From a virus, in UHGV virus genome UHGV-0140617: a DNA stretch of 34,960 bases, one strand, 5' to 3'. The translations under genes and the position numbers were made by a program. Of the stretch, positions 1 to 34,960 are shown piece after piece; positions within the stretch are counted from its first letter, which is position 1; every line of letters begins with the position of its first letter. The notes beneath the pieces were generated by a model. The model did no database searches. It had not been told where the DNA came from and worked only from the letters and a program-made list of their open reading frames with translations.

Positions 1-2224
1 CCCAGTTCAGGCGAATCCCCCAGTTGATCGGCGTTGTCGCAAAGCCGACAGGTTTCGGCGGATTTCCCACTTTACCCGTAAGATTTACTTCTGATGATGT
101 CGCCCATACTGATGAAACGTCGCTGGCGTTCACCGCCCTGACACGGACCAGATAGCGACCCGAGTAGATACCCTGCACTTCAAAGCCGAGAGAAGACGTT
201 CGGGGCACACTAATCCAGTTGCCGCTGTCACGCCGCCATTCCGCCTCGTAAGCAACTGCACCCTGAACAGAATCCCAGGCAACGCGCATAGTGGTAATCG
301 CAATGTTCTGGTTAACCGTAGAGTAACTGTCTACGACAATATTTCCTGGGGGAGCCTGAACCCCCGGTGGAATGACACTGACTGGCCGCTCGTCCAGTCT
401 TGCGCCGGTATCAACAGCGGAATAGATATCAGGGTTGTAAGTCGTCCCGGTGACCTCGAAAGTACCGTCGTTGTTGTCCCGCGTTCCCGTAACACGGAAA
501 AGCGCTATAAACAGATCGTCAGAGTCCACACCCCAGTTACATTCAGCCTCCGGCGTTTCGCTGTAGGGTGTGGTGACAGTGACTGTGTTTCCGTTAACGG
601 CCTGGACGGTTCTGGCCTGAGCTGTGCCTGACGGAAGATTCAAAAACAGCCTGTTACCGGCTTTCACATCAGCAGCGCGATCGAGGGTTATGTTGCGGCC
701 GTTAACCGCACTCACCCTGCCGCCGATAGTTCTTCCGGCCAGCTCGTTAGCAGCCACGCCGATCACCTCACCAACAGGGGGGACGTCCATGCCTGTGCTG
801 AAGGTCACCACCTCGCCGATACCGTTGGTAAGCAGCGCCCAGCGCCCCCGCCGGTTTGCCTCTGACTGCCTGGTGCAGCCGATCGCAGTCATTTCGAGCT
901 GACGATAATCGAAGCGCATGGCCAGATCGCTATCGTAAACAGGCTCAGGCGTATCTTTGTAGTGGTTGGCAGGGTCTGACCAGTTCACCAGCGCGGCAGT
1001 GTTTCGGGTGGTTTCACTCGGGTCCGCAAAGGTAAATTTTCCTTCAACAACGCTGGCGTGGTTGTAGATGTGCCACACATCCCGGGGCATATCGGCCAGG
1101 ACATACATCTTATTGTCGCCCCAGTACGTCATGCCGCGAAATATACCCGCCAGATCACGAAGTACGGTCCAGGCGTCATTACGGTCCTGGATATAAACGT
1201 TGCAACGAAAACGAGGCTCCGTCCCGCTGCCGCCCTTGCCGTCTGGTACCAGTTGATCGCAATACTGGGCGATGCGATAAAGTTCCCATTTGTCTATCTG
1301 AGTCGCATCGATTCTTTGACCCAGCCCGAAGCGCTCGTTCAGGATGATGTCGTAATATATCCAGGCTGGATTATCCGTCCATGCCCATTTAAATACGCCC
1401 TCCCATGTACCAGAGTAAGTACGGGTTTCAGGATCATACGTGTCAGGTACACGGATGATTCGCCCTTTCGGATTGCACACAACCTGAGGAATGCCATTGG
1501 GGAACTGCTTTGCGTCAAACTCTACATACAGCAGAGCTGTGTTAACGTAGCGAAGTTTGGCGTCAATAATTTCAGTAACGGCCACAACGCGCATGATGTC
1601 CACGACATTCACGCTCGTGGAATCCGGCGTGATTCTGCGAACCCGCAACTGCCATCCAGTCGAGGCTTTTGGAAGATTGACGCGGTGGCTGCGCTCATAA
1701 AGCGACGTGGTTTTGTCATCAACAGCACCGTTAATCACCGTTTCATACGGCCCACCATCGACCGACAGATCGATAGCATACTCAACGCGGGTGCCGACTT
1801 TATCGCCGTTGTTTTTCTGGAGTAAAAGAGTTGGCCATCCCAGGCGAATTCGCAGCGCAGAGAGCTGCGTGTTGGATACCGCGCGAACGTACGGCACGGC
1901 CTGTTTCAGCTCGTATGAAACCTGAATCTCGTTTTCAATGCCGGGGAAGCCCTGAATGTAGTCCTGGTCCTGAGTACCGGAACGGAACTCATATTTTACA
2001 TTATTGAAGTTATAACTTCCGTTGGCGTTCTGAAGGGGCGTATATGAAGATGAGTCACCAAGAAAAATGTTTTTACCATCAAGTCCGCCAGCGAACTCAC
2101 CCTCTCCAAGAGCAATCAGCACCTTTGCCCTCGCAATGGACTGAATGCTGTCCGGTGCTTCCACGGGCGTTCTGGTCTGATTGCTGCCACCTTTACCGCG
2201 GCCTTTGATGATTGTCGTCGTCAT
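1..2224 (-). CDS. J: Host specificity / central tail fiber protein J (partial; N-terminal ~740 aa, C-terminus lies beyond window start)
   Basis: Minus-strand frame open from ATG at 2222-2224 (MTTTIIKGRGKGGSNQ...) to the window edge; motif CDQLVPDGKGGSGTEPRFRCNVY resembles lambda J (CDQSVPDGFGGTEPRITCNAY); sits downstream of I/K/L/M as in lambda. Plus-strand ORFs here are antisense shadows. Confidence 0.85.
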   Translation of the reverse strand, partial: MTTTIIKGRGKGGSNQTRTPVEAPDSIQSIARAKVLIALGEGEFAGGLDGKNIFLGDSSSYTPLQNANGSYNFNNVKYEFRSGTQDQDYIQGFPGIENEIQVSYELKQAVPYVRAVSNTQLSALRIRLGWPTLLLQKNNGDKVGTRVEYAIDLSVDGGPYETVINGAVDDKTTSLYERSHRVNLPKASTGWQLRVRRITPDSTSVNVVDIMRVVAVTEIIDAKLRYVNTALLYVEFDAKQFPNGIPQVVCNPKGRIIRVPDTYDPETRTYSGTWEGVFKWAWTDNPAWIYYDIILNERFGLGQRIDATQIDKWELYRIAQYCDQLVPDGKGGSGTEPRFRCNVYIQDRNDAWTVLRDLAGIFRGMTYWGDNKMYVLADMPRDVWHIYNHASVVEGKFTFADPSETTRNTAALVNWSDPANHYKDTPEPVYDSDLAMRFDYRQLEMTAIGCTRQSEANRRGRWALLTNGIGEVVTFSTGMDVPPVGEVIGVAANELAGRTIGGRVSAVNGRNITLDRAADVKAGNRLFLNLPSGTAQARTVQAVNGNTVTVTTPYSETPEAECNWGVDSDDLFIALFRVTGTRDNNDGTFEVTGTTYNPDIYSAVDTGARLDERPVSVIPPGVQAPPGNIVVDSYSTVNQNIAITTMRVAWDSVQGAVAYEAEWRRDSGNWISVPRTSSLGFEVQGIYSGRYLVRVRAVNASDVSSVWATSSEVNLTGKVGNPPKPVGFATTPINWGIRLNW

Positions 2225-2235
2225 ATCGCGTCCAT

Positions 2236-2258
2236 AAAAAAAGCCACCGTCAGGTGGC
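2236..2258 (-). terminator. Hairpin plus U-tract between I and J (terminator-like on minus strand)
   Basis: Plus-strand A7 run 2236-2242 then gccac(2243-2247)/gtggc(2254-2258) stem; on the minus strand this is a hairpin followed by UUUUUUU. Confidence 0.4.
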
Positions 2259-2277
2259 TTATAGTACGTGGTTTGGT

Positions 2278-2865
2278 TTATTGCTGATCTTCTGCATAAA
2301 TCCCGGCTGAGATAATCGCACCGCCTATTTCCCTCTGTCCGTAAAGCAAAGGAACGGGGTTACCGGATGCCGTAGTATTGACGGGTCCGCCAAACGCATA
2401 GGAAGGCTTATTATCTGGGTCCTGTCGCATCCTCAGACCAGCAACCTGAGGGGAAAGCATTTGCACTACACCACCCACAGCCATAGAACCAGCTGCGGCA
2501 TATAGCGCCATTTGTGTACCTGCTGCCCATCCTATTGGGTTCCACCAGGTAAAAGCCGCAATTGCGGCGGCAGTAACAATTTGAAAGAGGCCAGCCCTTT
2601 TACTGCCGCGTATTACAGGGATAATGCGAAGTTCATCGCCAGGTCCAAGAAGATCAAACTCTTCCTTTCCTATGTTTATTTGGTTTCGGAAGATGACAAA
2701 ATCCAGCCCTTTCGCTCTGGTCTCGCGCAGGTAAGCATCAAAGCCATCAATGGTGTTAGAAAGCGCCCTGAACACTTCGCTGGCAGACGTTAGTGCGCGG
2801 CGATGCGTCCTGCCAAATCGCTGAGCCATTGAGCCGCTGAGTTTGATAACGGTTTTTCTTTCCAT
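2278..2865 (-). CDS. I: Tail assembly protein I
   Basis: 195 aa, hydrophobic Gly/Ala-rich C-terminal half like lambda gpI; 1-nt overlap with K stop; positioned between K and J. Confidence 0.8.
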   Translation of the reverse strand: MERKTVIKLSGSMAQRFGRTHRRALTSASEVFRALSNTIDGFDAYLRETRAKGLDFVIFRNQINIGKEEFDLLGPGDELRIIPVIRGSKRAGLFQIVTAAAIAAFTWWNPIGWAAGTQMALYAAAGSMAVGGVVQMLSPQVAGLRMRQDPDNKPSYAFGGPVNTTASGNPVPLLYGQREIGGAIISAGIYAEDQQ

Positions 2866-3575
2866 TACATCAAATCCTTATAACGCAGAATTTTGATGGT
2901 ACGGTCACGGTAATAACCACCGTAGGGAATACGCTGGCTTAGCTGGCCATACATGTGATGCAGTAGCATGTTGCCATCAAGCAAAATCCCGGCATGGTTC
3001 GGGACGGTGGACTGTACCTGCATGATAACCATGTCACCGGGCTGAGCTGGACCGTCGTACTCACGGAAACCGCATTCCTGCCAGTTGTCCATATAGAGGT
3101 TTTCACCCTGCTCCCACCAGTGCCGATCTACGCTGTAGTTGGGCAGTTCAATGCCGTGTTCGATGCGGAAATAGTCCATAATGAGAGACCAGCAGTCTGC
3201 ATGCCCGAGTACAAACTGGCGCCCTGTGAGGGGACGGTCTCCGCGAGGCATGACGGTGCGAATGTCGCCCTCAGGCCACGATGCAATAATCCAGGGCAGT
3301 TCCGTGGCATCACACATCAGCATGTCGAGTTCACTCGGCTGGGTTGTTGCCCCGTCGCCGGGGTGACTGTGGACGATCGCCACCACAGTTCCCTGCTCTT
3401 CGGCGGCCGCATAATCCTCAGGATTGAGTTCAAATTGCTCAGTCGGCGACTCAGCATTATTTTTGCAGGGGATGTATTTCTCCACCCGCCCCTTCTGAAT
3501 AACCACGCCACAGCACTCCTCGGGGAAGGATGCGGCGGCATGCGCCAGAATGGCGCTAACTGTTTTGTCGCGCAT
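2865..3575 (-). CDS. K: Tail assembly protein K (JAB/MPN plus NlpC/P60-like)
   Basis: 236 aa; HSHP metal-binding motif (AIVHSHPGD) and Cys/His peptidase-like C-terminal region typical of lambda gpK; gene order L-K-I. Confidence 0.8.
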   Translation of the reverse strand: MRDKTVSAILAHAAASFPEECCGVVIQKGRVEKYIPCKNNAESPTEQFELNPEDYAAAEEQGTVVAIVHSHPGDGATTQPSELDMLMCDATELPWIIASWPEGDIRTVMPRGDRPLTGRQFVLGHADCWSLIMDYFRIEHGIELPNYSVDRHWWEQGENLYMDNWQECGFREYDGPAQPGDMVIMQVQSTVPNHAGILLDGNMLLHHMYGQLSQRIPYGGYYRDRTIKILRYKDLM

Positions 3576-3577
3576 GA

Positions 3578-4336
3578 TTATCCTCTCAGAAGTGAAGCGC
3601 CGGGGAACCCGCCATAATCCAGCTGTTCATTCTCTCCGAAGCGAGGTTTACAGCCCGTTGACAGCAATCCGGAGCAAACATCCTGTGAAGGATCGTCCAC
3701 CCGATTGCCGTCTTTATCGAACCAGCCGTTTTGCCCGGCGTAGGTGCAGCCGTTCCCGGTTTTGTACCAGCCACGCATGCACCACGTGCACATTGGCTGA
3801 ATTTGCCGGGTCGGAATGAGTTGCCCGCGCAGATCGGCTGGACTGGAAAGCTCAAATTCTACAGTTTCATCGTCTGATCCTGATTTACGGTCGATGTAAT
3901 AAACCTGTTTGCGCTCCTCGTTGGGATTCGCAGTCTGGTTCCCATCAGGGAAGTTTCTGGCGTCCAGATAGTGTGCGAAGGTGTCATGGATGATCACCTT
4001 TGCTTTAGCCATCCCCTGAAATCTTCGGCACAGCGCGCCAATCGTGCCGCTGATGTTTGCAACGGTGAGAGACGGTCGTGAACACTGGCCGTCACTGCTG
4101 ACAGATATGCCGGTCAGTTCATACGGCCACGCGCCATACTCCTGCCCCTGCCACCACACCGACTTCGGCTCAAGTTTTGACTCGTCGCCGCCTGCGGCGA
4201 TGATTTCCGCCTCGGTATGCGGGATTGTCTCGTTGTGAAAGCGAAGAATACCTGCACCGAAAGCTGAGCCGTCCACCTCGATCAGGCGGACGCGCTTACC
4301 CGGCTCCAGTTTCTGGACATCAGATGAAATACTCAT
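3578..4336 (-). CDS. L: Minor tail protein L
   Basis: Start taken at internal ATG 4334-4336 (MSISSDVQKLEPGKRVRLIEVDG...), giving lambda gpL-like length; C-terminal Cys cluster (CTWCMRGW...C...C) as in lambda L; ATGA overlap with M stop. Confidence 0.8.
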   Translation of the reverse strand: MSISSDVQKLEPGKRVRLIEVDGSAFGAGILRFHNETIPHTEAEIIAAGGDESKLEPKSVWWQGQEYGAWPYELTGISVSSDGQCSRPSLTVANISGTIGALCRRFQGMAKAKVIIHDTFAHYLDARNFPDGNQTANPNEERKQVYYIDRKSGSDDETVEFELSSPADLRGQLIPTRQIQPMCTWCMRGWYKTGNGCTYAGQNGWFDKDGNRVDDPSQDVCSGLLSTGCKPRFGENEQLDYGGFPGASLLRG

Positions 4337-4671
4337 GGGTGGTATGCCTGTGTGAATGTGCTGCTGAGGGTGTATTTTTTGTTGCCGTGTGTAGATATCT
4401 GAAAGGATTCCGCGCGCCATAAGCCTGATGGCTCAAGCGGCGACTTCCAGATAAATGATTTCCACCCGGCATGTCTGTTGAGAAAGTTTTTAATGGCCTG
4501 AATGTAAGCCTCATCGCCGGTAAAACTCACGCTCCATTGAGATGTTACCGGGTTGATACCATCCCCTGCCACCTGCGTATAGCCATCGCCAAACTGTGCC
4601 TTTCGGGTACGAAAATTTGTATCAACCTGAGAGGCAACCTTTGGGCACCAGCTGAAGGTTTCTACTGTCAT
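4333..4671 (-). CDS. M: Minor tail protein M
   Basis: Start at ATG 4669-4671 (MTVETFSWCPKV...); FGDGYTQ and GWKSF motifs match lambda gpM (FGDGYSQ, GGWKSF); 2 nt after tape measure stop. Confidence 0.8.
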   Translation of the reverse strand: MTVETFSWCPKVASQVDTNFRTRKAQFGDGYTQVAGDGINPVTSQWSVSFTGDEAYIQAIKNFLNRHAGWKSFIWKSPLEPSGLWRAESFQISTHGNKKYTLSSTFTQAYHP

Positions 4672-4673
4672 GG

Positions 4674-7600
4674 TTAAACTCCCTTGATTAATCGCCACAG
4701 AGGCGAGCCCGGCATGCTGGCCTGTTCGTTAATGACGCCAGTGATGGCATCCTTAAGCTGCCTGCCTGCTGCTCCAGCAGTACCCTGACTGGCCGCCTGG
4801 GATGATCCGCCCTGAATATTGATATCGCCGAAGTTAACTGAAGGCATACCACCGGAGACCTGAGGAGTGCCAACAGCCCGAACGCCAAGCGAACCATCAG
4901 CGGCGCGCGTAAGCGGCATAATGGCTTCCGGACCAGCTTCGGCAAAAACCCCTGCACCTTTGGCAAAAGCAAACAGCTGAGGCGTCTGAAAAACGCCATT
5001 GCTGTAAGCGCTCAGGGACGGAGAGTCGTAAACATTACCCTTCGCATTAAAGGTAAAGTTCGCGCCAGCATTCTGAATAGCGGTACCGCTGCTGGCGGTA
5101 GCGGCTGACGAGGCACCAAAACTGAACAGTGAACCAATTGAGCTAACGCCATTAGCAACAGCCATATTCACCAGAACGTTCTGGATAATCTTCAGTACGC
5201 TGACGCCCCAGTCCTTCCAGCTATCAACGTTGCCATTGAGCATGTCGGTGATCGTGGTGACCGCGCCACCCATAGCCTGCTTCATGCCGTCAGCGGCCAT
5301 GGAAGAATAATCAGTAGCTTCGTCCACCCAGTTCGCATAACCCTCAGACAGTCCCGTCATCCAGTCGTCACGCTGCGCATCAGAAGCTGCGTAATATCCC
5401 TCCTGGTCGCGCAGGCGCTCATCGAGATAGCGCTTATTAAGTGCCAGTCCCTGCTGATAGAACGTCTCATCGATTTCACCAGCCTGACGCTGGCGGAGAA
5501 GATCGGTATTCTTCTGCTCGAACTCCTTACGCAGATTGAACTGCTCCTGAAGTCTTTCACGGAACCTGGTACCCTGCCCGTAACCCAGCAGTTGCCCTTC
5601 ATTAGCTGCTCGGGCGCTGGCGTTACTGTCGGCGAGGTTGGCTTCGTAATTTCGCAGTTGCTCACGTAATTTAACCTGGTCAATCAGCGCAGCATTCTGC
5701 AATAACGTCTTTTTCTGGGCTTCTGTCAGAGAAGCAAGCTCGCCCTGGCTGACCTGGTATTTAACCTTCGCCAGTTCAGTATTCTGGCCTTGCAGGGCAA
5801 TCTGCTCTTTTTGCTGTTTGATCAGCTTGTCATAGGCATCAGCTGTTTTTTCCGCCTCGGATTTCCCGCCCTTATGGCGGCTTGAGTCACGAATAGCTTG
5901 CAACTGCCTGGCTGACTCAACTTCCATGCTGACATACTTCTCACGCCAACCAGCAGGGAGATTAAGGTCAGATGCATCGAATTCCGCCTGCTTGCGGGTT
6001 TTGTCCAATCCCTTAAGACCGGACAACTCAAGCTGTCGCTGCGCCTTGTCTATAGCTTGCTGCTGCTTATTATCAAGTGCAGGAAGTACAGGCCCTGCAT
6101 ATTTTGGTGGGGACACTGCTGTAGACTGTCTGGAAACCTTGTTCAGACGGTCATACATCTCTGTAAGAGAACTTACGGCGCCAGCCATTTCTACTGTTTT
6201 ATTTATAGCCTGATCAGTTATGTCGTTTATTAACTGTTGTGTTTGCTTTCTTTTATTGAGCATTTGCTCAAGTCGGCCTTCTTCAACCGCAAGTTCTGAA
6301 GCAAACTCTGCTGATTTCTCAACCGCATCGTTATACAGCCATGTTCCATCTGAAGCAGAATTGGCTGCTAATTTTGCGTTATAAAGTTGATTGGATAATT
6401 CAGCAACTTTCTGCTTCTGCTGTTCAATCGCACTATTTTGAGCATCCAGTGAAATATTCGCCTGTCCAAGGTTGGCGGATATCTGCGTCTGAGACATTGA
6501 TTTCAGATTATCTCGTACCTGCTCGATTGTGTCCGCATATTGGATTGCAGATTCCCTGGCTTGTTCTTGGCGTTGATACATCGTGTACCACGCCCCAGCA
6601 CCCAACATTAAAATTCCTGGCAAACCACCAACTAACGACAAAAGCCCCGTAGCGCCAGACTTGAATAAATTCATTACCGATGTTGATCGGTTGAGTGCTT
6701 CTTGCGACGCTGATACTGCTTTATTTGACTGAACGAGAGTGGAATTGGCGGCTATCATTTCACGCCGTTTGGCAATAGAATTTTGTGTAGCTGTCGCTTC
6801 TGCATTTGTGTTTTTTGCAAGTTCCAACTCGGATAGCGAGAGCTGATAAGCACGCTCGGCAGCAATCGCATCTGCTGCCGCCTTTCGTTGTGATTGGGTA
6901 GCAGATTCAGCCCTTGCAGATGCGAGCGCAATTTCGTTCTTTCTGGCATCTATTAATTGCGCCGTTTGGTTCCCAAGATCGCCAAACATCCCTCCAAGAT
7001 AGCGAGCTCCACCTATTGCAGCCAAAGCTCCGGCAGCCGTAGCCACAGTGTCGATATTGTCAGAAACTGTATTCAATACAGCAACAAGAGCACTTGTCGC
7101 ACCAGTAGCTTCATTAGCTCCACCTACCCATGCCATGAAAGCATTTTCGACTTTCGTCGTGGCAGCAGAAACGGTCTGCGGCATTGCCTCAAATTCACCA
7201 CGCATAGTGCCAAGTTGACTTATCAGGGCCGGGACAACTTTATCTGCGGTTAGCATCCCCTGATCGGCCATTGCCTTCAGATCTTTACGAGCTACACCCA
7301 TCCCAGCGGCCAGCGCACGGATAACTCGATCACCGTTTTCGTTAACAGAGTTGAATTCCTCGCCCCGCAGAACGCCCTGAGCTAATGCCTGACTAAACTG
7401 GGTGATAACAGAACTTGCCTCTGCCGTGCTGGCGCCGGATAGCTTTAGTCCAGTAGAAATGGCCTCGGTTACATCCAGAACTTGCTGCGAACTGTATCCG
7501 TATTCACGCATTGATGCGGCGGAACGCGCAAAAAGACTCGCATTATCAGAGAAGGCGGTTCCGGTTCGTTGGCTAATATCCATCAGCGCCCGCTGAGACT

Positions 7601-7928
7601 CCGTGAAATCATCAGACGATTGGGAAGCCTGCTTTAGCCTGGCATTAACAGAGCTCCATTCATCGGCCAGCGATATAAGATGACCAGTCGCAAATGCTCC
7701 AGCAAATGCACCTGCCATTCCCAGCGCTGAGGCCTTCGCGGTGTTTATTTGACTAGTTACCTCAGCTAAGGCACGCTGAGTTTCACGCGAAGCTGCGGCC
7801 GCTTGGCGTCCTCCAGTCTGCATTACCCGGTAATAGTCATTCCCCATTCTTGAAGCACGAGAAATTTCAGACTGAAATGACTGAGAGTTTGCAGATATTT
7901 TGATGATCAGTTCGCGCAACGTAGCCAT
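4674..7928 (-). CDS. H: Tail tape measure protein
   Basis: About 1084 aa, Ala/Gln-rich coiled-coil-like sequence, position between chaperones and M. Start placed at second ATG (7926-7928, MATLREL) because GGGTGA precedes it, whereas the first ATG (7938-7940) directly abuts a U-tract. Confidence 0.85.
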   Translation of the reverse strand: MATLRELIIKISANSQSFQSEISRASRMGNDYYRVMQTGGRQAAAASRETQRALAEVTSQINTAKASALGMAGAFAGAFATGHLISLADEWSSVNARLKQASQSSDDFTESQRALMDISQRTGTAFSDNASLFARSAASMREYGYSSQQVLDVTEAISTGLKLSGASTAEASSVITQFSQALAQGVLRGEEFNSVNENGDRVIRALAAGMGVARKDLKAMADQGMLTADKVVPALISQLGTMRGEFEAMPQTVSAATTKVENAFMAWVGGANEATGATSALVAVLNTVSDNIDTVATAAGALAAIGGARYLGGMFGDLGNQTAQLIDARKNEIALASARAESATQSQRKAAADAIAAERAYQLSLSELELAKNTNAEATATQNSIAKRREMIAANSTLVQSNKAVSASQEALNRSTSVMNLFKSGATGLLSLVGGLPGILMLGAGAWYTMYQRQEQARESAIQYADTIEQVRDNLKSMSQTQISANLGQANISLDAQNSAIEQQKQKVAELSNQLYNAKLAANSASDGTWLYNDAVEKSAEFASELAVEEGRLEQMLNKRKQTQQLINDITDQAINKTVEMAGAVSSLTEMYDRLNKVSRQSTAVSPPKYAGPVLPALDNKQQQAIDKAQRQLELSGLKGLDKTRKQAEFDASDLNLPAGWREKYVSMEVESARQLQAIRDSSRHKGGKSEAEKTADAYDKLIKQQKEQIALQGQNTELAKVKYQVSQGELASLTEAQKKTLLQNAALIDQVKLREQLRNYEANLADSNASARAANEGQLLGYGQGTRFRERLQEQFNLRKEFEQKNTDLLRQRQAGEIDETFYQQGLALNKRYLDERLRDQEGYYAASDAQRDDWMTGLSEGYANWVDEATDYSSMAADGMKQAMGGAVTTITDMLNGNVDSWKDWGVSVLKIIQNVLVNMAVANGVSSIGSLFSFGASSAATASSGTAIQNAGANFTFNAKGNVYDSPSLSAYSNGVFQTPQLFAFAKGAGVFAEAGPEAIMPLTRAADGSLGVRAVGTPQVSGGMPSVNFGDINIQGGSSQAASQGTAGAAGRQLKDAITGVINEQASMPGSPLWRLIKGV

Positions 7929-7940
7929 ATTTTCACCCAT

Positions 7941-7964
7941 AAAAAAAACCCGCTTGATAGCGGG
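7941..7964 (-). terminator. Intrinsic terminator-like hairpin directly upstream of tape measure start
   Basis: Plus-strand A8 (7941-7948) then cccgc(7949-7953)/gcggg(7960-7964); minus-strand RNA gives hairpin plus UUUUUUUU. Confidence 0.5.
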
Positions 7965-7971
7965 TCGTGAG

Positions 7972-8160
7972 TTATAAACTGTCTTTTCTTTTGTGAGCGA
8001 CTTGTATTAATAAATCTATTTGCGCATCTTGTTTTTTATTTATCTCTTTAAGGGCTTCAACTTGTTCATTTGCCCTTGTGCTAAACCGTATTAAATAAAA
8101 AATCACAATTAGATTTATCAACCAGCCGAATATTCCAAACACTACTACCAGTGGTTCCAT
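7972..8160 (-). CDS. Small single-pass membrane protein (moron) between T and tape measure
   Basis: 62 aa from ATG 8158-8160 (MEPLVVVFGIFGWLINLIVIFYLIRF... then charged helical tail); strong SD AAGGAGG 5 nt upstream; AT-rich relative to flanks; followed by terminator 7941-7964. Confidence 0.6.
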   Translation of the reverse strand: MEPLVVVFGIFGWLINLIVIFYLIRFSTRANEQVEALKEINKKQDAQIDLLIQVAHKRKDSL

Positions 8161-8217
8161 AACGCCTCCTTTTCTTAAGGAAAGAGCGTATCGCCACATT
8201 GATGACATGTGAAGCAA

Positions 8218-8888
8218 TTATTGTGTCGCAGCTGTAAGAGCAGCCTCAAGCCCTGCAAACGGGTCCTTCGGTGCTGATTGCTCATCACCACCCCAGCGCA
8301 GGATCGCATCGTCCAGCGGTACTTTTGCCCCCTGCGAGCCGTAGATGGCAGAGACGAGCTGGGCTGCCTGAATGTCACCACGGATATCGCCAACCGGACT
8401 TTGCCTGTCGTACTCAATCCACATCAGAAGCTCGCTTGCCGTCATATTCTGCCGAAGCTCTGAGAGCGTGCGCCCCATCCGGAGCGCAAGCGACATCAGA
8501 AACTTTACGCCGGGGGTTGAGACTTTTCCCGCGCTTCGTCCGCATTGTTGATCAGGTCAAGCGCCTGTTTGAGCAGGCGTGAATGGACGGGGCCGTAGAT
8601 TTCACGCACCTGCTCTTCTTCGTCTACGCTGAATACCGGCTGCTTATCGGTGTCACACAGAACGTCAATGAAGAGCACCACGTCAGCGCAAAGATTACGG
8701 TGTGCCTTTTCCGATACCGACACATTTTCATCATCAGTACCCGCTTTCACCACCTCCTGCCAGCGCAGCCAGGCTTCACCTGACGGCTCACGCAGAACCA
8801 CTTTGACGCCCTCCCACTCAGGAACGGCGACCGTCTTATGACGAAATCCCGACATCTTAGCCAGGGCGAGATTTTTAATATTCTTCAT
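8218..8888 (-). CDS. GT: Tail assembly chaperone GT fusion (predicted -1 programmed frameshift product)
   Basis: ORF 8218..8496 (MSLALRMGRTLSEL...) is in the -1 frame relative to G and open back through the G 3' end; slippery-like run CGGGAAAAG (sense) at 8523-8530, about 20 nt before the G stop. Confidence 0.55.
8505..8888 (-). CDS. G: Tail assembly chaperone G
   Basis: 127 aa acidic protein between major tail protein and tape measure; downstream T-frame ORF lies in the -1 frame. Confidence 0.7.
   Translation of the reverse strand: MKNIKNLALAKMSGFRHKTVAVPEWEGVKVVLREPSGEAWLRWQEVVKAGTDDENVSVSEKAHRNLCADVVLFIDVLCDTDKQPVFSVDEEEQVREIYGPVHSRLLKQALDLINNADEAREKSQPPA
8523..8530 (-). other. Candidate -1 frameshift slippery site (GGGAAAAG) for G to GT
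   Basis: Sense sequence GCG CGG GAA AAG TCT in the G frame; the -1 frame (GGA AAA) is open into the T ORF. Confidence 0.4.
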
Positions 8889-8896
8889 GCGACCTC

Positions 8897-9340
8897 TCAG
8901 GAGCCAGACTCGATGTTTTCAGGCTTACCTTTCAGGCGCAGGGAGAACGTTGCCGCAACTACGCCGTTGGTACCGGAAGACCAGGTGTGCTGGCGGATTT
9001 CAGCCAGGAACTTAAAGCCCTTGCCGGACGGGAAGATAACCTGGAAAGCGTAGGTCGTATCGTTGTCATACGCTTCACGCAAGGCGTCCTGCGCCGGGTT
9101 TTTGTAGAAGTTGCCGGACAGAGAGATTTCTGACGGAGAAGGCAGGCCGTTGATGTTCTCCTGCTCGGTAGAGCAAAGCGTGGTTACGTCGATATCCTGC
9201 TTCTGGCCACCAGTGAACTGAATTTCTTTGATGGTGCAACTCAGATCGAGGAAGGTTGCGGTATCCATCGTTTCTTTGGTGGCTGGCGCAGAGGAAATAA
9301 GGATCTTCGTCAGCTGCGATTTTTCATAAAGTGCAGACAT
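8897..9340 (-). CDS. V: Major tail (tube) protein
   Basis: 147 aa, position immediately upstream of chaperones; SD AGGAGA before ATG 9338-9340. Confidence 0.7.
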   Translation of the reverse strand: MSALYEKSQLTKILISSAPATKETMDTATFLDLSCTIKEIQFTGGQKQDIDVTTLCSTEQENINGLPSPSEISLSGNFYKNPAQDALREAYDNDTTYAFQVIFPSGKGFKFLAEIRQHTWSSGTNGVVAATFSLRLKGKPENIESGS

Positions 9341-9354
9341 AGCTGTCTCCTGGT

Positions 9355-9379
9355 AAAAGAAAACCCGCCATTAAGCGGG
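9355..9379 (-). terminator. Terminator-like hairpin between tail-terminator gene and major tail gene
   Basis: cccgc(9364-9368)/gcggg(9375-9379) with minus-strand UUUUCUUUU (plus 9355-9363). Confidence 0.4.
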
Positions 9380-9399
9380 TTCGTTGGGTGAATGATTTA

Positions 9400-9747
9400 T
9401 CAAGGTGTAACTTTAAAATCCAGGGTGGCACGGTATAGCCGATAATATGGCTCGTATCCGGGGATTTTTACCACCTCTGTAGGGTTTAACGACTTAAGCG
9501 AAGCAAGCGCCAAATCTCTCAGAGATCGTGATTCAGTGATCGTTGTGGCATACACATCGACCTGAACGGAAACCCTGCTCTCTGCCTGGCCACACATCAC
9601 GTCAGCGGAAACATCATCGACGATGGAAAAGATAATCCAGGGTGGAGTGACCGACGGTTTCCCGTCACTACCTAATGGCGCAACATAGGGATATACCCGT
9701 CCTTCTGCCAGGGGAGAAAGCAAGGCGTAGATATTATCTTCATTCAC
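9400..9747 (-). CDS. Putative tail terminator / tail completion protein
   Basis: 115 aa; GTG start 9745-9747 overlapping the upstream stop (GTGA); position between head-tail joining genes and major tail gene. Confidence 0.5.
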   Translation of the reverse strand: MNEDNIYALLSPLAEGRVYPYVAPLGSDGKPSVTPPWIIFSIVDDVSADVMCGQAESRVSVQVDVYATTITESRSLRDLALASLKSLNPTEVVKIPGYEPYYRLYRATLDFKVTP

Positions 9748-10193
9748 TTGCTCAATACCTCATCAATAGCCTGACTCATCCTGGCAATGGCGACGCTGGC
9801 GGCCTCTTCCTCGCGCGTATCGTAAGCGGGTCGCACAAACGGATGTGCAGGCATGTTCGCGGTGCCCATTTCTACGAATCGCCAGTAAAAGGCGTTTCTC
9901 GGGTTATTCGCCTTCATCGTGTTATCGCTGTTGCCGGTGCGCGGGTTAACGCCACGAATATGGACGCCGGAAGAAATTTCCCCGCGGCGACGGCTTTTTT
10001 GGGTCACCACCACCACGTTTTTTTTCAGTTTCCCGGTGCGCACCGGTGCACGGGCGATCACTTCTTCCTTAAGCACTTCGGCGCCGGCGCGCGTGGCATC
10101 ACGCAGAACCTTGTTGTTTTCAGCGCGGCTAAGCGCCTCCAGGTCTTTTGCTATGTCATTTAACCCAGAAAAATCGAGGCTCGTCTCAATCAT
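9744..10193 (-). CDS. HK97 gp10-family head-tail joining protein
   Basis: Motif WRFVEMGT...HPFVRPA typical of that family; start at ATG 10191-10193 overlapping the upstream stop (ATGA). Confidence 0.65.
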   Translation of the reverse strand: MIETSLDFSGLNDIAKDLEALSRAENNKVLRDATRAGAEVLKEEVIARAPVRTGKLKKNVVVVTQKSRRRGEISSGVHIRGVNPRTGNSDNTMKANNPRNAFYWRFVEMGTANMPAHPFVRPAYDTREEEAASVAIARMSQAIDEVLSK

Positions 10194-10534
10194 TTTTCGG
10201 TCCCCTGTTTGCAAAGAATTTCAAGCTGGGTCCCTTTAGGGTCAGGTATGGGCGGCCCTACCACATTCAACGTTTGGCCCTTATATGGACCAGAGAGCAC
10301 CTTCAACCTGGAGGTAGCATAAATACTCGATCCGCTTTTAAATCTCACCCATACCCTTATTGTTGCTTCAGCATGCTCAGCACCAGATGCCATCATTTCC
10401 CGCCCGCTTCTTCCTTTCACTTCAGCAGAGATGGTTTTCCCATCTTCCCATTTTTCAACCGGCTGGCCGGAAGGCGTTCTGGAGGTTGTGAAGTTCTGAA
10501 TGGTGACCCTGTGCCGTAATCGTCCTGCCTGCAT
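10190..10534 (-). CDS. Head closure / head-tail adaptor protein (SPP1 gp16-like)
   Basis: 114 aa starting MQAGRLRHRVTIQ..., characteristic of head-tail adaptor proteins; strong SD AGGAGGTGAT. Confidence 0.7.
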   Translation of the reverse strand: MQAGRLRHRVTIQNFTTSRTPSGQPVEKWEDGKTISAEVKGRSGREMMASGAEHAEATIRVWVRFKSGSSIYATSRLKVLSGPYKGQTLNVVGPPIPDPKGTQLEILCKQGTEK

Positions 10535-10542
10535 ATCACCTC

Positions 10543-10863
10543 CTACGTGCCTGGTACTTTGCGGTGCTGTTCAAAAATTGATTTGACGCCGAACGGGATA
10601 GTATTAACGCTGTCGCCGCTCACAGGTTCCCTGTTTTCATACCAGTGCGACACCAGGAGCATCAGGGCCAGTTTGATATCATCTTCTATCACCAGTCCAT
10701 CAGGATCGTCGTCTGGAACAGCGTTATCATAAAGACGGCAATTAGTCATTTTTTCCGCATGCTTCAGAGAGGCGTTGAGGTAGAGCGTTAACATCACATC
10801 TTCTGTGTCATCATCGCTGTCGATACGGCACTGGTAACGAAGCTCTTTTACAGAGGGCTTCAT
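10543..10863 (-). CDS. Head-tail connector protein (HK97 gp6-like)
   Basis: 106 aa acidic protein immediately after the capsid block; typical size and position. Confidence 0.6.
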   Translation of the reverse strand: MKPSVKELRYQCRIDSDDDTEDVMLTLYLNASLKHAEKMTNCRLYDNAVPDDDPDGLVIEDDIKLALMLLVSHWYENREPVSGDSVNTIPFGVKSIFEQHRKVPGT

Positions 10864-11075
10864 TTTCCCTCACCCCGCTTATTGCTGGTTTTAGGCTTAA
10901 CTGGTGTTTCAATTTCAGGCTGTTCAGTGCCGTCGAGAATCCCCATCTGAGAAGCAACCTCAAGAGCACGGTCAGGAAGTGTGCCAGCCTCATATTCACC
11001 AGCAGGAATGTTTCTGACCTGAATGCCATCAGGTGACCATTTCAGGTCTTTTTTCAGCAGCATCATGACCTCCAT
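10860..11075 (-). CDS. Small hypothetical head-module protein
   Basis: 71 aa ORF, ATGA-coupled to the connector gene; no recognisable motif. Confidence 0.4.
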   Translation of the reverse strand: MEVMMLLKKDLKWSPDGIQVRNIPAGEYEAGTLPDRALEVASQMGILDGTEQPEIETPVKPKTSNKRGEGK

Positions 11076-11081
11076 AAGAAT

Positions 11082-11095
11082 GGGGCCGAAGCCCC
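11082..11095 (-). other. GGGGC-UUCG-GCCCC tetraloop hairpin just downstream of the major capsid gene
   Basis: Plus ggggccgaagcccc; the minus-strand RNA forms a 5-bp GC stem with a UUCG loop 7 nt after the capsid stop; likely mRNA stabiliser or attenuator. Confidence 0.5.
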
Positions 11096-11101
11096 ATCAG
11101 A

Positions 11102-12310
11102 TTATGCGCCAGCACCGATCTGCAGCAGTTTGATGGCCTGAGAATCGGCCAGCATTCCGCCTGTACGTTTGGTGGTGTAGAAACCAACGAATGGTTTGTT
11201 GGTGTACGGGTCGCGGAGGATGCGGGTACCAATGCGATCAACGATGGTATAGCCGCGTTTAAAGTTACCGAACGCAATGGCTTTCGCATCAGCAGCGATA
11301 TCCGGCATTTGCTCATTCTCAGCAACGCCATAACCCGCCAGAGAGGAAGGCTGGCCCAGCTCAAGGCCCGGACGCCAGAGATAGTTACCCTCTGAGTCCT
11401 TCAGAATGCGAACCGCAAACAGACTGTTGTTGTTCATCATGAACTTAGCGCCGTTGCGGTGCACCTTGCGCAGGGTGTAGACCAGCTTGATAATCGCATC
11501 GGCCGTCACACCCGCCGCCGCACCGGAAAGAATGTGCTGCAGGGTGCCAAAAGCACGGGTTTTATCGTCATCCAGAGAAGAGGCATAGGCCAGAAAGCCT
11601 TTCGGTTTTTTCGTACCGTTGCCGCTGGTGAAAGCGATTTCTTCCTGTTCGGAGAACTCAACCGCCAGTTCGCTGTTGATCCAGTCCTCTACATTGAAGA
11701 AGGCATCATCCAGCATCGTTTGGGTTGCCTGAGGGTTTCCGTAGATTTCACCCATGAACGGTTCAATCTGACCGAGTTTAGATGCAGCAGTCTCAGGGCG
11801 GGCATCAGTTTCACCAACCCAGCCGGAAGCCGTACCGCCGAGATTAACCAGTTTTTTATAGTTAGCGCCGCCGACTGTGATGGTTGTCGCCTCCTGGCGC
11901 ATCACCACTTCATCTTTCAGAAGATTAAGGATCGTTCGATCCAGTTCTTCCGGCACGGCATAGCCACCATCTTCATCCACACCGACCTGCAGAGCTTTGC
12001 GTTCAAGTTCGCGCAGCCCGTCATCTTTACCCTTACGCATAAAGCCAATGAAAGCGGTTTTATGTTCGCTTGCGGCTTTGCTCTGAGGACCACCGGCTGG
12101 ACGTTTAACCTGCTTCAGTTCCTCTTCCAGCGCAGATTTAAGCTCATCCAGTTCAGACAACTTGCCGTTTAAGGTTTCAACCTCCCCCGCTAACTTGCCC
12201 TTTTCCTGTTCAACTGCTTCCAGGCGCTTATCGTTCTTTTCTTTGAACGCATCAAACTTCGCCTGCAGTTCCTGCGCGACCTGCTCTACGTCTTTAACGT
12301 CAACTGACAT
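11102..12310 (-). CDS. Major capsid protein, HK97 family (with N-terminal delta/scaffold domain)
   Basis: About 402 aa from ATG 12308-12310 (MSVDVKDV...); N-terminal coiled-coil delta domain then HK97-fold body; SD AGGAG; follows the prohead protease. Confidence 0.9.
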   Translation of the reverse strand: MSVDVKDVEQVAQELQAKFDAFKEKNDKRLEAVEQEKGKLAGEVETLNGKLSELDELKSALEEELKQVKRPAGGPQSKAASEHKTAFIGFMRKGKDDGLRELERKALQVGVDEDGGYAVPEELDRTILNLLKDEVVMRQEATTITVGGANYKKLVNLGGTASGWVGETDARPETAASKLGQIEPFMGEIYGNPQATQTMLDDAFFNVEDWINSELAVEFSEQEEIAFTSGNGTKKPKGFLAYASSLDDDKTRAFGTLQHILSGAAAGVTADAIIKLVYTLRKVHRNGAKFMMNNNSLFAVRILKDSEGNYLWRPGLELGQPSSLAGYGVAENEQMPDIAADAKAIAFGNFKRGYTIVDRIGTRILRDPYTNKPFVGFYTTKRTGGMLADSQAIKLLQIGAGA

Positions 12311-12323
12311 AATTAACTCCTGA

Positions 12324-12977
12324 TTAAAATTTGATGTTTTTAAGTGCATCCAGTGCGGTACTCACTTCATCAACATCACGCTGTGAAAGTGAGCTATAAC
12401 CCCCGGCCATGAATGCTTTAGCCTGGGTGCGTGAGAGCCCAACATCGCGCAGGACTCGTTCAATACTTTTTTGAGAAGGGATTTCTCCGCGGGAAAATGC
12501 GCTTTTGACATCACTTACACGCGCTTCATCGTTCGACGGAAACGTGACGAGACTGACTTCCCACAGGTCGATCTCTTTGAGAAGGAACACGCCCTTAACA
12601 CGGTCGTATTCCCAGTCTTTCAGCATGTAACCAATAGAAAGGCCGGTTAAAGAACCGGCCTTCATGTGGGCGTGTGCGCGTTTCGAAAGGGGATCGTCAT
12701 CAATGAGTAACCGGCCTTTAACATAAAGGCCAACCTCATCCTCTTTCATCTCGGTGTAAATACCGATGGGTTCATCCATACGGTGCTGCCAGAGTAATGC
12801 AGGGAGAGCATTCTTTTCTTTCCATGCCTGAAGGGAGGCCGAAAAAGCGCCTGGCACAACAACATCATCGTAGCTGTCCTTTACGCCAAAAACAGAGCCA
12901 TAGCCTTCAAACTCCCCGCTGTCGCTGACAGACTTTAGCTGTAGCGGAATATCCAGCCGCTGTTTAGTCATCGGCAT
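12324..12977 (-). CDS. Prohead protease (HK97 family, S78)
   Basis: 217 aa; position between portal and capsid; HK97-protease-like sequence. Confidence 0.85.
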   Translation of the reverse strand: MPMTKQRLDIPLQLKSVSDSGEFEGYGSVFGVKDSYDDVVVPGAFSASLQAWKEKNALPALLWQHRMDEPIGIYTEMKEDEVGLYVKGRLLIDDDPLSKRAHAHMKAGSLTGLSIGYMLKDWEYDRVKGVFLLKEIDLWEVSLVTFPSNDEARVSDVKSAFSRGEIPSQKSIERVLRDVGLSRTQAKAFMAGGYSSLSQRDVDEVSTALDALKNIKF

Positions 12978-14193
12978 TATGTTGTTCCTCGGTTGTTTTG
13001 TTCTTGCTGCTGTCTGACGGTTTCGTCGTCATGTTCATTGGCGTAAGGTAAATATCTCCGCCTGCGCGTGGGTTAAGTTCTTCAAGTTCCCGGCAGTCAT
13101 TTGGTGAGTAAATACCCCAGTTAATGCCTGTTGAATACGCCTCAAATCGCGACTTCATATCCCCGCGCAGCAATGCGCCGGCATTGAATTTTGCGTAGTA
13201 CACACCCTGCTTTGATTCCTTCACCAGCCCGATGTTGATTCGCTGCTCAATGCGGGTCATATACGGAACGAGTGAATAATTGATAAACCCCATGCCGAGG
13301 TTTTCAATATTGTTAAACGTCGAGCGGTCAGTGTTCTGCACCATGTGCATCGGCACACGGAACAGGCGGCATATTTCCTCCAGCTGGAATTTCCTGGTCT
13401 CAAGGAACTGACTGTCTTCCGCATTGAGCGCCATCGACTTCCAGTCCAGTCCCATTTCGAGAATCATTGGTCGGTGCGCGTTGCTCAGCCCGAGGTGACG
13501 GTCCTCAAAATCCTTTTTCAGCCTTGCGTAAGCAGCGTCAGTGAGCGTTTGCTCAGTGCGGAGTACGCCGGAGGTAACCGCGCCATTTGAGAACAACCGC
13601 GCCCCATGTTCCTCTGTTGCCATTCCCAGAGATATTGCTTCTCTTGCATAGGCTATAGGGTTCAGCCCCACCAGCCCGTCAAAGGTAAGCGTTCTGACAT
13701 GCCAGATATCATCCTGCCCAAGCACGTCTGTTGAGCCATCGGGGAATGTTACCTGGTAAACCGGTTGCCACTGGCTGTTAAGCTTTGGTTCAACACACCC
13801 AGGGTCAATGGGAAGAAGCTCCACCACCTCGCCAAGCGCTTTAACTTTGTAGGCGTAAAAATTACCGCGAAGACAAAGACAGACAATGACCAGTTCCCAG
13901 AACTCCTGGGGGGTCATGTAATCATTTGGCTTCATCGTCAGTAATTTATGCAGCCTTTCGGAAGTCGCTTTTTGTTTACTGTTTCCGGTTATCTTGTACA
14001 GGTTACAGGGCAGCATGCCCATCGACTCAGCAAGAACACGGATGCAACCGAAAACCGCTGTAAGCCGCATGGCTTTCTGGCTGCTTACCCTTTTCCCTGT
14101 ATAGGTGTCGTAAGTCATTCCCACTGCTTCAGCGAGTTCTGCCGCAGTAGTGACAGGGGCATCACTTTTTTTGAACATTCCGGGGAAAAACAT
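12964..14193 (-). CDS. Portal protein (HK97 family)
   Basis: 409 aa; typical portal length and sequence; follows terminase. Confidence 0.9.
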   Translation of the reverse strand: MFFPGMFKKSDAPVTTAAELAEAVGMTYDTYTGKRVSSQKAMRLTAVFGCIRVLAESMGMLPCNLYKITGNSKQKATSERLHKLLTMKPNDYMTPQEFWELVIVCLCLRGNFYAYKVKALGEVVELLPIDPGCVEPKLNSQWQPVYQVTFPDGSTDVLGQDDIWHVRTLTFDGLVGLNPIAYAREAISLGMATEEHGARLFSNGAVTSGVLRTEQTLTDAAYARLKKDFEDRHLGLSNAHRPMILEMGLDWKSMALNAEDSQFLETRKFQLEEICRLFRVPMHMVQNTDRSTFNNIENLGMGFINYSLVPYMTRIEQRINIGLVKESKQGVYYAKFNAGALLRGDMKSRFEAYSTGINWGIYSPNDCRELEELNPRAGGDIYLTPMNMTTKPSDSSKNKTTEEQHNADD

Positions 14194-14378
14194 CAGTCAG
14201 TCCCTCCTCGCAATGTTTTCCCGGCCAGCGAAAGCGTGCGGGAAACCAGCCATGACCAGATAAGGCAAAGCATACCGGCACTGATTAAACCTCCTGGCGG
14301 ATAAATCATCCATACACCAAACGAAAGCAAAATAGCGCCCATCACCCCGATCAGCGGGGCGAGAATCATCAGGATCAT
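14193..14378 (-). CDS. Small hydrophobic protein between terminase and portal
   Basis: 61 aa, two predicted TM helices; ATGA-type overlap with portal start. Confidence 0.35.
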   Translation of the reverse strand: MILMILAPLIGVMGAILLSFGVWMIYPPGGLISAGMLCLIWSWLVSRTLSLAGKTLRGGTD

Positions 14379-14388
14379 AACTGCCTCT

Positions 14389-16146
14389 TTATAATGAACG
14401 GACGCCGTAACTTTCCAGATGGTCAGAGAGGCTGTCCTGTTGTTCGCCGCCGTTTACAAGCATGCGGCTCATTGCGGTAAACAAGGCGGCAGGCCCGTCT
14501 ATTTTCGCTTCTGGCGTGGATTTGTTCGGAAAGATATTGTCGTTTTTGTCAGGTTTGACGGTGACATTAGACATCATCCAGTTCATTACAGGATGATTGC
14601 TGTGATGAAAACGCCCGCCGTAAACCAGCGATTCAACCTCTTTCATTGACTCAGAAAAGTTTCTGACCGTCTGCGGAACCTCCACCAGCGGCACGCCCTC
14701 TTCTGCCAGAGCCAGGCTAAACTGCGTTGCGCTCCACGGGTCGAATCCGGTTTCCTTCAGGTTTTCGCCACTAATCCATTCCAGAAAATCAGCTTTAATC
14801 TGCGCATGATCGATAACATCACCATCGGTCAGTTCCAGCTTCCCAAGCTCAGCCCATTTGCGATACATCTGCGCCATTTGAGCGGAACATTTTTCCAGCC
14901 GCCCTTCGGGTAACCAGAATTTAAAGTCTGCATGCGCGTGACCGTTGTCTGCCCGCCAGAGTTTTACTGCTGCGCAAATATCAATCTTGTGGGCCAGATC
15001 CACGCCAGCCCACATCGGGTAGGTTTTCAGCTCATGACGGGGGGCTATAAACTCACATTTTTCCCACTTGATCATGTCCATCCAGGCTGACTCAGCGGTC
15101 ACCCAGATATTCATGTGTTTGGTGAAAAAGTTAACCCTGGCGGAAACTTGTTCTTTGGCCTTCTTAGCCAGACGGCGAAGGTCATCCCAGCGCTTACAGA
15201 TTCCGAGTCCGGGGTTAGCCTTTTGCCACACCGTTTCATCAAACGGATCATCATCTTTATCCAGGGTGAAGATGATGGCGAAAAAGGTGTCATCCTTCAC
15301 CGCGCCTTCCACTTCGCTGTTATAGCCACGCAGCACCTTAATGGCATAATCGCGCAGCTCGTAACAAATCCCTTCTTTGTTAAACCCGGCTGTCGTTATG
15401 CCAAACAGAAGAGACTGCAATCGTGCGCCGGTTGCAGTCTCCAGAACGTCCCAGACATCACGGGTTTTATGCGCATGAAGTTCGTCGACGATGCCACAAT
15501 GGATGTTGAGACCATCAAGATTGTTGGCATCAGAAGATAGCGGTTCAAACTTGGATGCTGTCTGCTCCTGGTAGATCGCCAGTTTGTTGAATTCAAACAG
15601 TCGCCCAAGTGTGGGTTTCGCTTTTTTAACCATGTTTTTCGCATCTTCAAAAACGATGCGAGCCTGATCCCGCGTTGTCGCTGCGGAATAAACCTCTGCC
15701 CCGCCCTCACCATCGGCGCCAGCCATATAGAGACCAACGCCAGAGGATAATGTCGATTTGGCGTTTTTACGGGCTACCTCGTTATATGCCGTGCGAAACC
15801 TGCGGACCATCACAGGACGGCCACTGCCATCATTACGCAGCACGACTTCGCCTGTTTCTTCATTTACCAGTGGGATAACAAAACCGAAAATGTTGATCAG
15901 AATGAAAATATGCCAGTCCATCAGCTCAATCGGCTGGCCTGCCAGTGCTCCTTTTACATGAGGCACGAATTTATAGAAATTGAGGATGTGCTGTGCGCGG
16001 GGCTCGCTGAAATAGATACCACGTTCCTCACCGTATTTCAGATCATCAAGAAAACGCTGGCAGGCGAGGCGGACAAATTCACAAGTGATAACTTCACCGG
16101 CAACGACGCGTTCGGCGTAACGTATCCCATCGGCAACTTTAGCCAT
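14389..16146 (-). CDS. Terminase large subunit
   Basis: 585 aa; N-terminal ATPase region and C-terminal nuclease region typical of Terminase_1 family; TAATG-type overlap with the small subunit. Confidence 0.9.
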   Translation of the reverse strand: MAKVADGIRYAERVVAGEVITCEFVRLACQRFLDDLKYGEERGIYFSEPRAQHILNFYKFVPHVKGALAGQPIELMDWHIFILINIFGFVIPLVNEETGEVVLRNDGSGRPVMVRRFRTAYNEVARKNAKSTLSSGVGLYMAGADGEGGAEVYSAATTRDQARIVFEDAKNMVKKAKPTLGRLFEFNKLAIYQEQTASKFEPLSSDANNLDGLNIHCGIVDELHAHKTRDVWDVLETATGARLQSLLFGITTAGFNKEGICYELRDYAIKVLRGYNSEVEGAVKDDTFFAIIFTLDKDDDPFDETVWQKANPGLGICKRWDDLRRLAKKAKEQVSARVNFFTKHMNIWVTAESAWMDMIKWEKCEFIAPRHELKTYPMWAGVDLAHKIDICAAVKLWRADNGHAHADFKFWLPEGRLEKCSAQMAQMYRKWAELGKLELTDGDVIDHAQIKADFLEWISGENLKETGFDPWSATQFSLALAEEGVPLVEVPQTVRNFSESMKEVESLVYGGRFHHSNHPVMNWMMSNVTVKPDKNDNIFPNKSTPEAKIDGPAALFTAMSRMLVNGGEQQDSLSDHLESYGVRSL

Positions 16147-16619
16147 TAGTCCCTCGCTTTCATAAATTCAGTAATAAGATCAACTTCGCCCGGAGTTTTT
16201 GTACTTACCTTAGATCGACTGGCAGGCGTCATTCCGAACTCACCAAGCATGGCTCGCAGCCTCTTCCAGGCGTCGGCTTTCATAATTGCTGCCGGGTGTG
16301 CCTTTATCATGACGTCACCAGTCTGCGTTTCAGTTCGGTACGTATATCCCTCAATCTCCAGCGTGTCGCAGTGATGTCTGTATTCGGTATACGCTTCCAC
16401 AAGCAGCTCAAGGGCTCGCCCATCAAGCTGAGATATGACGCCAATGGCATCAAGTTCTTCGGCCATCCGCTTAAACCAGTACTTCCCCTGCTTGTCGAAA
16501 TGCTTGGGAACTGGGGGGACCCCTTTAGGTGGCTGCGGCTCGTTTTTGTTGATTGGTCGTTTGGAAGGGTTACCCCTCACCAAACGCAGATGGGTAGGGG
16601 TTTTCGGCGGTCCTGACAT
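16146..16619 (-). CDS. Terminase small subunit (P27 family)
   Basis: 157 aa starting MSGPPKTPTHLRLVRGNPSKRP..., characteristic of P27-family small terminases. Confidence 0.85.
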   Translation of the reverse strand: MSGPPKTPTHLRLVRGNPSKRPINKNEPQPPKGVPPVPKHFDKQGKYWFKRMAEELDAIGVISQLDGRALELLVEAYTEYRHHCDTLEIEGYTYRTETQTGDVMIKAHPAAIMKADAWKRLRAMLGEFGMTPASRSKVSTKTPGEVDLITEFMKARD

Positions 16620-16775
16620 AATCGAAAACTCCTATTAATCATCGGCTGGGGGACCCCAAAAAAAGTTTTCTAACCTGCGGCGATGTGAAGAAAGGCTAGG
16701 CGGCGGTCCTTTGGGCTCCCGGCTACAGGGATTTGACCTCCCCCTCCCCTCTACGCCTGTTGATGATAATTACTA
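16620..16775. other. Candidate cos / packaging-initiation region
   Basis: 156-bp GC-rich non-coding gap between HNH and small terminase; contains AGGCGGCGGTCCT resembling the lambda cohesive end GGGCGGCGACCT, plus flanking G/C runs. Confidence 0.35.
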
Positions 16776-17126
16776 TCATTTAAAGCGCTCGCGACCTGTT
16801 TTCGAGCGGTGGCAGGGCCAGCACAGGCTTTCAAGGTTCGAATCATCATCGGTACCCCCATGTGCCTTAGCCTTGATATGGTCAACGGTTGTGGCCGCGA
16901 CAGCACGTCCAGTACGCAGGCAGTTCTGACACAGATGATTATCACGCTTCAGGATGCGCGCGCGCTTGATATCCCACTTGCCGCCATAGCCACGCTCATG
17001 GCGACTCTTACCCTGCTGATGCTGCTTCCAGCCCTCATTGCGATGCTGCTCACAGTAGCCTGAACGGTCCGTAGTCGTACCGGGACAACCTCTCTTGCGA
17101 CATGCGCGAGGGATTAACGCTGGCAT
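16776..17126 (-). CDS. HNH endonuclease
   Basis: 116 aa with Cys pairs and HxxxH...N...H pattern (CQNCLRTG...VDHIKAKAHGGTDDDSNLESLCWPCH); classic position upstream of terminase in HK97-like cos phages. Confidence 0.85.
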   Translation of the reverse strand: MPALIPRACRKRGCPGTTTDRSGYCEQHRNEGWKQHQQGKSRHERGYGGKWDIKRARILKRDNHLCQNCLRTGRAVAATTVDHIKAKAHGGTDDDSNLESLCWPCHRSKTGRERFK

Positions 17127-17347
17127 GGTTCAATCCTCACAGAACCGTAAAGCGTATGCCGCTTCACCTCACCGTTCTCTGCTACCGCATAACCGCGCTC
17201 ATCGAGAACAGCAGCGATTACTTCACCCTTCTCATCATCAGCAGTGAAGACATGCTTAACCTCAATACCATCGAGAAAAACAGCGTATCTCTCTACACCG
17301 AGATTAATCTTCCTGCCGGGATCGTCATCTAATACAGTGAGACGCAT
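17114..17347 (-). CDS. Hypothetical protein
   Basis: 77 aa from ATG 17345-17347 with SD GGAGG; no recognised motif. Confidence 0.45.
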   Translation of the reverse strand: MRLTVLDDDPGRKINLGVERYAVFLDGIEVKHVFTADDEKGEVIAAVLDERGYAVAENGEVKRHTLYGSVRIEPCQR

Positions 17348-17366
17348 ATAACCTCCACAGGCTTCC

Positions 17367-17597
17367 TTAAGTGAATAAGATGCCAAAACTAACCAGCATG
17401 GCTTTCTTTTCCTCAATCCGGCGATCAAGTTCAGCCACTGCATGTGGGCGAATAGCATCAAGAAAGGCTTTATCCTGATAGGTAGACTGGATTGTCACAC
17501 CAAGCCCATCACCACTTTCCAGCATGCCTTTCTGTCGCTGTAGCTCTTTCATTCCGTTATAGATGTAATGCGCGTTACTTAGGTTCTCTACGTTCAC
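17367..17597 (-). CDS. Hypothetical protein
   Basis: 76 aa ORF downstream of the lysis genes. Confidence 0.35.
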   Translation of the reverse strand: MNVENLSNAHYIYNGMKELQRQKGMLESGDGLGVTIQSTYQDKAFLDAIRPHAVAELDRRIEEKKAMLVSFGILFT

Positions 17598-17817
17598 GGC
17601 CTGGCTCCTTCATGCAGTTAGCCTGCACTGATTTGTTGTGCGCCAATATGTCCCGCTTCGTCTGTTTATCCAGCACGGCAATATCGTGCTCTGTGAGGTA
17701 GATGATGTTCACCCAGTCACAGGCAGTGTCCGTTACTTCAGGTTTTGCGGGTAAATTTTTCGCGCAACTCGCGGTCAACATCGTCATCAGGAAGATGATT
17801 AACAGTCTGCTGTACAT
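17575..17817 (-). CDS. Putative o-spanin (outer-membrane lipoprotein, Rz1-like)
   Basis: Signal peptide plus lipobox LTASC; starts inside the 3' end of the preceding TM-protein gene in another frame (overlapped spanin architecture). Confidence 0.5.
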   Translation of the reverse strand: MYSRLLIIFLMTMLTASCAKNLPAKPEVTDTACDWVNIIYLTEHDIAVLDKQTKRDILAHNKSVQANCMKEPGRERREPK

Positions 17818-18010
17818 CCCTGGCTCCTTTTGTTGTCTCTACCCGGCGTTCTGAAACGGCTTCAGTGGCTGCTGCTCGTTCTTCAGTGCGTTGCTGGTCT
17901 GCTTTGGCTTCCGCTTTATTGGTGCCACGCAAATGGCCAACACCAAAACCACCAGCAGCTGCAACCATAATTGCACCAATAACGCCGATAATGATTTCTA
18001 CAATGCTCAT
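17738..18010 (-). CDS. Putative i-spanin (Rz-like, N-terminal TM)
   Basis: 90 aa; N-terminal TM helix (IVEIIIGVIGAIMVAAAGGFGVG) then charged helical region; overlaps the lipoprotein gene. Confidence 0.45.
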   Translation of the reverse strand: MSIVEIIIGVIGAIMVAAAGGFGVGHLRGTNKAEAKADQQRTEERAAATEAVSERRVETTKGARDVQQTVNHLPDDDVDRELREKFTRKT

Positions 18011-18231
18011 GCGATCACCTTTGGTTCAAATGAGCGGACGTTGATAGGCTGATCGTATGGAAAAGACCAGTTAAGCCATGTGAAGGTTTTAAGTTCACAC
18101 ATCCCGTCGAACACCTCGCAAGGCTTAATATCGGTATAACTGCAGACGATATGTAATTCGTCACCCTTCGACTGCAAAACAACCGTGTCAGTTTCCCAAT
18201 GTGGAATGAGAAGAGCCAGCCACTTAATCAT
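18007..18231 (-). CDS. Hypothetical protein in lysis cassette
   Basis: 74 aa, ATGA-coupled to endolysin and to the downstream gene. Confidence 0.4.
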   Translation of the reverse strand: MIKWLALLIPHWETDTVVLQSKGDELHIVCSYTDIKPCEVFDGMCELKTFTWLNWSFPYDQPINVRSFEPKVIA

Positions 18232-18845
18232 GAAATCACCGATTTTGCTTTGGTGTAACGTGCACGGCGGTCGTTAATACCGTTTTGTCCACCATTGATG
18301 ATCTGAGTGATGCGAACCAGATCGCCGGAATAGCTCAGGCATCCGCTGGTGGCGTAGAACCATGCAGCTGAACGTGCAGCGTTGATGTCCTTTTCCAGCA
18401 ACTCAGGATTACTGACTAAATCCAGTTTTAATCCCGTTCCGCAGCGGCGGTAATTATCAAGGCCGGTAATCTGAATCAGCCCGCGTCCACGATATTTCCA
18501 CCCATCGCCTGATGCTTTGTTACCGAGGCGATTGCTGTACACCAGATTTGCAATGGCTGGTTGATTGGCTACCTGCCCTTTTTCTTTGTCACGCCCAAGC
18601 ATATAGGCCTGGTAGTTAGTAATTCGGCGTCCAAAGGTGGTCAGCAAAGCGGCTGGGGTGTAGTTGAAGCTCTCCACCAGCGCAGAGAATCCCGCTGATT
18701 CATGTCCTGACTGAGCAATAAACATTGCCTGGTCTTCAGGCTTAACAATGCCGAACTCTTTCATTGCCGCGTCAATGTGCGGAAACCAGCGTGCAGAAAG
18801 CCCGGCGCTGATACCAGCCGCCTGCTGAAATTGTGATTGGTTCAT
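18228..18845 (-). CDS. Endolysin, glycoside hydrolase family 19 (chitinase-like lysozyme)
   Basis: 205 aa with GH19-like motifs (AQSGHESAGF, GRGLIQITG); adjacent to holins. Confidence 0.8.
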   Translation of the reverse strand: MNQSQFQQAAGISAGLSARWFPHIDAAMKEFGIVKPEDQAMFIAQSGHESAGFSALVESFNYTPAALLTTFGRRITNYQAYMLGRDKEKGQVANQPAIANLVYSNRLGNKASGDGWKYRGRGLIQITGLDNYRRCGTGLKLDLVSNPELLEKDINAARSAAWFYATSGCLSYSGDLVRITQIINGGQNGINDRRARYTKAKSVIS

Positions 18846-19126
18846 TATTGCCTCAGATGATCAACCAGGCGTGCCACGTTGCCTCTGACGGCGACCAGCA
18901 CAGACAGGAAAATAATGTTGGCCCCGATAGTGGCCCACGATGAATAAGGGTAGATACCGCACAGATATGCCAGCGGAACCGCGCTATAGATGACCGTAAG
19001 CAGCCACGCCAGGCGAGATATCCATGGTCGATGTCGCGAATCGCCTCGACGATAAAACATCAGGGTCAGCACTACCCCAGCGCAAAGCAGCGCATTGATT
19101 GTTGCCGATGGGTCATTTAGTACCAC
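18845..19126 (-). CDS. Holin-like membrane protein
   Basis: 93 aa, multiple TM segments, immediately upstream of endolysin. Confidence 0.6.
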   Translation of the reverse strand: MVLNDPSATINALLCAGVVLTLMFYRRGDSRHRPWISRLAWLLTVIYSAVPLAYLCGIYPYSSWATIGANIIFLSVLVAVRGNVARLVDHLRQ

Positions 19127-19499
19127 CTGAACCTCCCCGGCGCGTTATCAGCGCCACCAGCGAGCCGACATCCTGATTATTCAGGAACGTCAGGATTTTG
19201 ACAGCTAAAGCAGAAACGATTACGGCACCGATAGCGTCCAGAGGCTTATCACTGTAACCAGTCCAGTCAGCCAGCTTTGAACCCACCAGCCCAGAGCAGA
19301 TTATCCCTGCGATGTAAGACACGACAAAATACGCCAGCCGACGTGCCGCGCTAAGGTCCGAAGCCGTTGCAATGTAAAATACAGCCCCGGCAAATGCGCC
19401 AAACACCACGCCATAATCGGTTCCGGAAACAAATCCATAGACACTGGCTCCCGTCAGGACACCACCAGCCAGCCCAGTACCGGAAATCGGATCGGACAT
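19113..19499 (-). CDS. Holin
   Basis: 128 aa, Gly/Ala-rich TM helices; first gene of the lysis cassette; SD AGAGGGGG. Confidence 0.65.
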   Translation of the reverse strand: MSDPISGTGLAGGVLTGASVYGFVSGTDYGVVFGAFAGAVFYIATASDLSAARRLAYFVVSYIAGIICSGLVGSKLADWTGYSDKPLDAIGAVIVSALAVKILTFLNNQDVGSLVALITRRGGSGGTK

Positions 19500-19546
19500 T
19501 AAGCCCCCTCTTAATTGCTGTGAGTCCTCTCAGAAATGAGGGGAAT

Positions 19547-19571
19547 AAAAAAACCCGTTCGAATGAACGGG
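19547..19571 (-). terminator. Strong intrinsic terminator immediately upstream of the holin (minus strand)
   Basis: cccgtt(19554-19559)/aacggg(19566-19571) 6-bp stem followed on the minus strand by UUUUUUU (plus A7 19547-19553). Confidence 0.7.
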
Positions 19572-20290
19572 CCAGAAAAGGAGAATTTTGCATTACTGAA
19601 GCGTTAACGCGATGCCGGGTGCCTCCCGGTGGGCCTTTGGCTGACAAACCATGACCCGTGAGCACTTTGCATGTCACTCCCTGACATTGTTTACTGTCAG
19701 TTTCACCCCTCCGCTTAGGGGGATTCATCACAACAACTTCAAACGAGAGCTTTTACTGAATGCTCTTTAACATTAGGACCGATAAAGAAAACCTGCAAAC
19801 AAATAGCCCAATGATTTCAAAAGAGTCAGGCTTCACGGGCTGGATTTATCAACAAAGCACGCAGTGAGTGATACCCGTGAGCCTGAAATGAAAAAGGCCA
19901 CGCAAAAGCGCGGCCCTAAGAAGATATATATATTTTGTTAATTCAGCGGAACATCTGGCATGGAGCGATCCAGTGAAGCGTTAATCAACGCCTTAATCGC
20001 GTTACACACCTGATAAAATCCGCCAGGCTGAGATAATAGCCATTATACGATGACCACAGATATGTTGCTCCTGGTAAGATCAGTATATATGCTTGAGTCA
20101 ACATAGTATGTGGAACATAAGTTGCTGTAACTGGACGATACATCGCGCAGATGAGATTAATCACGAATCAAATTTGACATTTGAATCATGACGGTTAAAT
20201 CCGCCTCCCGGGCGTGGCCTGCGGATGTGCGAAGTACTGTACAGAGAGATCGCGCGCCCCAGGTGCAACTAATTAATCATGGGAGAGTTT

Positions 20291-20386
20291 ATGAAAAATC
20301 AACATAGCCTTCATGACTGGAGCACTGGTCTTAAAGCCTCGACATCAACATTTATGTTTATCATGATTTTGGTTTATGTTGTGTGA
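20291..20386 (+). CDS. Candidate small ORF (31 aa, hydrophobic C-terminus)
   Basis: ATG 20291 preceded by GGGAGAG; MKNQHSLHDWSTGLKASTSTFMFIMILVYVV; below the ORF-track size cut-off. Confidence 0.25.
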   Translation: MKNQHSLHDWSTGLKASTSTFMFIMILVYVV

Positions 20387-20636
20387 TGTTGATGACACCA
20401 TCAATGCCCAGCAAGCGCGGTTACTCATAAGAGATTTCACACCACTAACCCCGCTGGGTGTCAGACTGAGATTTTGAGTCTGGTTCGCTACCGGGGGTTA
20501 GGATCTCGTTTCATCAACCCAGAAGACTGATGCTATATCTGATTGAACCAGTTGGTGTTAGATGGCACTTGTTGGACTTGGACCGACACCCAAAATAATC
20601 AATCTGGTTCGTGCCCTGTAAGATAAGAGACTAATA

Positions 20637-20825
20637 TTACTTTCTCAGCACTCCTTCATTCGGGCTGCTTGAAGTATAAGGTGTATAGTTATCAGGTGTA
20701 ATCATTGAAGATTTACAAAAAATACACTTTGCACCAAAGGGATTTTTCTCAGTCACATCAAAATGAGATGTTCTGTACTGTGACCCATGACAACAAGGGC
20801 ACTTAAAATAAATATGAGCAGTCAT
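20637..20825 (-). CDS. Small zinc-ribbon-like protein
   Basis: 62 aa with CPCC-H ... C-IF-C cysteine pairs; in the Q-to-lysis accessory region. Confidence 0.5.
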   Translation of the reverse strand: MTAHIYFKCPCCHGSQYRTSHFDVTEKNPFGAKCIFCKSSMITPDNYTPYTSSSPNEGVLRK

Positions 20826-21247
20826 GATATTAGCCTTTATATGCTACAACATTCACTACCGCAGTGATAACCAGAAGATATATTTTAACTAATAGTTCTT
20901 TTGGTTTTAGCATCAGATTGCAATTCACTTTAAAAGCAATAAAAATGAACATTTCTTATCTGCTTACATAGGGAATCTAAAATAATATAATTTCTTTATA
21001 TTATAACATCAGCGATTTTTGGGATGTTGTTAACTTTTACGAATGCACTTAAGCGTGCAAAAAAACTACAGAGGTAAACAGACAAATGACATTTATAAAA
21101 TAATCATTTCAACTGTTCTATCTAGTGATTAGACTCAGACATCTGTTCAGATCGGTTTGAGCAGATGTCGAGTTTCTGAAAAACCAATATATCTACTCAG
21201 GCTTTCACCGTCTTCGCTATCGTATATTGGCCTCAATCAGAAAAGTA

Positions 21248-21460
21248 TCAGGCAGCTACAACGTTTTCGGCTGACGGCCCTTTTGCACCAGCAGTGATGC
21301 TGAACTCAACTTTTTGGCCTTCATTCAGCGTTTTAAAACCACCACTCTGAATGGCAGAGAAGTGTACAAACACATCTTTACTACCGTTATCAGGGGTAAT
21401 AAAACCAAAACCTTTAGATTCATTAAACCATTTTACTAAACCAGTCATTTTATTAGACAC
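21248..21460 (-). CDS. Cold-shock protein, CspA family (prophage-borne paralog)
   Basis: 70 aa [38 protein letters not shown]... with RNP1/RNP2 motifs; ORF-track start is GTG (21458-21460), alternative ATG at 21446-21448. Confidence 0.9.
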
Positions 21461-21996
21461 AGGTATTTCCTTAAATTCTATGTAGCCTTACGGCGAAAAG
21501 GTTTTCGCACACAATCTAATTAGTAACGATAAGAAGGCTCAAAAGAAAGGATTATCTGTGGATAACGCTTGAGATGAGAACTGCTTTACTAAACCGCTTT
21601 AATGGGTCTGTGTACCTAACCAACCACTCATTAATCACACAACCCACAAACAATAGCAAGTTATTTTTTCATTAAATTGTTCGGAACATCTTAGAAATGG
21701 ATGCCGTGACAGCATAATCAGTGATTTTTCCCCTCGATAACATATGAGTGATCGCCTCTGTACGAGCAGAAACAGAATACATCAGTTTTATCAATCACCT
21801 ATAAAGAACATTCAACCACTCTGAAAAAATCCAGTAATGAGTTTTTTGTTCTATGCTTTCGTAGTCCATGGAATTGGTGGTAACAAAGGTAACCATTTCA
21901 TCCAACTCAAAAACAATATTTACAAAACTATGCTACTTTTATTTCATATATGTGTATTATTAGGTAAAGGAAATTAGAACTTTCAAAGGAGAAAAA

Positions 21997-22209
21997 ATGC
22001 AACGACAGAAAATGATATCGTCGAAAATAAAATTTGTTGGTTACTACCCATTAGAAAAAATCCTCGAGATAGGATTCGTTAACTCTTCAACCTTTCAGTA
22101 CGTTGGTGTCCCAGAAAGCATCTATAATTCTTTTCTAACAGTACAATCTAAAGGCCGTTTCTTTGATGGTGTTATTAAAGGTAAATTCTTGTGTCGTAAA
22201 ACCGGATGA
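21997..22209 (+). CDS. KTSC-domain-like small protein
   Basis: 70 aa; strong SD AAAGGAG; pattern VGY...L.I.F.N...Y.Y.GVP.S.Y......SKG.FF...IK recalled as KTSC-like; plus strand, opposite to late transcription. Confidence 0.5.
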   Translation: MQRQKMISSKIKFVGYYPLEKILEIGFVNSSTFQYVGVPESIYNSFLTVQSKGRFFDGVIKGKFLCRKTG

Positions 22210-22383
22210 TTCAAGAAAACTACTCTTACATATAGCCTGAAAGTCGTTTTTATTGCTTCCGGTTGTTGGTGTCCATTTGCGCAGGATGTTGATATCCCAC
22301 AGAACACTATTCCCATCAACTTCATATCCTTCATTAAAATGAATTTTTGCGATACGGGAACGCATACAATTTTCGAGTTCTTG

Positions 22384-22409
22384 GAAAACAAAACCCCGCC
22401 GAGGCAGGG
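22384..22409 (-). terminator. Terminator-like hairpin about 45-60 nt downstream of the putative late promoter
   Basis: Minus-sense CCCUGCC..GGCGGGG stem followed by UUUUGUUUUCC. Confidence 0.4.
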
Positions 22410-22453
22410 TTTTAATGATTAATATCGTACAGGCGCTATATCCCATAATCAAA

Positions 22454-22483
22454 AGCATACAGGACGGTTTTATGCAAAGTCAA
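22454..22483 (-). promoter_or_regulatory. Putative late promoter (pR'-like) just downstream of Q
   Basis: Minus-sense TTGACT (plus 22478-22483), 18-nt spacer, TATGCT (plus 22454-22459), about 45 nt after the Q stop. Confidence 0.4.
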
Positions 22484-22524
22484 CACCAACGTGCAAAAAA
22501 GAGTCGCCATTTGCTCCGATCGCA

Positions 22525-23340
22525 TCAATAAGTTGTTGCTTTCTCAAATTCTGATGATGCCTGACGCTCTCCCTTGTGCAGTGCATCAACCAACATTTCA
22601 TAGAATGGCTTCCAGTTACGAGACCATGAGGACTGATGGAGATCCGGCAGACGTTTAAGGATAGCCCGGTGAACGGTCGCAGATGACACTCTGGAATACC
22701 CCTCGCCGCTGCAACGCTCACACGTTTTGAAAACCGGTGCGCCGCGGTCTTTTGTCGCGATGCGGTCCAGTACCTCGCCCTTTCCACCACAACGGCAGCG
22801 GGCGCTGATTGTTCCCTTGCCTTCGCAACTATCACAGACGGCCGGTACAACCTCTGTTACCTCAGTCCAGTGCTCCCAGTCAGACGGACGAACGGCACGA
22901 GAGCGGTTAGCCCAATATGGTGCTTTACCCCATGGGTACGAAACCTTACGGGTGACCTGTTCGCGGGTTGTCCGTCCGGTACCATTGCAGCTGTGACACG
23001 TCACGCTGGTAGCCGCCGAACGAGAGTATTCAGCAAAGGCAAATTGCGCCAGCATCAGCATGCACCATCCCAACTCACCACCGGCTGCTTTGCGCACGTT
23101 CTTTGGTGCTGTCTCCATTGCGTGGCGTGCCAGCGCCTGAACCGCAAGTTGCTCATCGCTTTTGCTGATCCCGGTTTTACCAAAGAAAGCGGACAGACCA
23201 AAACGCGCGCGGCTGCTGGTCGTACCGATGGCTACCATAACATCGGTTCCGGTGAGGCGATCCGGAGAGGTGCCTTTCACGCTGTCGCTGATGTGCATCC
23301 CCTGAGGGCTGAAATGTTTGAGTGATGATTCCAACTTCAT
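22525..23340 (-). CDS. Q: Late-gene antiterminator Q-like protein
   Basis: 271 aa from ATG 23338-23340 (MKLESSLKHF...) with SD GAGGA; CxxC zinc-binding pairs (CHSCNGTG, CDSCEGKG, CERCSGEG); position between replication genes and the lysis region. The longer track ORF is an N-terminal over-extension. Confidence 0.75.
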   Translation of the reverse strand: MKLESSLKHFSPQGMHISDSVKGTSPDRLTGTDVMVAIGTTSSRARFGLSAFFGKTGISKSDEQLAVQALARHAMETAPKNVRKAAGGELGWCMLMLAQFAFAEYSRSAATSVTCHSCNGTGRTTREQVTRKVSYPWGKAPYWANRSRAVRPSDWEHWTEVTEVVPAVCDSCEGKGTISARCRCGGKGEVLDRIATKDRGAPVFKTCERCSGEGYSRVSSATVHRAILKRLPDLHQSSWSRNWKPFYEMLVDALHKGERQASSEFEKATTY

Positions 23341-23350
23341 GATAATTTCC

Positions 23351-24709
23351 TCAGGCTTTTGCATACCGACGCGGTTGTGATTTTTGCTGCGAGGCTGATT
23401 TTGATTTCGCTTCTTCCTGGTCAATCGGCAGAAAATGCCCGTTGTAGAAACGGCGGTACACGGTTCCAAGAACGCCGTTACGCTGTTTGGTGATGTTAAT
23501 TTCCGCGATCCCTTTCGCCGGCGATTCGGGGTTATACACTTCATCGCGATAGAGCATCATGATGATGTCAGCATCCGCCTCAATTTCGCCGGAGTTCTTC
23601 AGGTCAGAGTTCATGGGACGTTTATTCGGTCGGGATTCCACGCCTCTGGAAAGCTGGCTCAGGGCCAGAACGGGAGTGCGGTTTGTTTTGGCAAGTCGCT
23701 TTAATCCCTTCGACAGTTCACCCACCGCGAGGTCATAGCGTGCCGTGCTCTGGATCTTAATGAGTAACAGATAATCGATAACCACCAGCGCGGTTTCTGG
23801 ATGAGAAATCTGATGACTGGTTGCCGTTTGCTCGATCTGCTCAAGCGTCAGATCTGTGGCATCGACCATCCAGATATTGCGCCCGGTAAGATGCCCGATA
23901 CCTGTAGATAACCTTGCCCAGTCTTCATCTTCAAACTTCGCGGCTGCTTTGAGCCTGGACACTGACATACCACCAGCAGCAGATACCATTCGCTCGCCAA
24001 TCTGGATGTTGGCCATCTCCATGCTGAAAAACAGTACGCCATGCCCCTGCTCTGATACCTTATCGATAATGTCCAGTGCCAGCTCGGTTTTCCCCATCGA
24101 CGGACGAGCCGCGATGAAGACCAGATCTGTCGGTTCAATGCCGCCGGTTTTAGCGTCCAGTTCTTCAATGCCGGTCATCAGCGGTTTGGCCTCTTCCAGC
24201 CCCTGATTTCTTGCATCTACCCGGTCAATTACTGCAGGTAAGATTTCATCAATATGCACAGGTTGAACGGTATCAGGAGTGAGTGAAATTGAAGCCATGG
24301 CCTCCTGCGCGGCTTTCAACGCTTCGACTGCGTTTTCACCATTGGCAGCATTGCGAATGCCAGCCAACGCTGTCTCGATTACAGCCTCGGCGTCACGAAC
24401 GGCAGCATTACGTTCCAGTGTGGAAACGTAATACGTCAGAGCTGATTTAGCCCATGCGATACGGCTTGACTCGAGTATCGTTGCGCTGTGTTCTGGCATG
24501 ATCTCACACAGCAACAGCGGATCTATCACTCCGGTCCCCCGAGCCTGACGACAAATGCCGGAATATATTTCACGGTACTGACGGACAGAGAATGCGCTCG
24601 CCGGCATACGGGAAAGAATGCCCAGAACCTCAGGATCGGTATTGCGCAGAAAAATCGCGCCAATTACCGCACCTTCCAGATCATTATTTTTCCATACCGG
24701 AGTCATCAT
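23351..24709 (-). CDS. Replicative DNA helicase (DnaB family)
   Basis: 452 aa; Walker A ARPSMGKT, and RecA-like core motifs. Confidence 0.9.
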   Translation of the reverse strand: MMTPVWKNNDLEGAVIGAIFLRNTDPEVLGILSRMPASAFSVRQYREIYSGICRQARGTGVIDPLLLCEIMPEHSATILESSRIAWAKSALTYYVSTLERNAAVRDAEAVIETALAGIRNAANGENAVEALKAAQEAMASISLTPDTVQPVHIDEILPAVIDRVDARNQGLEEAKPLMTGIEELDAKTGGIEPTDLVFIAARPSMGKTELALDIIDKVSEQGHGVLFFSMEMANIQIGERMVSAAGGMSVSRLKAAAKFEDEDWARLSTGIGHLTGRNIWMVDATDLTLEQIEQTATSHQISHPETALVVIDYLLLIKIQSTARYDLAVGELSKGLKRLAKTNRTPVLALSQLSRGVESRPNKRPMNSDLKNSGEIEADADIIMMLYRDEVYNPESPAKGIAEINITKQRNGVLGTVYRRFYNGHFLPIDQEEAKSKSASQQKSQPRRYAKA

Positions 24710-25587
24710 GCGGTTACCCCTGCAGCAATTGCGCGATAGCTTTCCCAGCCAAATGCCAGGCGGTTTCGTCCACCATCGGTAACCCTGTCCACGATGCGCT
24801 CACCAATGGACTCTTTCAGTTGCTCAAAGGTCAGGTTGCTGATCAGGATTGTCGGAAGTACGCTCTCGTAACGGGCATTAATAACCTCCTGCAGGATGGT
24901 CATTTCCGTCGGACTACCAAATTGCACGCCCACCTCGTCGATAATCAGCAGATCCAGTGATGCGAAACGCTCGATAACGTCTTCCTCGGTACTGTCAGCA
25001 CCATGGCGCCACGTGTTTTTTACGGCACGGGTCAGGCGCATAACATCGGTGATTTGCACACTGGCCAGATACTCACGAACAATGCTCTTTGCCATCGATA
25101 CCGCCAGATGGTTCTTTCCTGTCCCGCAGTTCCCGGTCATCACCAGCCCCGTTCCTGCGTTAAGACGCTCCGACCAGCTGTTGACGTAGCGCTGGCAGGC
25201 TGCAAGGTTTTTTGCGGCACCCTGATTAACCGCCTGATAATTACTAAACTCACAGCCCTCAAATCGGCGGGCGATCCCGACGTTGTCCAGCAGGTCAGAT
25301 ACCTGCAACGCACGCAGCCCGGAATCGACTGCCGCCAGCTCATCGCGCACGCACCCCGGGCACAGGGAATGTTTAACATTTTCGGTACCACGAAACGCTT
25401 TACCAGTGAGCGACATGCGCTCATAGTCGCCATGTTTTTCGCACACTACGGTGTGGACTTCGCCTGACTCCCAACTTCCCCACTGCCACGGTTTTTTATG
25501 TTCTACAGCGAACGCCAGTTCCTCGCGAAGTCCTTCGCGTTTCGCCAGTAGTGAATCCCTTTCTTCGCGTTGTTTGATGTTTAGCAT
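24706..25587 (-). CDS. Helicase loader, DnaC/IstB-like AAA+ ATPase
   Basis: Walker A GNCGTGKNHLA, Walker B LLIIDEVG; start at ATG 25585-25587 with SD; overlaps the DnaB-like start. Confidence 0.85.
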   Translation of the reverse strand: MLNIKQREERDSLLAKREGLREELAFAVEHKKPWQWGSWESGEVHTVVCEKHGDYERMSLTGKAFRGTENVKHSLCPGCVRDELAAVDSGLRALQVSDLLDNVGIARRFEGCEFSNYQAVNQGAAKNLAACQRYVNSWSERLNAGTGLVMTGNCGTGKNHLAVSMAKSIVREYLASVQITDVMRLTRAVKNTWRHGADSTEEDVIERFASLDLLIIDEVGVQFGSPTEMTILQEVINARYESVLPTILISNLTFEQLKESIGERIVDRVTDGGRNRLAFGWESYRAIAAGVTA

Positions 25588-25601
25588 TGTGTTTCCCCTT
25601 G

Positions 25602-26498
25602 TCACCAGTTGCAGTCTGTTTGTCCGTAATCCTGTTCACTGAAGCCAGATACCGGAAGCACATTGCGACGCCCACCTCCGGGAGCTGATGGAGTTTGCCA
25701 GGCTTCTTCGAAATGGCGATCGGGCCCAAAGAACGTTGCCGCCTGTTTGACGTATTCAGTACCAAGCTTGCCCGTCGTGCGGATGTAGGCCGCGTAGCGC
25801 TGCACGCCCGCCAGCAGCTCTGATGCCGTAGCGCCGTCGGCGATGCGAGCCTTCCAGTGTTTGTAAGCCGTTGCTTTCGGATTGCCACCAGCGCGTTTTG
25901 GGTATGCTTGCCAGGCGGCTTCGAACTCTGGAGAGTATTCCTGTCGCGCTGCTGGTTTCGTACCACTGGTTTTTCCAGATGATTTACCACTTCCGGAAAT
26001 GGCTGTCGGTGTAGCGGCGCCAGCCGATGCACCAAGAGTGTTTTTAATCTCTGTAGTAGTCTTTGTTGTAGTAACCATTAGAGAGCGGGCGTTTTTCCCC
26101 TCATCCATCGGTGCATCCTGCACTTGTCGATCAGGGCAACTTGCCCCGTTCGATGAGGGCACCTGTTCCGCATCATTAAGCAACTCGCAATCATGATTGA
26201 TGGTGTAGTAATTTGTCCGGTCATGTAGGGACTTATTGAGCTGCTCAACATCGAGACATCCCTGTTTGACGAGTGATGTAAAAGCGCGTTTAACTGTATC
26301 TGCTGACCAGAACGGGAATTGTTTTACCCACGACTCATAGCTGTTGAACACCCAGCGGCGACCAGCATGGATAACTCCCTGCTCTTTGTCGTTAATCCAG
26401 TAGTTAACCTGCTGCAATACGATCGCTTCGTTCAGACCGATGCGCATAGCAAGTTCAGGGTTGATGACCAGAGGGCGAAAATTAAAAAGCATGCTCAT
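25602..26498 (-). CDS. Replication initiator / replisome organiser (O-like)
   Basis: 298 aa; N-terminal replisome-organiser-like domain, low-complexity Thr/Ser/Gly linker, C-terminal domain; position upstream of the loader. Confidence 0.75.
   Translation of the reverse strand: MSMLFNFRPLVINPELAMRIGLNEAIVLQQVNYWINDKEQGVIHAGRRWVFNSYESWVKQFPFWSADTVKRAFTSLVKQGCLDVEQLNKSLHDRTNYYTINHDCELLNDAEQVPSSNGASCPDRQVQDAPMDEGKNARSLMVTTTKTTTEIKNTLGASAGAATPTAISGSGKSSGKTSGTKPAARQEYSPEFEAAWQAYPKRAGGNPKATAYKHWKARIADGATASELLAGVQRYAAYIRTTGKLGTEYVKQAATFFGPDRHFEEAWQTPSAPGGGRRNVLPVSGFSEQDYGQTDCNW
26098..26159. repeat. Iteron-like repeats (GATnAGGG) within the O-like gene - candidate origin
   Basis: tcgatcaggg (26127-26136) and tcgatgaggg (26150-26159) direct repeats 23 bp apart, inverted copy ccctcatcca (26098-26107), palindrome gtgcatcctgcac (26111-26123). 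Confidence 0.4.
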
Positions 26499-27379
26499 GC
26501 TGCACCCGCTAACTCAGTATCGTGAGTAAACTTGCCATCCCAGCGCTTCTTCATCGGAAGATGCCCCTTGAGATAGTGTCGATAAATCCATACCGCGCCT
26601 TTGCGCAGCAGGATTGGCTTGAAGGTGTCGCGCATCTCACCGTCGTCCTGTTCCACCTGCCCTGGCCGTTCGGTGAGGTATTGATCACGCGCATAGTGAT
26701 GAACCCGCCACAGTGGACGCCTGGCCTTTGGCTGGTCGTCGTAAAGCCAGTTATGATCAGCCAGAAACGCGTTAACCTGCTGGACGTTGACGCCGTTCAG
26801 TTGCTTACAGAACTGGCAAGGGGACATTCCCGGTTGGAACAGGTTTTCCAGGTGTTCGATGTACTGCGCCTGACGGTGAACGTATCCGATAGCTTTGTTC
26901 TTCGCTTCATACTCGTCCGCCCATGCGCGCGCAGCAGCCGCCGGGTCGTTGAAGTCTGGCAGACTGCTGCTGACTGGCGCCAGCTTGCCGGTACGGAAGT
27001 CGAGAAAGGTCTGGTTAACCTGCAAACGAAACGACGGTGAGATCCACCCGGCGTACTCGATGGCCAGCAGTTCGTGGGCGAACGTGCCCGGCGCAATGCC
27101 GCCATTCACGGTGTCGATTGGTTTTTGAGCAGAGTGTAAATTTACATTCTGGTTCTCTTTCAATAAATTACGCTTAAGCTCTTCAATGAGTTCTTTCGTG
27201 CTTTTTCGGCGTAACCATTGGCTCGGAGATTTATCCTCACCCGCTCCGCTCGCCTTGTGCAAAGCGTTCAGGTTAAATCGCCCGGCGGCATCCGTCGTGA
27301 TTTCAACGCCTGCAATAACAGGCAGGCTTTCAACATTAATGCTTGAAACGTTCGGATGTTTATTGGTATTGTTTTTCAT
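26495..27379 (-). CDS. KilA-N domain protein with antirepressor (ANT/KilAC)-like C-terminus
   Basis: About 294 aa from ATG 27377-27379 (MKNNTNKH...); KilA-N hallmark FNLNALHKASGAGEDKSPSQWLR. Confidence 0.7.
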   Translation of the reverse strand: MKNNTNKHPNVSSINVESLPVIAGVEITTDAAGRFNLNALHKASGAGEDKSPSQWLRRKSTKELIEELKRNLLKENQNVNLHSAQKPIDTVNGGIAPGTFAHELLAIEYAGWISPSFRLQVNQTFLDFRTGKLAPVSSSLPDFNDPAAAARAWADEYEAKNKAIGYVHRQAQYIEHLENLFQPGMSPCQFCKQLNGVNVQQVNAFLADHNWLYDDQPKARRPLWRVHHYARDQYLTERPGQVEQDDGEMRDTFKPILLRKGAVWIYRHYLKGHLPMKKRWDGKFTHDTELAGAA

Positions 27380-27398
27380 GGAATGATTCCTCGCAGTA

Positions 27399-27683
27399 TT
27401 ATTCCGCAGATATGCAAACGAAGTCAGAACAGGCCGGGTTGGCGCTCTCCGTTCCTTCCCGGCCTTTTCTTTGCCTTGCGTTCTGCTGTTGTCGTCTGCC
27501 CAATAGCCCACTGTCGCGCACGGAAAAGACAATCAGCGAACATGCTTCCCTTCCGGCTGGACTGAGAGCATCGCCGGTAATAATCAACACCATGCTCTGC
27601 CCCCCCCTGGCGACTTCTGCCGGAAAACCTTCGCCAGCCAGCGCCTCGGTGATGTGCTTTTTGATGAATTCTTCCGGTGACAT
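27399..27683 (-). CDS. Hypothetical protein in cII position (reading frame uncertain because of G8 tract)
   Basis: ATG 27681-27683 lies 1 nt after the cro stop (coupled); contains a G8 homopolymer (plus C8 at 27600-27607); downstream sequence is low complexity. Confidence 0.35.
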   Translation of the reverse strand: MSPEEFIKKHITEALAGEGFPAEVARGGQSMVLIITGDALSPAGREACSLIVFSVRDSGLLGRRQQQNARQRKGREGTESANPACSDFVCISAE

Positions 27684-27684
27684 G

Positions 27685-27900
27685 TCAAGCCTTTACTGAT
27701 GGGTGAGGGAAAATTTCTTCGATAAACACCTTCCGGTCTGACGTACTCAAAGCGGATGCGATGAGATGGCATGTCTCAATATCTGGAACTCTCCGACCAG
27801 ATTCGTAGTGACAAATGGAGCTTTGTGTATGGCCTATGCTCTTCGCCAGCTCGCATTGAGTTAACCCACTGGCAATACGCATATTTTTAAGATTACTCAT
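27685..27900 (-). CDS. cro: Cro-like HTH regulator
   Basis: 71 aa XRE-type helix-turn-helix (ASGLTQCELAKSIGHTQSSICHYESGRR); divergent from the repressor gene across an operator region. Confidence 0.75.
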   Translation of the reverse strand: MSNLKNMRIASGLTQCELAKSIGHTQSSICHYESGRRVPDIETCHLIASALSTSDRKVFIEEIFPHPSVKA

Positions 27901-27924
27901 TTTAATCCCCCGTTACTCAAGGAG

Positions 27925-28005
27925 ATATTACACATTGTATTTGAAATCAGCAAGAAAATATTACATTATGTGCATTGAAACTTTATCACATACTGTAATA
28001 TTATG
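27925..28005. promoter_or_regulatory. Immunity operator/promoter region (OR-like) with divergent promoters
   Basis: ATATTACA at 27925-27932 and 27958-27965, inverted TGTAATAT at 27994-28001; minus-strand promoter TTGCTG-N17-TAATAT (plus 27948-27953 / 27925-27930) for cro; plus-strand TTGAAA (27975-27980) and TATTAT/TAATAT near 27996-28004 for cI. Confidence 0.55.
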
Positions 28006-28010
28006 AGCCT

Positions 28011-28670
28011 ATGAAAACAGAATGGTATGAACTGGCTAAAGCCAGAATGTCTGAAGTGGGGGTTACGCAGGCCCAACTTTCAGAGGAATTGGGTGTTACA
28101 CAAGGTGCTTTGAGCCACTGGCTTAACGGCAGGAGATCGGCTTCGCTTGCTGAAATAGGTTCGATTTTTCGAATCCTTGGCATTGTTGGTGCAACCCTCA
28201 ACATAGATGGTTCATTCACCATCGGACCAGAGCAATTCTCGGCACCTCCTAAACCTCATTATGAATATCCTGTTTTCTCTCACGTTCAGGCAGGTATGTT
28301 TTCTCCAGAGTTCAGAACCTTTACAGAACGCGATGCAGAAGGCTGGGTCAGTACAACCAAAAAAGCCAGTGAACATGCATTCTGGCTTGAGGTTGATGGA
28401 CACTCCATGACAGCCCCAACCGGCTCAAGACCAAGCTTCCCAGCCGGAATGCTCATTCTTGTTGACCCTGAAGAACCAGTTGATCCTGGAGATTTCTGTA
28501 TCGCCAGACTTGGCGGGGATGAATTCACTTTTAAGAAATTGATTAAAGATAGTGGACAGGTCTTTCTTCAGCCGTTAAACCCACAGTTTCCAATGATACC
28601 CTGCAACGAGCATTGCAGAGTCGTTGGCAAGGTGGTCGCATCACAATGGCCTGAAGAGACATTCGGATAA
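28011..28670 (+). CDS. cI: CI-like repressor (HTH plus S24 LexA-like peptidase domain)
   Basis: 219 aa; N-terminal HTH ([23 protein letters not shown]), Ala-Gly cleavage site (VQAGMF), catalytic Ser (VDGHSMT) and Lys (FKKL); no SD upstream, consistent with a leaderless transcript. Confidence 0.85.
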
Positions 28671-28692
28671 AACATTCTGTAAAATACTCACT

Positions 28693-28716
28693 CCCGGCTT
28701 ATGCCGGGATTTTTTT
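28693..28716 (+). terminator. Intrinsic terminator after cI
   Basis: cccggc(28693-28698) ttat gccggg(28703-28708) followed by T-run (atttttttgt). Confidence 0.8.
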
Positions 28717-28798
28717 GTCTGAATATCAATACCACTAATTAAATACACTTTGAAATCAAACGCTTTCAATTAATAATCAAATTTTATTTCATTTTGTA

Positions 28799-28827
28799 TA
28801 GACATAGTCAATTACGTTTTGTAATAT
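28799..28827 (+). promoter_or_regulatory. Putative early-left promoter with overlapping operator
   Basis: TAGACA (28799-28804)-N17-TAATAT (28822-28827); palindrome ATTAC-N5-GTAAT at 28811-28825 containing TGTAATAT, the same 8-mer as in the cI-cro operator region. Confidence 0.45.
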
Positions 28828-28858
28828 CACTTCATCGGCAAATTACGGAGCCAATGAG

Positions 28859-29152
28859 ATGAACATAACCTCCCAACCAAACCCAGCAAGCCAGGAATTT
28901 GATATTCACGCCAAGCTTAGATCAGCTAATTCGCACTGGCCTTATTGCTATGCTGTCCAGCATTTCGAGAAAGAATTTAATTACCAATTTAATACAAGTT
29001 TTGTTGACGAAATGGAGTTCGCTGTTTACGAACGTATCGATAATTATTTCGTTTTGGTTGATTTCTTTAAGTCATACGATGAAGCATGTGATGATGCTAA
29101 AAAAATCATTGATGACCACCCTGATCTTAAAAAAATGTTCCCTGCTATTTAA
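28859..29152 (+). CDS. Hypothetical acidic protein (first gene of early-left operon)
   Basis: 97 aa; SD ACGGAG 9 nt upstream; no recognisable motif. Confidence 0.5.
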   Translation: MNITSQPNPASQEFDIHAKLRSANSHWPYCYAVQHFEKEFNYQFNTSFVDEMEFAVYERIDNYFVLVDFFKSYDEACDDAKKIIDDHPDLKKMFPAI

Positions 29153-29223
29153 TTAAACCATTAATTAACAAAAAACATCATAAATAACACCTTAACCGGT
29201 GGGGAACAACTCACCCTGAGGAA

Positions 29224-29520
29224 ATGCAGATGAATATTACCGTCAAAAGTGAAGTCTTAAATAACAAGAGCCATTCAGTTAATCAGGATGACGACATTCT
29301 TTATATAAACAAGGCACACAAAACAGCAGAGTGCGCCAATAAATACGCGCATGAGCTACGTACAGAGTTTTTCCAGTTACTGATGCCAGCAATCACGCGT
29401 ACAGATGTGAAGGTAGCAGGAAGATTCACCTCGTTACTTAATGAGCTTTGCTTCATGACCCAAATGACCATGGAGAATTCATCCAAGGGGGGGGGCAATA
29501 ATGACGTTTCTGAAAGATAA
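29224..29520 (+). CDS. Hypothetical protein, apparently truncated at a G9 tract
   Basis: 98 aa as sequenced; with 8 G instead of 9 (29487-29495) the frame continues to TAA 29612-29614, overlapping the next ATG (TAATG). Confidence 0.45.
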   Translation: MQMNITVKSEVLNNKSHSVNQDDDILYINKAHKTAECANKYAHELRTEFFQLLMPAITRTDVKVAGRFTSLLNELCFMTQMTMENSSKGGGNNDVSER

Positions 29521-29613
29521 AGCAGCACACAATACTGCAAAACTTTTTGCCTCTTATGGAAATAGTTATCTGCATATTGCAAACCTTTTTCTGCGCAAGG
29601 CTTACGGGCGGTA

Positions 29614-29976
29614 ATGACAATGAAAAACAATACCATTGAAATTTATCGCCGCCGCGTTGCTATTGCGACATTAAACCGAATGAAGCGCAAGACAGGAGGT
29701 TATTGCCTCTCCGTAAATATGCCCGATAACAATATCCAGGTTATCGAGATTAACGAAGAATCAATGATGAAACTTTTGCTGCGCTTCGAAAAACAGGCTC
29801 GGACTGAATTCAACACAGAAGCGGAAACATTTCTTCGCCAGACGTATATGAAAAGCGTCGATATCAATGAACACACCGAATATCTGACCGAAACCGGAAA
29901 GATGATTGTTGACGAGATTTTTGCGGAATTAATTAAACACGCGAAAGAGAAATACGTATGTGGAGGAATTAACTGA
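29614..29976 (+). CDS. Hypothetical protein
   Basis: 120 aa; stop overlaps next ATG (TGATG). Confidence 0.5.
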   Translation: MTMKNNTIEIYRRRVAIATLNRMKRKTGGYCLSVNMPDNNIQVIEINEESMMKLLLRFEKQARTEFNTEAETFLRQTYMKSVDINEHTEYLTETGKMIVDEIFAELIKHAKEKYVCGGIN

Positions 29977-30205
29977 TGGCCTCACAACAAACAATTATTC
30001 ACGGAATGCAGACCCCCCCCCAGTCCTCAACGTGGATCTGCATGTGCTTCCGGATTTCACCGGACGCGTGGTTCTTTACATCGAAAAAGGGCGTGTGACA
30101 TGCGACCGCCGTCTGCTCGACGACGAACATATTTGCGCACTGGACACTTTTATCGAAATGGCTCGCGAAATGGAGCTACGTCTTGAGGAAATATCGAATG
30201 ACTGA
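29976..30205 (+). pseudogene. Hypothetical gene interrupted by frameshift at C9 tract
   Basis: ATG 29976 with SD GGAGG reads MASQQTIIHGMQTPP then shifts frame at C9 (30013-30021); the downstream frame (...VLNVDLHV...EEISND) ends ATGACTGA-coupled to the next gene; 10 C would restore one ORF of about 76 aa. Confidence 0.5.
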
Positions 30206-30620
30206 CAACCGTACCGTAAGCGCGATTGACCTCGCGTTACAGAAACACGATACGCCAGTTGGCCCTTTGTTCGTGGCAGTACGACACGGGCGCACAAAAA
30301 AATGTTTCACCCTCAACACTGCAATCCGTTATCTGGCGTTCTTCATGACTACCGAAGCTTTCAGTCGTTCCGGCTTCGAGCAGCGCTACCCGGATGTGCA
30401 GACCGTCTACCCTCTCAATCCAGAACTGAATTGTTGGCAACGAGGAGGCACAACAGTTGAGTACATCGGAGCCCACCAGCGCTGTATTCGACGTCTTCGC
30501 CGCATTCTGGCCATTAAGCGTGACATGCAGAAGTGGTGTGAGAAGTGGGACGCCATGCATGACCGCTTCGTTAAAGAGGTTGACGCACTACAGGCCAGTA
30601 AACCGGAGGGTATTCGATGA
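30198..30620 (+). CDS. Hypothetical protein
   Basis: 140 aa from ATG 30198 (MTDNRTV...); the track ORF starts earlier at TTG. Confidence 0.5.
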   Translation: MTDNRTVSAIDLALQKHDTPVGPLFVAVRHGRTKKCFTLNTAIRYLAFFMTTEAFSRSGFEQRYPDVQTVYPLNPELNCWQRGGTTVEYIGAHQRCIRRLRRILAIKRDMQKWCEKWDAMHDRFVKEVDALQASKPEGIR

Positions 30621-31195
30621 GCAGCAATAACGAAGCGCCAGAAACTACGCCAAACGGCATCAAAATCGGAAATCGCGTTATTGGCTGGTCTGGTGCGGTT
30701 AAACAATTCGATGGTCCACGCTTTGACTCCCGCAACTCAGAGGGTCTGCGTTGGTTGGCCTGCATTATGGATGCAGTTGCAGCTGGTTGGATTTCTTTAG
30801 GCACAGAGAAAGAACTCATTCTATGGCGCTGGCTGGTAGCAACGGTATTCATCAATGAAGAGAAGGATAAGAACGGCGCTATCGAAATCCCGAACGAAGA
30901 CGGCGGCGTTGATATCGCGGTCATTTACTCGGGTAAGAAAGGCGACCTGAGCATCTACCCCGGCCCGCTGCGCTTTTCTCTAGCTAACCATGTTGAAGGT
31001 ATCGCGATCGAGAAATACGGCGCTGAGGAAGGTCCAGCGCTGGCGCTGCGCATGTACAAGGACATGGTGATTGCAGATCCCGGGTATGGATTCAGGATGT
31101 CCCCTTTTGGGCGCGAGGGGCTTGAGATACTTCACGATGACTGCATCGGAATGATCAACACCAACGGCATGCCAGAAGCGCATGTGATTCACTAA
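30617..31195 (+). CDS. Hypothetical protein
   Basis: 192 aa, no recognised motif; ATGA-coupled to the upstream gene. Confidence 0.5.
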   Translation: MSSNNEAPETTPNGIKIGNRVIGWSGAVKQFDGPRFDSRNSEGLRWLACIMDAVAAGWISLGTEKELILWRWLVATVFINEEKDKNGAIEIPNEDGGVDIAVIYSGKKGDLSIYPGPLRFSLANHVEGIAIEKYGAEEGPALALRMYKDMVIADPGYGFRMSPFGREGLEILHDDCIGMINTNGMPEAHVIH

Positions 31196-31205
31196 GGAGA
31201 AAGCC

Positions 31206-31784
31206 ATGTTTATTTATACCGATCTGCTCCGAGCCGCTATGTGCTGCACTGCCAGTCAGGAAGACACCCGGAAAATCCTGAGAGGTGTACGCCTCACGCC
31301 AACTCATATTCAGGCAACGAATGGTATTGCTGCAGTTTCAATGAAGCATGATGCCAAAACAGAAATGGAAGGCGTATTTATCCTGCACGGTGATATTCCG
31401 ACTAACGCAGAAGGAACCGTATTCCAGCAAATTGGTAGCCAGTGGATTGCTGCTCATATGGACGACTACGAGCGCCCGGTTGGGCATAACGAGCTTGAAC
31501 TGGTTGAAGGCAAGTTTCCAGATCTTAGCAAGCTGCTGCCGACAGAGGAAGAGCCGTGTGCTGAGTTCCCTCCTTTCGCTGCTGAATTGCTTGCTTTGCC
31601 TTATCGCATGTTTGGTAATGAATTTGCGTCAATGCCCGTTAATTTCAAACTCTTTGGCCCTGAAAAACCATGTCAGGTACTGTTTAACGTTGCTGTTAAC
31701 AGCTTCTACGGCGATCCGGTGCTGGTAATCATGCCGATGAAATCGACGGTGTTCGAACTGCACCGTAAGGCGATGGAAGAATGA
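31206..31784 (+). CDS. Hypothetical protein with possible beta-clamp (DnaN)-like domain
   Basis: 192 aa; C-terminal PVLVIMPMK resembles the DnaN C-terminal VVMPMR motif and ILRGVRL...IQATNG resembles a clamp-domain segment; similarity recalled from memory, not computed. Confidence 0.45.
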   Translation: MFIYTDLLRAAMCCTASQEDTRKILRGVRLTPTHIQATNGIAAVSMKHDAKTEMEGVFILHGDIPTNAEGTVFQQIGSQWIAAHMDDYERPVGHNELELVEGKFPDLSKLLPTEEEPCAEFPPFAAELLALPYRMFGNEFASMPVNFKLFGPEKPCQVLFNVAVNSFYGDPVLVIMPMKSTVFELHRKAMEE

Positions 31785-31903
31785 AAAAGATGTATGTGCG
31801 CTCCCTGTGGGCGATGTTCTTCTCAATTCTGTTTGGTATTGGCGCTGCAGCCGGTGCGATAGGTTTTATCGGTGCAATGAAAATGTTGGCAGGAGTTCTG
31901 TGA
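31781..31903 (+). CDS. Small glycine-zipper membrane peptide (40 aa)
   Basis: MKKMYVRSLWAMFFSILFGIGAAAGAIGFIGAMKMLAGVL; ATGA overlap with the upstream stop and TGATG overlap with the downstream start; below track cut-off. Confidence 0.4.
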   Translation: MKKMYVRSLWAMFFSILFGIGAAAGAIGFIGAMKMLAGVL

Positions 31904-32127
31904 TGAAAATTGACTTCAACGACTACGGGGCGGTTGCATCGGTAACGATCACCAGCACTATTTTCGAGTTTCGCAAACATAACCGGGTGGTTGACACCAC
32001 TCTGTTTCTGGTGCCGGGAGTGGTCAGCGAACGGCGCGGAGCATTCTTCATGAAGACATTTATTTCAGGGAAAACCCGCGATGCACTGCGGGCTTATAAA
32101 ACCGTACAGCGTGAGGTGAAACGATGA
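31903..32127 (+). CDS. Hypothetical protein
   Basis: 74 aa from ATG 31903 with SD AGGAG. Confidence 0.45.
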   Translation: MKIDFNDYGAVASVTITSTIFEFRKHNRVVDTTLFLVPGVVSERRGAFFMKTFISGKTRDALRAYKTVQREVKR

Positions 32128-32336
32128 GCAAAGGCCAGCAACCAGCCTATCCATGCCCGCGCATCGATACTCCCCGTGGCATGACTTACCGCCAGCACCT
32201 CGTTGTGCAGATAGCGCCGGTAATGCTCACGAATTTTTTTAGCAATGATGCCTGGCAGGATTACGACGACCTAGCCAGAACTCTGGTGATGGCTGTAGAT
32301 GCCATCATCGAAGCTGAGCGGGAGACGGCGAAATGA
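32124..32336 (+). CDS. Hypothetical protein
   Basis: 70 aa, ATGA-coupled on both sides. Confidence 0.45.
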   Translation: MSKGQQPAYPCPRIDTPRGMTYRQHLVVQIAPVMLTNFFSNDAWQDYDDLARTLVMAVDAIIEAERETAK

Positions 32337-32794
32337 GCAAAATCACTAACCCTGTCGTGCTTATCTATAAGCGCGAAAACAGTGATACCTACGCTGTCGC
32401 GATCACCAATGGCAGCCAGGACTATCACGACGCCGTTCTGATGGCGACGATGGAACCGGATATGGCCGGTGATGATGTAGATACCTGGAGCAAAACCGGT
32501 TACTACATGGCGGCGGAGATTCAGCGCTTACGCCAGCAGTTGATCGCCCCTTTAAGTATTGGGGAGTTAATTCAGCGTCTTGAATCGCAGACTAGCGACC
32601 ACTGGGAGAGAGTGGTTTGCGATGTCACTTCTGGTAAACCGTTGACCATCACCCTGCCAGATATCACGTCAAAGGCGTTCTGGAGCGGTACCGGGAAAAG
32701 CGAGGTATTCCATCCGGAAAGCTATAAGCGCTGGGTAAAAGAAGCTATAGAACGAGCCTGTGTTATCGCAGGGATCGGTGTGGAGGTGAAGTGA
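32333..32794 (+). CDS. Hypothetical protein
   Basis: 153 aa, coupled within the operon. Confidence 0.5.
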   Translation: MSKITNPVVLIYKRENSDTYAVAITNGSQDYHDAVLMATMEPDMAGDDVDTWSKTGYYMAAEIQRLRQQLIAPLSIGELIQRLESQTSDHWERVVCDVTSGKPLTITLPDITSKAFWSGTGKSEVFHPESYKRWVKEAIERACVIAGIGVEVK

Positions 32795-33156
32795 TGCAAA
32801 AATCATTTATCAATACAGATAATCTGAACTCTGTAAATGACTGCCTCCAGCAACTGGTAATCGCTGAAGAAACACAACTGAGCATTGAAGACCAGTTGTC
32901 CAACTCAAACAGTAGTAGTGAATGGAGTGCGTGGCGCAAAAAGGCAGAGAATGCCTTACGGGTTGTAAAAGCGAAGCGTCGCATCATCACAGCCCGTCTT
33001 GCTGTTCTCCGCCAGATTGAAAAAGAAAACAACATGCAACTCCACCAGCGACACAACGATTACCTGGTTGCTGAGTTGAAAAAGATTGTTACGCCGTCGT
33101 CGTTTGAGCGTTGCGTTCGTCGGGTTGATGAAAAATTGGAGGGATCAATTGAATAA
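32791..33156 (+). CDS. Hypothetical protein (Ser-rich linker, basic helical C-terminus)
   Basis: 121 aa, coupled to the upstream gene. Confidence 0.45.
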   Translation: MMQKSFINTDNLNSVNDCLQQLVIAEETQLSIEDQLSNSNSSSEWSAWRKKAENALRVVKAKRRIITARLAVLRQIEKENNMQLHQRHNDYLVAELKKIVTPSSFERCVRRVDEKLEGSIE

Positions 33157-33295
33157 GGCATTTGAAATCTGGGTGCGTCAGCGGTACGGAAACCGCTACG
33201 ACCTCTCGAGGGATCAGGAAGGATTCTACTGCCGGGAAGTGATTAAACGAATGTTCGAAACGTGGTGCCACTGCCGTGGCCTGAACGTGGTGTGA
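33128..33295 (+). CDS. Hypothetical small protein
   Basis: 55 aa from ATG 33128 (MKNWRDQLNKAFEIW...), overlapping the upstream gene end. Confidence 0.3.
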   Translation: MKNWRDQLNKAFEIWVRQRYGNRYDLSRDQEGFYCREVIKRMFETWCHCRGLNVV

Positions 33296-33304
33296 GGCGG
33301 GTAT

Positions 33305-33541
33305 ATGAGCAATGTTATTCAGTTAGCTCCTAACGATTGGGTTTGTGAAAGTGTTCTGATCGCGGTGACCGGGCTCAAGCCCGGTACCATCCTCCGGGCC
33401 AGAAAAGAGTGCTGGATGGTTGGGAGGGAGTATATCCACGTATCACCTGACGGGAATCCAAAACCTTCCAGTGAGTGCATGTATAACAGAAAGGCTGTAG
33501 ATGCCTGGGTCGCTTCAATGAAAAGCAAGCAGCCAGGATGA
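33305..33541 (+). CDS. xis: Putative excisionase
   Basis: 78 aa small basic protein immediately upstream of the integrase. Confidence 0.55.
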   Translation: MSNVIQLAPNDWVCESVLIAVTGLKPGTILRARKECWMVGREYIHVSPDGNPKPSSECMYNRKAVDAWVASMKSKQPG

Positions 33542-33596
33542 TTTGATGCCATGAAAAAGGTAAGCTCGTATCGCTCTTGGGCGTCTGGAGGTATTA

Positions 33597-34910
33597 ATGG
33601 ATAAAATCACATATCCAACAGGCGTCGAAAACCACGGTGGCAGTCTGCGCATCTGGTTTAATTTTAAAGGTAAGCGCGTCAGGGAAAACCTCGGTGTCCC
33701 TGACACCGCTAAGAACAGGAAGATCGCCGGGGAACTGCGGGTGTCGGTATGCTTTGCCATCCGCACGGGAAGCTTTGATTATGCTGAACGGTTTCCAGAT
33801 TCACCTAACCTTAAAATTTTTGGGTTGGGCAAGAAAGAAATCACAGTGAAAGAACTCGAAGAGAAGTGGCTGGATCTGAAAAAGATGGAAATCAGCGCGA
33901 ACGCGCACAAACGGTACGAGTCGGTCGTGGCAGTTGTTGTACCGCTGATCGGGGCTACCCGACTAGTGACAGCGATTGAGAAAGAAGAGTTGCTGTACAT
34001 CAGGAAAGAGCTTTTGATGGGTTATCAGTGCGCGGCAAAGGGCAGGATCCCTGTTAAGGGCCGGAGCGCGGTCACCGTCAATTACTACATGACGACTATC
34101 GCCGGAATGTTCCAGTTCGCCGCCGATAATGGGTACATAAAGGCAAATCCCTTTGATGGAATAAAGCCATTAAAAAGGGCCAGGGTGGAGCCAGATCCGC
34201 TCAGCCGTGATGAATTCATCCGTCTGATAGATGCGTGCCGGCATCAGCAGACGAAAAACATGTGGTCACTGGCGGTGTACACAGGTGTTCGTCACGGAGA
34301 ACTGGTTTCCCTGGCATGGGAAGATATAGACCTTGAAGCGGGTATAATAACAATTCGCCGTAATTATACAAAACTGGGCGAGTTCACACTACCGAAAACG
34401 GACGCCAGTACGGATAGAGTGATACACCTCATTCAGCCAGCCATCGATGCGTTAAGGAATCAGATGGAAATGACCAGACTCGGGCAGCAGTATCACATCA
34501 ACGTGCAATTGCGTGAATATGGTCGAACAACGCAGCACAGCTGTACATTTGTCTTTAACCCTAAGATAGTCCGTCGAAGTAAGGATGTGGGGGTTATCTA
34601 CAAGGTTGATTCGTTTGGTGACTCGTGGGACGCAGGGTTAAAAAAGGCGGGGATCAGGCATCGAAAAGCTTACCAGTCGCGCCACACTTACGCGTGCTGG
34701 TCACTGGCCGCTGGCGCCAATCCAAGCTTTATAGCCAGTCAGATGGGGCACGCTAGTGCGCAAATGGTTTTCAATGTGTACGGCGCATGGATGGCTGACA
34801 GCAGCGCAGAGCAGATCGCAATGCTGAATCAGAAGCTGGCAGATTTTGCCCCATTGATGCCCCATAGCCACGATAACAGTACGGGAGGATTATTAAAATC
34901 AGTAAGTTAA
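33597..34910 (+). CDS. int: Tyrosine integrase (phage integrase family)
   Basis: 437 aa; C-terminal catalytic region with R...HxxR...Y pattern (AYQSRHTYACWSLAAG...GHASAQMVFNVYGAW); terminal gene of the prophage arm. Confidence 0.9.
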   Translation: MDKITYPTGVENHGGSLRIWFNFKGKRVRENLGVPDTAKNRKIAGELRVSVCFAIRTGSFDYAERFPDSPNLKIFGLGKKEITVKELEEKWLDLKKMEISANAHKRYESVVAVVVPLIGATRLVTAIEKEELLYIRKELLMGYQCAAKGRIPVKGRSAVTVNYYMTTIAGMFQFAADNGYIKANPFDGIKPLKRARVEPDPLSRDEFIRLIDACRHQQTKNMWSLAVYTGVRHGELVSLAWEDIDLEAGIITIRRNYTKLGEFTLPKTDASTDRVIHLIQPAIDALRNQMEMTRLGQQYHINVQLREYGRTTQHSCTFVFNPKIVRRSKDVGVIYKVDSFGDSWDAGLKKAGIRHRKAYQSRHTYACWSLAAGANPSFIASQMGHASAQMVFNVYGAWMADSSAEQIAMLNQKLADFAPLMPHSHDNSTGGLLKSVS

Positions 34911-34960
34911 CCCCTAACGCCCGTCATGTTAACTGCGTGGAGGGCAATACCACGCTGTAT

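Follow-up and report, generated by a model that had tools for sequence, protein, structure and literature searches.

[quoted passage not shown] The window, by which we mean the whole 34,960-nt stretch that was analysed (UHGV virus genome UHGV-0140617), is a temperate lambdoid genome with an integrase, a CI-type repressor, a DnaB-type helicase, a Q antiterminator, a holin, an endolysin and an HK97-type head. An earlier note on the same DNA had described the gene as a moron, that is, a single-pass membrane protein of 62 aa inserted with its own ribosome-binding site and terminator in an AT-rich segment of the tail operon, and had guessed at a role in lysogenic conversion or superinfection exclusion while calling the function unknown.

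A small gene in an AT-rich slot of the tail operon

The late genes of the window lie on the minus strand, and the tail genes follow one another in the order major tail protein, G, T, a 289-bp slot and the tape measure gene. The features needed below are:

33597-34910, integrase
28011-28670, plus strand, CI-type repressor with HTH and S24 peptidase domains
22525..23544, minus strand, Q-type late antiterminator (Pfam Antiterm, Antitermination protein Q, E 3e-54)
8897..9340, minus strand, major tail protein, 147 aa
8505..8888, minus strand, G tail assembly chaperone (Pfam Phage_TAC_1, E 2.5e-59; 93% identical to HK97 gp13)
8218..8496, minus strand, T part of the G-T tail assembly chaperone (Pfam Phage_tail_T, E 7e-20)
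7929..8217, minus strand, whole AT-rich moron slot, from the T stop codon to the probable tape measure start
8165..8171, minus strand, Shine-Dalgarno sequence AAGGAGG, 4 nt before the ATG, identical in HK97
7972..8160, minus strand, gp15-like CDS, 62 aa plus stop, YebO-family and, as judged below, HK97 gp15 orthologue
7941..7966, minus strand, intrinsic terminator found by a terminator scan (8-bp G+C-rich stem, ATCA loop, T8)
4674..7928, minus strand, tape measure protein, 1084 aa from MATLREL (TMP_3, Phage_HK97_TLTM and Tape_meas_lam_C domains)

T is reached through a -1 frameshift; at 8530..8523 there is a GGGAAAAG motif, from which the -1 frame continues open into T, and the arrangement matches the -1 frameshift product annotated in HK97. 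On the other side of the slot, the first in-frame ATG of the tape measure gene (7940, MGENMATL...) was dropped as its start in favour of 7928, which is most likely the true start because the proteins of HK97, Enterobacter phage LAU1 (MN688132.1) and Escherichia phage SaltyDalty (PP925825.1) all begin MATLREL. The 147-aa major tail protein lacks the C-terminal ~90 residues of HK97 gp12 (234 aa), and PGAP flags the equivalent gene of E. coli EC2001 as an incomplete pseudogene; since SaltyDalty and LAU1 have the same form, it is probably a functional short variant. A second terminator-like hairpin with a weak T tail (GAACCCGC...GCGGGTTT; 9361-9382, minus strand) lies between the tail terminator and major tail genes, at the position where a putative terminator is annotated in HK97 too.

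The ORF in the slot runs on the minus strand from ATG 8160 to the stop codon at 7974..7972 and encodes the 62-aa sequence MEPLVVVFGIFGWLINLIVIFYLIRFSTRANEQVEALKEINKKQDAQIDLLIQVAHKRKDSL. A mechanical ORF list had given an 81-aa reading with a TTG start (8217..7972); the ATG at 8160 was preferred because of its Shine-Dalgarno sequence, because HK97 gene 15 has the same 189-nt CDS and because the alignments with homologues begin at M1. The 19-residue Kyte-Doolittle mean rose to 2.55 within residues 3-24 and showed no other hydrophobic stretch, and AlphaFold2 modelled a single continuous helix over residues 2-61 (pLDDT 94.6). On hydropathy and this single long helix, the product is predicted to be a single-pass inner-membrane protein with its transmembrane segment at residues ~3-24, in agreement with the topology proposed in the earlier note.

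The signals around the ORF were likewise all present on the minus strand as they had been described, namely the AAGGAGG sequence and a hairpin followed by eight T residues. The terminator stem (GACCCGCT/AGCGGGTT) occupies 7966..7947, and the T8 run (7948..7941) directly adjoins the first ATG that is in frame with the tape measure ORF. The folded RNA had an energy of -13 kcal/mol (z = -4.95), which none of 200 shuffled sequences reached. Every base of this terminator recurs in HK97, whose annotation likewise marks it as a putative terminator. The local AT-richness was also borne out: GC was 0.345-0.355 in 200-nt windows across 7900-8199 and 0.50-0.59 on both sides, and it was 0.317 in the gp15-like CDS and 0.36 in the slot against 0.584 in T and 0.51 in the first kb of the tape measure gene.

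A strict σ70 scan of 7700-9500 gave no promoter. Under relaxed settings there were three 8/12 matches where 1.85 would be expected from shuffles, no more than chance, the best of them being TTGAGG-N18-CACAAT at 8249..8220; furthermore, the HK97 record has no promoter annotated at gene 15. Since a σ70 promoter could not be recognised, the case for an independent transcript in the lysogen comes from the HK97 literature, not from the window sequence.

Relationship to HK97 gene 15 and to YebO

When the protein was compared by tblastn with the annotated phage collection, it was 95.2% identical to HK97 Gp15 over 62/62 aa (E 9e-33), and full-length matches with 96.8% identity were found in HK75, HK446, mEp234, HK544, HK106, HK633 and mEpX1. 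Only three differences, all conservative, separate it from HK97 Gp15 (L14M, I24L and K57Q in HK97). In addition, the DNA from the T stop codon to the tape measure start is 97% identical to that of HK97, Shine-Dalgarno sequence and terminator included, and the two slots are equal in length. In the HK97 records, a 189-nt CDS annotated as "Gp15, moron product" and the putative terminator behind it separate the G/T frameshift pair from the tape measure gene H. The term moron was first applied to the element that contains HK97 gene 15, between the tail chaperone and tape measure genes (PMC3594210), so that the earlier note had used the word for an orthologue of the very gene for which it was introduced.

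The protein matched phrog_5031 (E 8e-29) and, over residues 14-58, Pfam YebO (PF13974) with 38.9 bits against a gathering cutoff of 27 (E 1e-9). Its identity to E. coli K-12 YebO is 38% over 48 residues (E 6e-7), which cover the end of the transmembrane helix and an R-x-S-x-R-x-NEQ motif; the C-terminal ~33 residues of YebO have no counterpart, and similarity over the full length of YebO was not found. These matches place the protein in the Pfam YebO family, within a diverged phage subfamily. The same is said in PMC3594210, where gp15 homologues are assigned to the YebO family and the gp15 C-terminus is called highly diverged from YebO. The Pfam score above the curated cutoff, the phrog_5031 match and the in-frame conservation at 53% identity in Klebsiella prophages show that the ORF is more than a chance reading frame.

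Taken together, these comparisons show that the slot gene is an orthologue of HK97 gene 15, the archetypal moron, in a new mosaic background, and hence an already known gene. The gene is near-identical to a textbook example and implies no new biology; only the behaviour of the T/tape measure junction as a cargo slot and a natural chimeric tape measure protein, both described below, are mildly new. The identification is of use for annotation, because the gene can be named as a gp15-type superinfection exclusion protein where many phage records have a hypothetical protein. The cassette occurs in 6 of 5426 complete E. coli genomes (megablast), and PGAP names its product there "YebO family protein".

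Contents and history of the T/tape measure junction

The earlier note had suggested comparing the presence and absence of the insert at this junction in related phages, and the comparison proved informative. HK022, the phage of the original comparison, has only 19 nt from T to the tape measure gene and no gp15-like gene. Between 9393 and 8222, the DNA of LAU1, SaltyDalty and AsXd-1 is ~96% identical to that of the window; the similarity ends at 8222, four bases before the end of T, and LAU1 and SaltyDalty carry different cargo in the slot. Absence from HK022 and replacement in LAU1 and SaltyDalty show that the gp15-like gene is accessory and not a conserved assembly component.

The LAU1 slot (L003:3530-3895) holds a 121-aa ORF with a GGAGGG Shine-Dalgarno sequence and a lipoprotein signal (MVKILILIIFLIAGC), which is under-annotated in the record as a 55-aa fragment with a TTG start. 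Its product matches phrog_27124 (unknown function) and had no Pfam match; it may be a different exclusion factor. In the SaltyDalty slot (L002:3537-3830), the gene is unrelated; its 97-aa product bears a signal peptide that looks cleavable (MKKLVLFVLFFGFSCVSNA), has six cysteines in its mature part and gave no PHROG match and only sub-threshold Pfam matches (E about 0.07). Both slots have a GC of 0.33 and a terminator of their own just before the tape measure start, formed by a hairpin and T8 in LAU1 and by a hairpin and a T run in SaltyDalty. PADLOC gave no match for either cargo protein.

At the end of T, the last codons (8218-8232) encode the same residues, …TAATQ*, with the codons GCGACACAATAA in the window and HK97 versus GCAACTCAGTGA in LAU1 and SaltyDalty (L002/L003 3470-3485). 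From this codon switch it follows that the cassette has its left recombination boundary within T, a few codons from the end. In the window, these codons also create a weak -10-like CACAAT hexamer. In these sequence comparisons, the T/tape measure junction behaves as a cargo-exchange site.

A YebO-like gene was found in the same slot of Klebsiella prophages, where it encodes 77 aa with 53% identity to the window protein, matches phrog_5031, has a GC of 0.35 and is followed by its own terminator. In the ST101-KPC2phi6.3 prophage (QBQ71586.1, 77 aa; L009:4483-4716), the protein likewise sits between T (DUF4035) and the tape measure gene and is 15 aa longer at its C-terminus. The surrounding module has diverged to a similar extent, with identities to the window of 59% for the tail terminator protein, 72% for the major tail protein, 55% for G, 63% for T and 52% for the tape measure protein, and the distal tail genes of the Klebsiella prophage are unrelated to those of the window. 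The similar divergence of the YebO-like gene and its neighbours indicates that the element is old and has been inherited together with the tail module. Reading the low GC as a mark of recent acquisition is unlikely to be correct, since the Klebsiella homologue is equally AT-rich (0.35) in a module that has diverged to 52-72% identity.

Two further Klebsiella loci were noted. In ST147-VIM1phi7.2 (L007:2098-4716), an IS21-family element consisting of a transposase and an AAA ATPase has inserted between T and the YebO-like gene. In phage VLCpiS11a (Guernseyvirinae; L008:4489-4743), which belongs to a different subfamily, a weaker YebO-like gene is flanked by the tail assembly chaperone gene and a minor tail protein gene and is encoded on the opposite strand; it has 31% identity, 26.6 bits to Pfam YebO (just below the cutoff) and a phrog_5031 match of E 1e-8.

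The wider mosaic map showed how the cassette is linked to its neighbours. DNA from 42 to ~5800 is of the LAU1 type (94%), that from ~5800 to 8222 of the HK97 type only, and that from 8222 to 10225 resembles both. The tape measure gene is therefore chimeric: ~5800-7928, which encodes the N-terminal ~700 aa, is of the HK97 type only, and 4674 to ~5800 is closer to LAU1 (94-98%). Besides gp15, the HK97-type block thus takes in the first ~700 residues of the tape measure protein, with a hydrophobic segment near 431-453, so that gp15 travels with its presumed target. Compared with HK97 gp16, the window tape measure protein is 90% identical overall; it is near-identical over residues 1-1020, and its last ~65 aa are unrelated. 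At window positions 6600-6800 (~aa 376-443, before the hydrophobic segment), DNA identity to HK97 drops to 0.745. The different ~65-aa C-terminal stretch and the diverged 6600-6800 region could alter sensitivity, and such a natural chimera could help to map the part of the tape measure protein on which gp15 acts. A closely related prophage lies by yecD-aspS in E. coli EC2001 and matches window positions 42-10865 at 94.4% and 11068-17347 at 93.6%.

We also considered a broader reading, in which the T/tape measure junction of HK97-type modules is a dedicated slot for interchangeable, AT-rich, self-terminated genes for small envelope-targeted proteins, each an entry-blocking exclusion factor encoded beside its tape measure target. 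We hold this generalisation to be doubtful. A one-to-one pairing of cargo with tape measure allele was weakened, as the tape measure proteins of SaltyDalty and LAU1 are 97.5% identical and their cargo is different. If the broader reading were true, the determinant of gp15 sensitivity would fall in the N-terminal two-thirds of the tape measure protein.

Other AT-rich segments were seen elsewhere in the window. An island at ~20500-22500 (GC 0.34-0.38), between the Q antiterminator and the holin, contains a CspA-like cold-shock ORF (21460..21248, minus strand), a Cys-rich 62-aa ORF (20825..20637, minus strand) and a 70-aa ORF (21997-22209, plus strand), and is probably another cargo or moron region. 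An AT-rich stretch at 28500-30000 (GC 0.38-0.40) directly adjoins the CI-like repressor gene, and the neighbourhood of the repressor gene is a typical place for prophage-expressed accessory genes.

Proposed function and known exclusion systems

The function that the earlier note had called unknown has been published for HK97 gp15 since 2012, and one of the two roles that it guessed, superinfection exclusion, is the one reported. An addendum by the authors of the primary study (PMC3594210), which covers Juhala et al. 2000 and Cumby et al. 2012, describes gp15 as a prophage-expressed protein that becomes inserted in the inner membrane and stops superinfection by HK97 and HK75. In the account given there, receptors are not blocked and repressor immunity is not needed. 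The same addendum reports that a swap of the tail region between HK97 and HK022 relieves the block, which shows that it depends on the incoming phage. In the HK97 literature, escape from gp15 is obtained by replacing the tail tube/tape measure region, to which the tape measure gene belongs. According to a 2025 preprint that cites Cumby et al. 2015, HK97 requires LamB, the periplasmic chaperone FkpA and PtsG, an inner-membrane transporter with which the HK97 tape measure protein interacts. We conclude that the window protein is very probably a gp15 orthologue acting as a superinfection exclusion factor. Prophage expression, the block of injection and its dependence on tail genes are taken over here from HK97, and the window allele, with its three substitutions, would be expected to behave in the same way.

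In the mechanism that we propose, residues ~3-24 would anchor gp15 in the inner membrane and the remaining ~37 residues would form a polar helix, to which the positive-inside rule, given E2 before the anchor and R25 and R29 behind it, would assign a cytoplasmic location. Phages with HK97-type tails would still adsorb to a lysogen, and their DNA would be stopped at the inner membrane. The most likely route would be that gp15 disturbs the step at which the incoming tape measure protein inserts into the membrane or forms a channel, or the use that this protein makes of PtsG. Our confidence in this specific step is considerably lower than in the identity of gp15 as an exclusion factor. If the C-terminal helix is cytoplasmic, as predicted, gp15 is unlikely to touch the tape measure protein directly in the periplasm, and contact would be made within the bilayer or through PtsG. 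During lytic growth, RNA polymerase modified by Q would read through the mid-operon terminator, so that the tail genes would still be expressed; with a Q protein encoded in the window, lambdoid regulation suggests that a terminator inside the late operon need not block them.

Three other explanations of the gene were weighed. One is that gp15 retains a YebO-like role in host physiology, a form of lysogenic conversion, instead of or besides exclusion. The Pfam match above the curated cutoff, the 38% identity to K-12 YebO and the PGAP name speak for such a role, but YebO itself has no known function, gp15 has 62 aa against the 95 aa of YebO and lacks its acidic C-terminal tail, and PMC3594210, besides stressing the diverged C-terminus, reports that neither deletion nor overexpression of YebO in E. 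coli affected HK97. On this evidence, a physiological role is improbable. Another explanation, that gp15 is an integral tail-assembly or virion component of this HK97-type tail, would account for its place inside the tail operon and for its persistence in the same slot of Klebsiella prophages despite a module identity of 52-72%. It fares poorly against the phages already described, since HK022 lacks the gene and LAU1 and SaltyDalty remain ~96% identical through G/T with unrelated cargo behind them; moreover, base composition, Shine-Dalgarno sequence and terminator mark a separate unit, and the addendum describes a prophage-expressed exclusion factor (PMC3594210). We regard a structural role as very improbable.

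Toxins, too, commonly combine a short and very hydrophobic N-terminal helix with a charged tail, and gp15 could in principle be a small membrane toxin, such as a holin-like or depolarising peptide acting as a type I toxin or abortive-infection effector, rather than a blocker of injection. However, an Rfam scan of 7700-8500 on both strands (E up to 1) gave no match, antisense RNA families included, and PADLOC-DB 2.0 (E up to 0.1) gave no defence-model match for the protein. In the published descriptions, furthermore, gp15 is present in healthy lysogens, acts at entry and is escaped according to the tail genes of the incoming phage, which fits exclusion and not abortive killing. A toxin is thus highly unlikely, and the exclusion factor is the reading with which we compare the window protein to known systems.

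The closest of these is HK97 gene 15 itself (Gp15; NP_037709.1; AAF31105.1), which the window gene resembles in its 62 aa, its slot, its Shine-Dalgarno sequence and terminator, its AT-richness and the adjacent HK97-type tape measure gene. The window differs from HK97 in its LAU1-type distal tail, its non-HK97 head genes beyond ~10225 and its major tail protein of 147 rather than 234 aa. E. coli YebO (b1825) shares with the window protein an N-terminal transmembrane helix followed by an R-x-S-x-R-x-NEQ-(V/I)-E-x-L segment, but it is chromosomal, has 95 aa and carries a 9-residue N-terminal extension and an acidic C-terminal tail. SieA of P22, Ltp of TP-J34 and Sie2009 of Tuc2009 have no sequence relationship to the gp15-like protein, for which, besides YebO, Pfam gave only a sub-threshold match to TUNAR (E 0.1). 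Ltp, a lipoprotein, comes from Gram-positive hosts, SieA is larger and polytopic, and, unlike gp15, none of the three is encoded in a tail operon beside its target. The likeness lies in what they do: all are prophage-expressed envelope proteins that block DNA entry after adsorption, and it is in tape measure or tail genes that escape from Ltp, like escape from gp15, has been mapped.

What the first reader, a model, noticed from the sequence alone, without database searches (positions are those of the whole stretch)
8218..8888. Predicted -1 programmed frameshift producing a GT chaperone fusion
The T-like ORF is in the -1 frame relative to the G-like chaperone and open across the G 3' end. A GGGAAAAG run lies about 20 nt before the G stop. 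This differs slightly from the canonical lambda heptamer G GGA AAG, so the exact slip site and its efficiency are uncertain.
Basis: partly seen in the sequence, partly recalled or inferred. Interest (0 to 1): 0.4.

Follow-up and report, generated by a model that had tools for sequence, protein, structure and literature searches.

The report
HK97-type tail chaperone G/GT frameshift
This is the already annotated -1 ribosomal frameshift of phage HK97 tail-assembly genes 13/14, sitting in an HK97-like prophage, so it is real but ordinary.

Summary
On the minus strand, a 127-aa tail assembly chaperone gene (8888..8505, Pfam Phage_TAC_1) is overlapped by a -1 frame ORF. That ORF carries a lambda-T-type domain (Pfam Phage_tail_T) and ends at 8218. 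The pair lies between the major tail gene and the tape measure gene.

The GGGAAAAG run is at 8530..8523. In the G reading frame it reads CGG|GAA|AAG, so the in-phase slip site is G_GAA_AAG (8529..8523), not lambda's G_GGA_AAG.

The locus is 93.5% identical to phage HK97. It is 100% identical to HK97 for about 180 nt around the slip site. The HK97 records already annotate gp14 as "translated due to a -1 frameshift", and the deposited protein has the junction ...AREK|VSTPGV, which places the shift on GAA_AAG.

In 12 annotated phage lineages and 79 further viral contigs, T is always in the -1 frame. An in-phase A_AAG (A_AAA in one lineage) always sits at the same spot, while the codon before it varies (GAA, GGA, AAA, GCA). 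No significant stimulatory RNA structure was found.

It is already known and of low interest. Efficiency and the actual protein product cannot be shown with these tools.

The parts
8505..8888 (-). G-like tail assembly chaperone gene (HK97 gp13 ortholog), 127 aa. It has a GAGAGG Shine-Dalgarno-like sequence 5 nt before the ATG at 8888, and its stop TAA is at 8507..8505.
   Evidence: ORF list. Pfam PF06222 Phage_TAC_1, E 2.5e-59. 92.9% aa identity to HK97 gp13. The exact protein is found in Enterobacter and Citrobacter genomes, named 'phage tail assembly chaperone'. Upstream sequence read.
8523..8529 (-). In-phase slip heptamer G_GAA_AAG. The 0 frame reads GAA AAG and the -1 frame reads GGA AAA.
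   Evidence: Phasing. Identical in HK97. The HK97 gp14 junction EK|V was confirmed by exact look-up. An A_AAG sits at the homologous position in all relatives. Invariant in 78 close relatives.
8218..8523 (-). T-frame (-1) part of the predicted GT fusion. Base 8523 is read twice. The fusion is complement(join(8218..8523,8523..8888)), 223 aa, with junction ...NNADEAREK|VSTPGVKFLMSLALR...
   Evidence: Translation. Pfam PF06223 Phage_tail_T, E 1.3e-19. phrog_14766 positions 122-224. The predicted fusion is 95% identical to deposited HK97 gp14, P0031.
8494..8496 (-). Internal ATG, used by automated genome annotation as the start of a separate 92-aa 'tail assembly protein T / DUF4035'. Here it is read as an internal Met of the conserved F-L-M-x-L-A-L-R motif.
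   Evidence: No Shine-Dalgarno-like sequence in the 25 nt upstream. The -1 frame peptide upstream of this Met is conserved (V-x-x-P-G-x-x-F-L-M), and KS9 has Leu at this position. The separate 92-aa annotation was seen.
8897..9340 (-). Major tail tube protein gene, directly upstream of G (context).
   Evidence: Pfam Phage_TTP_11 and Phage_tail_3; phrog_158 major tail protein.
4674..7940 (-). Tape measure protein gene, downstream of T (context).
   Evidence: Pfam TMP_3, Phage_HK97_TLTM and Tape_meas_lam_C.

Best explanation
Two proteins are made from one start codon at 8888. Most ribosomes read gene G to its stop at 8507..8505 and make the 127-aa chaperone. A minority slip back one base on G_GAA_AAG (8529..8523). 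The A-site tRNA-Lys re-pairs from AAG to the cognate AAA. The P-site tRNA-Glu re-pairs from GAA to GGA, with two Watson-Crick pairs and a G.U at the middle position. These ribosomes continue in the -1 frame to 8218 and make a 223-aa G-T fusion with junction ...AREK|VSTPGV....

By analogy with lambda gpG/gpGT, the G part of both proteins coats the tape measure protein and the T part recruits the major tail protein. A low fixed GT:G ratio is set by the slip frequency, and neither protein ends up in the virion.

Shown here: the gene order, the frames, the family membership of both halves, identity to the annotated HK97 13/14 frameshift, and conservation of the in-phase A_AAG. Inferred: the tRNA re-pairing details, the efficiency (probably a few per cent), and the assembly role.
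For: (1) G hits Pfam Phage_TAC_1 and the -1 ORF hits Phage_tail_T, both far above the curated cut-offs. Both halves tile a single fused-protein PHROG profile.

(2) The region is 93.5% identical to HK97, with no differences for about 180 nt spanning the slip site. HK97 gp14 is annotated as a two-piece CDS 'translated due to a -1 frameshift'. Of seven possible junctions, only ...AREK|VSTPGV... exists as a deposited protein (AAF31104.1 / NP_037707.1).

(3) In 12 annotated lineages with 27-100% identity in G, T is always in the -1 frame. An in-phase N_NNA_AAG always lies at the same alignment position (A_AAA_AAA in KS9). The heptamers are G_GAA_AAG (window, HK97, ENT39118), G_GGA_AAG (FSL SP-016, mEp390), A_AAA_AAG (Evi, BP-4795, Pm34, Bcep176, phiE125) and A_GCA_AAG (Klebsiella phage 1 LV-2017). 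The same holds in 79 further IMG/VR loci.

(4) In Evi, FSL SP-016, the Klebsiella phage, L129/L130, L158 and L165 the -1 frame opens only 7 nt before the G stop. The shift can then only happen on that heptamer.

(5) The -1 frame peptide between the slip site and the internal Met is conserved and of constant length (V-x-x-P-G-x-x-F-L-M), while the 0-frame tail of G varies from 0 to 11 codons.

(6) In 78 close relatives, nt 345-408 of the G-T unit has only 2 singleton variable sites. The rest of G has about one variable site per 6 nt.

(7) There is no Shine-Dalgarno sequence before the T ATG.

(8) Literature. A_AAG is the most shift-prone tetramer in E. coli (PMC4066793). Two prophage genes of a tail-chaperone cluster similar to an HK97 protein gave 6-7% frameshifting in reporters (PMC3711429). 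The lambda G/GT mechanism and its 30:1 ratio are described in PMC5009743.
Against: The heptamer is not of the canonical X_XXY_YYZ form, because the P-site re-pairing GAA to GGA is only near-cognate.

The heptamer is not unique. The same in-phase G_GAA_AAG occurs at G codons 60-61, where a slip would end after 4 codons, and in the capsid gene. The motif alone therefore cannot be strongly slippery.

No stimulatory RNA structure was found. The 93 nt downstream fold no better than shuffles (z = -0.12). The family consensus fold is only -3.1 kcal/mol, a hairpin starting about 35 nt downstream. According to PMC4066793, tetramers without a stimulator are barely above background.

No protein-level data for this locus can be obtained with these tools. 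I could not read the paper that reports experiments on such frameshifts (Xu et al. 2004, not held). The HK97 annotation may therefore rest on prediction.

An ATG lies 8 nt after the G stop, so some termination-reinitiation giving free T cannot be excluded.
Confidence: 0.88

Rival explanations
1. T is made as a separate 92-aa protein from its own ATG at 8496, for example by termination-reinitiation after the G stop 8 nt upstream. No fusion is needed.
For: Automated annotation of bacterial genomes calls exactly this 92-aa ORF 'phage tail assembly protein T / DUF4035', in a cluster of 1041 members. The ATG is 8 nt downstream of the G stop. A Met is conserved at this position in most relatives.
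Against: There is no Shine-Dalgarno sequence upstream. The nine -1 frame codons before the Met are conserved as protein and in length across lineages. The Met is a Leu in KS9. An in-phase A_AAG is always present at the same position, and in several relatives the -1 frame opens exactly at the heptamer. Fused-protein profiles and deposited fused proteins exist. In lambda the functional form is gpGT (PMC5009743).
Confidence: 0.06
2. The -1 shift happens elsewhere in the 49-nt overlap, for example on the C-run CAA_CCC_CCG (8519..8511) just before the G stop, rather than on G_GAA_AAG.
For: The -1 frame is open from 27 nt before the heptamer up to the G stop, so any shift in that window gives a full-length T domain. 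CCC_CCG offers partial re-pairing of tRNA-Pro, and C_CCG was 1.8-3.6 fold above background as a tetramer (PMC4066793).
Against: The C-run is absent in relatives whose G stop directly follows AAG (Evi, BP-4795, FSL SP-016, the Klebsiella group), yet those keep the A_AAG. Only the EK|V junction is deposited for HK97. A_AAG ranks far above C_CCG in E. coli.
Confidence: 0.04
3. The frame change is made at the RNA level. RNA polymerase slips on the A-run and adds or drops a base, so a subset of transcripts encode the fusion in one frame.
For: Some relatives carry long A-runs at the site (Evi has A8, BP-4795 has A6), where transcriptional slippage is conceivable.
Against: The window has only four A's, far below the runs of 8 or more A's cited for transcriptional realignment (PMC3711429). 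The G_GAA_AAG, G_GGA_AAG and N_GCA_AAG variants cannot support it, yet they keep the same architecture.
Confidence: 0.01

Closest known systems
Phage HK97 genes 13 and 14 (gp13 tail assembly chaperone; gp14 = gp13 extended by a -1 frameshift), GenBank AF069529 / NC_002167
   Same: Same gene order: major tail gene, 13/14, the gp15 moron, a terminator, then the tape measure gene. The DNA is 93.5% identical over 1.5 kb and 100% identical around the slip site. The heptamer G_GAA_AAG, the 5-codon G tail and the junction EK|V are all the same. The predicted fusion is 95% identical to deposited gp14.
   Different: The N-terminal residues of G differ (MKNIKNLALAKMSG versus MSQTLKQLAMAKMAG), and there are a few substitutions in the T part. 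The adjacent major tail protein is 147 aa here versus 234 aa in HK97. The exact window proteins occur in Enterobacter and Citrobacter genomes rather than in E. coli phages.
Phage lambda G / G-T programmed -1 frameshift (Levin, Hendrix and Casjens 1993; Xu, Hendrix and Duda 2004, 2013, 2014, as cited in PMC5009743)
   Same: Same position between the tail tube and tape measure genes. Same -1 direction, with the slip near the 3' end of G on ...A_AAG. The T domain belongs to the same Pfam family (Phage_tail_T, 'Minor tail protein T').
   Different: The heptamer is G_GAA_AAG instead of G_GGA_AAG, so the P-site re-pairing is near-cognate rather than a wobble at the third position. The G domain belongs to Pfam Phage_TAC_1 (the family this HK97 gp13 ortholog matches), not to lambda G's family; that last point is from my own knowledge of Pfam and was not tested here.
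E. coli dnaX and IS-element -1 frameshift sites (A_AAA_AAG, or the A_AAG tetramer)
   Same: They use the same A-site event, tRNA-Lys moving from AAG to AAA, which is the most shift-prone A-site motif in E. coli (PMC4066793). Several relatives of this locus carry the full A_AAA_AAG.
   Different: dnaX and IS3/IS911 rely on an upstream Shine-Dalgarno-like sequence and/or a downstream hairpin or pseudoknot. No such stimulator was detected here.

Membership tests
Lambda-type G/GT tail assembly chaperone pair with programmed -1 frameshift | The pair lies between the major tail (tube) gene and the tape measure gene. | tested here: met
   Major tail gene 8897..9340, G 8505..8888, T to 8218, tape measure gene 4674..7940, all on the minus strand. 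A 62-aa moron gene is inserted between T and the tape measure gene, as in HK97.
Lambda-type G/GT tail assembly chaperone pair with programmed -1 frameshift | The downstream ORF overlaps the 3' end of the upstream ORF in the -1 frame. | tested here: met
   The -1 frame is open from 49 nt before the G stop and runs 95 codons beyond it. The same holds in all 12 annotated lineages and in 79 further loci.
Lambda-type G/GT tail assembly chaperone pair with programmed -1 frameshift | There is a slippery sequence, in phase with G, inside the overlap. | tested here: met
   G_GAA_AAG at 8529..8523. An in-phase A_AAG is conserved at the homologous site in all relatives (A_AAA in KS9).
Lambda-type G/GT tail assembly chaperone pair with programmed -1 frameshift | The downstream ORF has no translation start signals of its own. 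| tested here: inconclusive
   No Shine-Dalgarno sequence lies before the ATG at 8496, the -1 peptide upstream of it is conserved, and KS9 has Leu there. However, the ATG lies 8 nt after the G stop, so reinitiation cannot be excluded from sequence alone.
Lambda-type G/GT tail assembly chaperone pair with programmed -1 frameshift | Both a short protein and a frameshift-extended fusion are actually made, at a low fixed ratio. | not testable with these tools
   Only annotation and reporter data on related prophage genes (6-7%, PMC3711429) are available.
Pfam PF06222 Phage_TAC_1 (tail assembly chaperones; this HK97 gp13 ortholog matches it) | Score above the curated gathering cut-off over the full profile. 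| tested here: met
   199.1 bits against a cut-off of 25; profile positions 3-124 of 124.
Pfam PF06223 Phage_tail_T (lambda minor tail protein T) | Score above the curated gathering cut-off over the full profile. | tested here: met
   70.9 bits against a cut-off of 25.9; profile positions 1-72 of 73.
Canonical X_XXY_YYZ -1 slippery heptamer | The first three bases are identical, so the P-site tRNA re-pairs at its first two codon positions after the shift. | tested here: not met
   In phase the site is G_GAA_AAG, and the P-site codon changes from GAA to GGA, a G.U at the middle position. Only the A-site half (A_AAG) is canonical. The site works like a Z_ZZN tetramer with a partly helpful P-site codon.
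Stimulated bacterial -1 frameshift site (dnaX / IS3 type) | A downstream hairpin or pseudoknot 5-9 nt after the heptamer, or an upstream Shine-Dalgarno-like element. | tested here: not met
   The downstream 93 nt have z = -0.12 against shuffles. The family consensus structure is -3.1 kcal/mol and consists only of a hairpin about 35 nt downstream with almost no covariation. No GGAGG-like element lies upstream (sequences).

The most novel reading that the evidence does not exclude
In this chaperone family the only fixed requirement is the A-site A_AAG. The freely varying preceding codon (GAA, GGA, AAA or GCA), and the presence or absence of an adjacent stop codon, would then act as an evolutionary dial that sets the G:GT ratio for each phage, without any RNA stimulator. 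The second in-phase G_GAA_AAG inside G (8712..8706) would be a tolerated or even used abortive slip site.
Probability: 0.15. Interest if true: 0.3.

Novelty: already known. Interest (0 to 1): 0.08.

Why it matters
There is little new here. The G/GT frameshift is a textbook feature of long-tailed phages, and this exact site is annotated in the HK97 reference genome.

The practical value lies in annotation. Automated pipelines call T as a separate 92-aa protein in hundreds of Enterobacter, Citrobacter and E. coli prophages. The joined CDS complement(join(8218..8523,8523..8888)) should be added.

There is also a minor point for frameshift prediction tools. In this family the conserved element is the A_AAG tetramer, not a canonical heptamer. 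Tools that require X_XXY_YYZ will therefore miss the G_GAA_AAG and N_GCA_AAG variants.

Tried and rejected
(1) Exact look-up of the window's own predicted fusion with two junctions: not in the protein collection. Only the HK97 version is present.

(2) I tried to read Xu et al. 2004 (Mol Cell 16:11) to learn whether HK97 was among the experimentally confirmed phages. The paper is not held. My recollection that it lists HK97 is therefore not used as evidence.

(3) A full-text search for the heptamer together with HK97 gave only irrelevant papers. A search of the supplements of PMC3711429 for the tested chaperone constructs found nothing, so the heptamer behind the 6-7% figure is unknown.

(4) Downstream RNA stimulator. 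The single-sequence fold is not better than shuffles, and the alignment fold is negligible. The hairpin GCGCUCC-GGAU-GGGGCGC, 35 nt downstream, is conserved in enteric relatives. However, it coincides with the conserved peptide A-L-R-M-G-R, lies too far from the slip site, and shows almost no covariation. I rejected it as a stimulator.

(5) The first scan of viral contigs with the window G protein returned only relatives 98-100% identical. These were useful for the invariance count but not for comparative phasing. A second scan with an alignment was needed.

(6) Transcriptional slippage and a shift on the C-run were considered and rated unlikely (see the rival explanations).

Full report
**What is in the sequence.** The region is coding on the minus strand.
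- ORF 8888..8505 encodes a 127-aa protein. It is preceded by GAGAGG 5 nt before its ATG.
- A second frame, -1 relative to the first, is open from 49 nt upstream of the G stop (TAA, 8507..8505). It runs 95 codons further, to a stop at 8220..8218.
- The coordinates and the description are therefore correct. The one correction concerns phase. The G frame reads ...GCG CGG GAA AAG TCT..., so the heptamer that a ribosome would see is G_GAA_AAG (8529..8523). The -1 frame there reads GGA AAA GTC.

**What the two ORFs are.**
- The upstream protein matches Pfam Phage_TAC_1 over the whole profile (E 2.5e-59).
- The -1 ORF matches Pfam Phage_tail_T, the lambda gpT family, over the whole profile (E 1.3e-19).
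- In PHROGs both halves hit one 224-position family, phrog_14766. G covers positions 4-127 and T covers 122-224, which means the profile was built from fused proteins.
- Upstream lies a major tail tube gene (8897..9340). Downstream lies a 1088-aa tape measure gene (4674..7940) with TMP_3, HK97_TLTM and lambda C-terminal tape-measure domains.

**Identity with a known case.**
- Megablast places the 1.5-kb region at 93-94% identity to phage HK97 and its relatives (HK75, HK106, HK446, HK544, HK633, mEp234, mEpX1). It is 96-98% identical to Enterobacter phage LAU1, Aeromonas phage AsXd-1 and Escherichia phage SaltyDalty.
- The pairwise alignment shows no difference for about 180 nt spanning the end of G, the slip site and the start of T.
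- I built the seven fusion proteins that a -1 shift at each codon of the overlap would give for HK97 and looked them up by exact sequence. Only ...NNADEAREK|VSTPGVKFLM... exists (AAF31104.1 / NP_037707.1). The HK97 depositors therefore placed the shift on GAA_AAG.
- The window's predicted 223-aa fusion is 95% identical to that protein.
- The window's own G and 92-aa T sequences occur in hundreds of Enterobacter and Citrobacter genome contigs. There T is annotated as a separate 'phage tail assembly protein T / DUF4035'.

**Is the slip site more than chance?**
- In one sequence, barely. In-phase A_AAG occurs at 22 of 4452 codons of the window's structural genes. The identical in-phase G_GAA_AAG occurs twice more: at G codons 60-61 (8712..8706), where a -1 shift would stop after 4 codons, and in the capsid gene (12206..12200).
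- The comparative evidence is decisive. A tblastn search found 199 phage records with a G homolog. I read ten further lineages, down to 27% identity.
- In every one, T is in the -1 frame and an in-phase N_NNA_AAG lies at the same aligned position:
  - G_GAA_AAG in the window, HK97 and Cronobacter phage ENT39118.
  - G_GGA_AAG in Salmonella phage FSL SP-016 and mEp390.
  - A_AAA_AAG in Evi, BP-4795, Vibrio phage Pm34, Bcep176 and phiE125.
  - A_AAA_AAA in KS9.
  - A_GCA_AAG in Klebsiella phage 1 LV-2017.
- In Evi, FSL SP-016 and the Klebsiella phage the -1 frame opens only 7 nt before the G stop. The shift can then occur only on that heptamer.
- A further 79 IMG/VR loci (56-100% identical to the ENT39118 protein) give the same picture: 34 with G_GAA_AAG, about 33 with N_GCA_AAG, about 11 with A_AAA_AAG and one with A_GAA_AAG.
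- The invariant element is therefore the A-site A_AAG. The preceding codon is free.

**Evidence that the -1 frame is translated upstream of the internal ATG.**
- The nine -1 frame codons between the slip site and the Met at 8496 are conserved as protein and in number. Examples are VSTPGVKFL-M, VALPGMRFL-M, VAQPGMRFL-M and VKMPGMQFL-M. By contrast, the 0-frame tail of G after the slip site varies from 0 to 11 codons.
- KS9 has Leu instead of that Met.
- No Shine-Dalgarno-like sequence precedes the ATG at 8496, unlike G and the neighbouring moron gene.
- In 78 close relatives (61 distinct sequences), nt 345-408 of the unit has two singleton variable sites. The rest of G has about one variable site per 6 nt. 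This is as expected for a dual-coding slip region. Mosaic recombination could also contribute.

**Mechanism.**
- The most likely event is a -1 shift with tRNA-Glu on GAA in the P site and tRNA-Lys on AAG in the A site.
- After the shift, tRNA-Lys faces its cognate AAA. tRNA-Glu faces GGA, with G:C, G.U and A:U pairs.
- In E. coli, A_AAG is by far the most shift-prone tetramer. The best motifs are those that give cognate A-site re-pairing. Tetramers alone are barely above background and reach 5.6% only with a strong pseudoknot (PMC4066793).
- I found no stimulator. The 93 nt downstream fold no better than shuffles (z = -0.12). The family consensus fold is -3.1 kcal/mol, consisting only of a hairpin 35 nt downstream that coincides with the conserved A-L-R-M-G-R codons.
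- A low efficiency fits the biology. Lambda needs roughly 30 G per GT (PMC5009743). Two prophage genes from a chaperone cluster similar to an HK97 protein gave 6-7% in reporters (PMC3711429), although I could not find which heptamer they carried.
- The assembly role is inferred from lambda and was not tested here. In lambda, G binds the tape measure protein, T recruits the tube protein, and both leave the finished tail.

**Rivals.**
- Independent translation of T from the ATG at 8496, possibly by reinitiation 8 nt after the G stop, cannot be excluded from sequence. It is disfavoured by the points above.
- A shift on the C-run before the stop is disfavoured because relatives lack that run but keep A_AAG.
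- Transcriptional slippage is implausible with four A's.

**Comparison and verdict.**
- This is an ortholog of HK97 genes 13/14 in an HK97-like prophage or phage of the Enterobacter/Citrobacter group.
- It works like lambda G/GT and shares lambda's T domain family. It differs from lambda in the G domain family and in the P-site codon of the heptamer.
- It fails the strict X_XXY_YYZ definition but meets the features of the G/GT arrangement that could be tested.
- The finding is correct, already known and of low interest. The useful outputs are the corrected phase and junction, complement(join(8218..8523,8523..8888)), and the observation that this family conserves only the A_AAG tetramer.

Noticed in passing
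window 7972..8160 (-) and terminator-like hairpin 7966..7947 (-): A 62-aa single-pass membrane protein gene sits between T and the tape measure gene. It matches Pfam YebO-like (E 1e-9) and phrog_5031, and has a strong AAGGAGG ribosome-binding site. An intrinsic-terminator-like hairpin plus T-run follows it and abuts the tape measure ATG. It corresponds to HK97 gp15, annotated there as a 'moron product' with a putative terminator.
   Followed up: partly
window 8897..9340 (-): The major tail protein is only 147 aa here, against 234 aa for HK97 gp12. The megablast match to HK97 breaks into two pieces with about 290 nt extra in HK97. This suggests that a C-terminal decoration domain present in HK97 is absent here, as in phages LAU1, AsXd-1, SaltyDalty and FSL SP-016.
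   Followed up: no
window 8712..8706 (-) and 12206..12200 (-): There are two further in-phase copies of the same heptamer G_GAA_AAG. One is inside G itself (codons 60-61), where the -1 frame stops after 4 codons. The other is in the major capsid gene (codons 49-50). Either the motif alone is only weakly slippery, or these are tolerated abortive sites.
   Followed up: partly
window 4645..4639 (-), in ORF 4333..4698: An in-phase canonical heptamer C_CCA_AAG lies near the start of the small gene just after the tape measure gene. This heptamer is reported as highly shift-prone in E. coli (PMC5009743). A -1 shift there would stop after 5 codons, so it looks like a chance or abortive site.
   Followed up: partly
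window 8487..8470 (-): The hairpin GCGCUCC-GGAU-GGGGCGC lies 35 nt downstream of the slip site. Its stem bases are kept in most enteric relatives, including the non-preferred codons CTC (Leu) and GGG (Gly). It overlaps the conserved A-L-R-M-G-R peptide, shows almost no covariation, and is too far from the slip site for a classical stimulator.
   Followed up: partly
loci L097, L101, L102, L105 and relatives (IMG/VR): In four ENT39118-like loci the -1 (T) frame ends after 51 codons, while the +1 frame runs on for 198 codons. This may be a truncated or rearranged T gene, or an assembly error.
   Followed up: no
window 1..10222 versus 10223 onward: The tail half of the window (about 42..10222) is 95% identical to Enterobacter phage LAU1 and Aeromonas phage AsXd-1. 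Identity to the HK97 group covers only 4866..10225. No phage record covers 80% of the first 25 kb, so the head genes have a different nearest relative. This is the usual lambdoid mosaicism.
   Followed up: no

Follow-up and report, generated by a model that had tools for sequence, protein, structure and literature searches.

The locus studied here raises the question of whether a 156-bp non-coding gap at positions 16620-16775, with an HNH endonuclease gene on one side and a small terminase gene on the other, is the place where the viral chromosome is cut for packaging and, if so, to which kind of cutting site it belongs. The gap lies in a stretch of 34,960 nucleotides of the virus genome UHGV-0140617, which is designated in its entirety as the window. 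A first-pass annotation of the window had proposed a cos site between these two genes, and their placement on either side of the gap agrees with both the ORF layout and the Pfam matches. Very probably the gap contains cos of a temperate HK97-like phage that carries its packaging genes on the minus strand, a reading that is built on sequence comparison. The site belongs to the known HK97-type, HNH-assisted kind of cos, of which it is an ordinary representative. It is not a lambda-type cosN, for it departs from lambda in its terminase families, in its orientation and in the overhang polarity to be expected.

The window includes the late region of an HK97-like, lambdoid prophage. Its packaging genes are encoded by the minus strand, where the order is HNH, gap, TerS, TerL and portal. 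The HNH endonuclease (16776-17126, minus strand, 116 aa; PF01844, E=2e-15) features an N-terminal zinc ribbon. The small terminase (TerS; 16146-16619, minus strand; PF05119 Terminase_4, E=1e-24) is a member of the P27 family. It is followed by the large terminase, an ATPase and nuclease of HK97 type (TerL; 14389-16146, minus strand; PF03354 and PF20441), and by the portal gene (12964-14193, minus strand; PF04860). Identification by family match in the window is limited to TerS, TerL, HNH and portal; through the rest of it runs an unbroken series of ORFs that, in size and order, would suit head, tail and lysis genes. The sole PDB match of TerL is the HK97 TerL structure 6z6d (E=1.8e-36), and its Pfam scan returned only TerL_ATPase and TerL_nuclease, the lambda GpA-type family not being among the matches. 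TerS shows no detectable sequence similarity to HK97 gp1 and a weak one to the TerS of phage Gamma (E=0.001). The HNH protein has full-length homology to the HNH nickase of GVE2 (5h0m, E=3e-14) and to N.phiGamma, the HNH protein of phage Gamma (33% identity in an alignment of 123 positions including gaps, E=9e-13). Both homologies include the N-terminal zinc ribbon. The match to HK97 gp74 is partial (E=1e-9). The HNH protein is predicted to be the accessory nuclease of the packaging machine that nicks the + strand of cos, and terS to be the first gene packaged after the predicted cut.

The motif pointed out in the first-pass annotation, AGGCGGCGGTCCT, occurs a single time in the window, on the + strand at 16698-16710. 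Searched with up to two mismatches it has three matches in the window versus 0.72 expected, and the bare motif is statistically unremarkable. What places it beyond chance is its conservation and its register with known phage ends, not its own sequence, and by these two properties it corresponds to the cutting core of the predicted cos site. The G and C runs said to flank the motif are indeed present on either side, as GGGGGACCCC (~16648-16657) and CCCCCTCCCCTC (~16739-16750). The gap had also been described as GC-rich, which is incorrect: its GC content is 51.3% versus 49.9% for the window, at the 50th percentile of all 156-nt intervals. The likeness of the motif to the lambda overhang GGGCGGCGACCT stands for 10 of 12 positions, but it requires one indel, and the direction of the motif is away from the terminase genes. 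Read towards these genes it is AGGACCGCCGCCT, an orientation opposite to that found in lambda.

Read from the HNH gene to terS, the gap is organized as ...TGATAGTAATTATCATCAACAGGCGTAGA GGGGAGGGGGAGGTCAAATC CCTGTAGCCGGGAGCCCAAAG GAC^CGCCGCCTAG^CCTTTCTT CACATCGCCGCAGGTTAGAAAACTTTTTTT GGGGTCCCCC AGCCGATGATTAATAGGAGTTTTCGATT ATG, where "^" identifies a predicted nick. All elements described below are given on the minus strand. An AT-rich palindrome, ATGATAGTAATTATCAT (16763-16779), overlaps the HNH stop codon and displays the conserved pattern AATGA-N-TCAT. The G-run block GGGGAGGGGGAGGTCAAATC (16730-16749), the upstream element of the cos left half, is separated from the core by a spacer of variable sequence and a fixed length of 21 nt (16709-16729). 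The cutting core AAAGGAC^CGCCGCCTAG^CC (16694-16712), equivalent to cosN, contains the motif of the first-pass annotation. Homology predicts within it a 10-nt 3' cohesive end, 5'-CGCCGCCTAG-3' (16696-16705), whose complement on the + strand is CTAGGCGGCG. A 30-nt block with a T7 tract, CACATCGCCGCAGGTTAGAAAACTTTTTTT (16658-16687), occupies positions +9 to +38 from the predicted cut and is the putative equivalent of cosB; the stretch 16650-16695 holds the T7 tract and GCAGGTTAG. Just upstream of the TerS ribosome-binding site the sequence reads as a second palindrome, TGGGGTCCCCCA (16647-16658), that is kept across the family with small variations.

Two repeats were also noted in this region. 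An 11-nt inverted repeat, GGGACCCCAAA / TTTGGGCTCCC (16650-16660 and 16710-16720, 91% complementary), has one arm on either side of the core and downstream block; its conservation in other subfamilies is not apparent by eye. The 10-mer CGGCGGTCCT is present twice, 96 nt apart, in the cos core (16701-16710) and in TerS codons 2-5 (16605-16614), and the latter copy likewise contains ACCG. This copy is probably coincidental, since relatives read GGACCACCG there and the sequence is not conserved among them at the DNA level.

The register of the predicted cut is given by HK97. The HK97 record terminates with ...GGGGGGGGGATCAAATC-21 nt-TGACCGCCGCCAAA and starts with GTTTG... (more fully, ...GGGGGGGGGATCAAATC TTCAAAACCTTTGCCCCAAAT GACCGCCGCCAAA at its end and GTTTGAATTT... 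at its start), and the window counterpart of this end is GGGGAGGGGGAGGTCAAATC-21 nt-GGACCGCCGCCTAG. In an ungapped alignment, the 80 nt of the window that end at the predicted overhang are identical to the last 80 nt of the HK97 record at 46 of 80 positions, whereas 5000 dinucleotide shuffles gave 20.5 +/- 3.9 identities and never more than 36. The G-run, TCAAATC, the 21-nt spacer and GAC^CGCCGCC are common to both and in register. The two phages also share the position of cos between the HNH gene and terS, as well as a homologous TerL. The HK97 ends are 10-nt 3' overhangs of sequence CGCCGCCAAA, the cut being taken as +1, i.e. the record start. The HK97 cos is cut by TerL gp2 with TerS gp1 and the HNH protein gp74, and its TerS site, CTAACCCGATTTTTT, extends from +15 to +29, a span that the downstream block of the window also covers.

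The last three bases of the overhang differ between the two phages, being TAG in the window and AAA in HK97. The right halves of cos are unrelated except for the T7 tract, which is found downstream of the cut at +32 to +38 in the window and at +24 to +30 in HK97. Sharing of this tract alone between the HK97 TerS site and its putative equivalent in the window fits with TerS proteins that are unrelated in sequence: that of the window is a PF05119 protein whereas HK97 gp1 belongs to another family. The HNH proteins differ as well, the N-terminal zinc ribbon of the window protein being absent from gp74.

By their full set of partners (P27 TerS, zinc-ribbon HNH and CGCCGCC overhang), the closest relatives of the window site are the sites of the Bacillus phages Gamma and Wbeta. 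The phage Gamma record carries at both ends the sequence CGCCGCCCC, preceded by GTAC and by a GGGTAGGGGCGGGTCGAAA block (sequence ahead of CGCCGCCCC: ...GGGTAGGGGCGGGTCGAAAAACATTCAGGGCGGTCTGTCCGTAC). This sequence is the experimentally determined 9-nt cohesive end of Wbeta-like phages (Gamma, Wbeta, Fah). The literature is inconsistent on its polarity: one paper reports 5' overhangs on the basis of PhageTerm, while a review citing work on Fah describes 3'-extended ends. Compared in register, Gamma and the window are identical at 34 of 68 positions (shuffles: 19.7 +/- 3.7, maximum 33). The layout is alike, with the GGGTAGGGGCGGGTCGAAA block, a spacer and a GTAC^CGCCGCC core in Gamma, and with the G-run at a distance close to that of the window. 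The predicted cohesive end of the window and that of Gamma both start with CGCCGCC right after AC, in the context GGAC^CGCCGCCTAG in the window and GTAC^CGCCGCCCC in Gamma. They also have in common a P27-family TerS (TIGR01558) and a zinc-ribbon HNH protein encoded beside cos. Gamma differs by its Gram-positive host, by its downstream block, by a TerS whose similarity to that of the window is marginal and by a stagger of 9 nt versus the 10 nt predicted for the window. The length and polarity of the overhang in the window phage are predictions by homology with the ends of HK97 and of Gamma/Wbeta/Fah.

A related arrangement is seen in Geobacillus virus E2 (GVE2, NC_009552.3), where positions 130-190, just past the HNH stop codon, read GGGTAGGGGCGGTCTGGAAAG...CTAGGGAC^CGGCGGGGGC. 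This layout resembles the cos left half; its in-register identity to the window, 22 of 68 positions, is not significant. The deposited GVE2 record begins inside the HNH gene and not at the cos-like site.

Conservation of the site was assessed in two sets of relatives. When viral contigs were scanned for a 23-nt pattern taken from the downstream block, 120 loci with this layout were retrieved. Since this retrieval, the source of most sequences in the larger set, biases the conservation of the downstream block there, an unbiased set of 25 loci retrieved through the TerS protein alone (64-91% amino-acid identity) was added. It covers Leclercia, Citrobacter, Enterobacter, Klebsiella, Serratia, Xenorhabdus, Pantoea, Rosenbergiella, Symbiopectobacterium and other genera. 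Scored as agreement with the window base for each element, conservation in the 25 loci is 0.89 for the core, 0.87 for the downstream block and 0.72 for the G-run block, which is bordered by the poorly conserved spacer (0.43) and by the stretch beside the HNH stop (0.45). The highest score, 0.94, is that of the ~40 nt leading up to the ATG. In the 20 TerS-retrieved loci that match the strict core pattern, the core begins 89-91 nt ahead of the ATG, and the remaining 5 of the 25 have a one-base variant of the core at the same place. Of 123 unique sequences, 122 contain ACCG, and in 113 it is found 85-87 nt upstream of the TerS ATG. Core and downstream 30-nt block are kept at a constant distance from the terminase start codon in >100 Enterobacterales prophages. 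Of 124 loci, 112 encode an HNH homologue in the 700 nt upstream.

The phage mEp235 (PV340540.1) and the other 12 loci have no HNH homologue in this interval and still carry the cos core and the G-run. In mEp235 small hypothetical genes take the place of the HNH gene. In such genomes the HNH gene is either located elsewhere or dispensable. The palindrome at the HNH stop also occurs in mEp235, at a locus without an annotated adjacent HNH gene, and its AATGA-N-TCAT columns are conserved in the unbiased alignment; a looser resemblance is found in HK97 at the same relative position. This palindrome may act as an accessory element of cos or bind a protein. Note that one chromosome, that of Symbiopectobacterium purcellii (NZ_CP189882.1), carries five terS-cos copies with equal TerS match scores (64% identity to the window TerS, E=1e-63). 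Their cos-proximal upstream sequences fall into two variants, so that this insect symbiont carries several related prophage copies.

Deposited genome ends provide a further view of the site. The Proteus phage Pm34, whose TerS is 69% identical to that of the window (tblastn) and belongs to the same TerS family, has a record opened at ...CTAGGAC^CGCCCCCTTACC..., i.e. at GGAC^CGCC, the first predicted nick (longer context ...CCACCTAGGAC^CGCCCCCTTACCTCTTTTCACATC...), a boundary that is in itself uninformative on overhang polarity. Pm34 also carries the G-run block at a distance from the cut closely similar to that in the window. AC^CGCC is thus found at the same place in the window, HK97, Gamma and Pm34, and is a recorded genome end in three of the four. 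Among the other viral contigs, none has an end at the predicted nick.

The second predicted nick is reached in the record of the Escherichia phage Fraca (LR597645.1). Its positions 1-125 duplicate an internal terL segment (1843-1967), which is fused through a CCT microhomology to CCTCTTTTCAC, corresponding to +1 to +4 of the predicted left end. A junction located at the second predicted nick is what an artefact that arose on a physical DNA end should look like. The Fraca left end fits an HK97-type stagger of ~10 nt whose 3' overhang was lost in library end repair. The right end of the record (43,560-43,664) continues across cos into a repeat of the first genuine bases, which makes the deposited sequence chimeric and terminally redundant.

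In another Escherichia phage, CharmingMan (PP925830.1), positions 2100-2135 correspond to window 16690-16715 with the core inverted, TTAGGCGGCGGTCCTTT running towards terS, and flanked by an inverted GCGCC...GGCGC (foldback). This inverted core is unique among ~120 sequences, and 5,426 complete E. coli genomes contain no full-length, high-identity match to the arrangement. On the grounds of this uniqueness, of the lack of a match in E. coli and of the foldback flanks, a natural cosN inversion was set aside in favour of an artefact, probably from foldback or assembly, at a physical end. A full-text literature search with the overhang decamers returned only unrelated primer sequences, and a Serratia phage paper holds no cos data for the terminase family of the window.

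Three alternatives to a functional HK97-type cos have to be weighed. The one that survives best, although it is improbable, is that the prophage is defective and the gap a relic, a cos homologue fallen out of use. The evidence at hand is of sequence, and inducibility is not proven by anything in the window. However, the packaging genes are all intact ORFs with full-length family matches, the core of the window is the family consensus at all conserved positions, and the ORFs that resemble head, tail and lysis genes, as judged from sizes and order only, are unbroken.

Still less probable is that the gap is only an expression signal of the late operon, acting in translation start, antitermination or processing, with the packaging site elsewhere or with headful packaging. 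The most conserved ~40 nt are precisely the ribosome-binding region before the ATG. The downstream block lies within the 5' untranslated region of terS, where it could act at the RNA level, and part of its conservation could reflect the translation start region. Nevertheless, a scan of the gap predicted neither a terminator nor a minus-strand (coding-strand) promoter. Islands of conservation at the core and the G-run, set apart by a variable spacer of fixed length, fit a DNA-protein architecture and not an RNA leader, and in HK97 and Gamma the same architecture coincides exactly with the physical ends. A headful phage would be recognised by a headful-type TerL and a pac site in or near terS; here TerL is of the HK97 cos type and the site aligns to fixed ends.

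The least probable alternative is a lambda-like site where a lambda-type terminase would cut cosN and leave 12-nt 5' overhangs resembling GGGCGGCGACCT: the 10/12 match of the motif and the 5' overhangs that one paper (PhageTerm) reports for the related Wbeta-type end speak in its favour, but TerL is of HK97 type and has no GpA-type match, TerS is of the P27 family and not Nu1, GGGCGGCGACCT was not found running towards terS, the in-register match is to an HK97 end with 10-nt 3' overhangs, and the HNH partner present here has no counterpart in lambda. Lambda and the window have in common a cos-type site that adjoins the terminase genes, a GGCGGCG core and a general logic in which the nicking site is followed, towards the terminase genes, by a terminase-binding site and preceded by an accessory element. 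The lambda site has the organization cosQ-cosN-cosB with a 12-nt 5' overhang, and its terminase families, overhang polarity and overhang length are unlike those of the site predicted here. The lambda analogy of the first-pass annotation is merely superficial, given the opposite orientation and the different terminase families; polarity and length of the overhang would also set the two apart if the predicted HK97-type 10-nt 3' ends are right. Its proposal of a cos-type packaging site is upheld by the HK97-type TerL, the nickase homology of the HNH protein, the 46/80 alignment to HK97 and the end of the Pm34 record.

At an HNH-assisted cos of HK97 type, a holoenzyme composed of the P27-family TerS, the HK97-type TerL and the HNH protein would assemble on concatemeric DNA and introduce two nicks 10 nt apart, one in the + strand at 16705/16706 (CG^GT) and the other in the minus strand at 16696/16695. 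The products would be 10-nt 3' overhangs, with CGCCGCCTAG on the right end of the virion DNA and the complement on the left. From 16695, packaging would proceed to lower coordinates (TerS, TerL, portal, head and tail genes) and halt at the next cos. TerS would recognise the downstream block 16658-16687, which is likely its recognition site; binding is assigned there from position and conservation, as TerS lacks detectable similarity to HK97 gp1.

In the likeliest division of labour, the HNH protein would make the CG^GT nick in the + strand and the TerL nuclease the nick in the minus strand. N.phiGamma and the GVE2 HNH protein nick CG^GT, written AC^CG on the other strand, and AC^CG is the context of the first nick in the window, in HK97 and in phage Gamma's own cos. 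The correspondence between the conserved AC^CG and the HNH nick specificity favours this division, with one strand left to HNH and the other to TerL. Such a strand division is one of two possibilities given in the HK97 structural paper, while the paper on nick specificity draws no link to cos and calls the function of the HNH enzymes unknown. The assignment of CG^GT to HNH is not firm even in the model phage, since HK97 gp74 is described as a non-specific nuclease. The AC^CG match offers a simple and testable answer to the question, open for HK97-type phages, of which nuclease cuts which strand.

A broader proposal combines these elements: AC^CG would be the HNH nick site across the HK97, Wbeta/Gamma and P27-like group, with the TerL nick 9-10 nt away, and cos would be modular. 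As a whole it is tentative and falls somewhat short of an even chance. The left half and the core of cos may travel with TerL and HNH, from Bacillus to Enterobacterales phages, and the right half may be swapped along with unrelated TerS families. The cutting core is common to >100 enterobacterial prophages with a P27-family TerS, to HK97 and to the Bacillus phages Gamma and Wbeta. What goes slightly beyond routine annotation is that a cos left half is shared between phages of Gram-positive and Gram-negative bacteria while the right half varies with the TerS family, and that the context of the cut coincides with the HNH nick specificity. In practice, the predicted virion chromosome ends (16695/16706) and direction of packaging are useful for the annotation of this prophage and for reading induction sequencing.

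Outside of the packaging region, a 70-aa ORF on the minus strand (21248-21460) has, by eye and from its sequence only, the look of a CspA-family cold-shock protein. A possible moron gene, it is found in an AT-rich stretch past the lysis genes.

Follow-up and report, generated by a model that had tools for sequence, protein, structure and literature searches.

The "moron" concept covers the cargo of HK97/HK022-type phages, and the slot between Q and S of Stx phages carries the tRNA arrangement ileZ-argN-argO. The closest known layout to the one described here is that of Qin, a cryptic prophage of Escherichia coli K-12, in which quuQ is followed by ynfS and cspF on the opposite strand, by cspB, by ynfU (again on the opposite strand), and by essQ; Qin also carries the gene order cspI-ynfQ-ynfR-ynfN-gnsB. 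Viable phages that share this layout are Tritos, mEp460, and 2H10. The leader mechanism of E. coli csp genes has been reviewed (PMC12360218), and cold induction around cspI-ynfQ-ynfR has been described for YnfR (PMC6001520). The small RNA STnc100 is reported to lie 75 nt downstream from stx2 and close to Q genes of the PF03589 type (PMC12370729; bioRxiv 10.64898/2026.05.13.724894).

The stretch of DNA that we analyzed (referred to as the window; 34,960 nucleotides of virus genome UHGV-0140617) belongs to a lambdoid prophage of Citrobacter whose Q is of the Qin type. The distance from the Q stop to the holin start corresponds exactly to positions 19500-22524, with Q ending at 22525 and the holin beginning at 19499, both on the minus strand. 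The GC content of this interval is 0.393; it is 0.554 in Q, 0.528 in the lysis genes, and 0.499 over the window as a whole. It is the lowest-GC 3-kb stretch in the window: 0.8% of the 3025-bp windows are equally low, and every one of them overlaps the interval. The interval also holds 8 terminator-like sites (late strand only), while shuffled sequences have 3.3 ± 1.7. The first-pass annotation had described an AT-rich accessory island here. Its limits and base composition are confirmed, and the presence or absence of its contents differs between relatives, which have alternative cargo in the same slot; the idea of a single 3-kb island gives way to a mosaic of units with different distributions. 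Read from its sequence, the interval is a mosaic cargo ("moron") slot in the leader of the late operon and not one insertion. We estimate a probability of roughly 75% that this cargo is expressed autonomously while the lysis genes are insulated from it.

The units of the mosaic are a KTSC-csp-ymcF block (22445-20026), a remnant of a tRNA-Gly gene, a segment ending in terminator T1, a long hairpin (HP2), and a 280-bp indel that contains STnc100. Among 23 full-length Q relatives in GTDB, csp is present in the slot of 1 and KTSC in that of none, and the alternative cargo of relatives comprises HicB-like, DUF3800, TerB, ParA-like, HNH, and Rha genes. The same block, at 97-100% identity, is found beside different replication and lysis modules, and Q itself is mosaic. 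Identical cargo proteins, which are already named in public annotation, occur on hundreds of contigs from several genera. GC content is 0.36-0.39 in the slot versus 0.53-0.55 in the flanking phage genes. Three genes of the interval are under purifying selection: the KTSC gene on the opposite strand, a CspG/CspI-like csp gene, and a gene for a YmcF-family zinc-ribbon protein. Such selection also acts on the csp promoter and leader and is absent from the spacers. Known RNA elements of the interval are a tR' terminator that works in both directions and follows a pR'-like promoter, the complete cspA thermoregulator leader, the gene of the small RNA STnc100, a tRNA-Gly that has been cut short, and a junction element made of a terminator and a hairpin. 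The structured noncoding stretches noticed in the first-pass annotation are confirmed in the form of the thermoregulator, STnc100, tR', T1, and the long hairpin.

The Q gene (22525-23340, minus strand) encodes a 271-aa antiterminator of the QuuQ/PF03589 type (PF03589, 181 bits; phrog_127, 333 bits). It is 34% identical to K-12 QuuQ over its full length, and, together with the csp genes in the Qin slot, this identity supports the likeness to cryptic E. coli prophages that had been suggested for the locus. The listed 339-aa Q open reading frame from 23544 is over-extended upstream, with homology beginning at 23341 and Q being annotated as 271 aa in 16 related loci. A promoter scan placed a pR'-like late promoter (TTGACT-18-TATGCT) at 22454-22483 on the minus strand, with a predicted start near 22450-22447; a -10-like TATAGC (22440-22435) may act as a sigma-dependent pause element. 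The pR' region covaries with the Q allele, being 72-82% identical versus 100% immediately downstream. It is followed by the intrinsic terminator tR' (22381-22414), AAAACCCUGCC-UCGG-CGGGGUUUU with a U tract, which folds on both strands. Flanked by an A tract and, across the stem, by a U tract, tR' can therefore terminate the convergent KTSC transcript as well. We considered and rejected the possibility that tR' is a KTSC terminator that arrived with the cargo, because a relative without cargo (L069) has a homologous tR' behind the same pR'-like promoter and initial transcribed sequence. A tR' homologue is also annotated in phage HK225.

The KTSC gene (21997-22209) lies on the plus strand, against the late operon. 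Its 70-aa product matches positions 2-58 of the 58 positions of PF13619 (65.5 bits; cutoff 25) and PDB entry 4rgi (E = 2.6e−22), and its strong ribosome-binding site, already pointed out in the first-pass annotation, is AAGGAG at 21986-21991, 5 nt before the ATG. A candidate promoter (TTTACA-17-TTTCAT, 21919-21947, plus strand) comes from a consensus reading; a generic promoter scan called neither this promoter nor that of ymcF, and both candidates rest on the reading of hexamers. Compared to relative L011, the KTSC gene has 4 synonymous and 0 nonsynonymous changes, and compared to the more distant L114, third codon positions hold 23 of the 29 differences. The intergenic DNA between KTSC and csp is highly conserved in the 85% group of relatives, and a hidden element in it was considered. 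We rejected this element and attribute the conservation to recency, because the same DNA is only 60% identical in L114.

On the minus strand, a complete cspA-type mRNA (21176-21624) consists of a 5' leader or thermosensor with a cold box (21461-21624), a csp coding sequence of the CSD/CspA family with a GTG start and 70 codons (21248-21460), and a 3' terminator-like hairpin predicted by folding (21174-21242). It matches the full covariance model RF01766 (positions 1-428) with 200.9 bits (gathering score, 78), which is higher than the scores of K-12 cspG and cspB (159) and cspI (113). The upstream promoter (21625-21673) has an AT-rich UP element (21673-21661), a -35 hexamer TTGCTA (21659-21654), and a TG-extended -10 region (21639-21630) that is one base longer than its E. 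coli counterpart. All of these control elements, cold box and leader included, align with those of K-12 cspG, cspB, and cspI. The promoter is 83-96% conserved and the leader, the most conserved noncoding part, 96%, whereas the adjacent, neutral intergenic DNA is only 60% identical. The earlier proposal that some cargo has its own promoters thus agrees, for csp and at the level of DNA sequence, with our results. Since the control signals of E. coli cspB and cspG (a promoter with its UP element and a leader with its cold box) are all retained, the reading with the most support is that csp would be induced by cold in the lysogen, autonomously.

The encoded protein matches PF00313 with 112.5 bits, contains both RNP1 (KGFGFI) and RNP2 (VFVHF), and is 79% identical to CspG, 74-79% to CspA/B/G/I, and 45-46% to CspF/H. 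In two comparisons with relatives, csp shows 8 and 13 synonymous and 0 nonsynonymous substitutions. NCBIfam assigns Csp to the CspA/CspE "RNA chaperone/antiterminator" subfamilies, an assignment that would also suit cargo serving the phage, with csp and ymcF expressed essentially within the Q-dependent late transcript and Csp aiding late transcription or translation, for example, at low temperature. Both genes share the orientation of the late operon directly behind pR'-tR', and a cold-inducible-type csp is co-oriented with the lysis genes in all layouts seen (the window, L021, L114, Qin cspB, and Tritos). However, a gene expressed by read-through has no need of the host-type promoter, UP element, and thermosensing leader that csp retains, which argues against a phage-serving role. 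In addition, KTSC runs opposite to the late operon, and cspB and cspI of Qin are grouped with the cold-shock genes even though Qin is defective (PMC12360218). We regard service to the phage as unlikely and favor autonomous expression.

A role in anti-phage defense or counter-defense, either as a cold-shock-domain effector like that of some retrons or through KTSC as on a HerA-type defense ATPase, seems to us improbable. Csp matches the NCBIfam model of the retron Se72 effector (54.7 bits, below the cutoff of 82) and PADLOC CSD_V (56.8 bits), both weakly; a KTSC domain is located at the C terminus of a HerA helicase (PDB 8wiv; E = 9e−7, also a weak match), and KTSC genes adjoin those of HerA-like ATPases (PMC9503650). 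Csp is, however, far closer to CspA/CspG (134 bits, 79% identity) and is preceded by a csp leader, the slot contains no reverse transcriptase, retron noncoding RNA, or HerA gene, and PADLOC returned no match for KTSC or YmcF. With an effector below threshold and no partner genes or RNAs, we rejected membership of the locus in retron or HerA-type defense systems.

The third conserved gene (20637-20825, minus strand) encodes a 62-aa small zinc-ribbon protein of the YmcF/YnfQ family (PF23641, 99.7 bits; cutoff 27), 78% identical to K-12 YmcF and 70% to YnfQ, with a complete four-cysteine pattern (CPCC...CxxC, here CPCC...CIFC). Together with the Pfam matches for Csp and KTSC, this result bears out the protein identities given in the first-pass annotation. 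The NCBI name of the product is "cold shock small protein YmcF." Changes in ymcF are 9 synonymous and 6 nonsynonymous, the latter in the C-terminal tail. The csp-ymcF synteny recurs in five independent loci, and the two genes are co-oriented. Their gap measures 422 nt in the window versus 10-13 nt in K-12, Tritos, and L029, and it accommodates the terminator-like hairpin and a candidate ymcF promoter (TG-n-TATAAT, an extended -10 with no good -35; 21000-21008, minus strand), from which the leader would be ~168 nt long. The TATAAT block is kept in the 85% group, in which the surrounding spacer is 71-81% identical.

Downstream of ymcF, a noncoding spacer of ~580 nt (20059-20636, minus strand) is 67-83% identical, with indels, in the 85% group. 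Its open reading frames are broken in relatives, no conserved open reading frame was found in it, and DNA searches with 20020-20640 gave no match in E. coli or phages. Two possibly decayed tRNA-like stretches (20631-20563 and 20557-20485, minus strand) are called by ARAGORN only at the 80% threshold, at which 31% of shuffled sequences give a hit as well. The spacer adjoins the 5' 34 nt of a tRNA-Gly(UCC) gene (20025-20058, minus strand), cut at the mosaic breakpoint at 20025; a complete tRNA-Gly aligns at the same position in L003, L004, L007, L009, and L011, and tRNA calling found none in the whole window. A perfect TATAAT at 20048-20043, considered as the promoter of a small RNA ending at T1, was rejected, being the D-loop of this truncated tRNA-Gly.

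The candidate small-peptide genes of the first-pass annotation did not survive comparison with relatives that are 79-85% identical, in which each is missing its start, has acquired stops, or is shifted in frame. Those at 22135-22458/22365(−), 21795-21905(−), 21672-21794(−), 20830-20952(−), 20279-20386(+), and 19985-20164(−) are broken in L011, and none has a match in Pfam, NCBIfam, or PHROG. The region 22135-22365 is 60% identical, with gaps, in L114. The open reading frame at 20279-20386(+) resembles K-12 YnfS at E = 4e−4 in a tiny BLAST database, and it was rejected as YnfS, having no match to the Pfam YnfS family and being disrupted in relatives.

Low GC content, a stretch of ~580 nt in which no feature is conserved, one truncated and some possibly decayed tRNAs, and nonconserved small open reading frames would be expected of functionless hitchhiking DNA, such as a decaying chromosomal csp fragment caught by a phage. 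The substitution patterns of csp and KTSC are a strong argument against it, and the conserved csp leader and the spread of identical proteins over hundreds of contigs and several genera speak against it, too. We consider it very improbable that the cargo is hitchhiking DNA rather than selected genes.

The intrinsic terminator T1 (19894-19917, minus strand) ends the segment 20024-19918; its stem of 10 bp, 7 of them GC pairs, precedes UUUUUCAUUU. The sequence of its stem varies among phages while the pairing is preserved, and a T1-like hairpin is present in 93 of the 105 unique instances of the junction element. The long hairpin HP2 (19826-19886, minus strand; z = −4.8), formed by the arms CAGGCUCACGGG and CCCGUGAAGCCUG around a conserved ~35-nt loop, marks the end of the cargo slot. 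IMG/VR has at least 120 contigs with HP2, which lies upstream of no fewer than six unrelated holin families at a median distance of 56 nt and has no match in Rfam. HP2 alleles show compensatory changes, and native arm pairs exceed all 200 arm swaps in pairing; for the junction-element helix, the proposed pairs were counted directly, the RNAalifold consensus of the alignment being poor. Across relatives, Q and the junction element are between 173 and 3267 nt apart. T1 plus HP2 is unlikely to be PasA/PasC, because, among 5426 complete E. coli genomes, only 82 carry the element and PasA is far commoner. T1 plus HP2 might conceivably be a functional RNA or an insulator of lambdoid late leaders and not just a recombination joint.

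The STnc100 gene (19542-19759, minus strand) matches the full length of RF02076 (positions 1-206; 76.8 bits; gathering score, 47), and a terminator scan found its own terminator at 19573-19552. It sits in the 280-bp segment 19825-19546, which is missing from otherwise nearly identical prophages: L006 and L016 lack it, yet they are 100% identical on both sides. The unit of HP2 followed by STnc100 also occurs in L062 and in phage Chris1, and in a variant without T1, a strong terminator is still found upstream of the holin. The first lysis gene is this holin (PF16931; 19113-19499, minus strand), behind which lie another holin-like gene and the gene of a GH19 endolysin. We infer that the lysis genes are shielded by the terminators that precede the holin. 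They might also leak: the cold-shock cassette could provide a temperature input to the prophage if, in the cold, transcription past the csp terminator, T1, and the STnc100 terminator altered the expression of STnc100 or the lysis genes without Q. Such a leak is conceivable because csp and the lysis genes point in the same direction and the family of Csp is reported to relax intrinsic terminators. We nevertheless give it little credence; the interpretation of T1 plus HP2 as a functional RNA or insulator is the more likely of the two, and the less striking.

We propose that the slot with autonomous cargo and insulated lysis genes works as follows. Transcription from pR' would halt at tR' after ~60 nt, so the late promoter would presumably contribute nothing past tR' in the lysogen. 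Behind tR' lie three apparently independent units, namely, KTSC, convergent into the bidirectional hairpin, csp, and ymcF. In the lysogen, csp would fire from its own UP-element promoter, and at 37°C, its leader would hold expression low, the mRNA being unstable or closed and subject to attenuation by Rho, in the manner described for cspA/B/G. Upon a temperature downshift, the leader would refold, Csp would be made, and the host would gain an extra RNA chaperone. ymcF could be coexpressed by polymerase that passes the csp terminator, which is weak, or could be transcribed from an extended -10 promoter of its own, and KTSC and STnc100 would be driven by their own signals. T1 and the STnc100 terminator would stop cargo transcription ahead of the lysis genes. 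Upon induction, Q-modified polymerase would pass every terminator, and the cargo would therefore also be part of the late transcript. The block was probably built by recombination at conserved joints and probably moves as one piece between prophages of Citrobacter, Salmonella, and, in some cases, E. coli.

The locus extends the theme of csp genes in prophages from E. coli Qin to active-looking Citrobacter and Salmonella prophages, in the form of a compact, strongly conserved KTSC-csp-ymcF block, and offers a clean natural case for asking if phage-borne cold-shock genes help the lysogen. It also yields a map of cargo units stacked behind tR' and, as we read it, insulated from the lysis genes. 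In practice, what is gained is annotation, since "hypothetical" open reading frames give way to three genes, to five RNA elements, and to the remnant of a tRNA. The most novel by-product, which may interest specialists, is the widespread, unannotated, conserved terminator-plus-hairpin element before many unrelated holin genes.

Overall, the interval is a real yet ordinary case of a well-known phage cargo slot. It shares with Qin-type layouts the Q family, a csp with an RF01766 leader placed between Q and the holin in late-gene orientation, a small opposite-strand gene directly behind tR', and a YmcF/YnfQ gene tied to csp. Unlike in those layouts, the opposite-strand gene is KTSC instead of cspF/ynfS, the slot between Q and the holin contains ymcF as well as csp instead of ymcF being behind the lysis genes, these two genes are 422 nt instead of 10-13 nt apart, and gnsB, ynfN, and ynfU are absent; DNA similarity to Qin-type layouts is confined to the csp (~76%) and ymcF (~79%) genes. 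The closest protein relatives are encoded by the E. coli chromosomal locus cspH/cspG-ymcF-ymcE-gnsA (CspG, 79%; YmcF, 78%). The csp promoter and leader of the cspG locus are homologous to those found here, but that locus is chromosomal, has ymcF 10 nt after cspG and cspH as a divergent partner, and lacks the Q, KTSC, and small RNA context. Phage HK225 has the order Q, tR', opposite-strand gene, HP2, and holin. The Q-S slot of Stx and other lambdoid phages (stx, tRNAs, STnc100/Pas small RNAs, and nanS-p) occupies the same position behind pR'-tR' and holds a similar mix of autonomous genes, tRNAs, and small RNAs, although its cargo is a toxin, whereas the cargo described here is related to stress.

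On the minus strand, which carries the phage genes in this part of the window, a gene for the late-gene antiterminator Q (PF03589, 271 aa; 22525-23340) is preceded on its high-coordinate side by a DnaB-type helicase gene (23351-24709) and followed by a holin gene (PF16931; 19113-19499), a second holin-like gene and a GH19 endolysin gene. An ORF listed as 22525-23544 is an over-extended Q. Because Q is called with 271 aa in 16 related loci and homology starts at 23341, we place Q at 22525-23340, and 19500-22524 is therefore the exact span from the Q stop to the holin start, just as the first-pass annotation had delimited it. The AT richness attributed to this interval is also real: the interval has a GC content of 0.393, falling to 0.36 within its core (20500-22445), versus 0.554 in Q and 0.528 in the lysis genes, and equally low GC occurs in just 0.8% of same-sized windows, every one of which overlaps the interval.

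Strong family matches bear out the three genes that had been read from the sequence: a cold-shock-domain protein gene, csp (21248-21460, minus strand; 112.5 bits), a YmcF-like zinc-ribbon protein gene (20637-20825, minus strand; 99.7 bits) and, on the opposite strand, a KTSC-domain protein gene (21997-22209, plus strand; 65.5 bits). These genes were compared with relatives of the block taken from public assemblies, which form two groups (95-100% and 85%), and with L114, a 79% copy of the block's left half from IMG/VR. Differences in csp number 8 from the 85% group and 13 from L114, and all are synonymous or in third positions. The KTSC gene has four synonymous and no non-synonymous changes against the 85% group, and third positions account for 23 of its 29 changes against L114. 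The ymcF gene has nine synonymous and six non-synonymous changes, with the non-synonymous ones located in the C-terminal tail. The remaining ORFs of 20 to 107 aa in the interval have lost their start or carry stops or frameshifts in relatives, and no family match was found for them; because of these two observations, the small peptide ORFs that had been proposed as candidates are not supported. Public gene calls of several related genomes include a 107-aa ORF (22135-22458, minus strand) that spans the terminator behind Q (tR') and overlaps the KTSC gene. The comparative data indicate that this ORF is no gene, and the region of this 76/107-aa ORF is only 60% identical to L114, with gaps.

The csp gene comes with a full set of cold-shock control signals. 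The Rfam cspA thermoregulator model represents the cspA mRNA in its entirety, and over its full length it aligns to 21624-21176 with 200.9 bits (gathering score, 78), higher than the scores obtained in the same way for K-12 cspG and cspB (159) and cspI (113). An AT-rich UP element, a TTGCT -35 and a TG-extended -10 region align with the K-12 cspG, cspB and cspI promoters, and the leader, cold box included, likewise aligns with its K-12 counterparts. Identity to L114 is 96% in the leader and 83% in the promoter versus 60% in the adjoining intergenic DNA, a difference that gives direct evidence that the csp control region is under constraint. Protein identity is 79% with CspG, 77% with CspI, 75% with CspB and 74% with CspA, versus only 45-46% with CspF/H. 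In Escherichia coli, csp leaders sense temperature by refolding and, at 37°C, also undergo Rho-dependent attenuation (PMC12360218). By homology, we infer that the window's csp would be an autonomous, cold-inducible unit.

The YmcF-like protein shares 78% identity with K-12 YmcF and 70% with YnfQ, and NCBI names the exact protein “cold shock small protein YmcF.” In K-12, ymcF lies 10 nt downstream of cspG and ynfQ lies 10 nt downstream of cspI; the csp-ymcF pairing is also found in phage Tritos, Citrobacter youngae (L029) and L114/L152. YnfR, a neighboring small protein of the cspI operon, is cold induced (PMC6001520). The gap between csp and ymcF in the window is 422 nt. A terminator-like hairpin with a U run stands behind csp, and a TG-n-TATAAT motif (21008-21000) is kept inside a spacer that is otherwise 71-81% identical. 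Transcription of ymcF may occur by read-through, from this candidate motif, or both.

Directly behind Q, a promoter-like site (TTGACT-18-TATGCT; 22483-22454, minus strand) is followed, about 35 nt past its predicted start, by an 11-bp GC-rich hairpin (22414-22381) that folds on both strands, with an A tract on one flank and a U tract on the other. Because the cargo-free relative L069 has the same promoter, the same initial transcribed sequence and a homologous terminator, and because an equivalent terminator is annotated in phage HK225, we assign the two elements as the predicted late promoter and terminator (pR'-tR') of this Q family. The KTSC gene reaches the hairpin from the opposite side. 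The same convergent layout is seen in HK225, where a small opposite-strand gene lies directly behind tR', and in Qin, where cspF-ynfS does. The KTSC protein matches PDB 4rgi (“uncharacterized protein”; E = 2.6e-22), and the family has solved structures; the domain also occurs at the end of a HerA-type helicase (8wiv) and has been described as DNA binding (PMC9503650). PADLOC gave no match for KTSC.

At the other end, two minus-strand structures, the strong intrinsic terminator T1 (19917-19894) and the long hairpin HP2 (19886-19826), form a junction element (T1+HP2; 19820-19917) that is also present in L049, L050 and L052-L171. An exact-pattern scan of IMG/VR found it in at least 120 contigs. 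Among the matches listed, an ORF begins downstream of the element in 114 of 119 instances (median distance, 56 nt), these ORFs represent at least six mutually unrelated families of holins, and in 93 of 105 unique copies HP2 is closely preceded by a terminator-like hairpin, whose stem sequence varies between phages while its pairing is preserved. HP2 alleles show compensatory changes, and native arms pair better than arm-swap controls (12.23 versus 11.88 ± 0.12 pairs; better than 200 of 200), which gives the predicted helix modest covariation support. Among the matches listed, the element lies 173 to 3,267 nt away from a PF03589-type Q, and L170 has the minimal layout, Q-pR'-tR'-T1-HP2-holin. 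Two copies flank inserted units in phage Chris1 (STnc100 and uspF) and in L114 (IsrI). The element also occurs in HK225, mEp237, Gifsy-2 and Klebsiella phages and, unannotated, in 82 complete E. coli genomes; it has no match in Rfam. The 85% group lacks T1, and there the STnc100 terminator stands ahead of the holin; each of the two layouts scanned therefore has a strong terminator before the holin. We read T1+HP2 as the distal boundary of the cargo slot, in which T1 would insulate the lysis genes and the conserved sequence would serve as a joint for homologous exchange.

The DNA around this boundary is mosaic. The block is common to all relatives down to 20025, a breakpoint that falls within a tRNA gene: the window retains only the first 34 nt (5') of a tRNA-Gly(UCC) (20058-20025, minus strand), which is complete at the same place in L003 (6769-6843), L004 (6769-6843), L007, L009 and L011 (4004-4078). 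The L003 tRNA, otherwise near-identical, keeps a Gly-type body but has a single-base change to the anticodon UUC and is called as tRNA-Glu. The stretch of 580 nt from ymcF to the remnant holds no conserved ORF and has no match in phages or E. coli. At a permissive 80% threshold, ARAGORN reports two tandem tRNA-like stretches directly after ymcF (20485-20631, minus strand; Ile-GAU and Arg-UCU); because 31% of shuffles also give a match, they are only a hint of decayed tRNA genes. Past the breakpoint, a 107-nt segment (20024-19918) leads to T1, and HP2 is followed by a 280-bp segment (19825-19546) with a full-length STnc100 small RNA (sRNA) gene (76.8 bits; gathering score, 47) and its own terminator. 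L006 and L016 lack this segment; their identity is 100% over the cargo side (23600-19826) and about 94% over the holin side, which makes this a clean presence/absence polymorphism affecting an sRNA gene. STnc100 is already known as a prophage sRNA of exactly this neighborhood: published positions are 75 nt downstream from stx2 and close to PF03589-type Q genes (PMC12370729; bioRxiv 10.64898/2026.05.13.724894). The slot holds an IsrI-family sRNA (RF01392, about 70 bits) in L114 (7315-7411) and in Chris1 (L050; 4334-4430), where it overlaps an ORF annotated “hypothetical protein.”

The Q-KTSC-csp-ymcF block adjoins differing replication modules (DnaB/IstB-like, DUF927 primase or Toprim) and differing lysis cassettes (four holin types; lysozyme, CHAP or GH19). 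Between related prophages, Q is itself mosaic (66-100% identity per 100 nt), versus 97-100% identity across 22445-20026; the promoter region tracks the Q allele, and from about 22445 onward the same prophages are identical. Q is thus more diverged than the cargo behind it, with the switch just past the predicted late transcription start. Identical proteins are recorded in the Citrobacter freundii complex, C. braakii, Salmonella enterica and a few E. coli; the best matches of the window are Citrobacter records, and its Q protein is named C. freundii. Of 23 full-length relatives of Q from GTDB representative genomes, a single one (Atlantibacter, L021) carries a csp in the slot, and KTSC is absent from the slot in all; in the rest, the slot is filled by HicB-like, DUF3800, TerB-like, ParA-like, HNH or Rha genes. 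A second low-GC patch (0.38; 28700-30000), downstream of a cI/LexA-like repressor gene (28011-28670, plus strand), contains three plus-strand ORFs of 97 to 120 aa and is probably another cargo position.

Because the arrangement has a described counterpart in Qin and Tritos and public annotation pipelines have already named the window proteins, we class the interval not as a new system but as a cargo (moron) slot with a cold-shock cassette of known type, which would presumably benefit the host. By sequence comparison, the described arrangement that comes nearest is found in E. coli Qin and in viable phages related to it, among them Tritos. Like the window, they have the same Q family, a csp of the cold-inducible type with a thermoregulator leader between Q and holin, a small opposite-strand gene behind tR' and a csp-ymcF pair, and the parallel drawn earlier with cryptic E. 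coli prophages is therefore upheld. They differ in having cspF/ynfS where the window has KTSC, whereas the window has ymcF inside the Q-holin slot and a larger csp-ymcF distance, and DNA similarity between the two is limited to csp and ymcF.

Follow-up and report, generated by a model that had tools for sequence, protein, structure and literature searches.

Read-through of several terminators by RNA polymerase carrying a Q protein is textbook knowledge for lambdoid phages, and genes of Hfq-binding small RNAs (sRNAs) that are bounded by terminators have been on record since 2014 in lambdoid prophages, where they lie between the late promoter and the lysis genes. The arrangement in which an sRNA terminator stands in the late leader before the lysis genes is already known from prophages of E. 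coli and Salmonella.

STnc100 is present in many copies in the prophages of Salmonella LT2 and EHEC; transcription occurs in EHEC without induction, and one of the copies has been detected by northern blot (PMC5331693). One STnc100 copy lies 75 nt downstream of stx2B (PMC12370729), and this copy overlaps the Hfq-binding EcOnc27/sRNA103 of EHEC (PMC12711010, PMC7873438). According to a review, at least eight Sakai prophages have pairs of Hfq-binding sRNAs located after the late promoter and ahead of the lysis genes, for a reason described as unclear (PMC7873438). RpoD and RpoN ChIP-exo patterns have been examined at the STnc100 promoter regions of LT2 (PMC10794520). In addition, STnc100 is structurally related to PasD of EPEC, and pasA, pasC, and pasD1 "typically" directly adjoin the holin/lysozyme operon (bioRxiv 10.64898/2026.05.13.724894).

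The DNA analyzed here, referred to as the window, is the whole 34,960-nt stretch of virus genome UHGV-0140617. The intrinsic terminator in front of its holin gene, designated T2, is likely to be the Rho-independent terminator of a co-directional STnc100-family prophage sRNA gene in the late-operon leader of a lambdoid prophage from an Enterobacter/Citrobacter-like host. Discrete Hfq-associated expression is known for the E. coli and Salmonella copies of STnc100 and is predicted here by analogy. The annotation of the locus is corrected accordingly in that the sRNA gene is identified, a further terminator (T1) is located, and the predicted late promoter pR' and terminator tR' are placed beside the Q gene (Table 1).

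Table 1. Coordinates of the features from the Q gene to the endolysin gene in the window.
Feature	Coordinates	Strand	Sequence, score, or basis
Antiterminator Q gene, 271 aa from the likely start MKLESS...	22525-23340	-	PF03589, E 3e-54
Late promoter pR' (predicted)	22483-22454	-	TTGACU 22483-22478, 18 nt, UAUGCU 22459-22454; promoter scan
-10-like GAUUAU-GGG	22450-22442	-	conserved; candidate pause/Q-loading element
tR' (predicted), first terminator after pR'	22413-22385	-	dG -17.0
csp moron with cspA thermoregulator 5'UTR	21176-21624; CDS 21248-21460	-	RF01766
YmcF-like zinc-ribbon gene (moron)	20637-20825	-	domain search
T1, intrinsic terminator	19917-19887	-	dG -18.9 kcal/mol, z -4.4; stronger than T2
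Conserved leader module after T1, ~70 nt	19885-19819	-	comparison with other phages
Candidate sigma-70 promoter of the sRNA	19798-19770	-	TTGCAG, 17 nt, TAAUGU; weak match, inferred
STnc100-family sRNA gene	19759-19542	-	full-length Rfam RF02076 match
STnc100 structured core	19731-19609	-	fold and covariation
Core helix P1	GUGAUG 19731-19726 with CAUCGC 19614-19609	-	compensatory changes
Core helix P2 (hairpin)	19722-19706	-	fold
Core pseudoknot	CUGACA 19700-19695 with UGUCAG 19646-19641 (in helix B loop)	-	complementarity test
Core helix B	GGGUC 19657-19653 / GGCCC 19635-19631	-	fold
Core helix P4	19629-19615	-	CCGGG-AGGCA-CCCGG; abuts the 3' strand of P1
T2, intrinsic terminator	19573-19547	-	consensus scan, fold, Rfam alignment
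Holin leader	19546-19500	-	AUUCCCCUC...UGAGAGGACUCA...GAGGGGG; conserved; travels with the holin
Holin, Phage_holin_8 (PF16931)	19499-19113	-	E 6e-34
Second holin-like protein (PF05449)	18845-19126	-	domain search
GH19 endolysin	18228-18845	-	domain search

Structure of the terminator preceding the holin

T2 is composed of the 5' stem strand GGCCCGUUC, the loop AUUC, and the 3' strand GAACGGGUU (19573-19552 on the minus strand), and a tract of exactly seven U residues (19553-19547) comes directly after the stem. The minus strand reads ...cuuuucuGGCCCGUUCauucGAACGGGUUUUUUUauuccccuc...AUG here and, in a second extract, cuuuucuGGCCCGUUCauucGAACGGGUUUUUUUauuCCCCUC...GAGGGGGcuuaAUG. The core stem CCCGUUC/GAACGGG has seven Watson-Crick base pairs (19571-19565 with 19560-19554) and grows to nine pairs through one G-C and one G-U; the consensus scan scored T2 with nine pairs, five of which are G-C. 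Folded alone, T2 has a dG of -13.1 kcal/mol and a z of -4.2, and 1 of 200 shuffles was equally stable. An earlier note on this DNA had correctly located a strong intrinsic terminator with a U7 tract on the late strand before the holin, although the 6-bp stem it described is shorter than the stem found here.

Between the last U of T2 and the holin ATG (19499) lie 47 nt, in agreement with the distance of about 50 nt given earlier. Since these 47 nt leave no room for a promoter, transcription of the holin must cross T2, as had been proposed for late transcription. No T run follows the T2 hairpin on the plus strand, where CCAGAAAAGG stands instead, and T2 is therefore a one-way terminator for the late strand. 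It has a G+C-rich hairpin followed at once by a U tract, the form of an intrinsic terminator, and judged by its sequence it is predicted to be a real transcription terminator at which termination would take place.

The number of terminator-like patterns is, on its own, weak evidence for T2. The surrounding 7-kb region has 12 such sites against 7.0 ± 2.8 expected from shuffles, an excess of only about 1.7-fold, which would suit a chance hairpin beside a T run without any function. This reading is effectively refuted by the conservation data and is given next to no weight: against it stand the z of -4.2, the alignment to an Rfam model, and a position that is conserved, with turnover of the sequence, in two independent samples. 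T2 is more than chance because its position is kept among relatives and because it is aligned to the terminator helix of STnc100.

The STnc100-family small RNA gene

The Rfam scan of the window returned two matches above the curated thresholds, namely the cspA thermoregulator of the csp moron and STnc100 (RF02076). The STnc100 match extends over model positions 1-206 of 206 without truncation and scores 76.8 bits (E 7e-15), the curated gathering score being 47 bits. Model positions 176-197, which form the last helix, align with high posterior probability to 19573-19552, which is T2, with the U tail included; an STnc100-family sRNA gene accordingly has T2 as its 3' end. For the STnc100 region as a whole, the folding energy is -76 kcal/mol (z -3.15). 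The window has all of the conserved helices of the family, namely P1, the hairpins CCCCU/AGGGG and CCGGG-AGGCA-CCCGG, and helix B. The gene is placed in a lambdoid late region on the late-gene strand, with Q upstream and holin and endolysin downstream, and its relatives are placed likewise. Matches of other Rfam families at T2 (anti-hemB, Trp leader) were far below their gathering scores and were taken as generic terminator resemblance. For an antisense partner of the AgvB/AsxR type, no Rfam match was found in the window.

The locus thus resembles known STnc100 copies in its full-length match, its helices, the position of its 3' terminator, and its place on the late strand between Q and the lysis genes. 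It differs from them in a longer variable region, with 95 nt between GAAUCC and the P4 motif, in a weak promoter approximately 44 nt upstream of P1, in another terminator sequence, and in a non-E. coli host. Moreover, the unit is fused directly to the Phage_holin_8 leader, which is seen in only two of 64 holin contexts.

The upstream signal is a candidate that the consensus scan did not call; its hexamers are kept in the related locus L076 and in Chris1 (TAAAGT). Many relatives have instead a near-consensus TTGACn-17-TAAATT promoter that ends about 8 nt before P1. With its weak candidate promoter, this copy of STnc100 could therefore be poorly expressed, or produced mainly from read-through and processing.

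The core of STnc100 is well preserved in viruses, and the exact 19-mer CACCGGGAGGCACCCGGCA occurs in more than 120 viral contigs. Compensatory changes in P1 among relatives include GAUG/CAUC vs. GGUG/CACC together with extensions of the helix. The core is modeled as a compact four-helix RNA with near-invariant loops, and such an architecture is typical for RNAs that bind proteins or ligands or are processed, such as a tRNA-like junction that RNase P or RNase E cleaves.

The loop of helix B is complementary to a segment that lies 1-4 nt after P2, which would give an H-type pseudoknot. Complementarity of cognate and non-cognate combinations was compared in 41 representatives, among which 24 different loops occur; the mean number of contiguous base pairs is 6.7 for cognate combinations of loop and segment vs. 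4.4 for non-cognate ones, and none of 5000 permutations reached the cognate mean. A column-based covariation analysis on a MAFFT alignment was dropped, as differences in loop length shifted the register. The pseudoknot is absent from the RF02076 structure line, and RNAalifold is the only structure prediction mentioned in the cited STnc100 papers. If a covarying pseudoknot in this near-invariant core is true, the widespread STnc100/PasD family deserves structural and functional work beyond target prediction.

In many phages, the lysis genes are immediately preceded on the late transcript by the core, which is in some cases repeated in tandem. It is conceivable, although rather doubtful, that T2 is the output end of more than a base-pairing sRNA: besides any role in trans, the core could influence in cis how the lysis mRNA is processed or translated, or how stable it is, once Q read-through has occurred. 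A tRNA or tmRNA identity of the core was rejected, as ARAGORN found none in the window and no tRNA or tmRNA model reached E <= 1 in 19300-20700.

In the viral contigs L025 (458-982), L038 (1811-2335), and L075 (4464-4989), three STnc100-like units follow one another head to tail, the repeat period being about 253 nt. In each array, the first and second units have a terminator each, and all three have separate upstream regions.

Conservation of a terminator at this position

Among 121 distinct relatives of the STnc100 core, 74 have a strong hairpin with a T tract downstream on the same strand, at 36-128 nt (median 52), against 24 of 121 in the antisense control. These terminators comprise 37 distinct hairpin sequences, which fall by inspection into roughly a dozen unrelated classes. 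The position and function of the terminator are thus kept while its sequence turns over, which is the strongest indication available that they function as terminators. The genes on the 3' side of the units vary as well: 25 encode an esterase of the NanS-p type, 12 the holin family of the window, and seven P21-S type holins, with single cases of HP1-type, lambda-S type, and LydA-type holins.

This variation bears on the view that the unit is an attenuator or riboswitch, with the pseudoknotted core as sensor and T2 as the expression platform that controls the holin in cis. The layout of a conserved multi-helix pseudoknotted RNA, a linker, an intrinsic terminator, and a gene would agree with it, and pairing would be possible in the window between the 5' strand of helix B (ACGGGUC) and the 5' half of T2 (GGCCCGU). 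However, unrelated terminators stand behind a near-invariant core that has no matching changes, so that there is no conserved antiterminator; the downstream neighbor may be an esterase, a holin of any of five families, or a tandem copy of the RNA; the Rfam scan gave no riboswitch or leader family at threshold; and discrete Hfq-bound RNAs of the STnc100 family are reported in the literature. A riboswitch-like antiterminator was rejected, as no alternative pairing is conserved across the terminator classes, and regulation of this kind is considered very unlikely.

The position can also be viewed from the side of the holin. For loci gathered by way of the RNA motif or Q, homologues of this holin have 14 distinct upstream regions, 12 of which contain a terminator that ends 48-55 nt before the ATG. 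When the holin alone served as the entry point, an independent sample of 80 viral loci gave 64 distinct upstream regions; 30 of these have a terminator at 48-56 nt (26 distinct hairpins), and 34 do not. Approximately 10 further regions have a T1-type terminator with the conserved leader module at about 120 nt, and 15 of the 64 have no terminator within 400 nt under the criteria used. A guard terminator before the holin is thus common and not essential. The STnc100 core was found within 130 nt of the holin in only two of the 64 regions. In the window, the position before the holin is occupied by the terminator of the sRNA itself, which is the less common situation, and T2 belongs in a sense to both the sRNA and the holin.

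HK639 (HM208537) shares the holin family and the conserved leader with the window; a terminator lies about 50 nt ahead of its holin ATG, and it also has an upstream STnc100 unit. Its GenBank record has four annotated terminators from Q to the holin, of which the third ends the STnc100 unit and the fourth lies just before the holin. The terminator of STnc100 and the one guarding the holin are therefore separate in HK639, about 180 nt apart, whereas a single terminator serves for both in the window.

A joint of the phage mosaic was found in the T tract (19556-19541), where homology to the sRNA module ends and homology to the holin module begins. Locus L076 is 92% identical to the window over 19917-19541, which takes in T1, the spacer, the sRNA, and the T2 hairpin, and has a different holin (Phage_holin_2_3) 50 nt after the STnc100 terminator. 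The homology with L076 and Chris1 crosses the T2 hairpin and ends in or just after the T tract (19541-19544), while in Chris1, L042, HK639, Gifsy-1, and about 250 complete E. coli genomes, that of the holin module sets in within the T tract, at about 19552-19556. Joints of phage mosaics are thereby shown to fall in the T tract of such terminators. None of the complete E. coli genomes covers at least 80% of 19480-19780, and an E. coli origin of the window was rejected since no complete E. coli genome holds the sRNA-holin arrangement.

These comparisons weigh on the earlier proposal that T2 is a dedicated Q-gated terminator, which gates the lysis cassette and insulates it from the csp and zinc-ribbon morons; on this view, any RNA that ends at T2 would be a by-product. 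About half of the distinct holin contexts have a terminator at 48-56 nt even where no STnc100 core is nearby, as in L110, L079, L131, and 28 of the 30 contexts of the independent sample, and such contexts point to selection for a guard terminator as such; the lack of any possible promoter between T2 and the ATG would fit as well. Against this, the T2 hairpin belongs to the sRNA module, as homology with L076 and Chris1 runs through it and that of the holin begins only in the T tract. The stronger T1 upstream meets the moron transcripts first, and the holin regions that are free of a terminator over 400 nt also speak against a gate. A dedicated lysis gate is accordingly judged unlikely: T2 is the 3' end of the sRNA, and L076 combines the same sRNA and terminator with another holin.

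The Q gene, the late promoter, and tR'

The Q gene of the window was delimited by comparison. The mechanical ORF (339 aa, 22525-23544) overlaps the 3' end of a DnaB-like helicase gene (23351-24709), and the Q protein of HK225, which also has 271 aa and is 38% identical over the full length, makes 23340 the likely start. The best match to Q comes from an Enterobacter MAG (89%).

The predicted pR' lies immediately after the Q stop codon, approximately 2.9 kb upstream of T2. The window was set beside 22 loci of Q orthologues (L127-L148) that represent various enterobacterial genera, and the layout of promoter, -10-like element, and terminator after Q recurs in 19 of the 23 sequences, the window included. 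The -10 hexamer of pR' is TATGCT in 18 of these 19 and TATGAT in one, and the spacer (…GTCCTG) is conserved. tR' keeps its position and varies in sequence among the orthologue loci; in the window, its hairpin (22413-22391) is followed by UUUUGUUUU. The Q gene with its adjoining conserved promoter, -10-like element, and terminator has the composition of a Q-controlled late operon, and this layout is the signature that would be expected of pR', a Q-loading or pause region, and tR'. The orthologue loci have one to four further strong terminators on the same strand within the next few kilobases; late leaders with multiple terminators are the rule in this group.

The -10-like hexamer and the GG after pR' make up a candidate Q-binding or pause element of this PF03589 Q subgroup.

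The place of tR', tens to hundreds of nucleotides from the Q-adjacent promoter, is taken by the element at 22413-22385 and not by T2. The earlier note had recognized a terminator there (22384-22409), which is identified here as tR' by its conserved position after pR'. It had counted two terminators between Q and the holin; there are three strong ones, tR', T1, and T2, and T1 had been missed.

Short RNAs ended by an intrinsic terminator are also formed in the late leaders of lambda and Stx phages (6S RNA and StxS, from pR'-tR'), where the terminator must likewise be crossed by Q-modified polymerase and the RNA then becomes part of the late mRNA. The window differs in that it has its own pR'-tR' beside Q (22483-22385), with T2 lying 2.9 kb further on and not being the first terminator. 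It is highly improbable that the STnc100 unit is itself the real late leader, its own promoter being pR', T2 being tR', and Q acting there. Its transcript of about 200 nt does resemble the pR'-tR' RNA of lambda (194-nt 6S RNA), and many relatives have a strong TTGACn-17-TAAATT promoter right before the core; yet the promoter, -10-like element, and terminator that follow the Q stop codon are kept in 19 of the 23 Q loci compared, the window among them, and the STnc100 core is found downstream in only seven of the 22 orthologue loci. Furthermore, STnc100 lies downstream of stx2B in Stx2 phages, in which pR'-tR' (StxS) lies upstream of stx (PMC12370729, PMC7547250), and HK639 has an annotated terminator right after Q besides its STnc100 unit. 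The conserved Q-adjacent promoter and the position in stx phages led to the rejection of the STnc100 unit as a true pR'-tR' transcript.

T1, the leader module, and the morons

On the minus strand from pR' toward the holin, tR' is followed by an ORF that is overlapped by a KTSC gene on the opposite strand, by csp, and by the YmcF-like gene; then come a stretch of about 700 nt that has no convincing gene, T1, the ~70-nt module, the sRNA with T2, and the holin leader. No canonical terminator was found after csp or the YmcF-like gene, and T1 is thus the first strong stop for the transcripts of these morons. The insulation of the lysis genes from csp and zinc-ribbon transcripts, which the earlier note had assigned to T2, stands as a shared role, with T1 and not T2 as the first barrier. 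T2 would mainly stop transcription that starts between T1 and T2, together with any leak through T1.

Terminators homologous to T1 precede the same ~70-nt module in HK225, Gifsy-2, and Chris1. The sequence of the module, GGCUCACGGG...CCCGUGAAGCCUGA, may form a long hairpin and follows T1-type terminators. It stands directly upstream of the start of a holin or a small gene in HK225, Gifsy-2, L051, and L112, and it is found twice in Chris1. As it stands in front of holins, the module is unlikely to be a constitutive promoter.

The 5'UTR of csp is a full-length match to RF01766 (200.9 bits). In the gene-poor 700 nt between the YmcF-like gene and T1, a 35-aa ORF (20279-20386) runs on the plus strand, antisense to the late strand. 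Its C-terminus is hydrophobic (…STFMFIMILVYVV), and the ORF may encode a small membrane peptide or may be meaningless. At 20425-20520, a long hairpin was dismissed as not significant (z 0.30).

Proposed mechanism in the lysogen and after induction

In the lysogen, transcription that begins after T1, probably at the weak promoter 19798-19770, or that leaks past T1 would end at T2 and give an sRNA of approximately 215-220 nt with a hairpin and an oligo-U 3' end. The same termination would keep RNA polymerase out of the lethal holin-endolysin cassette 47 nt further on. The unit between T1 and T2 would thus behave as a moron with a structured sRNA as its cargo. It is similar to moron cassettes of promoter, gene, and terminator in being an autonomous unit between Q and the lysis genes that would be expressed from the prophage, and it differs from them in that the cargo is a structured non-coding RNA and not a protein gene. 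This part of the most likely mechanism is drawn from the family membership, the conservation, and the published expression of relatives.

After induction, Q would load onto the polymerase at pR', and the modified polymerase would cross tR', T1, and T2 in turn. The sRNA sequence would, after read-through, be part of the 5' leader of the lysis mRNA. With a Q gene and its conserved adjoining promoter and terminator 2.9 kb upstream, Q-modified read-through is the natural model, and it is expected by analogy with the established behavior of the lambdoid Q proteins of lambda, 82, and 21. We infer that termination at T2, sRNA expression with Hfq binding, and Q-dependent read-through all take place in this host.

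The holin leader

The 5' CCCCUC of the holin leader is able to pair with the Shine-Dalgarno sequence GAGGGGG, with a UGAG-AGGA-CUCA hairpin in between. Sequestration of the Shine-Dalgarno sequence in this way appears in the MFE structure; it was set aside, as the z of -0.11 is no better than that of shuffles and the paired bases are invariant. The leader is kept across holin homologues of 53-99% identity.

Follow-up and report, generated by a model that had tools for sequence, protein, structure and literature searches.

Probable relics of a lambdoid phage tRNA array between a cold-shock cassette and the lysis genes of a prophage

The region between Q and the lysis genes

Related lambdoid phages carry a tRNA array of the type Met-Arg/Lys/Thr-Gly in the slot between the gene of the Q antiterminator and the lysis genes. 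In phage 933W the array reads ileZ-argN-argO. The intact arrangement is displayed by Escherichia phage PhiR47_1, where Q, small ORFs, the tRNA genes Met-Lys-Thr-Gly, holin S, lysozyme and Rz are located on one strand. Such arrays were found in 62 phage records of GenBank, Stx-converting phages included. The Q-to-lysis arrays of lambdoid phages and tRNA pseudogenes are both known already, and the locus described here is an unannotated example of them. A literature search on ileZ/argN/argO and on YmcF/YnfQ returned nothing usable. The same neighbourhood also harbours small RNAs (sRNAs). Pas sRNAs were reported beside Q, tRNA and holin genes, all of them finishing in an intrinsic terminator, and STnc100 is related to the PasD sRNAs, which are found beside Q genes (preprint 10.64898/2026.05.13.724894).

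The window, i.e. the whole stretch of 34,960 nucleotides analysed here (UHGV virus genome UHGV-0140617), is a lambdoid (lambda-like) prophage in which the minus strand carries the late genes. An interval of this DNA (20190-20620) had been flagged as a structured non-coding stretch with repeats and hairpins, which may encode a small RNA or be a remnant of degraded sequence. The features considered below are the following, in the reading order of the minus strand:

23351-24709, minus strand: DnaB helicase
22525-23544, minus strand: Q antiterminator (PF03589)
Between Q and the KTSC gene in minus-strand reading order: 107-aa ORF
21997-22209, plus strand: KTSC-domain gene, on the strand opposite to the late genes
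21176-21624, minus strand: CspA-family gene with the Rfam cspA thermoregulator (5' UTR)
20637-20825, minus strand: YmcF-like zinc-ribbon gene
20190-20620: flagged interval, between the YmcF-like gene and STnc100 on minus-strand reading
20563-20618 (5' limit approximate), minus strand: putative 5'-truncated relic of tRNA-Met/Ile(CAU) type, first gene of the array
20481-20557, minus strand: tRNA-Arg(UCU) pseudogene, full length (77 nt) and structurally ruined, defined by homology to intact phage tRNA-Arg
20445-20501, no strand assigned: imperfect extended hairpin CTAACCCC...GGGGTTAG, enclosing CAGACT/AGTCTG and overlapping the 3' end of the Arg relic
20291-20386 (or from 20279), plus strand: ORF of 31 aa (35 aa from 20279), MKNQHSLHDWSTGLKASTSTFMFIMILVYVV, preceded by GGGAGAG
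20058-20444, no strand assigned: orphan spacer with no relative detected, containing the ATCCGC...GCGGAT/CCCGGG hairpin (20199-20226)
20025-20057, minus strand: 5' half of tRNA-Gly(UCC), last gene of the array, just outside the interval
19917-19894, minus strand: terminator-like hairpin
19542-19759, minus strand: full-length copy of the prophage sRNA STnc100 (RF02076, 76.8 bits)
18228-19499, minus strand: two holins (PF16931, PF05449) and a GH19 endolysin

[quoted passage not shown] In one related locus (L006), the lysis genes are the same as in the window but the segment 19545-19826 is absent, so that this locus is devoid of STnc100. The region 20637-22209 corresponds to a prophage cold-shock cassette composed of the KTSC gene, the CspA-family gene with its thermoregulator 5' UTR, a 40-aa ORF and the YmcF-like gene.

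Relics of tRNA genes on the minus strand

A first clue was given by a weak blastn match of 20068-20025 to an E. coli sequence annotated as tRNA-Gly / tRNA-Thr. The stretch 20025-20057 is identical at all 33 positions to the 5' half of an intact 75-nt tRNA present in related loci (L003-L010), and ARAGORN called an intact 75-nt tRNA at the equivalent place in seven of the ten related loci. The truncated tRNA-Gly allele is common to the window and three loci (L001, L002, L006). Homology between the window and L003-L010 stops exactly at 20025, in the anticodon loop of tRNA-Gly, where the gene is cut by a recombination breakpoint. In the window and the three loci with the truncated allele, an unrelated segment of 109 nt (19916-20024) replaces the 3' half of the tRNA and the approximately 155 nt following it in L003, and runs into the terminator-like hairpin at 19917-19894. 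A 59-aa ORF with a GTG start (19985-20164, minus strand) overlaps the truncated tRNA-Gly; no family was assigned to it in PHROG, NCBIfam or Pfam, and it is most likely spurious.

One and the same tRNA body bears different anticodons among the related loci, whose cassettes are nearly identical in other respects. Six loci have TCC (Gly), L003 has TTC and is labelled Glu, and L008 has TCT and is labelled Arg (L003:3769-3843 and L008:3264-3338 compared with L004:3769-3843, the window equivalent being approximately 20057-19983 on the minus strand). The two variants are one-base anticodon changes within a tRNA-Gly body, and could represent either missense suppressors or an early stage of decay.

The 5' half of tRNA-Gly was used to scan IMG/VR, which delivered 96 phage loci. 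In five viral contigs, the minus-strand sequence 20584-20481 of the window aligned at 69–72% to a region adjoining tRNA-Gly or one tRNA gene before it, and the matched sequence corresponds to the 3' end of tRNA-Met(CAT) followed by tRNA-Arg(TCT). The second of these genes was recognised in the window by BLAST comparison with a library of 116 distinct phage tRNAs. The segment 20552-20481 matched positions 6-77 of tRNA-Arg(TCT) without gaps and with 45.4 bits, while 500 dinucleotide shuffles of the segment gave a mean of 19.7 bits (sd 2.0, maximum 29.7), which places the relic about 13 sd above the shuffles. Compared over its full length with the intact tRNA-Arg(TCT) of the phage locus L162, the relic is identical at 53 of the 77 positions, again without gaps, and it ends with ACCA.

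The structure of this tRNA is lost to a large extent. Only 14 of the 21 stem pairs are kept (acceptor 3/7, D 3/4, anticodon 5/5 and T 3/5). The D-loop reads AATCAGATA, in which the GG is gone, and the T-loop is TCCTAAC as compared to TTCGAGC in the intact gene. The anticodon loop CTTCTGG retains TCT, with a G at position 37. The minimum free energy (MFE) of the relic is -12.2 kcal/mol (z +0.83) versus -32.8 kcal/mol (z -2.63) for the intact gene. ARAGORN detected no tRNA in the window, and Rfam RF00005 gave no match in 19850-21000 with the cutoff relaxed to E <= 10. The intact relatives served as positive control, scoring 51–69 bits with the Rfam model, and were also called by ARAGORN. The relics thus lack what is expected of a functional tRNA, namely a call by a tRNA finder or covariance model, four stems, a T-loop of the form TTCRANY and the GG of the D-loop.

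[quoted passage not shown] Its segment 20593-20563 displays 77% identity to positions 44-74 of an intact phage tRNA-Met(CAT) with 26.8 bits, a score that was reached anywhere in the segment by 5 of 500 shuffles. Taken alone, this match is modestly significant, and the proposed assignment to tRNA-Met/Ile rests also on the position of the relic and on a relative found in Citrobacter braakii (L011). In a six-way alignment, the Met relic and the following Arg relic of the window line up in register with the Met-Arg pairs of four intact arrays, and the first ~20 nt of the Met/Ile gene are seen to be missing, i.e. the 5' third with the 5' strand of the acceptor stem and the D-arm. The relic was called neither by ARAGORN nor by Rfam.

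The C. braakii relative belongs to the chromosomal KTSC-csp-ymcF locus of Citrobacter (L011, L187-L196). The Csp protein encoded there is identical to that of the prophage, and the prophage YmcF-like protein is 92% identical to that of C. braakii L011. Downstream of ymcF, L011 contains the same truncated Met/Ile relic, which matches positions 20-73 of tRNA-Met with 36.8 bits. In contrast to the window, the Citrobacter chromosomal locus has neither the orphan segment nor tRNA-Gly, and its homology to the window stops at approximately 20561, or at approximately 20445 by a rough alignment. Among 80 species-representative ymcF loci, C. braakii was the sole one reaching into the interval (to 20561), and among the loci sharing the identical Csp, the chromosomal ones of Citrobacter end at the same position. 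Since the chromosomal locus also carries the truncated Met/Ile relic, the prophage and the Citrobacter locus share an origin which involved a phage tRNA array.

Altogether, the window resembles the arrays of lambdoid and Stx phages in slot, strand and order, with Met/Ile(CAU) first, Arg(UCU) thereafter and Gly(UCC) last, and the relics are 69–77% identical to intact members. Homology, slot, strand and order all point to a relic of a lambdoid-phage tRNA array. In contrast to these arrays, the window contains no intact gene, as the first is 5'-truncated, the second has mutated so far that it no longer folds, and the last is interrupted in its anticodon loop. Moreover, the Arg and Gly genes are separated by ~420 nt of unrelated sequence, while intact arrays display spacers of 1–3 nt or further tRNAs at this place. 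With tRNA pseudogenes the window shares a recognisable homology to tRNA, the loss of conserved loops and pairing, and the failure of ARAGORN and RF00005 to find it; no notable difference was seen, and the window is a typical unannotated case.

Many tRNAs in the phage arrays L091-L186 have abnormal anticodon loops (e.g. L113:9028-9104, L165:1921-1997 and L100:3571-3644), and were labelled by ARAGORN as tRNA-?(Cys/Leu)(gcaa), (Asn/Stop)(tt) or (Asp/SeC)(tc), the (tt) label alone being given to 11 of them. These could be either decaying genes or unusual decoders.

Hairpins, small-RNA signals and coding capacity of the interval

The individual elements named in the original prediction could be read directly in the sequence. 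The stem formed by ATCCGC (20199-20204) and GCGGAT (20221-20226) around CCCGGG (20207-20212) is present, CAGACT (20462-20467) pairs with AGTCTG (20477-20482) over a loop of 9 nt, and the repeat TCTGGTTCG occurs at 20479-20487 and 20603-20611. The interval is correctly described as free of ORFs of at least 60 aa, the longest one having 39 aa, and its designation as non-coding is supported. In contrast, neither the hairpins nor the repeat nor the folding exceeds chance level, which removes the support for the interval being structured and repeat-bearing. When 20190-20620 was shuffled 1000 times with its dinucleotide composition preserved, 25% of the shuffles contained a direct repeat of 9 nt or more and 18.5% contained three or more perfect 6-bp hairpins (loop 3–20 nt). 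Folding of the whole interval (431 nt) was no more stable than that of shuffled sequence (minus strand, z = -0.64; plus strand, z = -1.13), and the same applies to the ATCCGC hairpin by itself (z = -0.85). No further copies of the segment or of the hairpin were found in the window.

By alignment, one copy of TCTGGTTCG maps to the Met/Ile relic, in the region of its anticodon stem, and the other to the 3' end of the Arg relic. The idea that the copies represent homologous tRNA 3' ends was ruled out by this alignment, which places them at non-homologous tRNA positions; as they belong to non-homologous parts of two different relics, the repeat appears to be accidental. Two related loci show a polymorphism in one copy, at 20606.

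The CAGACT/AGTCTG hairpin is part of the larger imperfect hairpin at 20445-20501 (MFE -17.7 kcal/mol, z -2.5), which was equalled by 4 of 200 shuffles and is mildly unusual for a region that was picked post hoc. By rough alignment it lies opposite a stem-loop with a T run behind it (CCTCG-TTCTAA-CGGGG-TTTTGT), which was read by eye as a terminator after the relics of L011 and was predicted by no tool. Compared to L011, the copy in the window has an insertion and is devoid of the T run. The hairpin may be the decayed terminator of the former tRNA pair, while the other hairpins noted earlier and the 9-mer repeat are chance features.

It is unlikely that a small regulatory RNA has gone unrecognised in the interval or in its orphan core (20190-20480), either processed from the csp/YmcF-like/tRNA transcript or produced as an antisense RNA from the plus strand. 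Known prophage sRNAs occur in the neighbourhood, with a genuine STnc100 lying between the interval and the holin gene; the sequence is unchanged in at least ten mosaic prophages, and the z-score of the hairpin 20445-20501 would fit such an RNA. However, no match was obtained in the interval with the 4227 families of Rfam, neither at the gathering threshold nor at E <= 10. The only 'hit' to appear within it, SNORD48, was discarded as noise (E = 8.5, 12.8 bits versus a gathering score of 36). No terminator-like site was found in 20190-20620, unlike in the Pas sRNAs, which all have one, and the only promoter-like match starting there is a weak one (9/12 at 20339-20367, plus strand). Overall folding stays at the level of the shuffles, and no DNA homologue was detected in 5,426 genomes of E. 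coli, which is the host species of the Pas sRNAs. Compared to STnc100/PasD and PasA/PasC, the interval therefore differs in family match, terminator and E. coli homologue, while it shares their neighbourhood. Among the 11 copies available (the window and ten loci), only two sites of the interval are variable (20606 and 20342), neither of which is compensatory. The small-RNA option raised in the original prediction is consequently unsupported, as no Rfam match, no pair of promoter and terminator and only ordinary folding stability were seen, and the conclusion that the interval is not an sRNA is one drawn from the absence of such signals.

We regard it as quite improbable that the tRNA-like remnants have kept a role as signals at the RNA or DNA level, be it as processing points for RNase P/E in a polycistronic transcript or as hot spots of phage recombination. 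This would be in line with the mosaic breakpoint located exactly in the anticodon loop of tRNA-Gly (20025), with the fact that the cold-shock cassette meets the array within the Met/Ile gene, and with a mini acceptor-like fold that can be drawn for the Met relic (-14.4 kcal/mol, z -1.5). However, the breakpoints record past recombination at tRNA genes which were intact at that time and not a present function. Moreover, the Arg relic has lost the acceptor stem (3/7 pairs) and the T-arm, both of which are required by RNase P, and the folds are not significantly stable.

The remaining part of the interval belongs to a spacer for which no relative was found. The similarity of 20058-20480 to tRNA is at chance level (best score 13.5 versus a shuffle mean of 13.4). 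At the DNA level, no match to 20058-20480 was obtained by megablast and blastn in GenBank phages, in the 5,426 E. coli genomes and in PLSDB plasmids, and searches of the same collections with the region of the interval gave matches only to the tRNA-Gly half and to the YmcF-like gene. Stop-free six-frame translations of at least 22 aa had no match in phage records (tblastn) or among 5.8 billion proteins, and small ORFs of at least 25 aa had none in PHROG, NCBIfam or Pfam. A 20-mer taken from the GC-rich hairpin was absent from IMG/VR.

Several candidates were considered in this region and rejected. A tRNA-Thr relic just upstream of tRNA-Gly was plausible by eye and not significant, as 79 of 300 shuffles were equally good. 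A tRNA-Leu-like reading of GCCCGGGAGGCGGAT and of the TGATTCAAA palindrome obtained no support from any tool and was dropped. A 27-nt match to a Tenacibaculum phage (E = 0.6) was taken as noise. Eleven metagenome matches of the hairpin 20-mer, judged by eye to be mostly coding-looking, were attributed to chance, as they cover 20–27 nt in sequences of 61–72% GC with unrelated flanks. An inverted repeat of 13 bp with a 5-nt spacer was observed at 20161-20191 (TCACGAATCAAAT-TTGAC-ATTTGAATCATGA, 11/13 complementary, with TTGACA at its centre). It may be operator-like in appearance, and it may also be due to chance since inverted repeats are abundant there, the repeat finder listing 64 pairs in 1.15 kb of this region.

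The ~390–420 bases that separate the Arg relic from the Gly fragment are most simply a non-functional spacer or sequence decayed past recognition. For about two-thirds of the interval (20190-20480) the label of spacer is a default and not a finding. The orphan core (approximately 20058-20444) is carried unchanged by at least ten mosaic prophages; nevertheless, there is little reason to expect that it encodes an undescribed function such as the 31-aa peptide or an sRNA processed from the csp/YmcF-like/tRNA transcript.

For the peptide in particular, it is very unlikely that the plus-strand ORF at 20291-20386, which opposes the late operon in direction, gives rise to a real small protein, be it a small hydrophobic toxin or the product of a moron. 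The Shine-Dalgarno-like GGGAGAG is found 3 nt upstream of the ATG at 20291, the C-terminus is hydrophobic, and the same cassette has another plus-strand gene (KTSC, 21997-22209). However, no convincing promoter was found upstream, and the hydrophobic tail of ~12–15 residues is below the length of a membrane helix. No homologue was identified among 5.8 billion proteins, in phage records (tblastn), PHROGs or NCBIfam, and the codon-degenerate pattern of the first 10 codons gave no match in IMG/VR and JGI metagenomes. None of the ten related loci has a gene called at this place, and the sole internal polymorphism is non-synonymous (Thr/Ala at 20342).

Proposed history of the locus and its meaning

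The block 21700-20025 is 99.4–99.9% identical in ten other loci, which have differing lysis modules and in some cases also differing replication genes. As its companions differ in this way, the block is considered a mobile mosaic module. Its near-identity across the loci reflects recent spread of the module and does not demonstrate selection on the stretch. Conservation of the block across mosaic prophages is compatible with a function, and the recent spread explains it equally well.

That the interval is random intergenic DNA with an accidental resemblance to tRNA is hardly credible. In favour of this reading, the hairpins, repeat and folding are at chance level and most of the interval matches nothing. 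It is refuted for 20481-20618 by the shuffle score, the multiple alignment and the full-length ungapped Arg comparison with its ACCA end, and the Arg relic is flanked by the Met relic and the Gly half-gene in the order and orientation of intact arrays.

The interval is thus likely to consist of inert decay products of a phage tRNA array together with a spacer, transcribed only by read-through. The slot would originally have held a small lambdoid-phage tRNA array on the minus strand, with Q on one side and the lysis genes on the other. The leading gene of the array, tRNA-Met/Ile (CAU), would have lost its 5' third at the junction with the cold-shock cassette (csp, YmcF-like). The second gene, tRNA-Arg (UCU), would have accumulated ~30% substitutions which broke the cloverleaf, and the last one, tRNA-Gly (UCC; 20057-20025), would have been cut by recombination in its anticodon loop. 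From the observed homology to intact tRNAs, the synteny, the loss of structure and the lack of any other match, we infer that the DNA is probably without a function of its own and that its transcription would be passive, owing to read-through that starts in the csp/YmcF-like genes or in the late operon. The earlier suggestion of a remnant of degraded sequence holds for about one-third of the interval (20481-20618, minus strand), which comprises two decayed phage tRNA genes.

The flagged stretch is a case of ordinary genomic decay, with no sign of a new RNA gene. Expression of the orphan core, if it occurred, would extend the set of small genes carried by prophages by one, and no finding made here points in this direction. 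An apparently empty 'structured' gap of a prophage is explained as the wreck of a tRNA array, which matters little beyond annotation. Relics of this kind are missed by tRNA finders and Rfam, and are recovered by direct comparison with intact phage arrays. In this group of phages, tRNA genes are marked as the points of module exchange: the Met/Ile gene contains the junction with the cold-shock cassette, and the Gly gene, in its anticodon loop, that with the lysis-proximal module.

Follow-up and report, generated by a model that had tools for sequence, protein, structure and literature searches.

A probable lambda-type late regulatory cassette directly downstream of the Q gene of a lambdoid prophage

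Results and Discussion

The element near 22.4 kb of the window (by which we mean the whole analysed stretch of 34,960 nucleotides from the viral genome UHGV-0140617) is very probably a homologue of the Q-pR'-qut-tR' system of lambda, acting as the late regulatory cassette of a lambdoid prophage. It lies on the minus strand, which is the late strand of the window, and the arrangement itself is a textbook one, an element of a well-known kind. An earlier, sequence-only reading of the same DNA had already suggested the logic of lambda pR'-qut-tR' for this site, and the suggestion is now supported by the homology of Q, by a module that travels with Q, by motifs that keep the register of lambda, and by a conserved terminator. 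Comparison among relatives shows a feature beyond what is expected by chance.

The Q protein and its gene

The gene upstream of the element occupies positions 22525 to 23340 of the minus strand and was recognized from its open reading frame together with Pfam and PDB matches; its start codon was placed at MKLESS, following the 816-nt Q genes annotated in relatives, which gives a protein of 271 residues of the lambda Q family. It matches PF03589 (Antiterm), the Pfam entry that represents the lambda Q family (PMC7171158), with E = 3.4e-54, and the lambda Q structure 7UBM with E = 1.8e-38. On these matches we take the protein to be a true lambda Q homologue, so that the earlier claim of a Q gene upstream of the element, on the same strand, is confirmed.

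The PDB alignment is split around an insertion of about 55 residues in the zinc-ribbon arm, which lambda Q does not have. This extra segment spans residues 126-179 approximately and carries additional CxxC motifs. Among the Q relatives the arm insertion occurs either in a long form (RKVSYPWGKAPYW...) or in a short form (VKHPGIFDADG...), and the two forms assort independently of the type of helix-turn-helix found in the same protein.

The promoter

The TTGACT-N18-TATGCT promoter described in the earlier reading is present at 22483-22454 of the minus strand, and the complete string reads TTGACT-TTGCATAAAACCGTCCTG-TATGCT-TTT-GATTAT-GGG. The -35 hexamer (22478..22483), identified by pattern scan and comparison, is followed by an 18-nt spacer (22460..22477) and by the -10 hexamer (22454..22459), identified by promoter scan. 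The spacer contains a putative Q-binding element, composed of a specificity subsite, TTGCATAAAA, at 22477-22468, and an invariant GTC at 22465-22463. As for the location of the promoter, the earlier estimate of some 45 nt past the Q stop was correct in its placement and slightly off in the distance: with the stop codon at 22527-22525, the gap to the -35 hexamer measures 41 nt. The gap in lambda, where the -35 hexamer is also TTGACT, is 42 nt.

Both hexamers are retained in all Q-anchored relatives, if one allows variants of the -10 hexamer (TATGAT, TATCAT, TAAGCT, TAAACT) in which TA...T is always kept; the -35 position is TTGACT or TTGATT in every module adjacent to Q. Within the spacer, positions 1-3, 8-9, 13-15 and 18 are invariant among the relatives of the module. 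Judged from the sequence, a sigma-70 promoter is found directly downstream of Q.

The exact string TTGACT-N18-TATGCT occurs once in the window, against an expectation of 0.01. Generic promoter-like sites, on the other hand, are not enriched between 19 and 25 kb (12 found, 8.9 expected), and for this reason the promoter hexamers alone carry little weight; it also counts against a late cassette that the promoter matches the consensus at only 9 of 12 positions, with a suboptimal spacer of 18 nt.

The pause-like element and the predicted start

A second -10-like hexamer, GATTAT, followed by GGG (22442..22450), is a putative sigma-dependent pause element and the counterpart of AACGAT-GGG in lambda. 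Its consensus in the clade of the window is nATyRT, with A2, T3 and T6 identical in all Q-anchored relatives and a G immediately after the hexamer in 73 of 79 sequences; it begins 3 nt after the -10. The geometry of the promoter predicts transcription to start at A22446, the 8th nucleotide after the -10, which is position 5 of the pause-like hexamer. This position is a purine in 79/79 sequences, and the predicted 5' hairpin of the transcript begins there. Counting from the hexamer, positions 16-17 (22434..22435) would be the pause site, a C-G: position 16 is a pyrimidine in 79/79 sequences (C in 77 of them), and position 17 is G in 71/79. RNA paused at this site would be about 12-13 nt long, compared with 16-17 nt for lambda.

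The lambda promoter can be written as TTGACT-tattgaataaaattggg-TAAATT-tgactc-A(+1)ACGATGGG; there AACGAT at +1 to +6 constitutes the sigma-dependent pause element, GGG is discriminator-like, and polymerase pauses at +16 (PMC4005639). Lambda and the window share the -10-like hexamer followed by GGG in gapless register, and C16-G17 counted from AACGAT in lambda matches the Y-G of the window clade at the same hexamer positions. The window also shares with lambda and with Klebsiella phage 5 LV-2017 a TTGnATAAAA motif that starts 27 nt ahead of the -10-like hexamer; in lambda and the window it falls between the two promoter hexamers. Furthermore, TTGCATAAAA of the window resembles TTGAATAAAA of lambda in the same register, which makes it a candidate Q-binding element by virtue of its sequence.

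The two systems differ in that the promoter spacer is 18 nt long in the window and 17 nt in lambda, and in that the distance from the -10 to the pause-like hexamer is 3 nt in the window, compared with 6 nt in lambda and in four other phages of the lambda family. Because the -10 lies 3 rather than 6 nt ahead of the hexamer, the predicted start falls inside the pause-like element, and the lambda model, in which sigma binds again within the transcribed region, does not transfer cleanly as a consequence. If the lambda register is functional in this clade, sigma would have to move by 9 bp instead of 12.

The predicted leader of the window is also considerably shorter than that of lambda, the 6S RNA (about 60 and 194 nt, respectively). 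The diversity of lambda-family Q proteins was sampled by a spread tblastn of phage records, as a locus search with lambda Q itself returned near-identical copies only. Klebsiella phage 5 LV-2017, Escherichia phage Lys8385Vzw, HK225 and Salmonella phage SPN3UB resemble the window in having a promoter directly after Q, a -10-like element with GGG, and a terminator 50-70 nt further on, which in the HK225 record is annotated as such. Since four further phages have a terminator at this distance, a short leader is usual in the lambda Q family. All four keep AACGATGGG of lambda at 6 nt from the -10, whereas in the window clade the distance is 3 nt and the sequence nATyRT-GG(G).

Co-variation of Q and the promoter spacer

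The relatives fall into a group A, to which the window belongs, with TTGACT-TTGCATAAAA, and a group B with TTGATT-TTGTCCGAA; the two groups have the module in common from spacer position 12 to its end. Spacer positions 4-7 are CATA or TCCG, following the helix-turn-helix type of the accompanying Q protein. When 28 Q proteins are aligned, groups A and B are told apart only by residues in the helix-turn-helix and in the C-terminal region; the corresponding sequences are ...LHQSSWSRNW... for group A, ...LHVRTWTRNW... for group B, and ...LTQPTWSRTV... for lambda. The pairing of a group-B Q with a group-B spacer is seen also in 3 loci where other DNA parts Q from the module. In the structure of lambda Q on DNA the helix-turn-helix reads positions 1-4 of the binding element and the zinc-ribbon arm reads positions 11-13 (PMC9388147). 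These contacts agree with a subsite that varies (spacer positions 4-7) and is followed, some 10 bp further downstream, by the invariant GTC at positions 13-15. We consider the co-variation supportive and not decisive, because linkage alone could yield part of the pattern.

The two groups also differ upstream of the promoter. The stretch between the Q stop and the -35 hexamer (GATCGGAGCAAATGGCGAC..TTTTTTGCACG, 22484..22524 of the minus strand, 41 nt) is 80-100% conserved per column among 59 group-A sequences, and is missing from group B, in which the gap measures 19-42 nt. In the group-A relatives its conservation equals or exceeds that of the end of the Q gene. The T-tract that it contains could serve as an UP-element, or the whole stretch could be the site of another regulator.

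Conservation of the module and its linkage to Q

In a blastn search of phage records, similarity to Q-bearing phages continues for 135-150 nt beyond the Q stop and ends just past the hairpin; the matches include Escherichia phages SaltyDalty and Fraca, Salmonella Fels-1, several Klebsiella prophages and Aeromonas phage AsXd-1. Overall the module is found with this type of Q in Enterobacter, Citrobacter, Klebsiella, Salmonella (Fels-1), E. coli and an Aeromonas phage. Relatives in genomes were collected by a protein-based search with one genome per species, which returned 22 full-length Q relatives of 63-89% identity. All 22 are accompanied by the module, which adjoins Q in 19 cases and lies 650-1350 bp downstream in the other 3. 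A scan of viral contigs with a core 15-mer of the module gave 80 loci, 43 of which contain the whole module, every one with Q directly upstream; the remaining 37 have no Q relative upstream and most of them are chance matches to the 15-mer.

The distribution of conservation along the locus was evaluated as the median identity to the window, segment by segment, of 24 Q-anchored relatives. Identity is 73% in the last 150 nt of Q, 76% from the -35 to +20, and 72% from +21 to the end of the terminator; it falls to 55% in the 100 nt after the terminator, compared with a random baseline of 54%. What follows the terminator varies among relatives and can be an antisense gene, tRNA genes, STnc100, or the holin gene. 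Only about 400 bp separate Q from holin in Klebsiella phage ST11-VIM1phi8.3, and there is therefore little room for another late promoter in that phage.

Three loci carry inserted DNA between Q and the promoter module (L007, 4831-5483; L020, 4798-6152; L021, 4798-6146). These inserts open with a terminator right after Q, and those of L020 and L021 contain a run of CCTGCA repeats about 20 nt apart.

The predicted leader RNA and its terminator

The predicted leader is about 60 nt long; it opens with a 5' stem-loop (+1 to +18), continues with a linker rich in A and U, and closes with the terminator. The stem-loop (22429..22446, minus strand) draws its support from pairing statistics over the aligned sequences: 81% of the cells are paired, as compared to 26-55% when the partners are slid, and none of 500 shuffles reaches the observed value. 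In two of the pairs both partners have changed; an A-C mismatch is present in one common variant, and the columns of the stem include the putative pause site. We regard the 5' stem-loop as tentative, with a moderate level of support.

The terminator, the analogue of tR', is at 22385..22414 of the minus strand and is composed of a stem (22414-22389) with a G+C core (22409-22394) and of a U-tract (22393-22385), which agrees with the hairpin and U-tract that the earlier reading had placed shortly after the promoter. The hairpin is stronger than was then thought: a stem of only 5 bp including a G-U pair had been described, whereas the core, CCCUGC/GCGGGG (22409-22404 with 22399-22394, loop CUCG), has 6 bp including one U-G, and can be extended to 11 bp by way of A-U and U-G pairs; UUUUGUUUU follows at 22393-22385. 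The hairpin lies 45 nt past the -10. The 63 nt from 22446 to 22384 fold with an energy of -19.5 kcal/mol (z = -2.3 with respect to shuffled sequences); the reverse (plus) strand of the terminator gives a weaker fold (-11.2 kcal/mol).

Of 79 unique module sequences, 74 have a hairpin 50-70 nt past the predicted start with a run of four or more T behind it. At least 8 distinct stem sequences occur, with pairing kept in each (for example CCCUGCC/GGCGGGG, ACCCGC/GCGGGU, ACCCGUC/GACGGGU, GCCCC/GGGGC and GCUCGC/GCGGGC). Stems that vary in sequence and keep their pairing are the pattern to be expected of a functional terminator, and not of a conserved coding or protein-binding sequence. Five loci (L010, L110, L136, L146, L150) have the promoter and the 5' part of the leader and no T-run terminator within the 73 nt of leader that were examined; in L110 a ribosome-binding site and an ATG are found about 110 nt past the start.

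The leader as a possible small RNA

A different interpretation is that the module is mainly an independent small-RNA gene, whose leader of about 60 nt is made in the lysogen and acts in trans, possibly binding Hfq, with the position after Q being secondary or with the RNA being a by-product that was put to use. We consider this possible and somewhat unlikely as the main explanation; it is in any case compatible with a Q cassette, since both can be true. Small RNAs that act by base pairing are typically built as the leader is, from a hairpin at the 5' end, a single-stranded linker rich in A and U, and a U-tailed terminator, and there is some compensatory change in the 5' hairpin. A precedent for such a use is StxS, the terminated pR' transcript of Stx2 phages, which is a functional small RNA (PMC7547250). 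Like StxS, the leader of the window would be a short RNA from the late promoter, terminated just downstream in lysogeny; for the window this is a prediction, and the likeness is one of architecture, with no sequence similarity established.

Conservation within the module is lowest in the linker, which argues against a conserved seed. With respect to Rfam, the leader has no family above threshold: the scores for STnc370, istR and RsmY are 24.7, 27.5 and 24.6 bits, against gathering thresholds of 54, 45 and 57 bits, respectively. At a permissive threshold STnc370 gives a weak full-length match exactly over the leader; its consensus maps beside glyS in the Salmonella core genome, outside any prophage, and we therefore attribute the match to architectural resemblance. 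The matches to istR and RsmY cover the terminator portion only. Two RNAs of E. coli EDL933 that are 72 nt long and highly expressed, ncR1085800 and ncR1481381, were also considered; the text searched in the paper that describes them makes no mention of prophage or antitermination in their connection.

The lysis genes and the STnc100 region

The first recognizable late genes are the lysis genes at 18228..19499 of the minus strand (two holin-family genes and an endolysin; Pfam Phage_holin_8, Phage_holin_3_7 and Glyco_hydro_19), which lie 2.9 kb downstream of the cassette on the same strand and are the presumed target of read-through. In the window, as in lambda, an intrinsic terminator precedes the late genes; unlike in lambda, about 2.9 kb of morons intervene between this terminator and the lysis genes, and further terminator-like sites are found on the minus strand of this interval (19917-19894 and 19573-19552). 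Past the lysis genes the minus strand carries a long series of ORFs, each of 80 residues or more, presumably the structural genes.

The interval also contains, directly ahead of holin, an STnc100 element that measures about 206 nt and ends in a strong terminator of its own (19542-19759, minus strand; RF02076, 76.8 bits), and one may ask whether the true late promoter and the site of Q loading are to be found there, near 19.6-19.8 kb, the hairpin at 22.4 kb merely ending the early-right operon after Q or the convergent KTSC-domain gene on the plus strand (21997-22209). The position of STnc100, the long leader of lambda itself, and the fact that the 22.4-kb hairpin folds on both strands, with the KTSC gene pointing at it, would be in keeping with this idea, which we nonetheless judge improbable. 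A scan of the minus strand from 19760 to 19840 gave no promoter-like site, and reading the same segment by eye revealed no lambda-like Q-binding or pause motif; the hairpin at 22.4 kb, in turn, is conserved with the Q module regardless of the gene that follows. STnc100, moreover, is not tied to Q: its copies number 1-3 and differ in position within the interval from Q to the lysis genes, it is not detected at the Rfam gathering score in two of the phages scanned, and it occurs also downstream of stx2 in Stx2 phages (PMC12370729). The late start near 19.6-19.8 kb that the earlier reading had named as an alternative is thus not borne out, the region being that of an STnc100 element with no Q-linked promoter.

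STnc100 has some likeness to the leader in being a structured, terminator-bearing RNA of prophages that is encoded on the late strand in the region from Q to the lysis genes. It differs from it in being a separate element 2.7 kb downstream, of variable copy number and position, and without a link to the type of Q. Promoter regions with RpoD and RpoN binding have been shown for several STnc100 copies in LT2 (PMC10794520). The element is better seen as one more terminated unit for the Q-modified polymerase to cross. Fels-1 has three copies between Q and holin, and STnc100 is found also after tRNA genes in an E. coli O157 prophage.

In a published ChIP-exo table for Salmonella LT2, the interval 974220-974339, which surrounds the Fels-1 site homologous to the cassette, contains no peak boundary of RpoD or RpoB; this is mild counter-evidence to a late promoter there. 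That the site is instead a sigma-54 promoter (TGG-N8-TTGCA, or GG-N10-GC, across the -35 region) is very hard to credit: TGGTGTTGACTTTGCA in the window does have the GG-N10-GC spacing, and a weak RpoN peak is listed over the homologous site of Fels-1 (L002; 974273-974309 of NC_003197.2, intensity 2.17, Table S1), but the upstream GG is not conserved (the family consensus is TTAGTG, and Fels-1 itself has GG-N8-GC), which makes such a promoter unlikely, while the peak is some 100 times below the strong RpoN sites of the same table and is centred on the -10 and not on the putative -24/-12 elements, and no enhancer-binding protein is evident nearby.

Gene calls and neighbouring genes

A minus-strand ORF at 22135-22458 starts at an ATG inside the -10 hexamer. 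We treated its N-terminal part as spurious, as it has no Pfam match and conservation stops at the terminator; when the ORF was taken from the internal ATG at 22365, tblastn of phage records returned no match. Deposited 'hypothetical protein' calls in two relatives (L001, 3163-3309; L003, 3163-3318) likewise start at an ATG within the -10 and span leader and terminator. These small calls across the cassette, that of the window included, are probably all spurious. In E. coli genomes no match was found to the segment 21600-22420.

The KTSC-domain gene points towards the leader terminator, which may act in both directions, the predicted fold of the plus strand being the weaker one. Between Q and the lysis genes there is also an inserted cold-shock protein gene with a full-length cspA thermoregulator 5' UTR (21176-21624, CDS 21248-21460, minus strand; RF01766, 200.9 bits), which has its own promoter-like site at 21580-21551 and is followed by a YmcF-like gene at 20637-20825.

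A model for the late switch

The cassette suggests the following sequence of events, in which start site, pause, Q binding and read-through are all inferred from sequence features. Host sigma-70 RNA polymerase would start at TTGACT-N18-TATGCT, probably at A22446. Without Q, polymerase would stop at the terminator some 60 nt downstream, and the short leader RNA would be released. Once Q has accumulated, its helix-turn-helix would bind the spacer element made up of TTGCATAAAA and of the GTC some 10 bp beyond it, while sigma would hold polymerase at the second -10-like hexamer, GATTAT-GGG. By joining the polymerase Q would bring about read-through of the leader terminator and of the later ones in the 2.9 kb of morons, and the modified polymerase could thereby reach holin, endolysin and the structural genes.

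A more far-reaching proposal, which we offer as a conjecture with less than even prospects, is that the window belongs to a compressed clade, in which the promoter has come 3 bp nearer to the frame of Q binding and pausing, transcription starts inside the pause element, and Q loads onto polymerase carrying an RNA of 12-13 nt after a 9-bp hop of sigma; the terminated leader (about 60 nt), in which the 5' hairpin is conserved, would in addition represent a widespread and uncatalogued family of prophage small RNAs made in lysogens.

Implications

The cassette fixes the point at which late transcription of this prophage most likely begins, and would explain how polymerase crosses about 2.9 kb of accessory genes and several terminators on its way to the lysis genes. 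It also defines an easily recognized, conserved cassette for a large uncharacterized branch of lambda-type Q proteins, a branch that includes Fels-1 and many prophages of Enterobacter, Klebsiella, Citrobacter and E. coli, one of them an E. coli O157 prophage, and over which annotation pipelines currently call small ORFs that are probably spurious. Finally, the way in which the Q helix-turn-helix and the spacer vary as a pair, and the shortened stretch between the -10 and the pause element, provide a natural test set for the way in which Q recognizes DNA and engages the paused polymerase.

Follow-up and report, generated by a model that had tools for sequence, protein, structure and literature searches.

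Introduction

Contingency loci built on homopolymers are a familiar feature of Campylobacter, Neisseria and similar bacteria (PMC3025981, PMC5084427). In these loci, and likewise in those of Haemophilus, Helicobacter and Bordetella, a G/C run of about 7-12 nucleotides lies inside an open reading frame (ORF), several such runs occur per genome, the ON and OFF alleles differ by run length only with the ORF otherwise intact, and genomes taken at random are mixed in phase. A second group of systems uses homopolymers by transcriptional slippage or mRNA editing, namely the G insertion of paramyxovirus P/V/W, the A9 run of Thermus dnaX, IS elements and Shigella mxiE. Here an early homopolymer gives rise to products with a common N-terminus and alternative C-termini, from a DNA or genome RNA of constant length and with a conserved out-of-frame arrangement. 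The bacterial examples of transcriptional slippage use A/T runs. Enterobacterales hosts have active mismatch repair and few known contingency loci. To our knowledge, homopolymer phase variation is textbook material for a few host-adapted bacteria and not for temperate phages of Klebsiella, Salmonella, Citrobacter and Enterobacter. Our full-text literature search for homopolymer phase variation in phages or prophages of Enterobacterales retrieved no description of G/C tracts that are both conserved and unstable in the early genes of lambdoid phages of this order. The papers on homopolymer variation that were retrieved concerned host genes of Campylobacter and Salmonella.

Here we analysed a viral DNA stretch of 34,960 nucleotides (UHGV virus genome UHGV-0140617), referred to as the window throughout, in which three long G/C runs lie in genes of the early region. 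We consider it probable, with moderate confidence, that these runs are hypermutable homopolymer switches of the contingency type on accessory early genes and that the window copy is switched OFF.

Results

The window encodes a CI-like repressor with HTH and Peptidase_S24 domains (28011..28670, plus strand), divergent from a cro-like HTH gene of the ORF list (27685..27900, minus strand; Pfam HTH_3, E 2e-11). The gene under study, designated gene X, occupies 27399..27683 on the minus strand. Its ATG (27683-27681) is located one base past the stop of the cro-like gene. In the rightward early operon, gene X holds the second position, immediately after cro. Directly downstream on the same strand are a KilA-N/ANT-domain gene (26495..27379) and a replication initiator gene (25602..26498), followed by a putative DnaC/IstB-like loader (24706..25605), which was named from Enterobacter prophage synteny. 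The gene order of the Enterobacter prophages (cI, cro, X, KilA-N, replication initiator, IstB-like, DnaB) is the same as in the window. Furthermore, the position of phrog_4439, the family to which gene X belongs, after cro or cII and before KilA-N and the replication genes, holds for the window, the Enterobacter prophages, the Klebsiella phages and the Serratia phage BZS1.

The preliminary description of this DNA had pointed out an 8-nucleotide G/C homopolymer within the ORF adjoining cro, together with two further 9-nucleotide tracts. We confirmed the first: C8 on the plus strand at 27600-27607 (context ctg-CCCCCCCC-tgg) is G8 on the minus coding strand, where this tract 1 forms codons 26-28 (AGG GGG GGG) of gene X, with codons 25-29 reading GCC AGG GGG GGG CAG. 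Both 9-nucleotide tracts are present as well, G9 at 29487-29495 (tract 2, plus strand, near the 3' end of the gene 29224..29520) and C9 at 30013-30021 (tract 3, plus strand, in the gene with the ATG at 29976). These are the only three G/C runs of at least 7 nucleotides in the window; all are located within 2.4 kb and none occurs in the remaining ~32 kb. Compared with mononucleotide shuffles of the window, runs of at least 8 are in excess (3 observed, 0.88 expected), as are runs of at least 9 (2 observed, 0.20 expected), whereas runs of at least 6 are depleted overall (7 observed, 13 expected). Our own Poisson estimates, which are not the output of a tool, are ~0.06 for runs of at least 8 and ~0.02 for runs of at least 9. 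Taken alone, the excess of long G/C runs is just mildly unusual. It is the presence of tract 1 at the same codons in nearly all of ~190 related loci that decisively excludes chance.

Subsequently, the reading frame of gene X was determined by scanning against profiles. The 94-residue ORF as sequenced matches phrog_4439, a 74-position profile of a PHROG family with unknown function, at residues 1-28 of 74 only (E 2.5e-6), that is exactly up to the tract, and its post-tract tail alone gave no family match in the profile scan. We constructed the variants G6 to G10 and scanned three of them. With one G added (G9), an 86-residue protein is encoded that matches phrog_4439 over positions 1-74 of 74 (E 2.1e-31), and the post-tract peptide of this frame alone matches positions 29-74 (E 1.2e-17); the G7 variant encodes a 32-residue stub. 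Since the full phrog_4439 match appears only after the addition of one G, the window locus is a family member in the form of a frameshifted allele. Thus, the as-sequenced frame is broken at the tract and the functional frame has one G more (or two fewer). The in-frame G9 reads AGG GGG GGG GCA (R-G-G-A), and the ON lengths for the window backbone are G9 (or G6/G12). As sequenced, gene X is an OFF allele with 28 native N-terminal and 66 out-of-frame residues. The ON-frame C-terminal part, which needs one G more, spans 27424..27599 on the minus strand (AEHGVDYYRRCSQ…QPGLF, stop at 27424-27426). The earlier doubt about the true frame was hence well founded and is now resolved, the comparison of the frames downstream of the tract having shown that the conserved family continues in the frame with one added G. 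The protein after the tract had also been called low-complexity; this is correct for the translation (…GRRQQQNARQRKGREG…), which is of low complexity because it is read out of frame, but not for the gene product.

A search of the G9 product against a collection of 5.8 billion proteins retrieved 67 relatives, among others from Enterobacter, Salmonella, Citrobacter and Klebsiella, the majority of them with a length of 83-88 residues and the sequence …A-R-G-G-A-E-H-G-V-D-Y-Y-R-R-C-S-Q…. More than 60 in-frame homologs share …ARGGAEHGVDYYRRCSQ…. One in-frame database protein (P0001) is 93% identical to the G9 product, and the database proteins include the in-frame length variants RG-A, RGG-A and RGGG-A. 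Five entries of 88-109 residues (P0063-P0067) are frameshifted chimeras of the same kind as the window ORF. A homolog of the 94-residue form across the tract was therefore found solely as this same frameshifted allele and not in the conserved family.

Gene X had been placed in the cII position, with a possible role of its tract in regulators of the lysis-lysogeny decision and with CII-like and other early regulators named for comparison. A genuine 94-residue CII-like regulator with a low-complexity tail would agree with the location after cro, with the open 94-codon frame and with the identical or similar 88-109-residue ORFs in databases. On the contrary, the Pfam search with the as-sequenced ORF and the in-frame homologs gave no hit at E ≤ 10 beyond noise-level DUF hits, and no CII or HTH match; the tail is without a family match and the conserved family runs on in the other frame. 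Moreover, the Klebsiella phages 5 LV-2017 and ST16-OXA48phi5.1 have a separate annotated CII between cro and the gene X homolog, with O/P after it, which rules out gene X as the single gene of the cII slot. The CII assignment thus had to be abandoned, and we give a genuine 94-residue regulator practically no credence.

To describe the tract in relatives, 110 loci from GenBank phages, GTDB genomes and IMG/VR were collected (25 from GTDB species representatives, 80 from IMG/VR), with the N- and C-terminal halves of gene X each located separately by tblastn. In nearly all of the 110 loci a run of G6-G12 is found at the same codons, a position conserved across Enterobacterales prophages, and only ~5 alleles have the run interrupted. 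The halves are arranged in frame, +1 and -1 in 56, 25 and 28 loci, and the 99 distinct gene sequences divide into 54 in frame and 45 out of frame, counts that are not numbers of independent events, the loci being phylogenetically related. The GTDB set (7 in frame, 17 out) is blind to phase because it was chosen with C-terminal peptides only; one of its loci (L024) is in frame at the tract and broken further downstream. The homologs in GenBank phages have the run at the same codons and are mostly out of frame: Citrobacter phage Omnitron has G8 and needs 9, two Klebsiella phages have G9 and need 8, and Klebsiella phage Kpn_R1 has G7 and needs 8. In frame are EKP1 (G6) as well as Serratia BZS1 and Yersinia YeP1 (G8 in both). 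In a Proteus phage the run sits at a different codon, and the distant members of the family, in phages of Erwinia, Pseudomonas and E. coli, are without it. Positions 27300-28000 were without a Megablast hit in GenBank phages and in complete E. coli genomes, and the gene X family appears to be absent from E. coli save for the distant tract-less relatives.

The run length differs among genes that are otherwise identical. The window backbone was found with G7 (a Citrobacter freundii MAG), G8 (the window) and G10 (two IMG/VR contigs) and never with G9; a metagenome pattern search added one contig (L111), which is the same as the IMG/VR contig L113 and was counted once. Other backbones identical outside the run have lengths of 8/9/10/11, 8/11, 8/10 and 7/8/9. 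In addition, a frame-blind sample was obtained by searching for a DNA pattern with exact flanks taken from the common Klebsiella-type backbone. Its 77 contigs comprise G6 (4), G7 (17), G8 (27), G9 (24), G10 (4) and G11 (1), so that 36% (28/77) are in frame and 64% out, and identical backbones with mixed lengths occur in this sample as well.

The two sister tracts behave similarly. In the tract 2 gene, the G8/G11 frame encodes 129-130 residues ending in …ANLFLRKAYGR, and its stop TAA (29612-29614) overlaps the ATG of the next gene at 29614 (TAATG). Tract-less distant relatives retain the long C-terminus, and on the basis of these two features the 129-residue frame is taken as ON; the G9 of the window, with 98 residues, is OFF. 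Lengths of G6-G11 in 36 relatives result in three alternative C-termini, and no PHROG match was obtained for this gene in any frame. The tract 3 gene starts with an ATG at 29976 that overlaps the upstream stop (TGATG). Its ON frame (C10/C7) encodes a protein of 75-76 residues ending at 30205, of which the C10 form (76 residues) matches phrog_340 across the tract (E 3.5e-23), whereas the C9 of the window leaves a 40-residue stub and is OFF. Among 80 relatives the tract 3 run is mostly interrupted (CCCCCGCCCC), with one subclade having a pure run of C6-C13. In relatives ~99% identical to the window, tract 2 is G7, G8 or G10 (G7-G10 in all relatives of that alignment) and tract 3 is C6 or C8 (C6-C10 overall in that alignment). 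The window is hence OFF at all three tracts, for which the probability by chance is ~0.3. In 649 kb of related loci we counted 140 G/C runs of at least 8, with 93 in gene X and nearly all of the remaining ones at a few recurrent length-variable sites (G8-G14) on the side of the leftward operon. The idea that the three runs form a family of unstable tracts in early-operon genes was therefore upheld, all of them varying among ~99%-identical relatives and in the wider families. Their assignment to lysis-lysogeny regulators was not, as all three tract-bearing genes encode small proteins without assigned function.

Among the other homopolymers of the window, the A/T runs of 7-8 are all located within intact long ORFs. 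One of the runs, T8 at 10018-10025, was considered as a tail-chaperone slippery site and ruled out, being in frame inside an intact 156-residue ORF.

G/C runs of 8-10 nucleotides are prone to error on several sequencing platforms, and shared error-prone chemistry had been proposed as a general cause of the three runs. A sequencing or assembly miscall in the window record would mean that the real tract 1 is G9, that G8 is a homopolymer undercall and that the other two tracts were misread likewise. One added base does restore a perfect family match, and part of the length variation between assemblies must stem from sequencing platforms. However, the A/T runs of 7-8 in the window lie in intact genes, and the corrections to ON are +1 for tract 1, -1 (or +2) for tract 2 and +1 for tract 3; there is no single error direction, since the correction of tract 2 is opposite to those of tracts 1 and 3. 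Furthermore, the other three independent copies of the window backbone are G7, G10 and G10, never the G9 that an undercall requires. A share of 64% out of frame among 77 contigs, with lengths symmetric from 6 to 11 and up to 3 nucleotides apart on identical backbones, exceeds consensus error. Shared chemistry is thus not supported as the general cause, and a miscall in the window record, which we regard as unlikely, cannot account for the population pattern.

The OFF alleles are not decayed. By a change of run length alone, 50 of 53 out-of-frame alleles are restorable to intact ORFs of 75-125 residues. The uncorrected pN/pS ratio is ~0.36-0.40, with pS saturated at ~0.7, and differs neither between ON-ON and OFF-OFF pairs nor between the two parts of the gene that the tract separates. 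These data bear on the simplest degenerative explanation, in which gene X would be an ordinary pseudogene of a defective prophage, undergoing decay after a break that fell on the G run by chance. Decay is frequent among prophage accessory genes, and in the window all three tracts are sites of a broken frame. Nevertheless, the break recurs at the same run in dozens of lineages with the remaining ORF intact and equally constrained, the structural and replication genes of the window are intact long ORFs, and GenBank phage isolates also carry OFF alleles. We therefore consider pseudogene decay very improbable; like the genuine 94-residue CII-like protein, it is contradicted by the data.

Codon usage around the tract was compared in 88 backbones. 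The Gly codon of the tract is GGG in 86 of them, compared with GGC 49, GGA 15, GGG 11 and GGT 10 at another conserved Gly, and the Gln before the tract is encoded by CAG 60 times and never by CAA, compared with 65:20 at another conserved Gln. The subgroup of the window (15 of the 88) has AGG there, a codon that, after AGA, has the fewest counts among the Arg codons elsewhere in gene X, and its following codon begins with G. The codon choice thus preserves the run. Selection on the phase itself left no direct sign, because the ON fraction of about one third equals the expectation under neutral drift. In the frame that is one G short, which is the frame of the window, 91% of the 88 backbones have no stop before the end of the gene, whereas synonymous reshuffling predicts 38%; after clustering at 85% identity, the same holds for 23 of 26 clusters. 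This comparison ignores phylogeny and dinucleotide bias, and its sequences are not independent.

A run preserved by codon choice with its phase at the neutral third is what would also be seen if the gene were recoded, that is if RNA polymerase or the ribosome slipped on the G run and produced several frames from any allele, leaving the DNA length to drift freely. The stop-free alternative frame fits such a two-product design, and a common N-terminus with alternative C-termini behind a homopolymer is a known arrangement (paramyxovirus P/V editing, Thermus dnaX, IS elements). Against recoding, no fixed programmed configuration is seen, the in-frame arrangement and both shifts occurring at similar frequency; a ribosomal frameshift of fixed direction is ruled out, as different alleles need both directions. 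Synonymous divergence is as high downstream of the tract (pS 0.66-0.72) as upstream (0.70-0.74), which gives no indication that the amino acids of the alternative frame are constrained, and the alternative tails of different subfamilies look unrelated. Moreover, the slippage known for bacterial RNA polymerase occurs on A/T runs, and less of it is to be expected on G:C hybrids. On balance, we regard recoding as a serious rival, albeit one of small probability.

With respect to the protein, a profile search with the gene X family revealed no relative among the PDB sequences. An AlphaFold2 model of the ON form (51-sequence alignment, pLDDT 75.8) has helices at residues 3-18, 22-38 and 42-72 with a disordered Lys/Arg-rich tail behind them, and no significant match to a named entry was obtained for the model with Foldseek in the PDB and BFVD. 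The last five residues of the ON frame are QPGLF, a motif present in this frame only, and most of the 88 backbones have Q-x-[G/S]-L-F as their terminal pentapeptide behind the basic flexible tail. The consensus for binding to the beta clamp is QL[SD]LF, and the phage Mu protein MuC, which has the C-terminal QPDLF, binds the clamp and is toxic through it when overexpressed (PMC12867686). The terminus of gene X is close to that of MuC and fits the consensus, although gene X has no homology to MuC. As a lead from the motif, gene X possibly binds the host beta clamp, which would add a host-replication angle to its role. If so, the reason for an on/off switch could be that the gene encodes a costly effector of host replication.

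Discussion

According to the mechanism that we favour, the homopolymer switch, G residues would be gained or lost by slipped-strand mispairing when the G:C run is replicated. As the number of G residues would change in this way, the alleles would flip reversibly between ON and two OFF frames. On the G8 allele of the window, ribosomes would leave the frame after codon 28, read 66 unrelated codons and stop at 27399-27401 to yield the 94-residue product. Tracts 2 and 3 would be elements of the same type in two accessory genes of the leftward operon, both OFF here. We infer that DNA slippage in vivo, and neither sequencing nor transcription, is the source of the length differences. The instability itself, instead of being just tolerated, may be under selection as bet-hedging for an accessory function that is costly or exposed to defences.

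A more general proposal, which we put forward tentatively and with some doubt, is that widespread lambdoid prophages of Enterobacterales carry conserved, selected hypermutable G/C tracts as stochastic switches of early genes, one after cro and several in the leftward operon. The in-frame stops overlap the next starts, so that translational coupling to the genes downstream might also be modulated. If the runs act as stochastic switches, each would turn an accessory early protein on or off, in the case of gene X possibly a protein that binds the beta clamp, and each phage population would be a mix of early-gene repertoires, a form of viral bet-hedging, plausibly against host defences or toxicity, in bacteria that are not noted for contingency loci. 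Phages would then diversify their early programme stochastically, by means of unstable tracts in their early operons that are conserved and protected by codon choice.

A practical consequence concerns annotation, as genes at tract sites are routinely miscalled. In Klebsiella phage 5 LV-2017 no gene is annotated at the tract site, in ST16-OXA48phi5.1 a 52-residue stub is given, and chimeric proteins of 88-109 residues derived from tract sites stand in the databases. Such entries could be corrected by comparing the length of the run with the one that keeps the gene in frame.

Of the systems to which the locus can be compared, lambda CII resembles gene X in map position only, both being encoded by the gene after cro in the rightward operon. 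Gene X has no sequence or domain similarity to CII; instead it has a predicted three-helix domain and a disordered tail, with no HTH call by Pfam or Foldseek, and in Klebsiella phages an annotated CII is encoded in addition to it. The slippage and mRNA editing systems share with gene X the early homopolymer, the common N-terminus and the alternative C-termini, and one alternative frame of gene X is unusually free of stops. In contrast to their fixed template length and conserved out-of-frame arrangement, the DNA length of gene X varies and all three phases occur. The closest resemblance is to the contingency loci. As in these, the length of the repeat in gene X sets the frame, ON and OFF alleles coexist in the population, the OFF ORFs are intact and constrained, and the repeat is kept against synonymous interruption. 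The differences lie in the carrier, here a temperate lambdoid phage of Enterobacterales, and in the genes concerned, which are accessory genes of early operons and not surface or restriction-modification genes.

Results and discussion

Downstream of the G run of gene X, the small early gene after cro (family phrog_4439), one alternative reading frame is open in most of the family backbones compared. The frame entered when the run is one G short, which is the frame of the window copy, was stop-free to the end of the gene in 91% of 88 backbones (gene X sequences outside the run), against the 38% expected from synonymous reshuffling. The stretch concerned lies at 27399-27599 on the minus strand and was compared with its homologous stretch in each backbone. 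In the remaining alternative frame a stop is reached 5-20 codons on. The open frame could reflect dual coding, polarity avoidance or common ancestry.

Proteus phage vB_BPM-V3 also encodes a gene X family member with a G8 run, at gene positions 63-70, and has none at the usual tract site. Because this run occupies other codons (Y-S-G-G, residues 20-23), its sequence position suggests that the tract arose independently. The gene X tract also affects GenBank annotation: no gene is called at the locus in Klebsiella phage 5 LV-2017 (KY271399, 1425-1685), while in ST16-OXA48phi5.1 (MK416013, 1425-1686) the locus is annotated only as a 52-aa C-terminal stub.

Length variation extends to the leftward-operon side, where other recurrent variable-length G runs were found in related loci at homologous sites upstream of gene X, at a distance of about 1.2-3 kb (L007, L032-L034, L040, L041, L049-L056, L063, L067-L070, L081 and L102). 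Examples are cgctctcgtcccgtt-G(9-14)-ctgatac, caccatgttcccttt-G(8-10)-caggag, ttttcgtgtgtaata-G(8-10)-taattt and ctgttagttcgtgct-G(8-10)-taacatt. Loci L067-L070 are identical in gene X, yet carry G11, G12, G12 and G14 at one such site.

Of the two leftward-operon tracts of the window, tract 2 is in the closest relatives (L006, L035 and L036) a composite in which A7 precedes G7-G10 (TCAAAAAAAGGGGGGG…). The window instead reads TCCAAG9 at this site (29480-29495). Directly after tract 3, at the site homologous to window positions 30022-30030, L036 carries a 7-nt direct duplication, CCTCAAC, a second frame-changing indel adjoining the run. Around the tract-2 and tract-3 genes, in-frame stops share bases with the start codons of neighbouring genes: TAATG at 29612-29616 (the in-frame stop of the tract-2 gene), TGATG at 29974-29978 and the ATG at 30198, which falls within the end of the tract-3 gene (30198-30205). 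In the OFF states translation stops about 100 nt early, and the downstream genes should be uncoupled.

The tail region (window 1-10225) shares about 92-95% identity with Enterobacter phage LAU1 and with HK97-like phages (HK106, mEp234), and the immunity and early region had no megablast match among GenBank phages, a pattern typical of lambdoid mosaicism.

In its ON frame, the gene X product ends in QPGLF-stop (27424-27441, minus strand), preceded by a Lys/Arg-rich tail predicted to be disordered. Family-wide (L001-L110), Q-x-[G/S]-L-F forms the C-terminal end in most of the 88 backbones. In sequence, these termini resemble the beta-clamp-binding consensus QL[SD]LF as well as QPDLF, the validated motif in MuC of phage Mu (PMC12867686).
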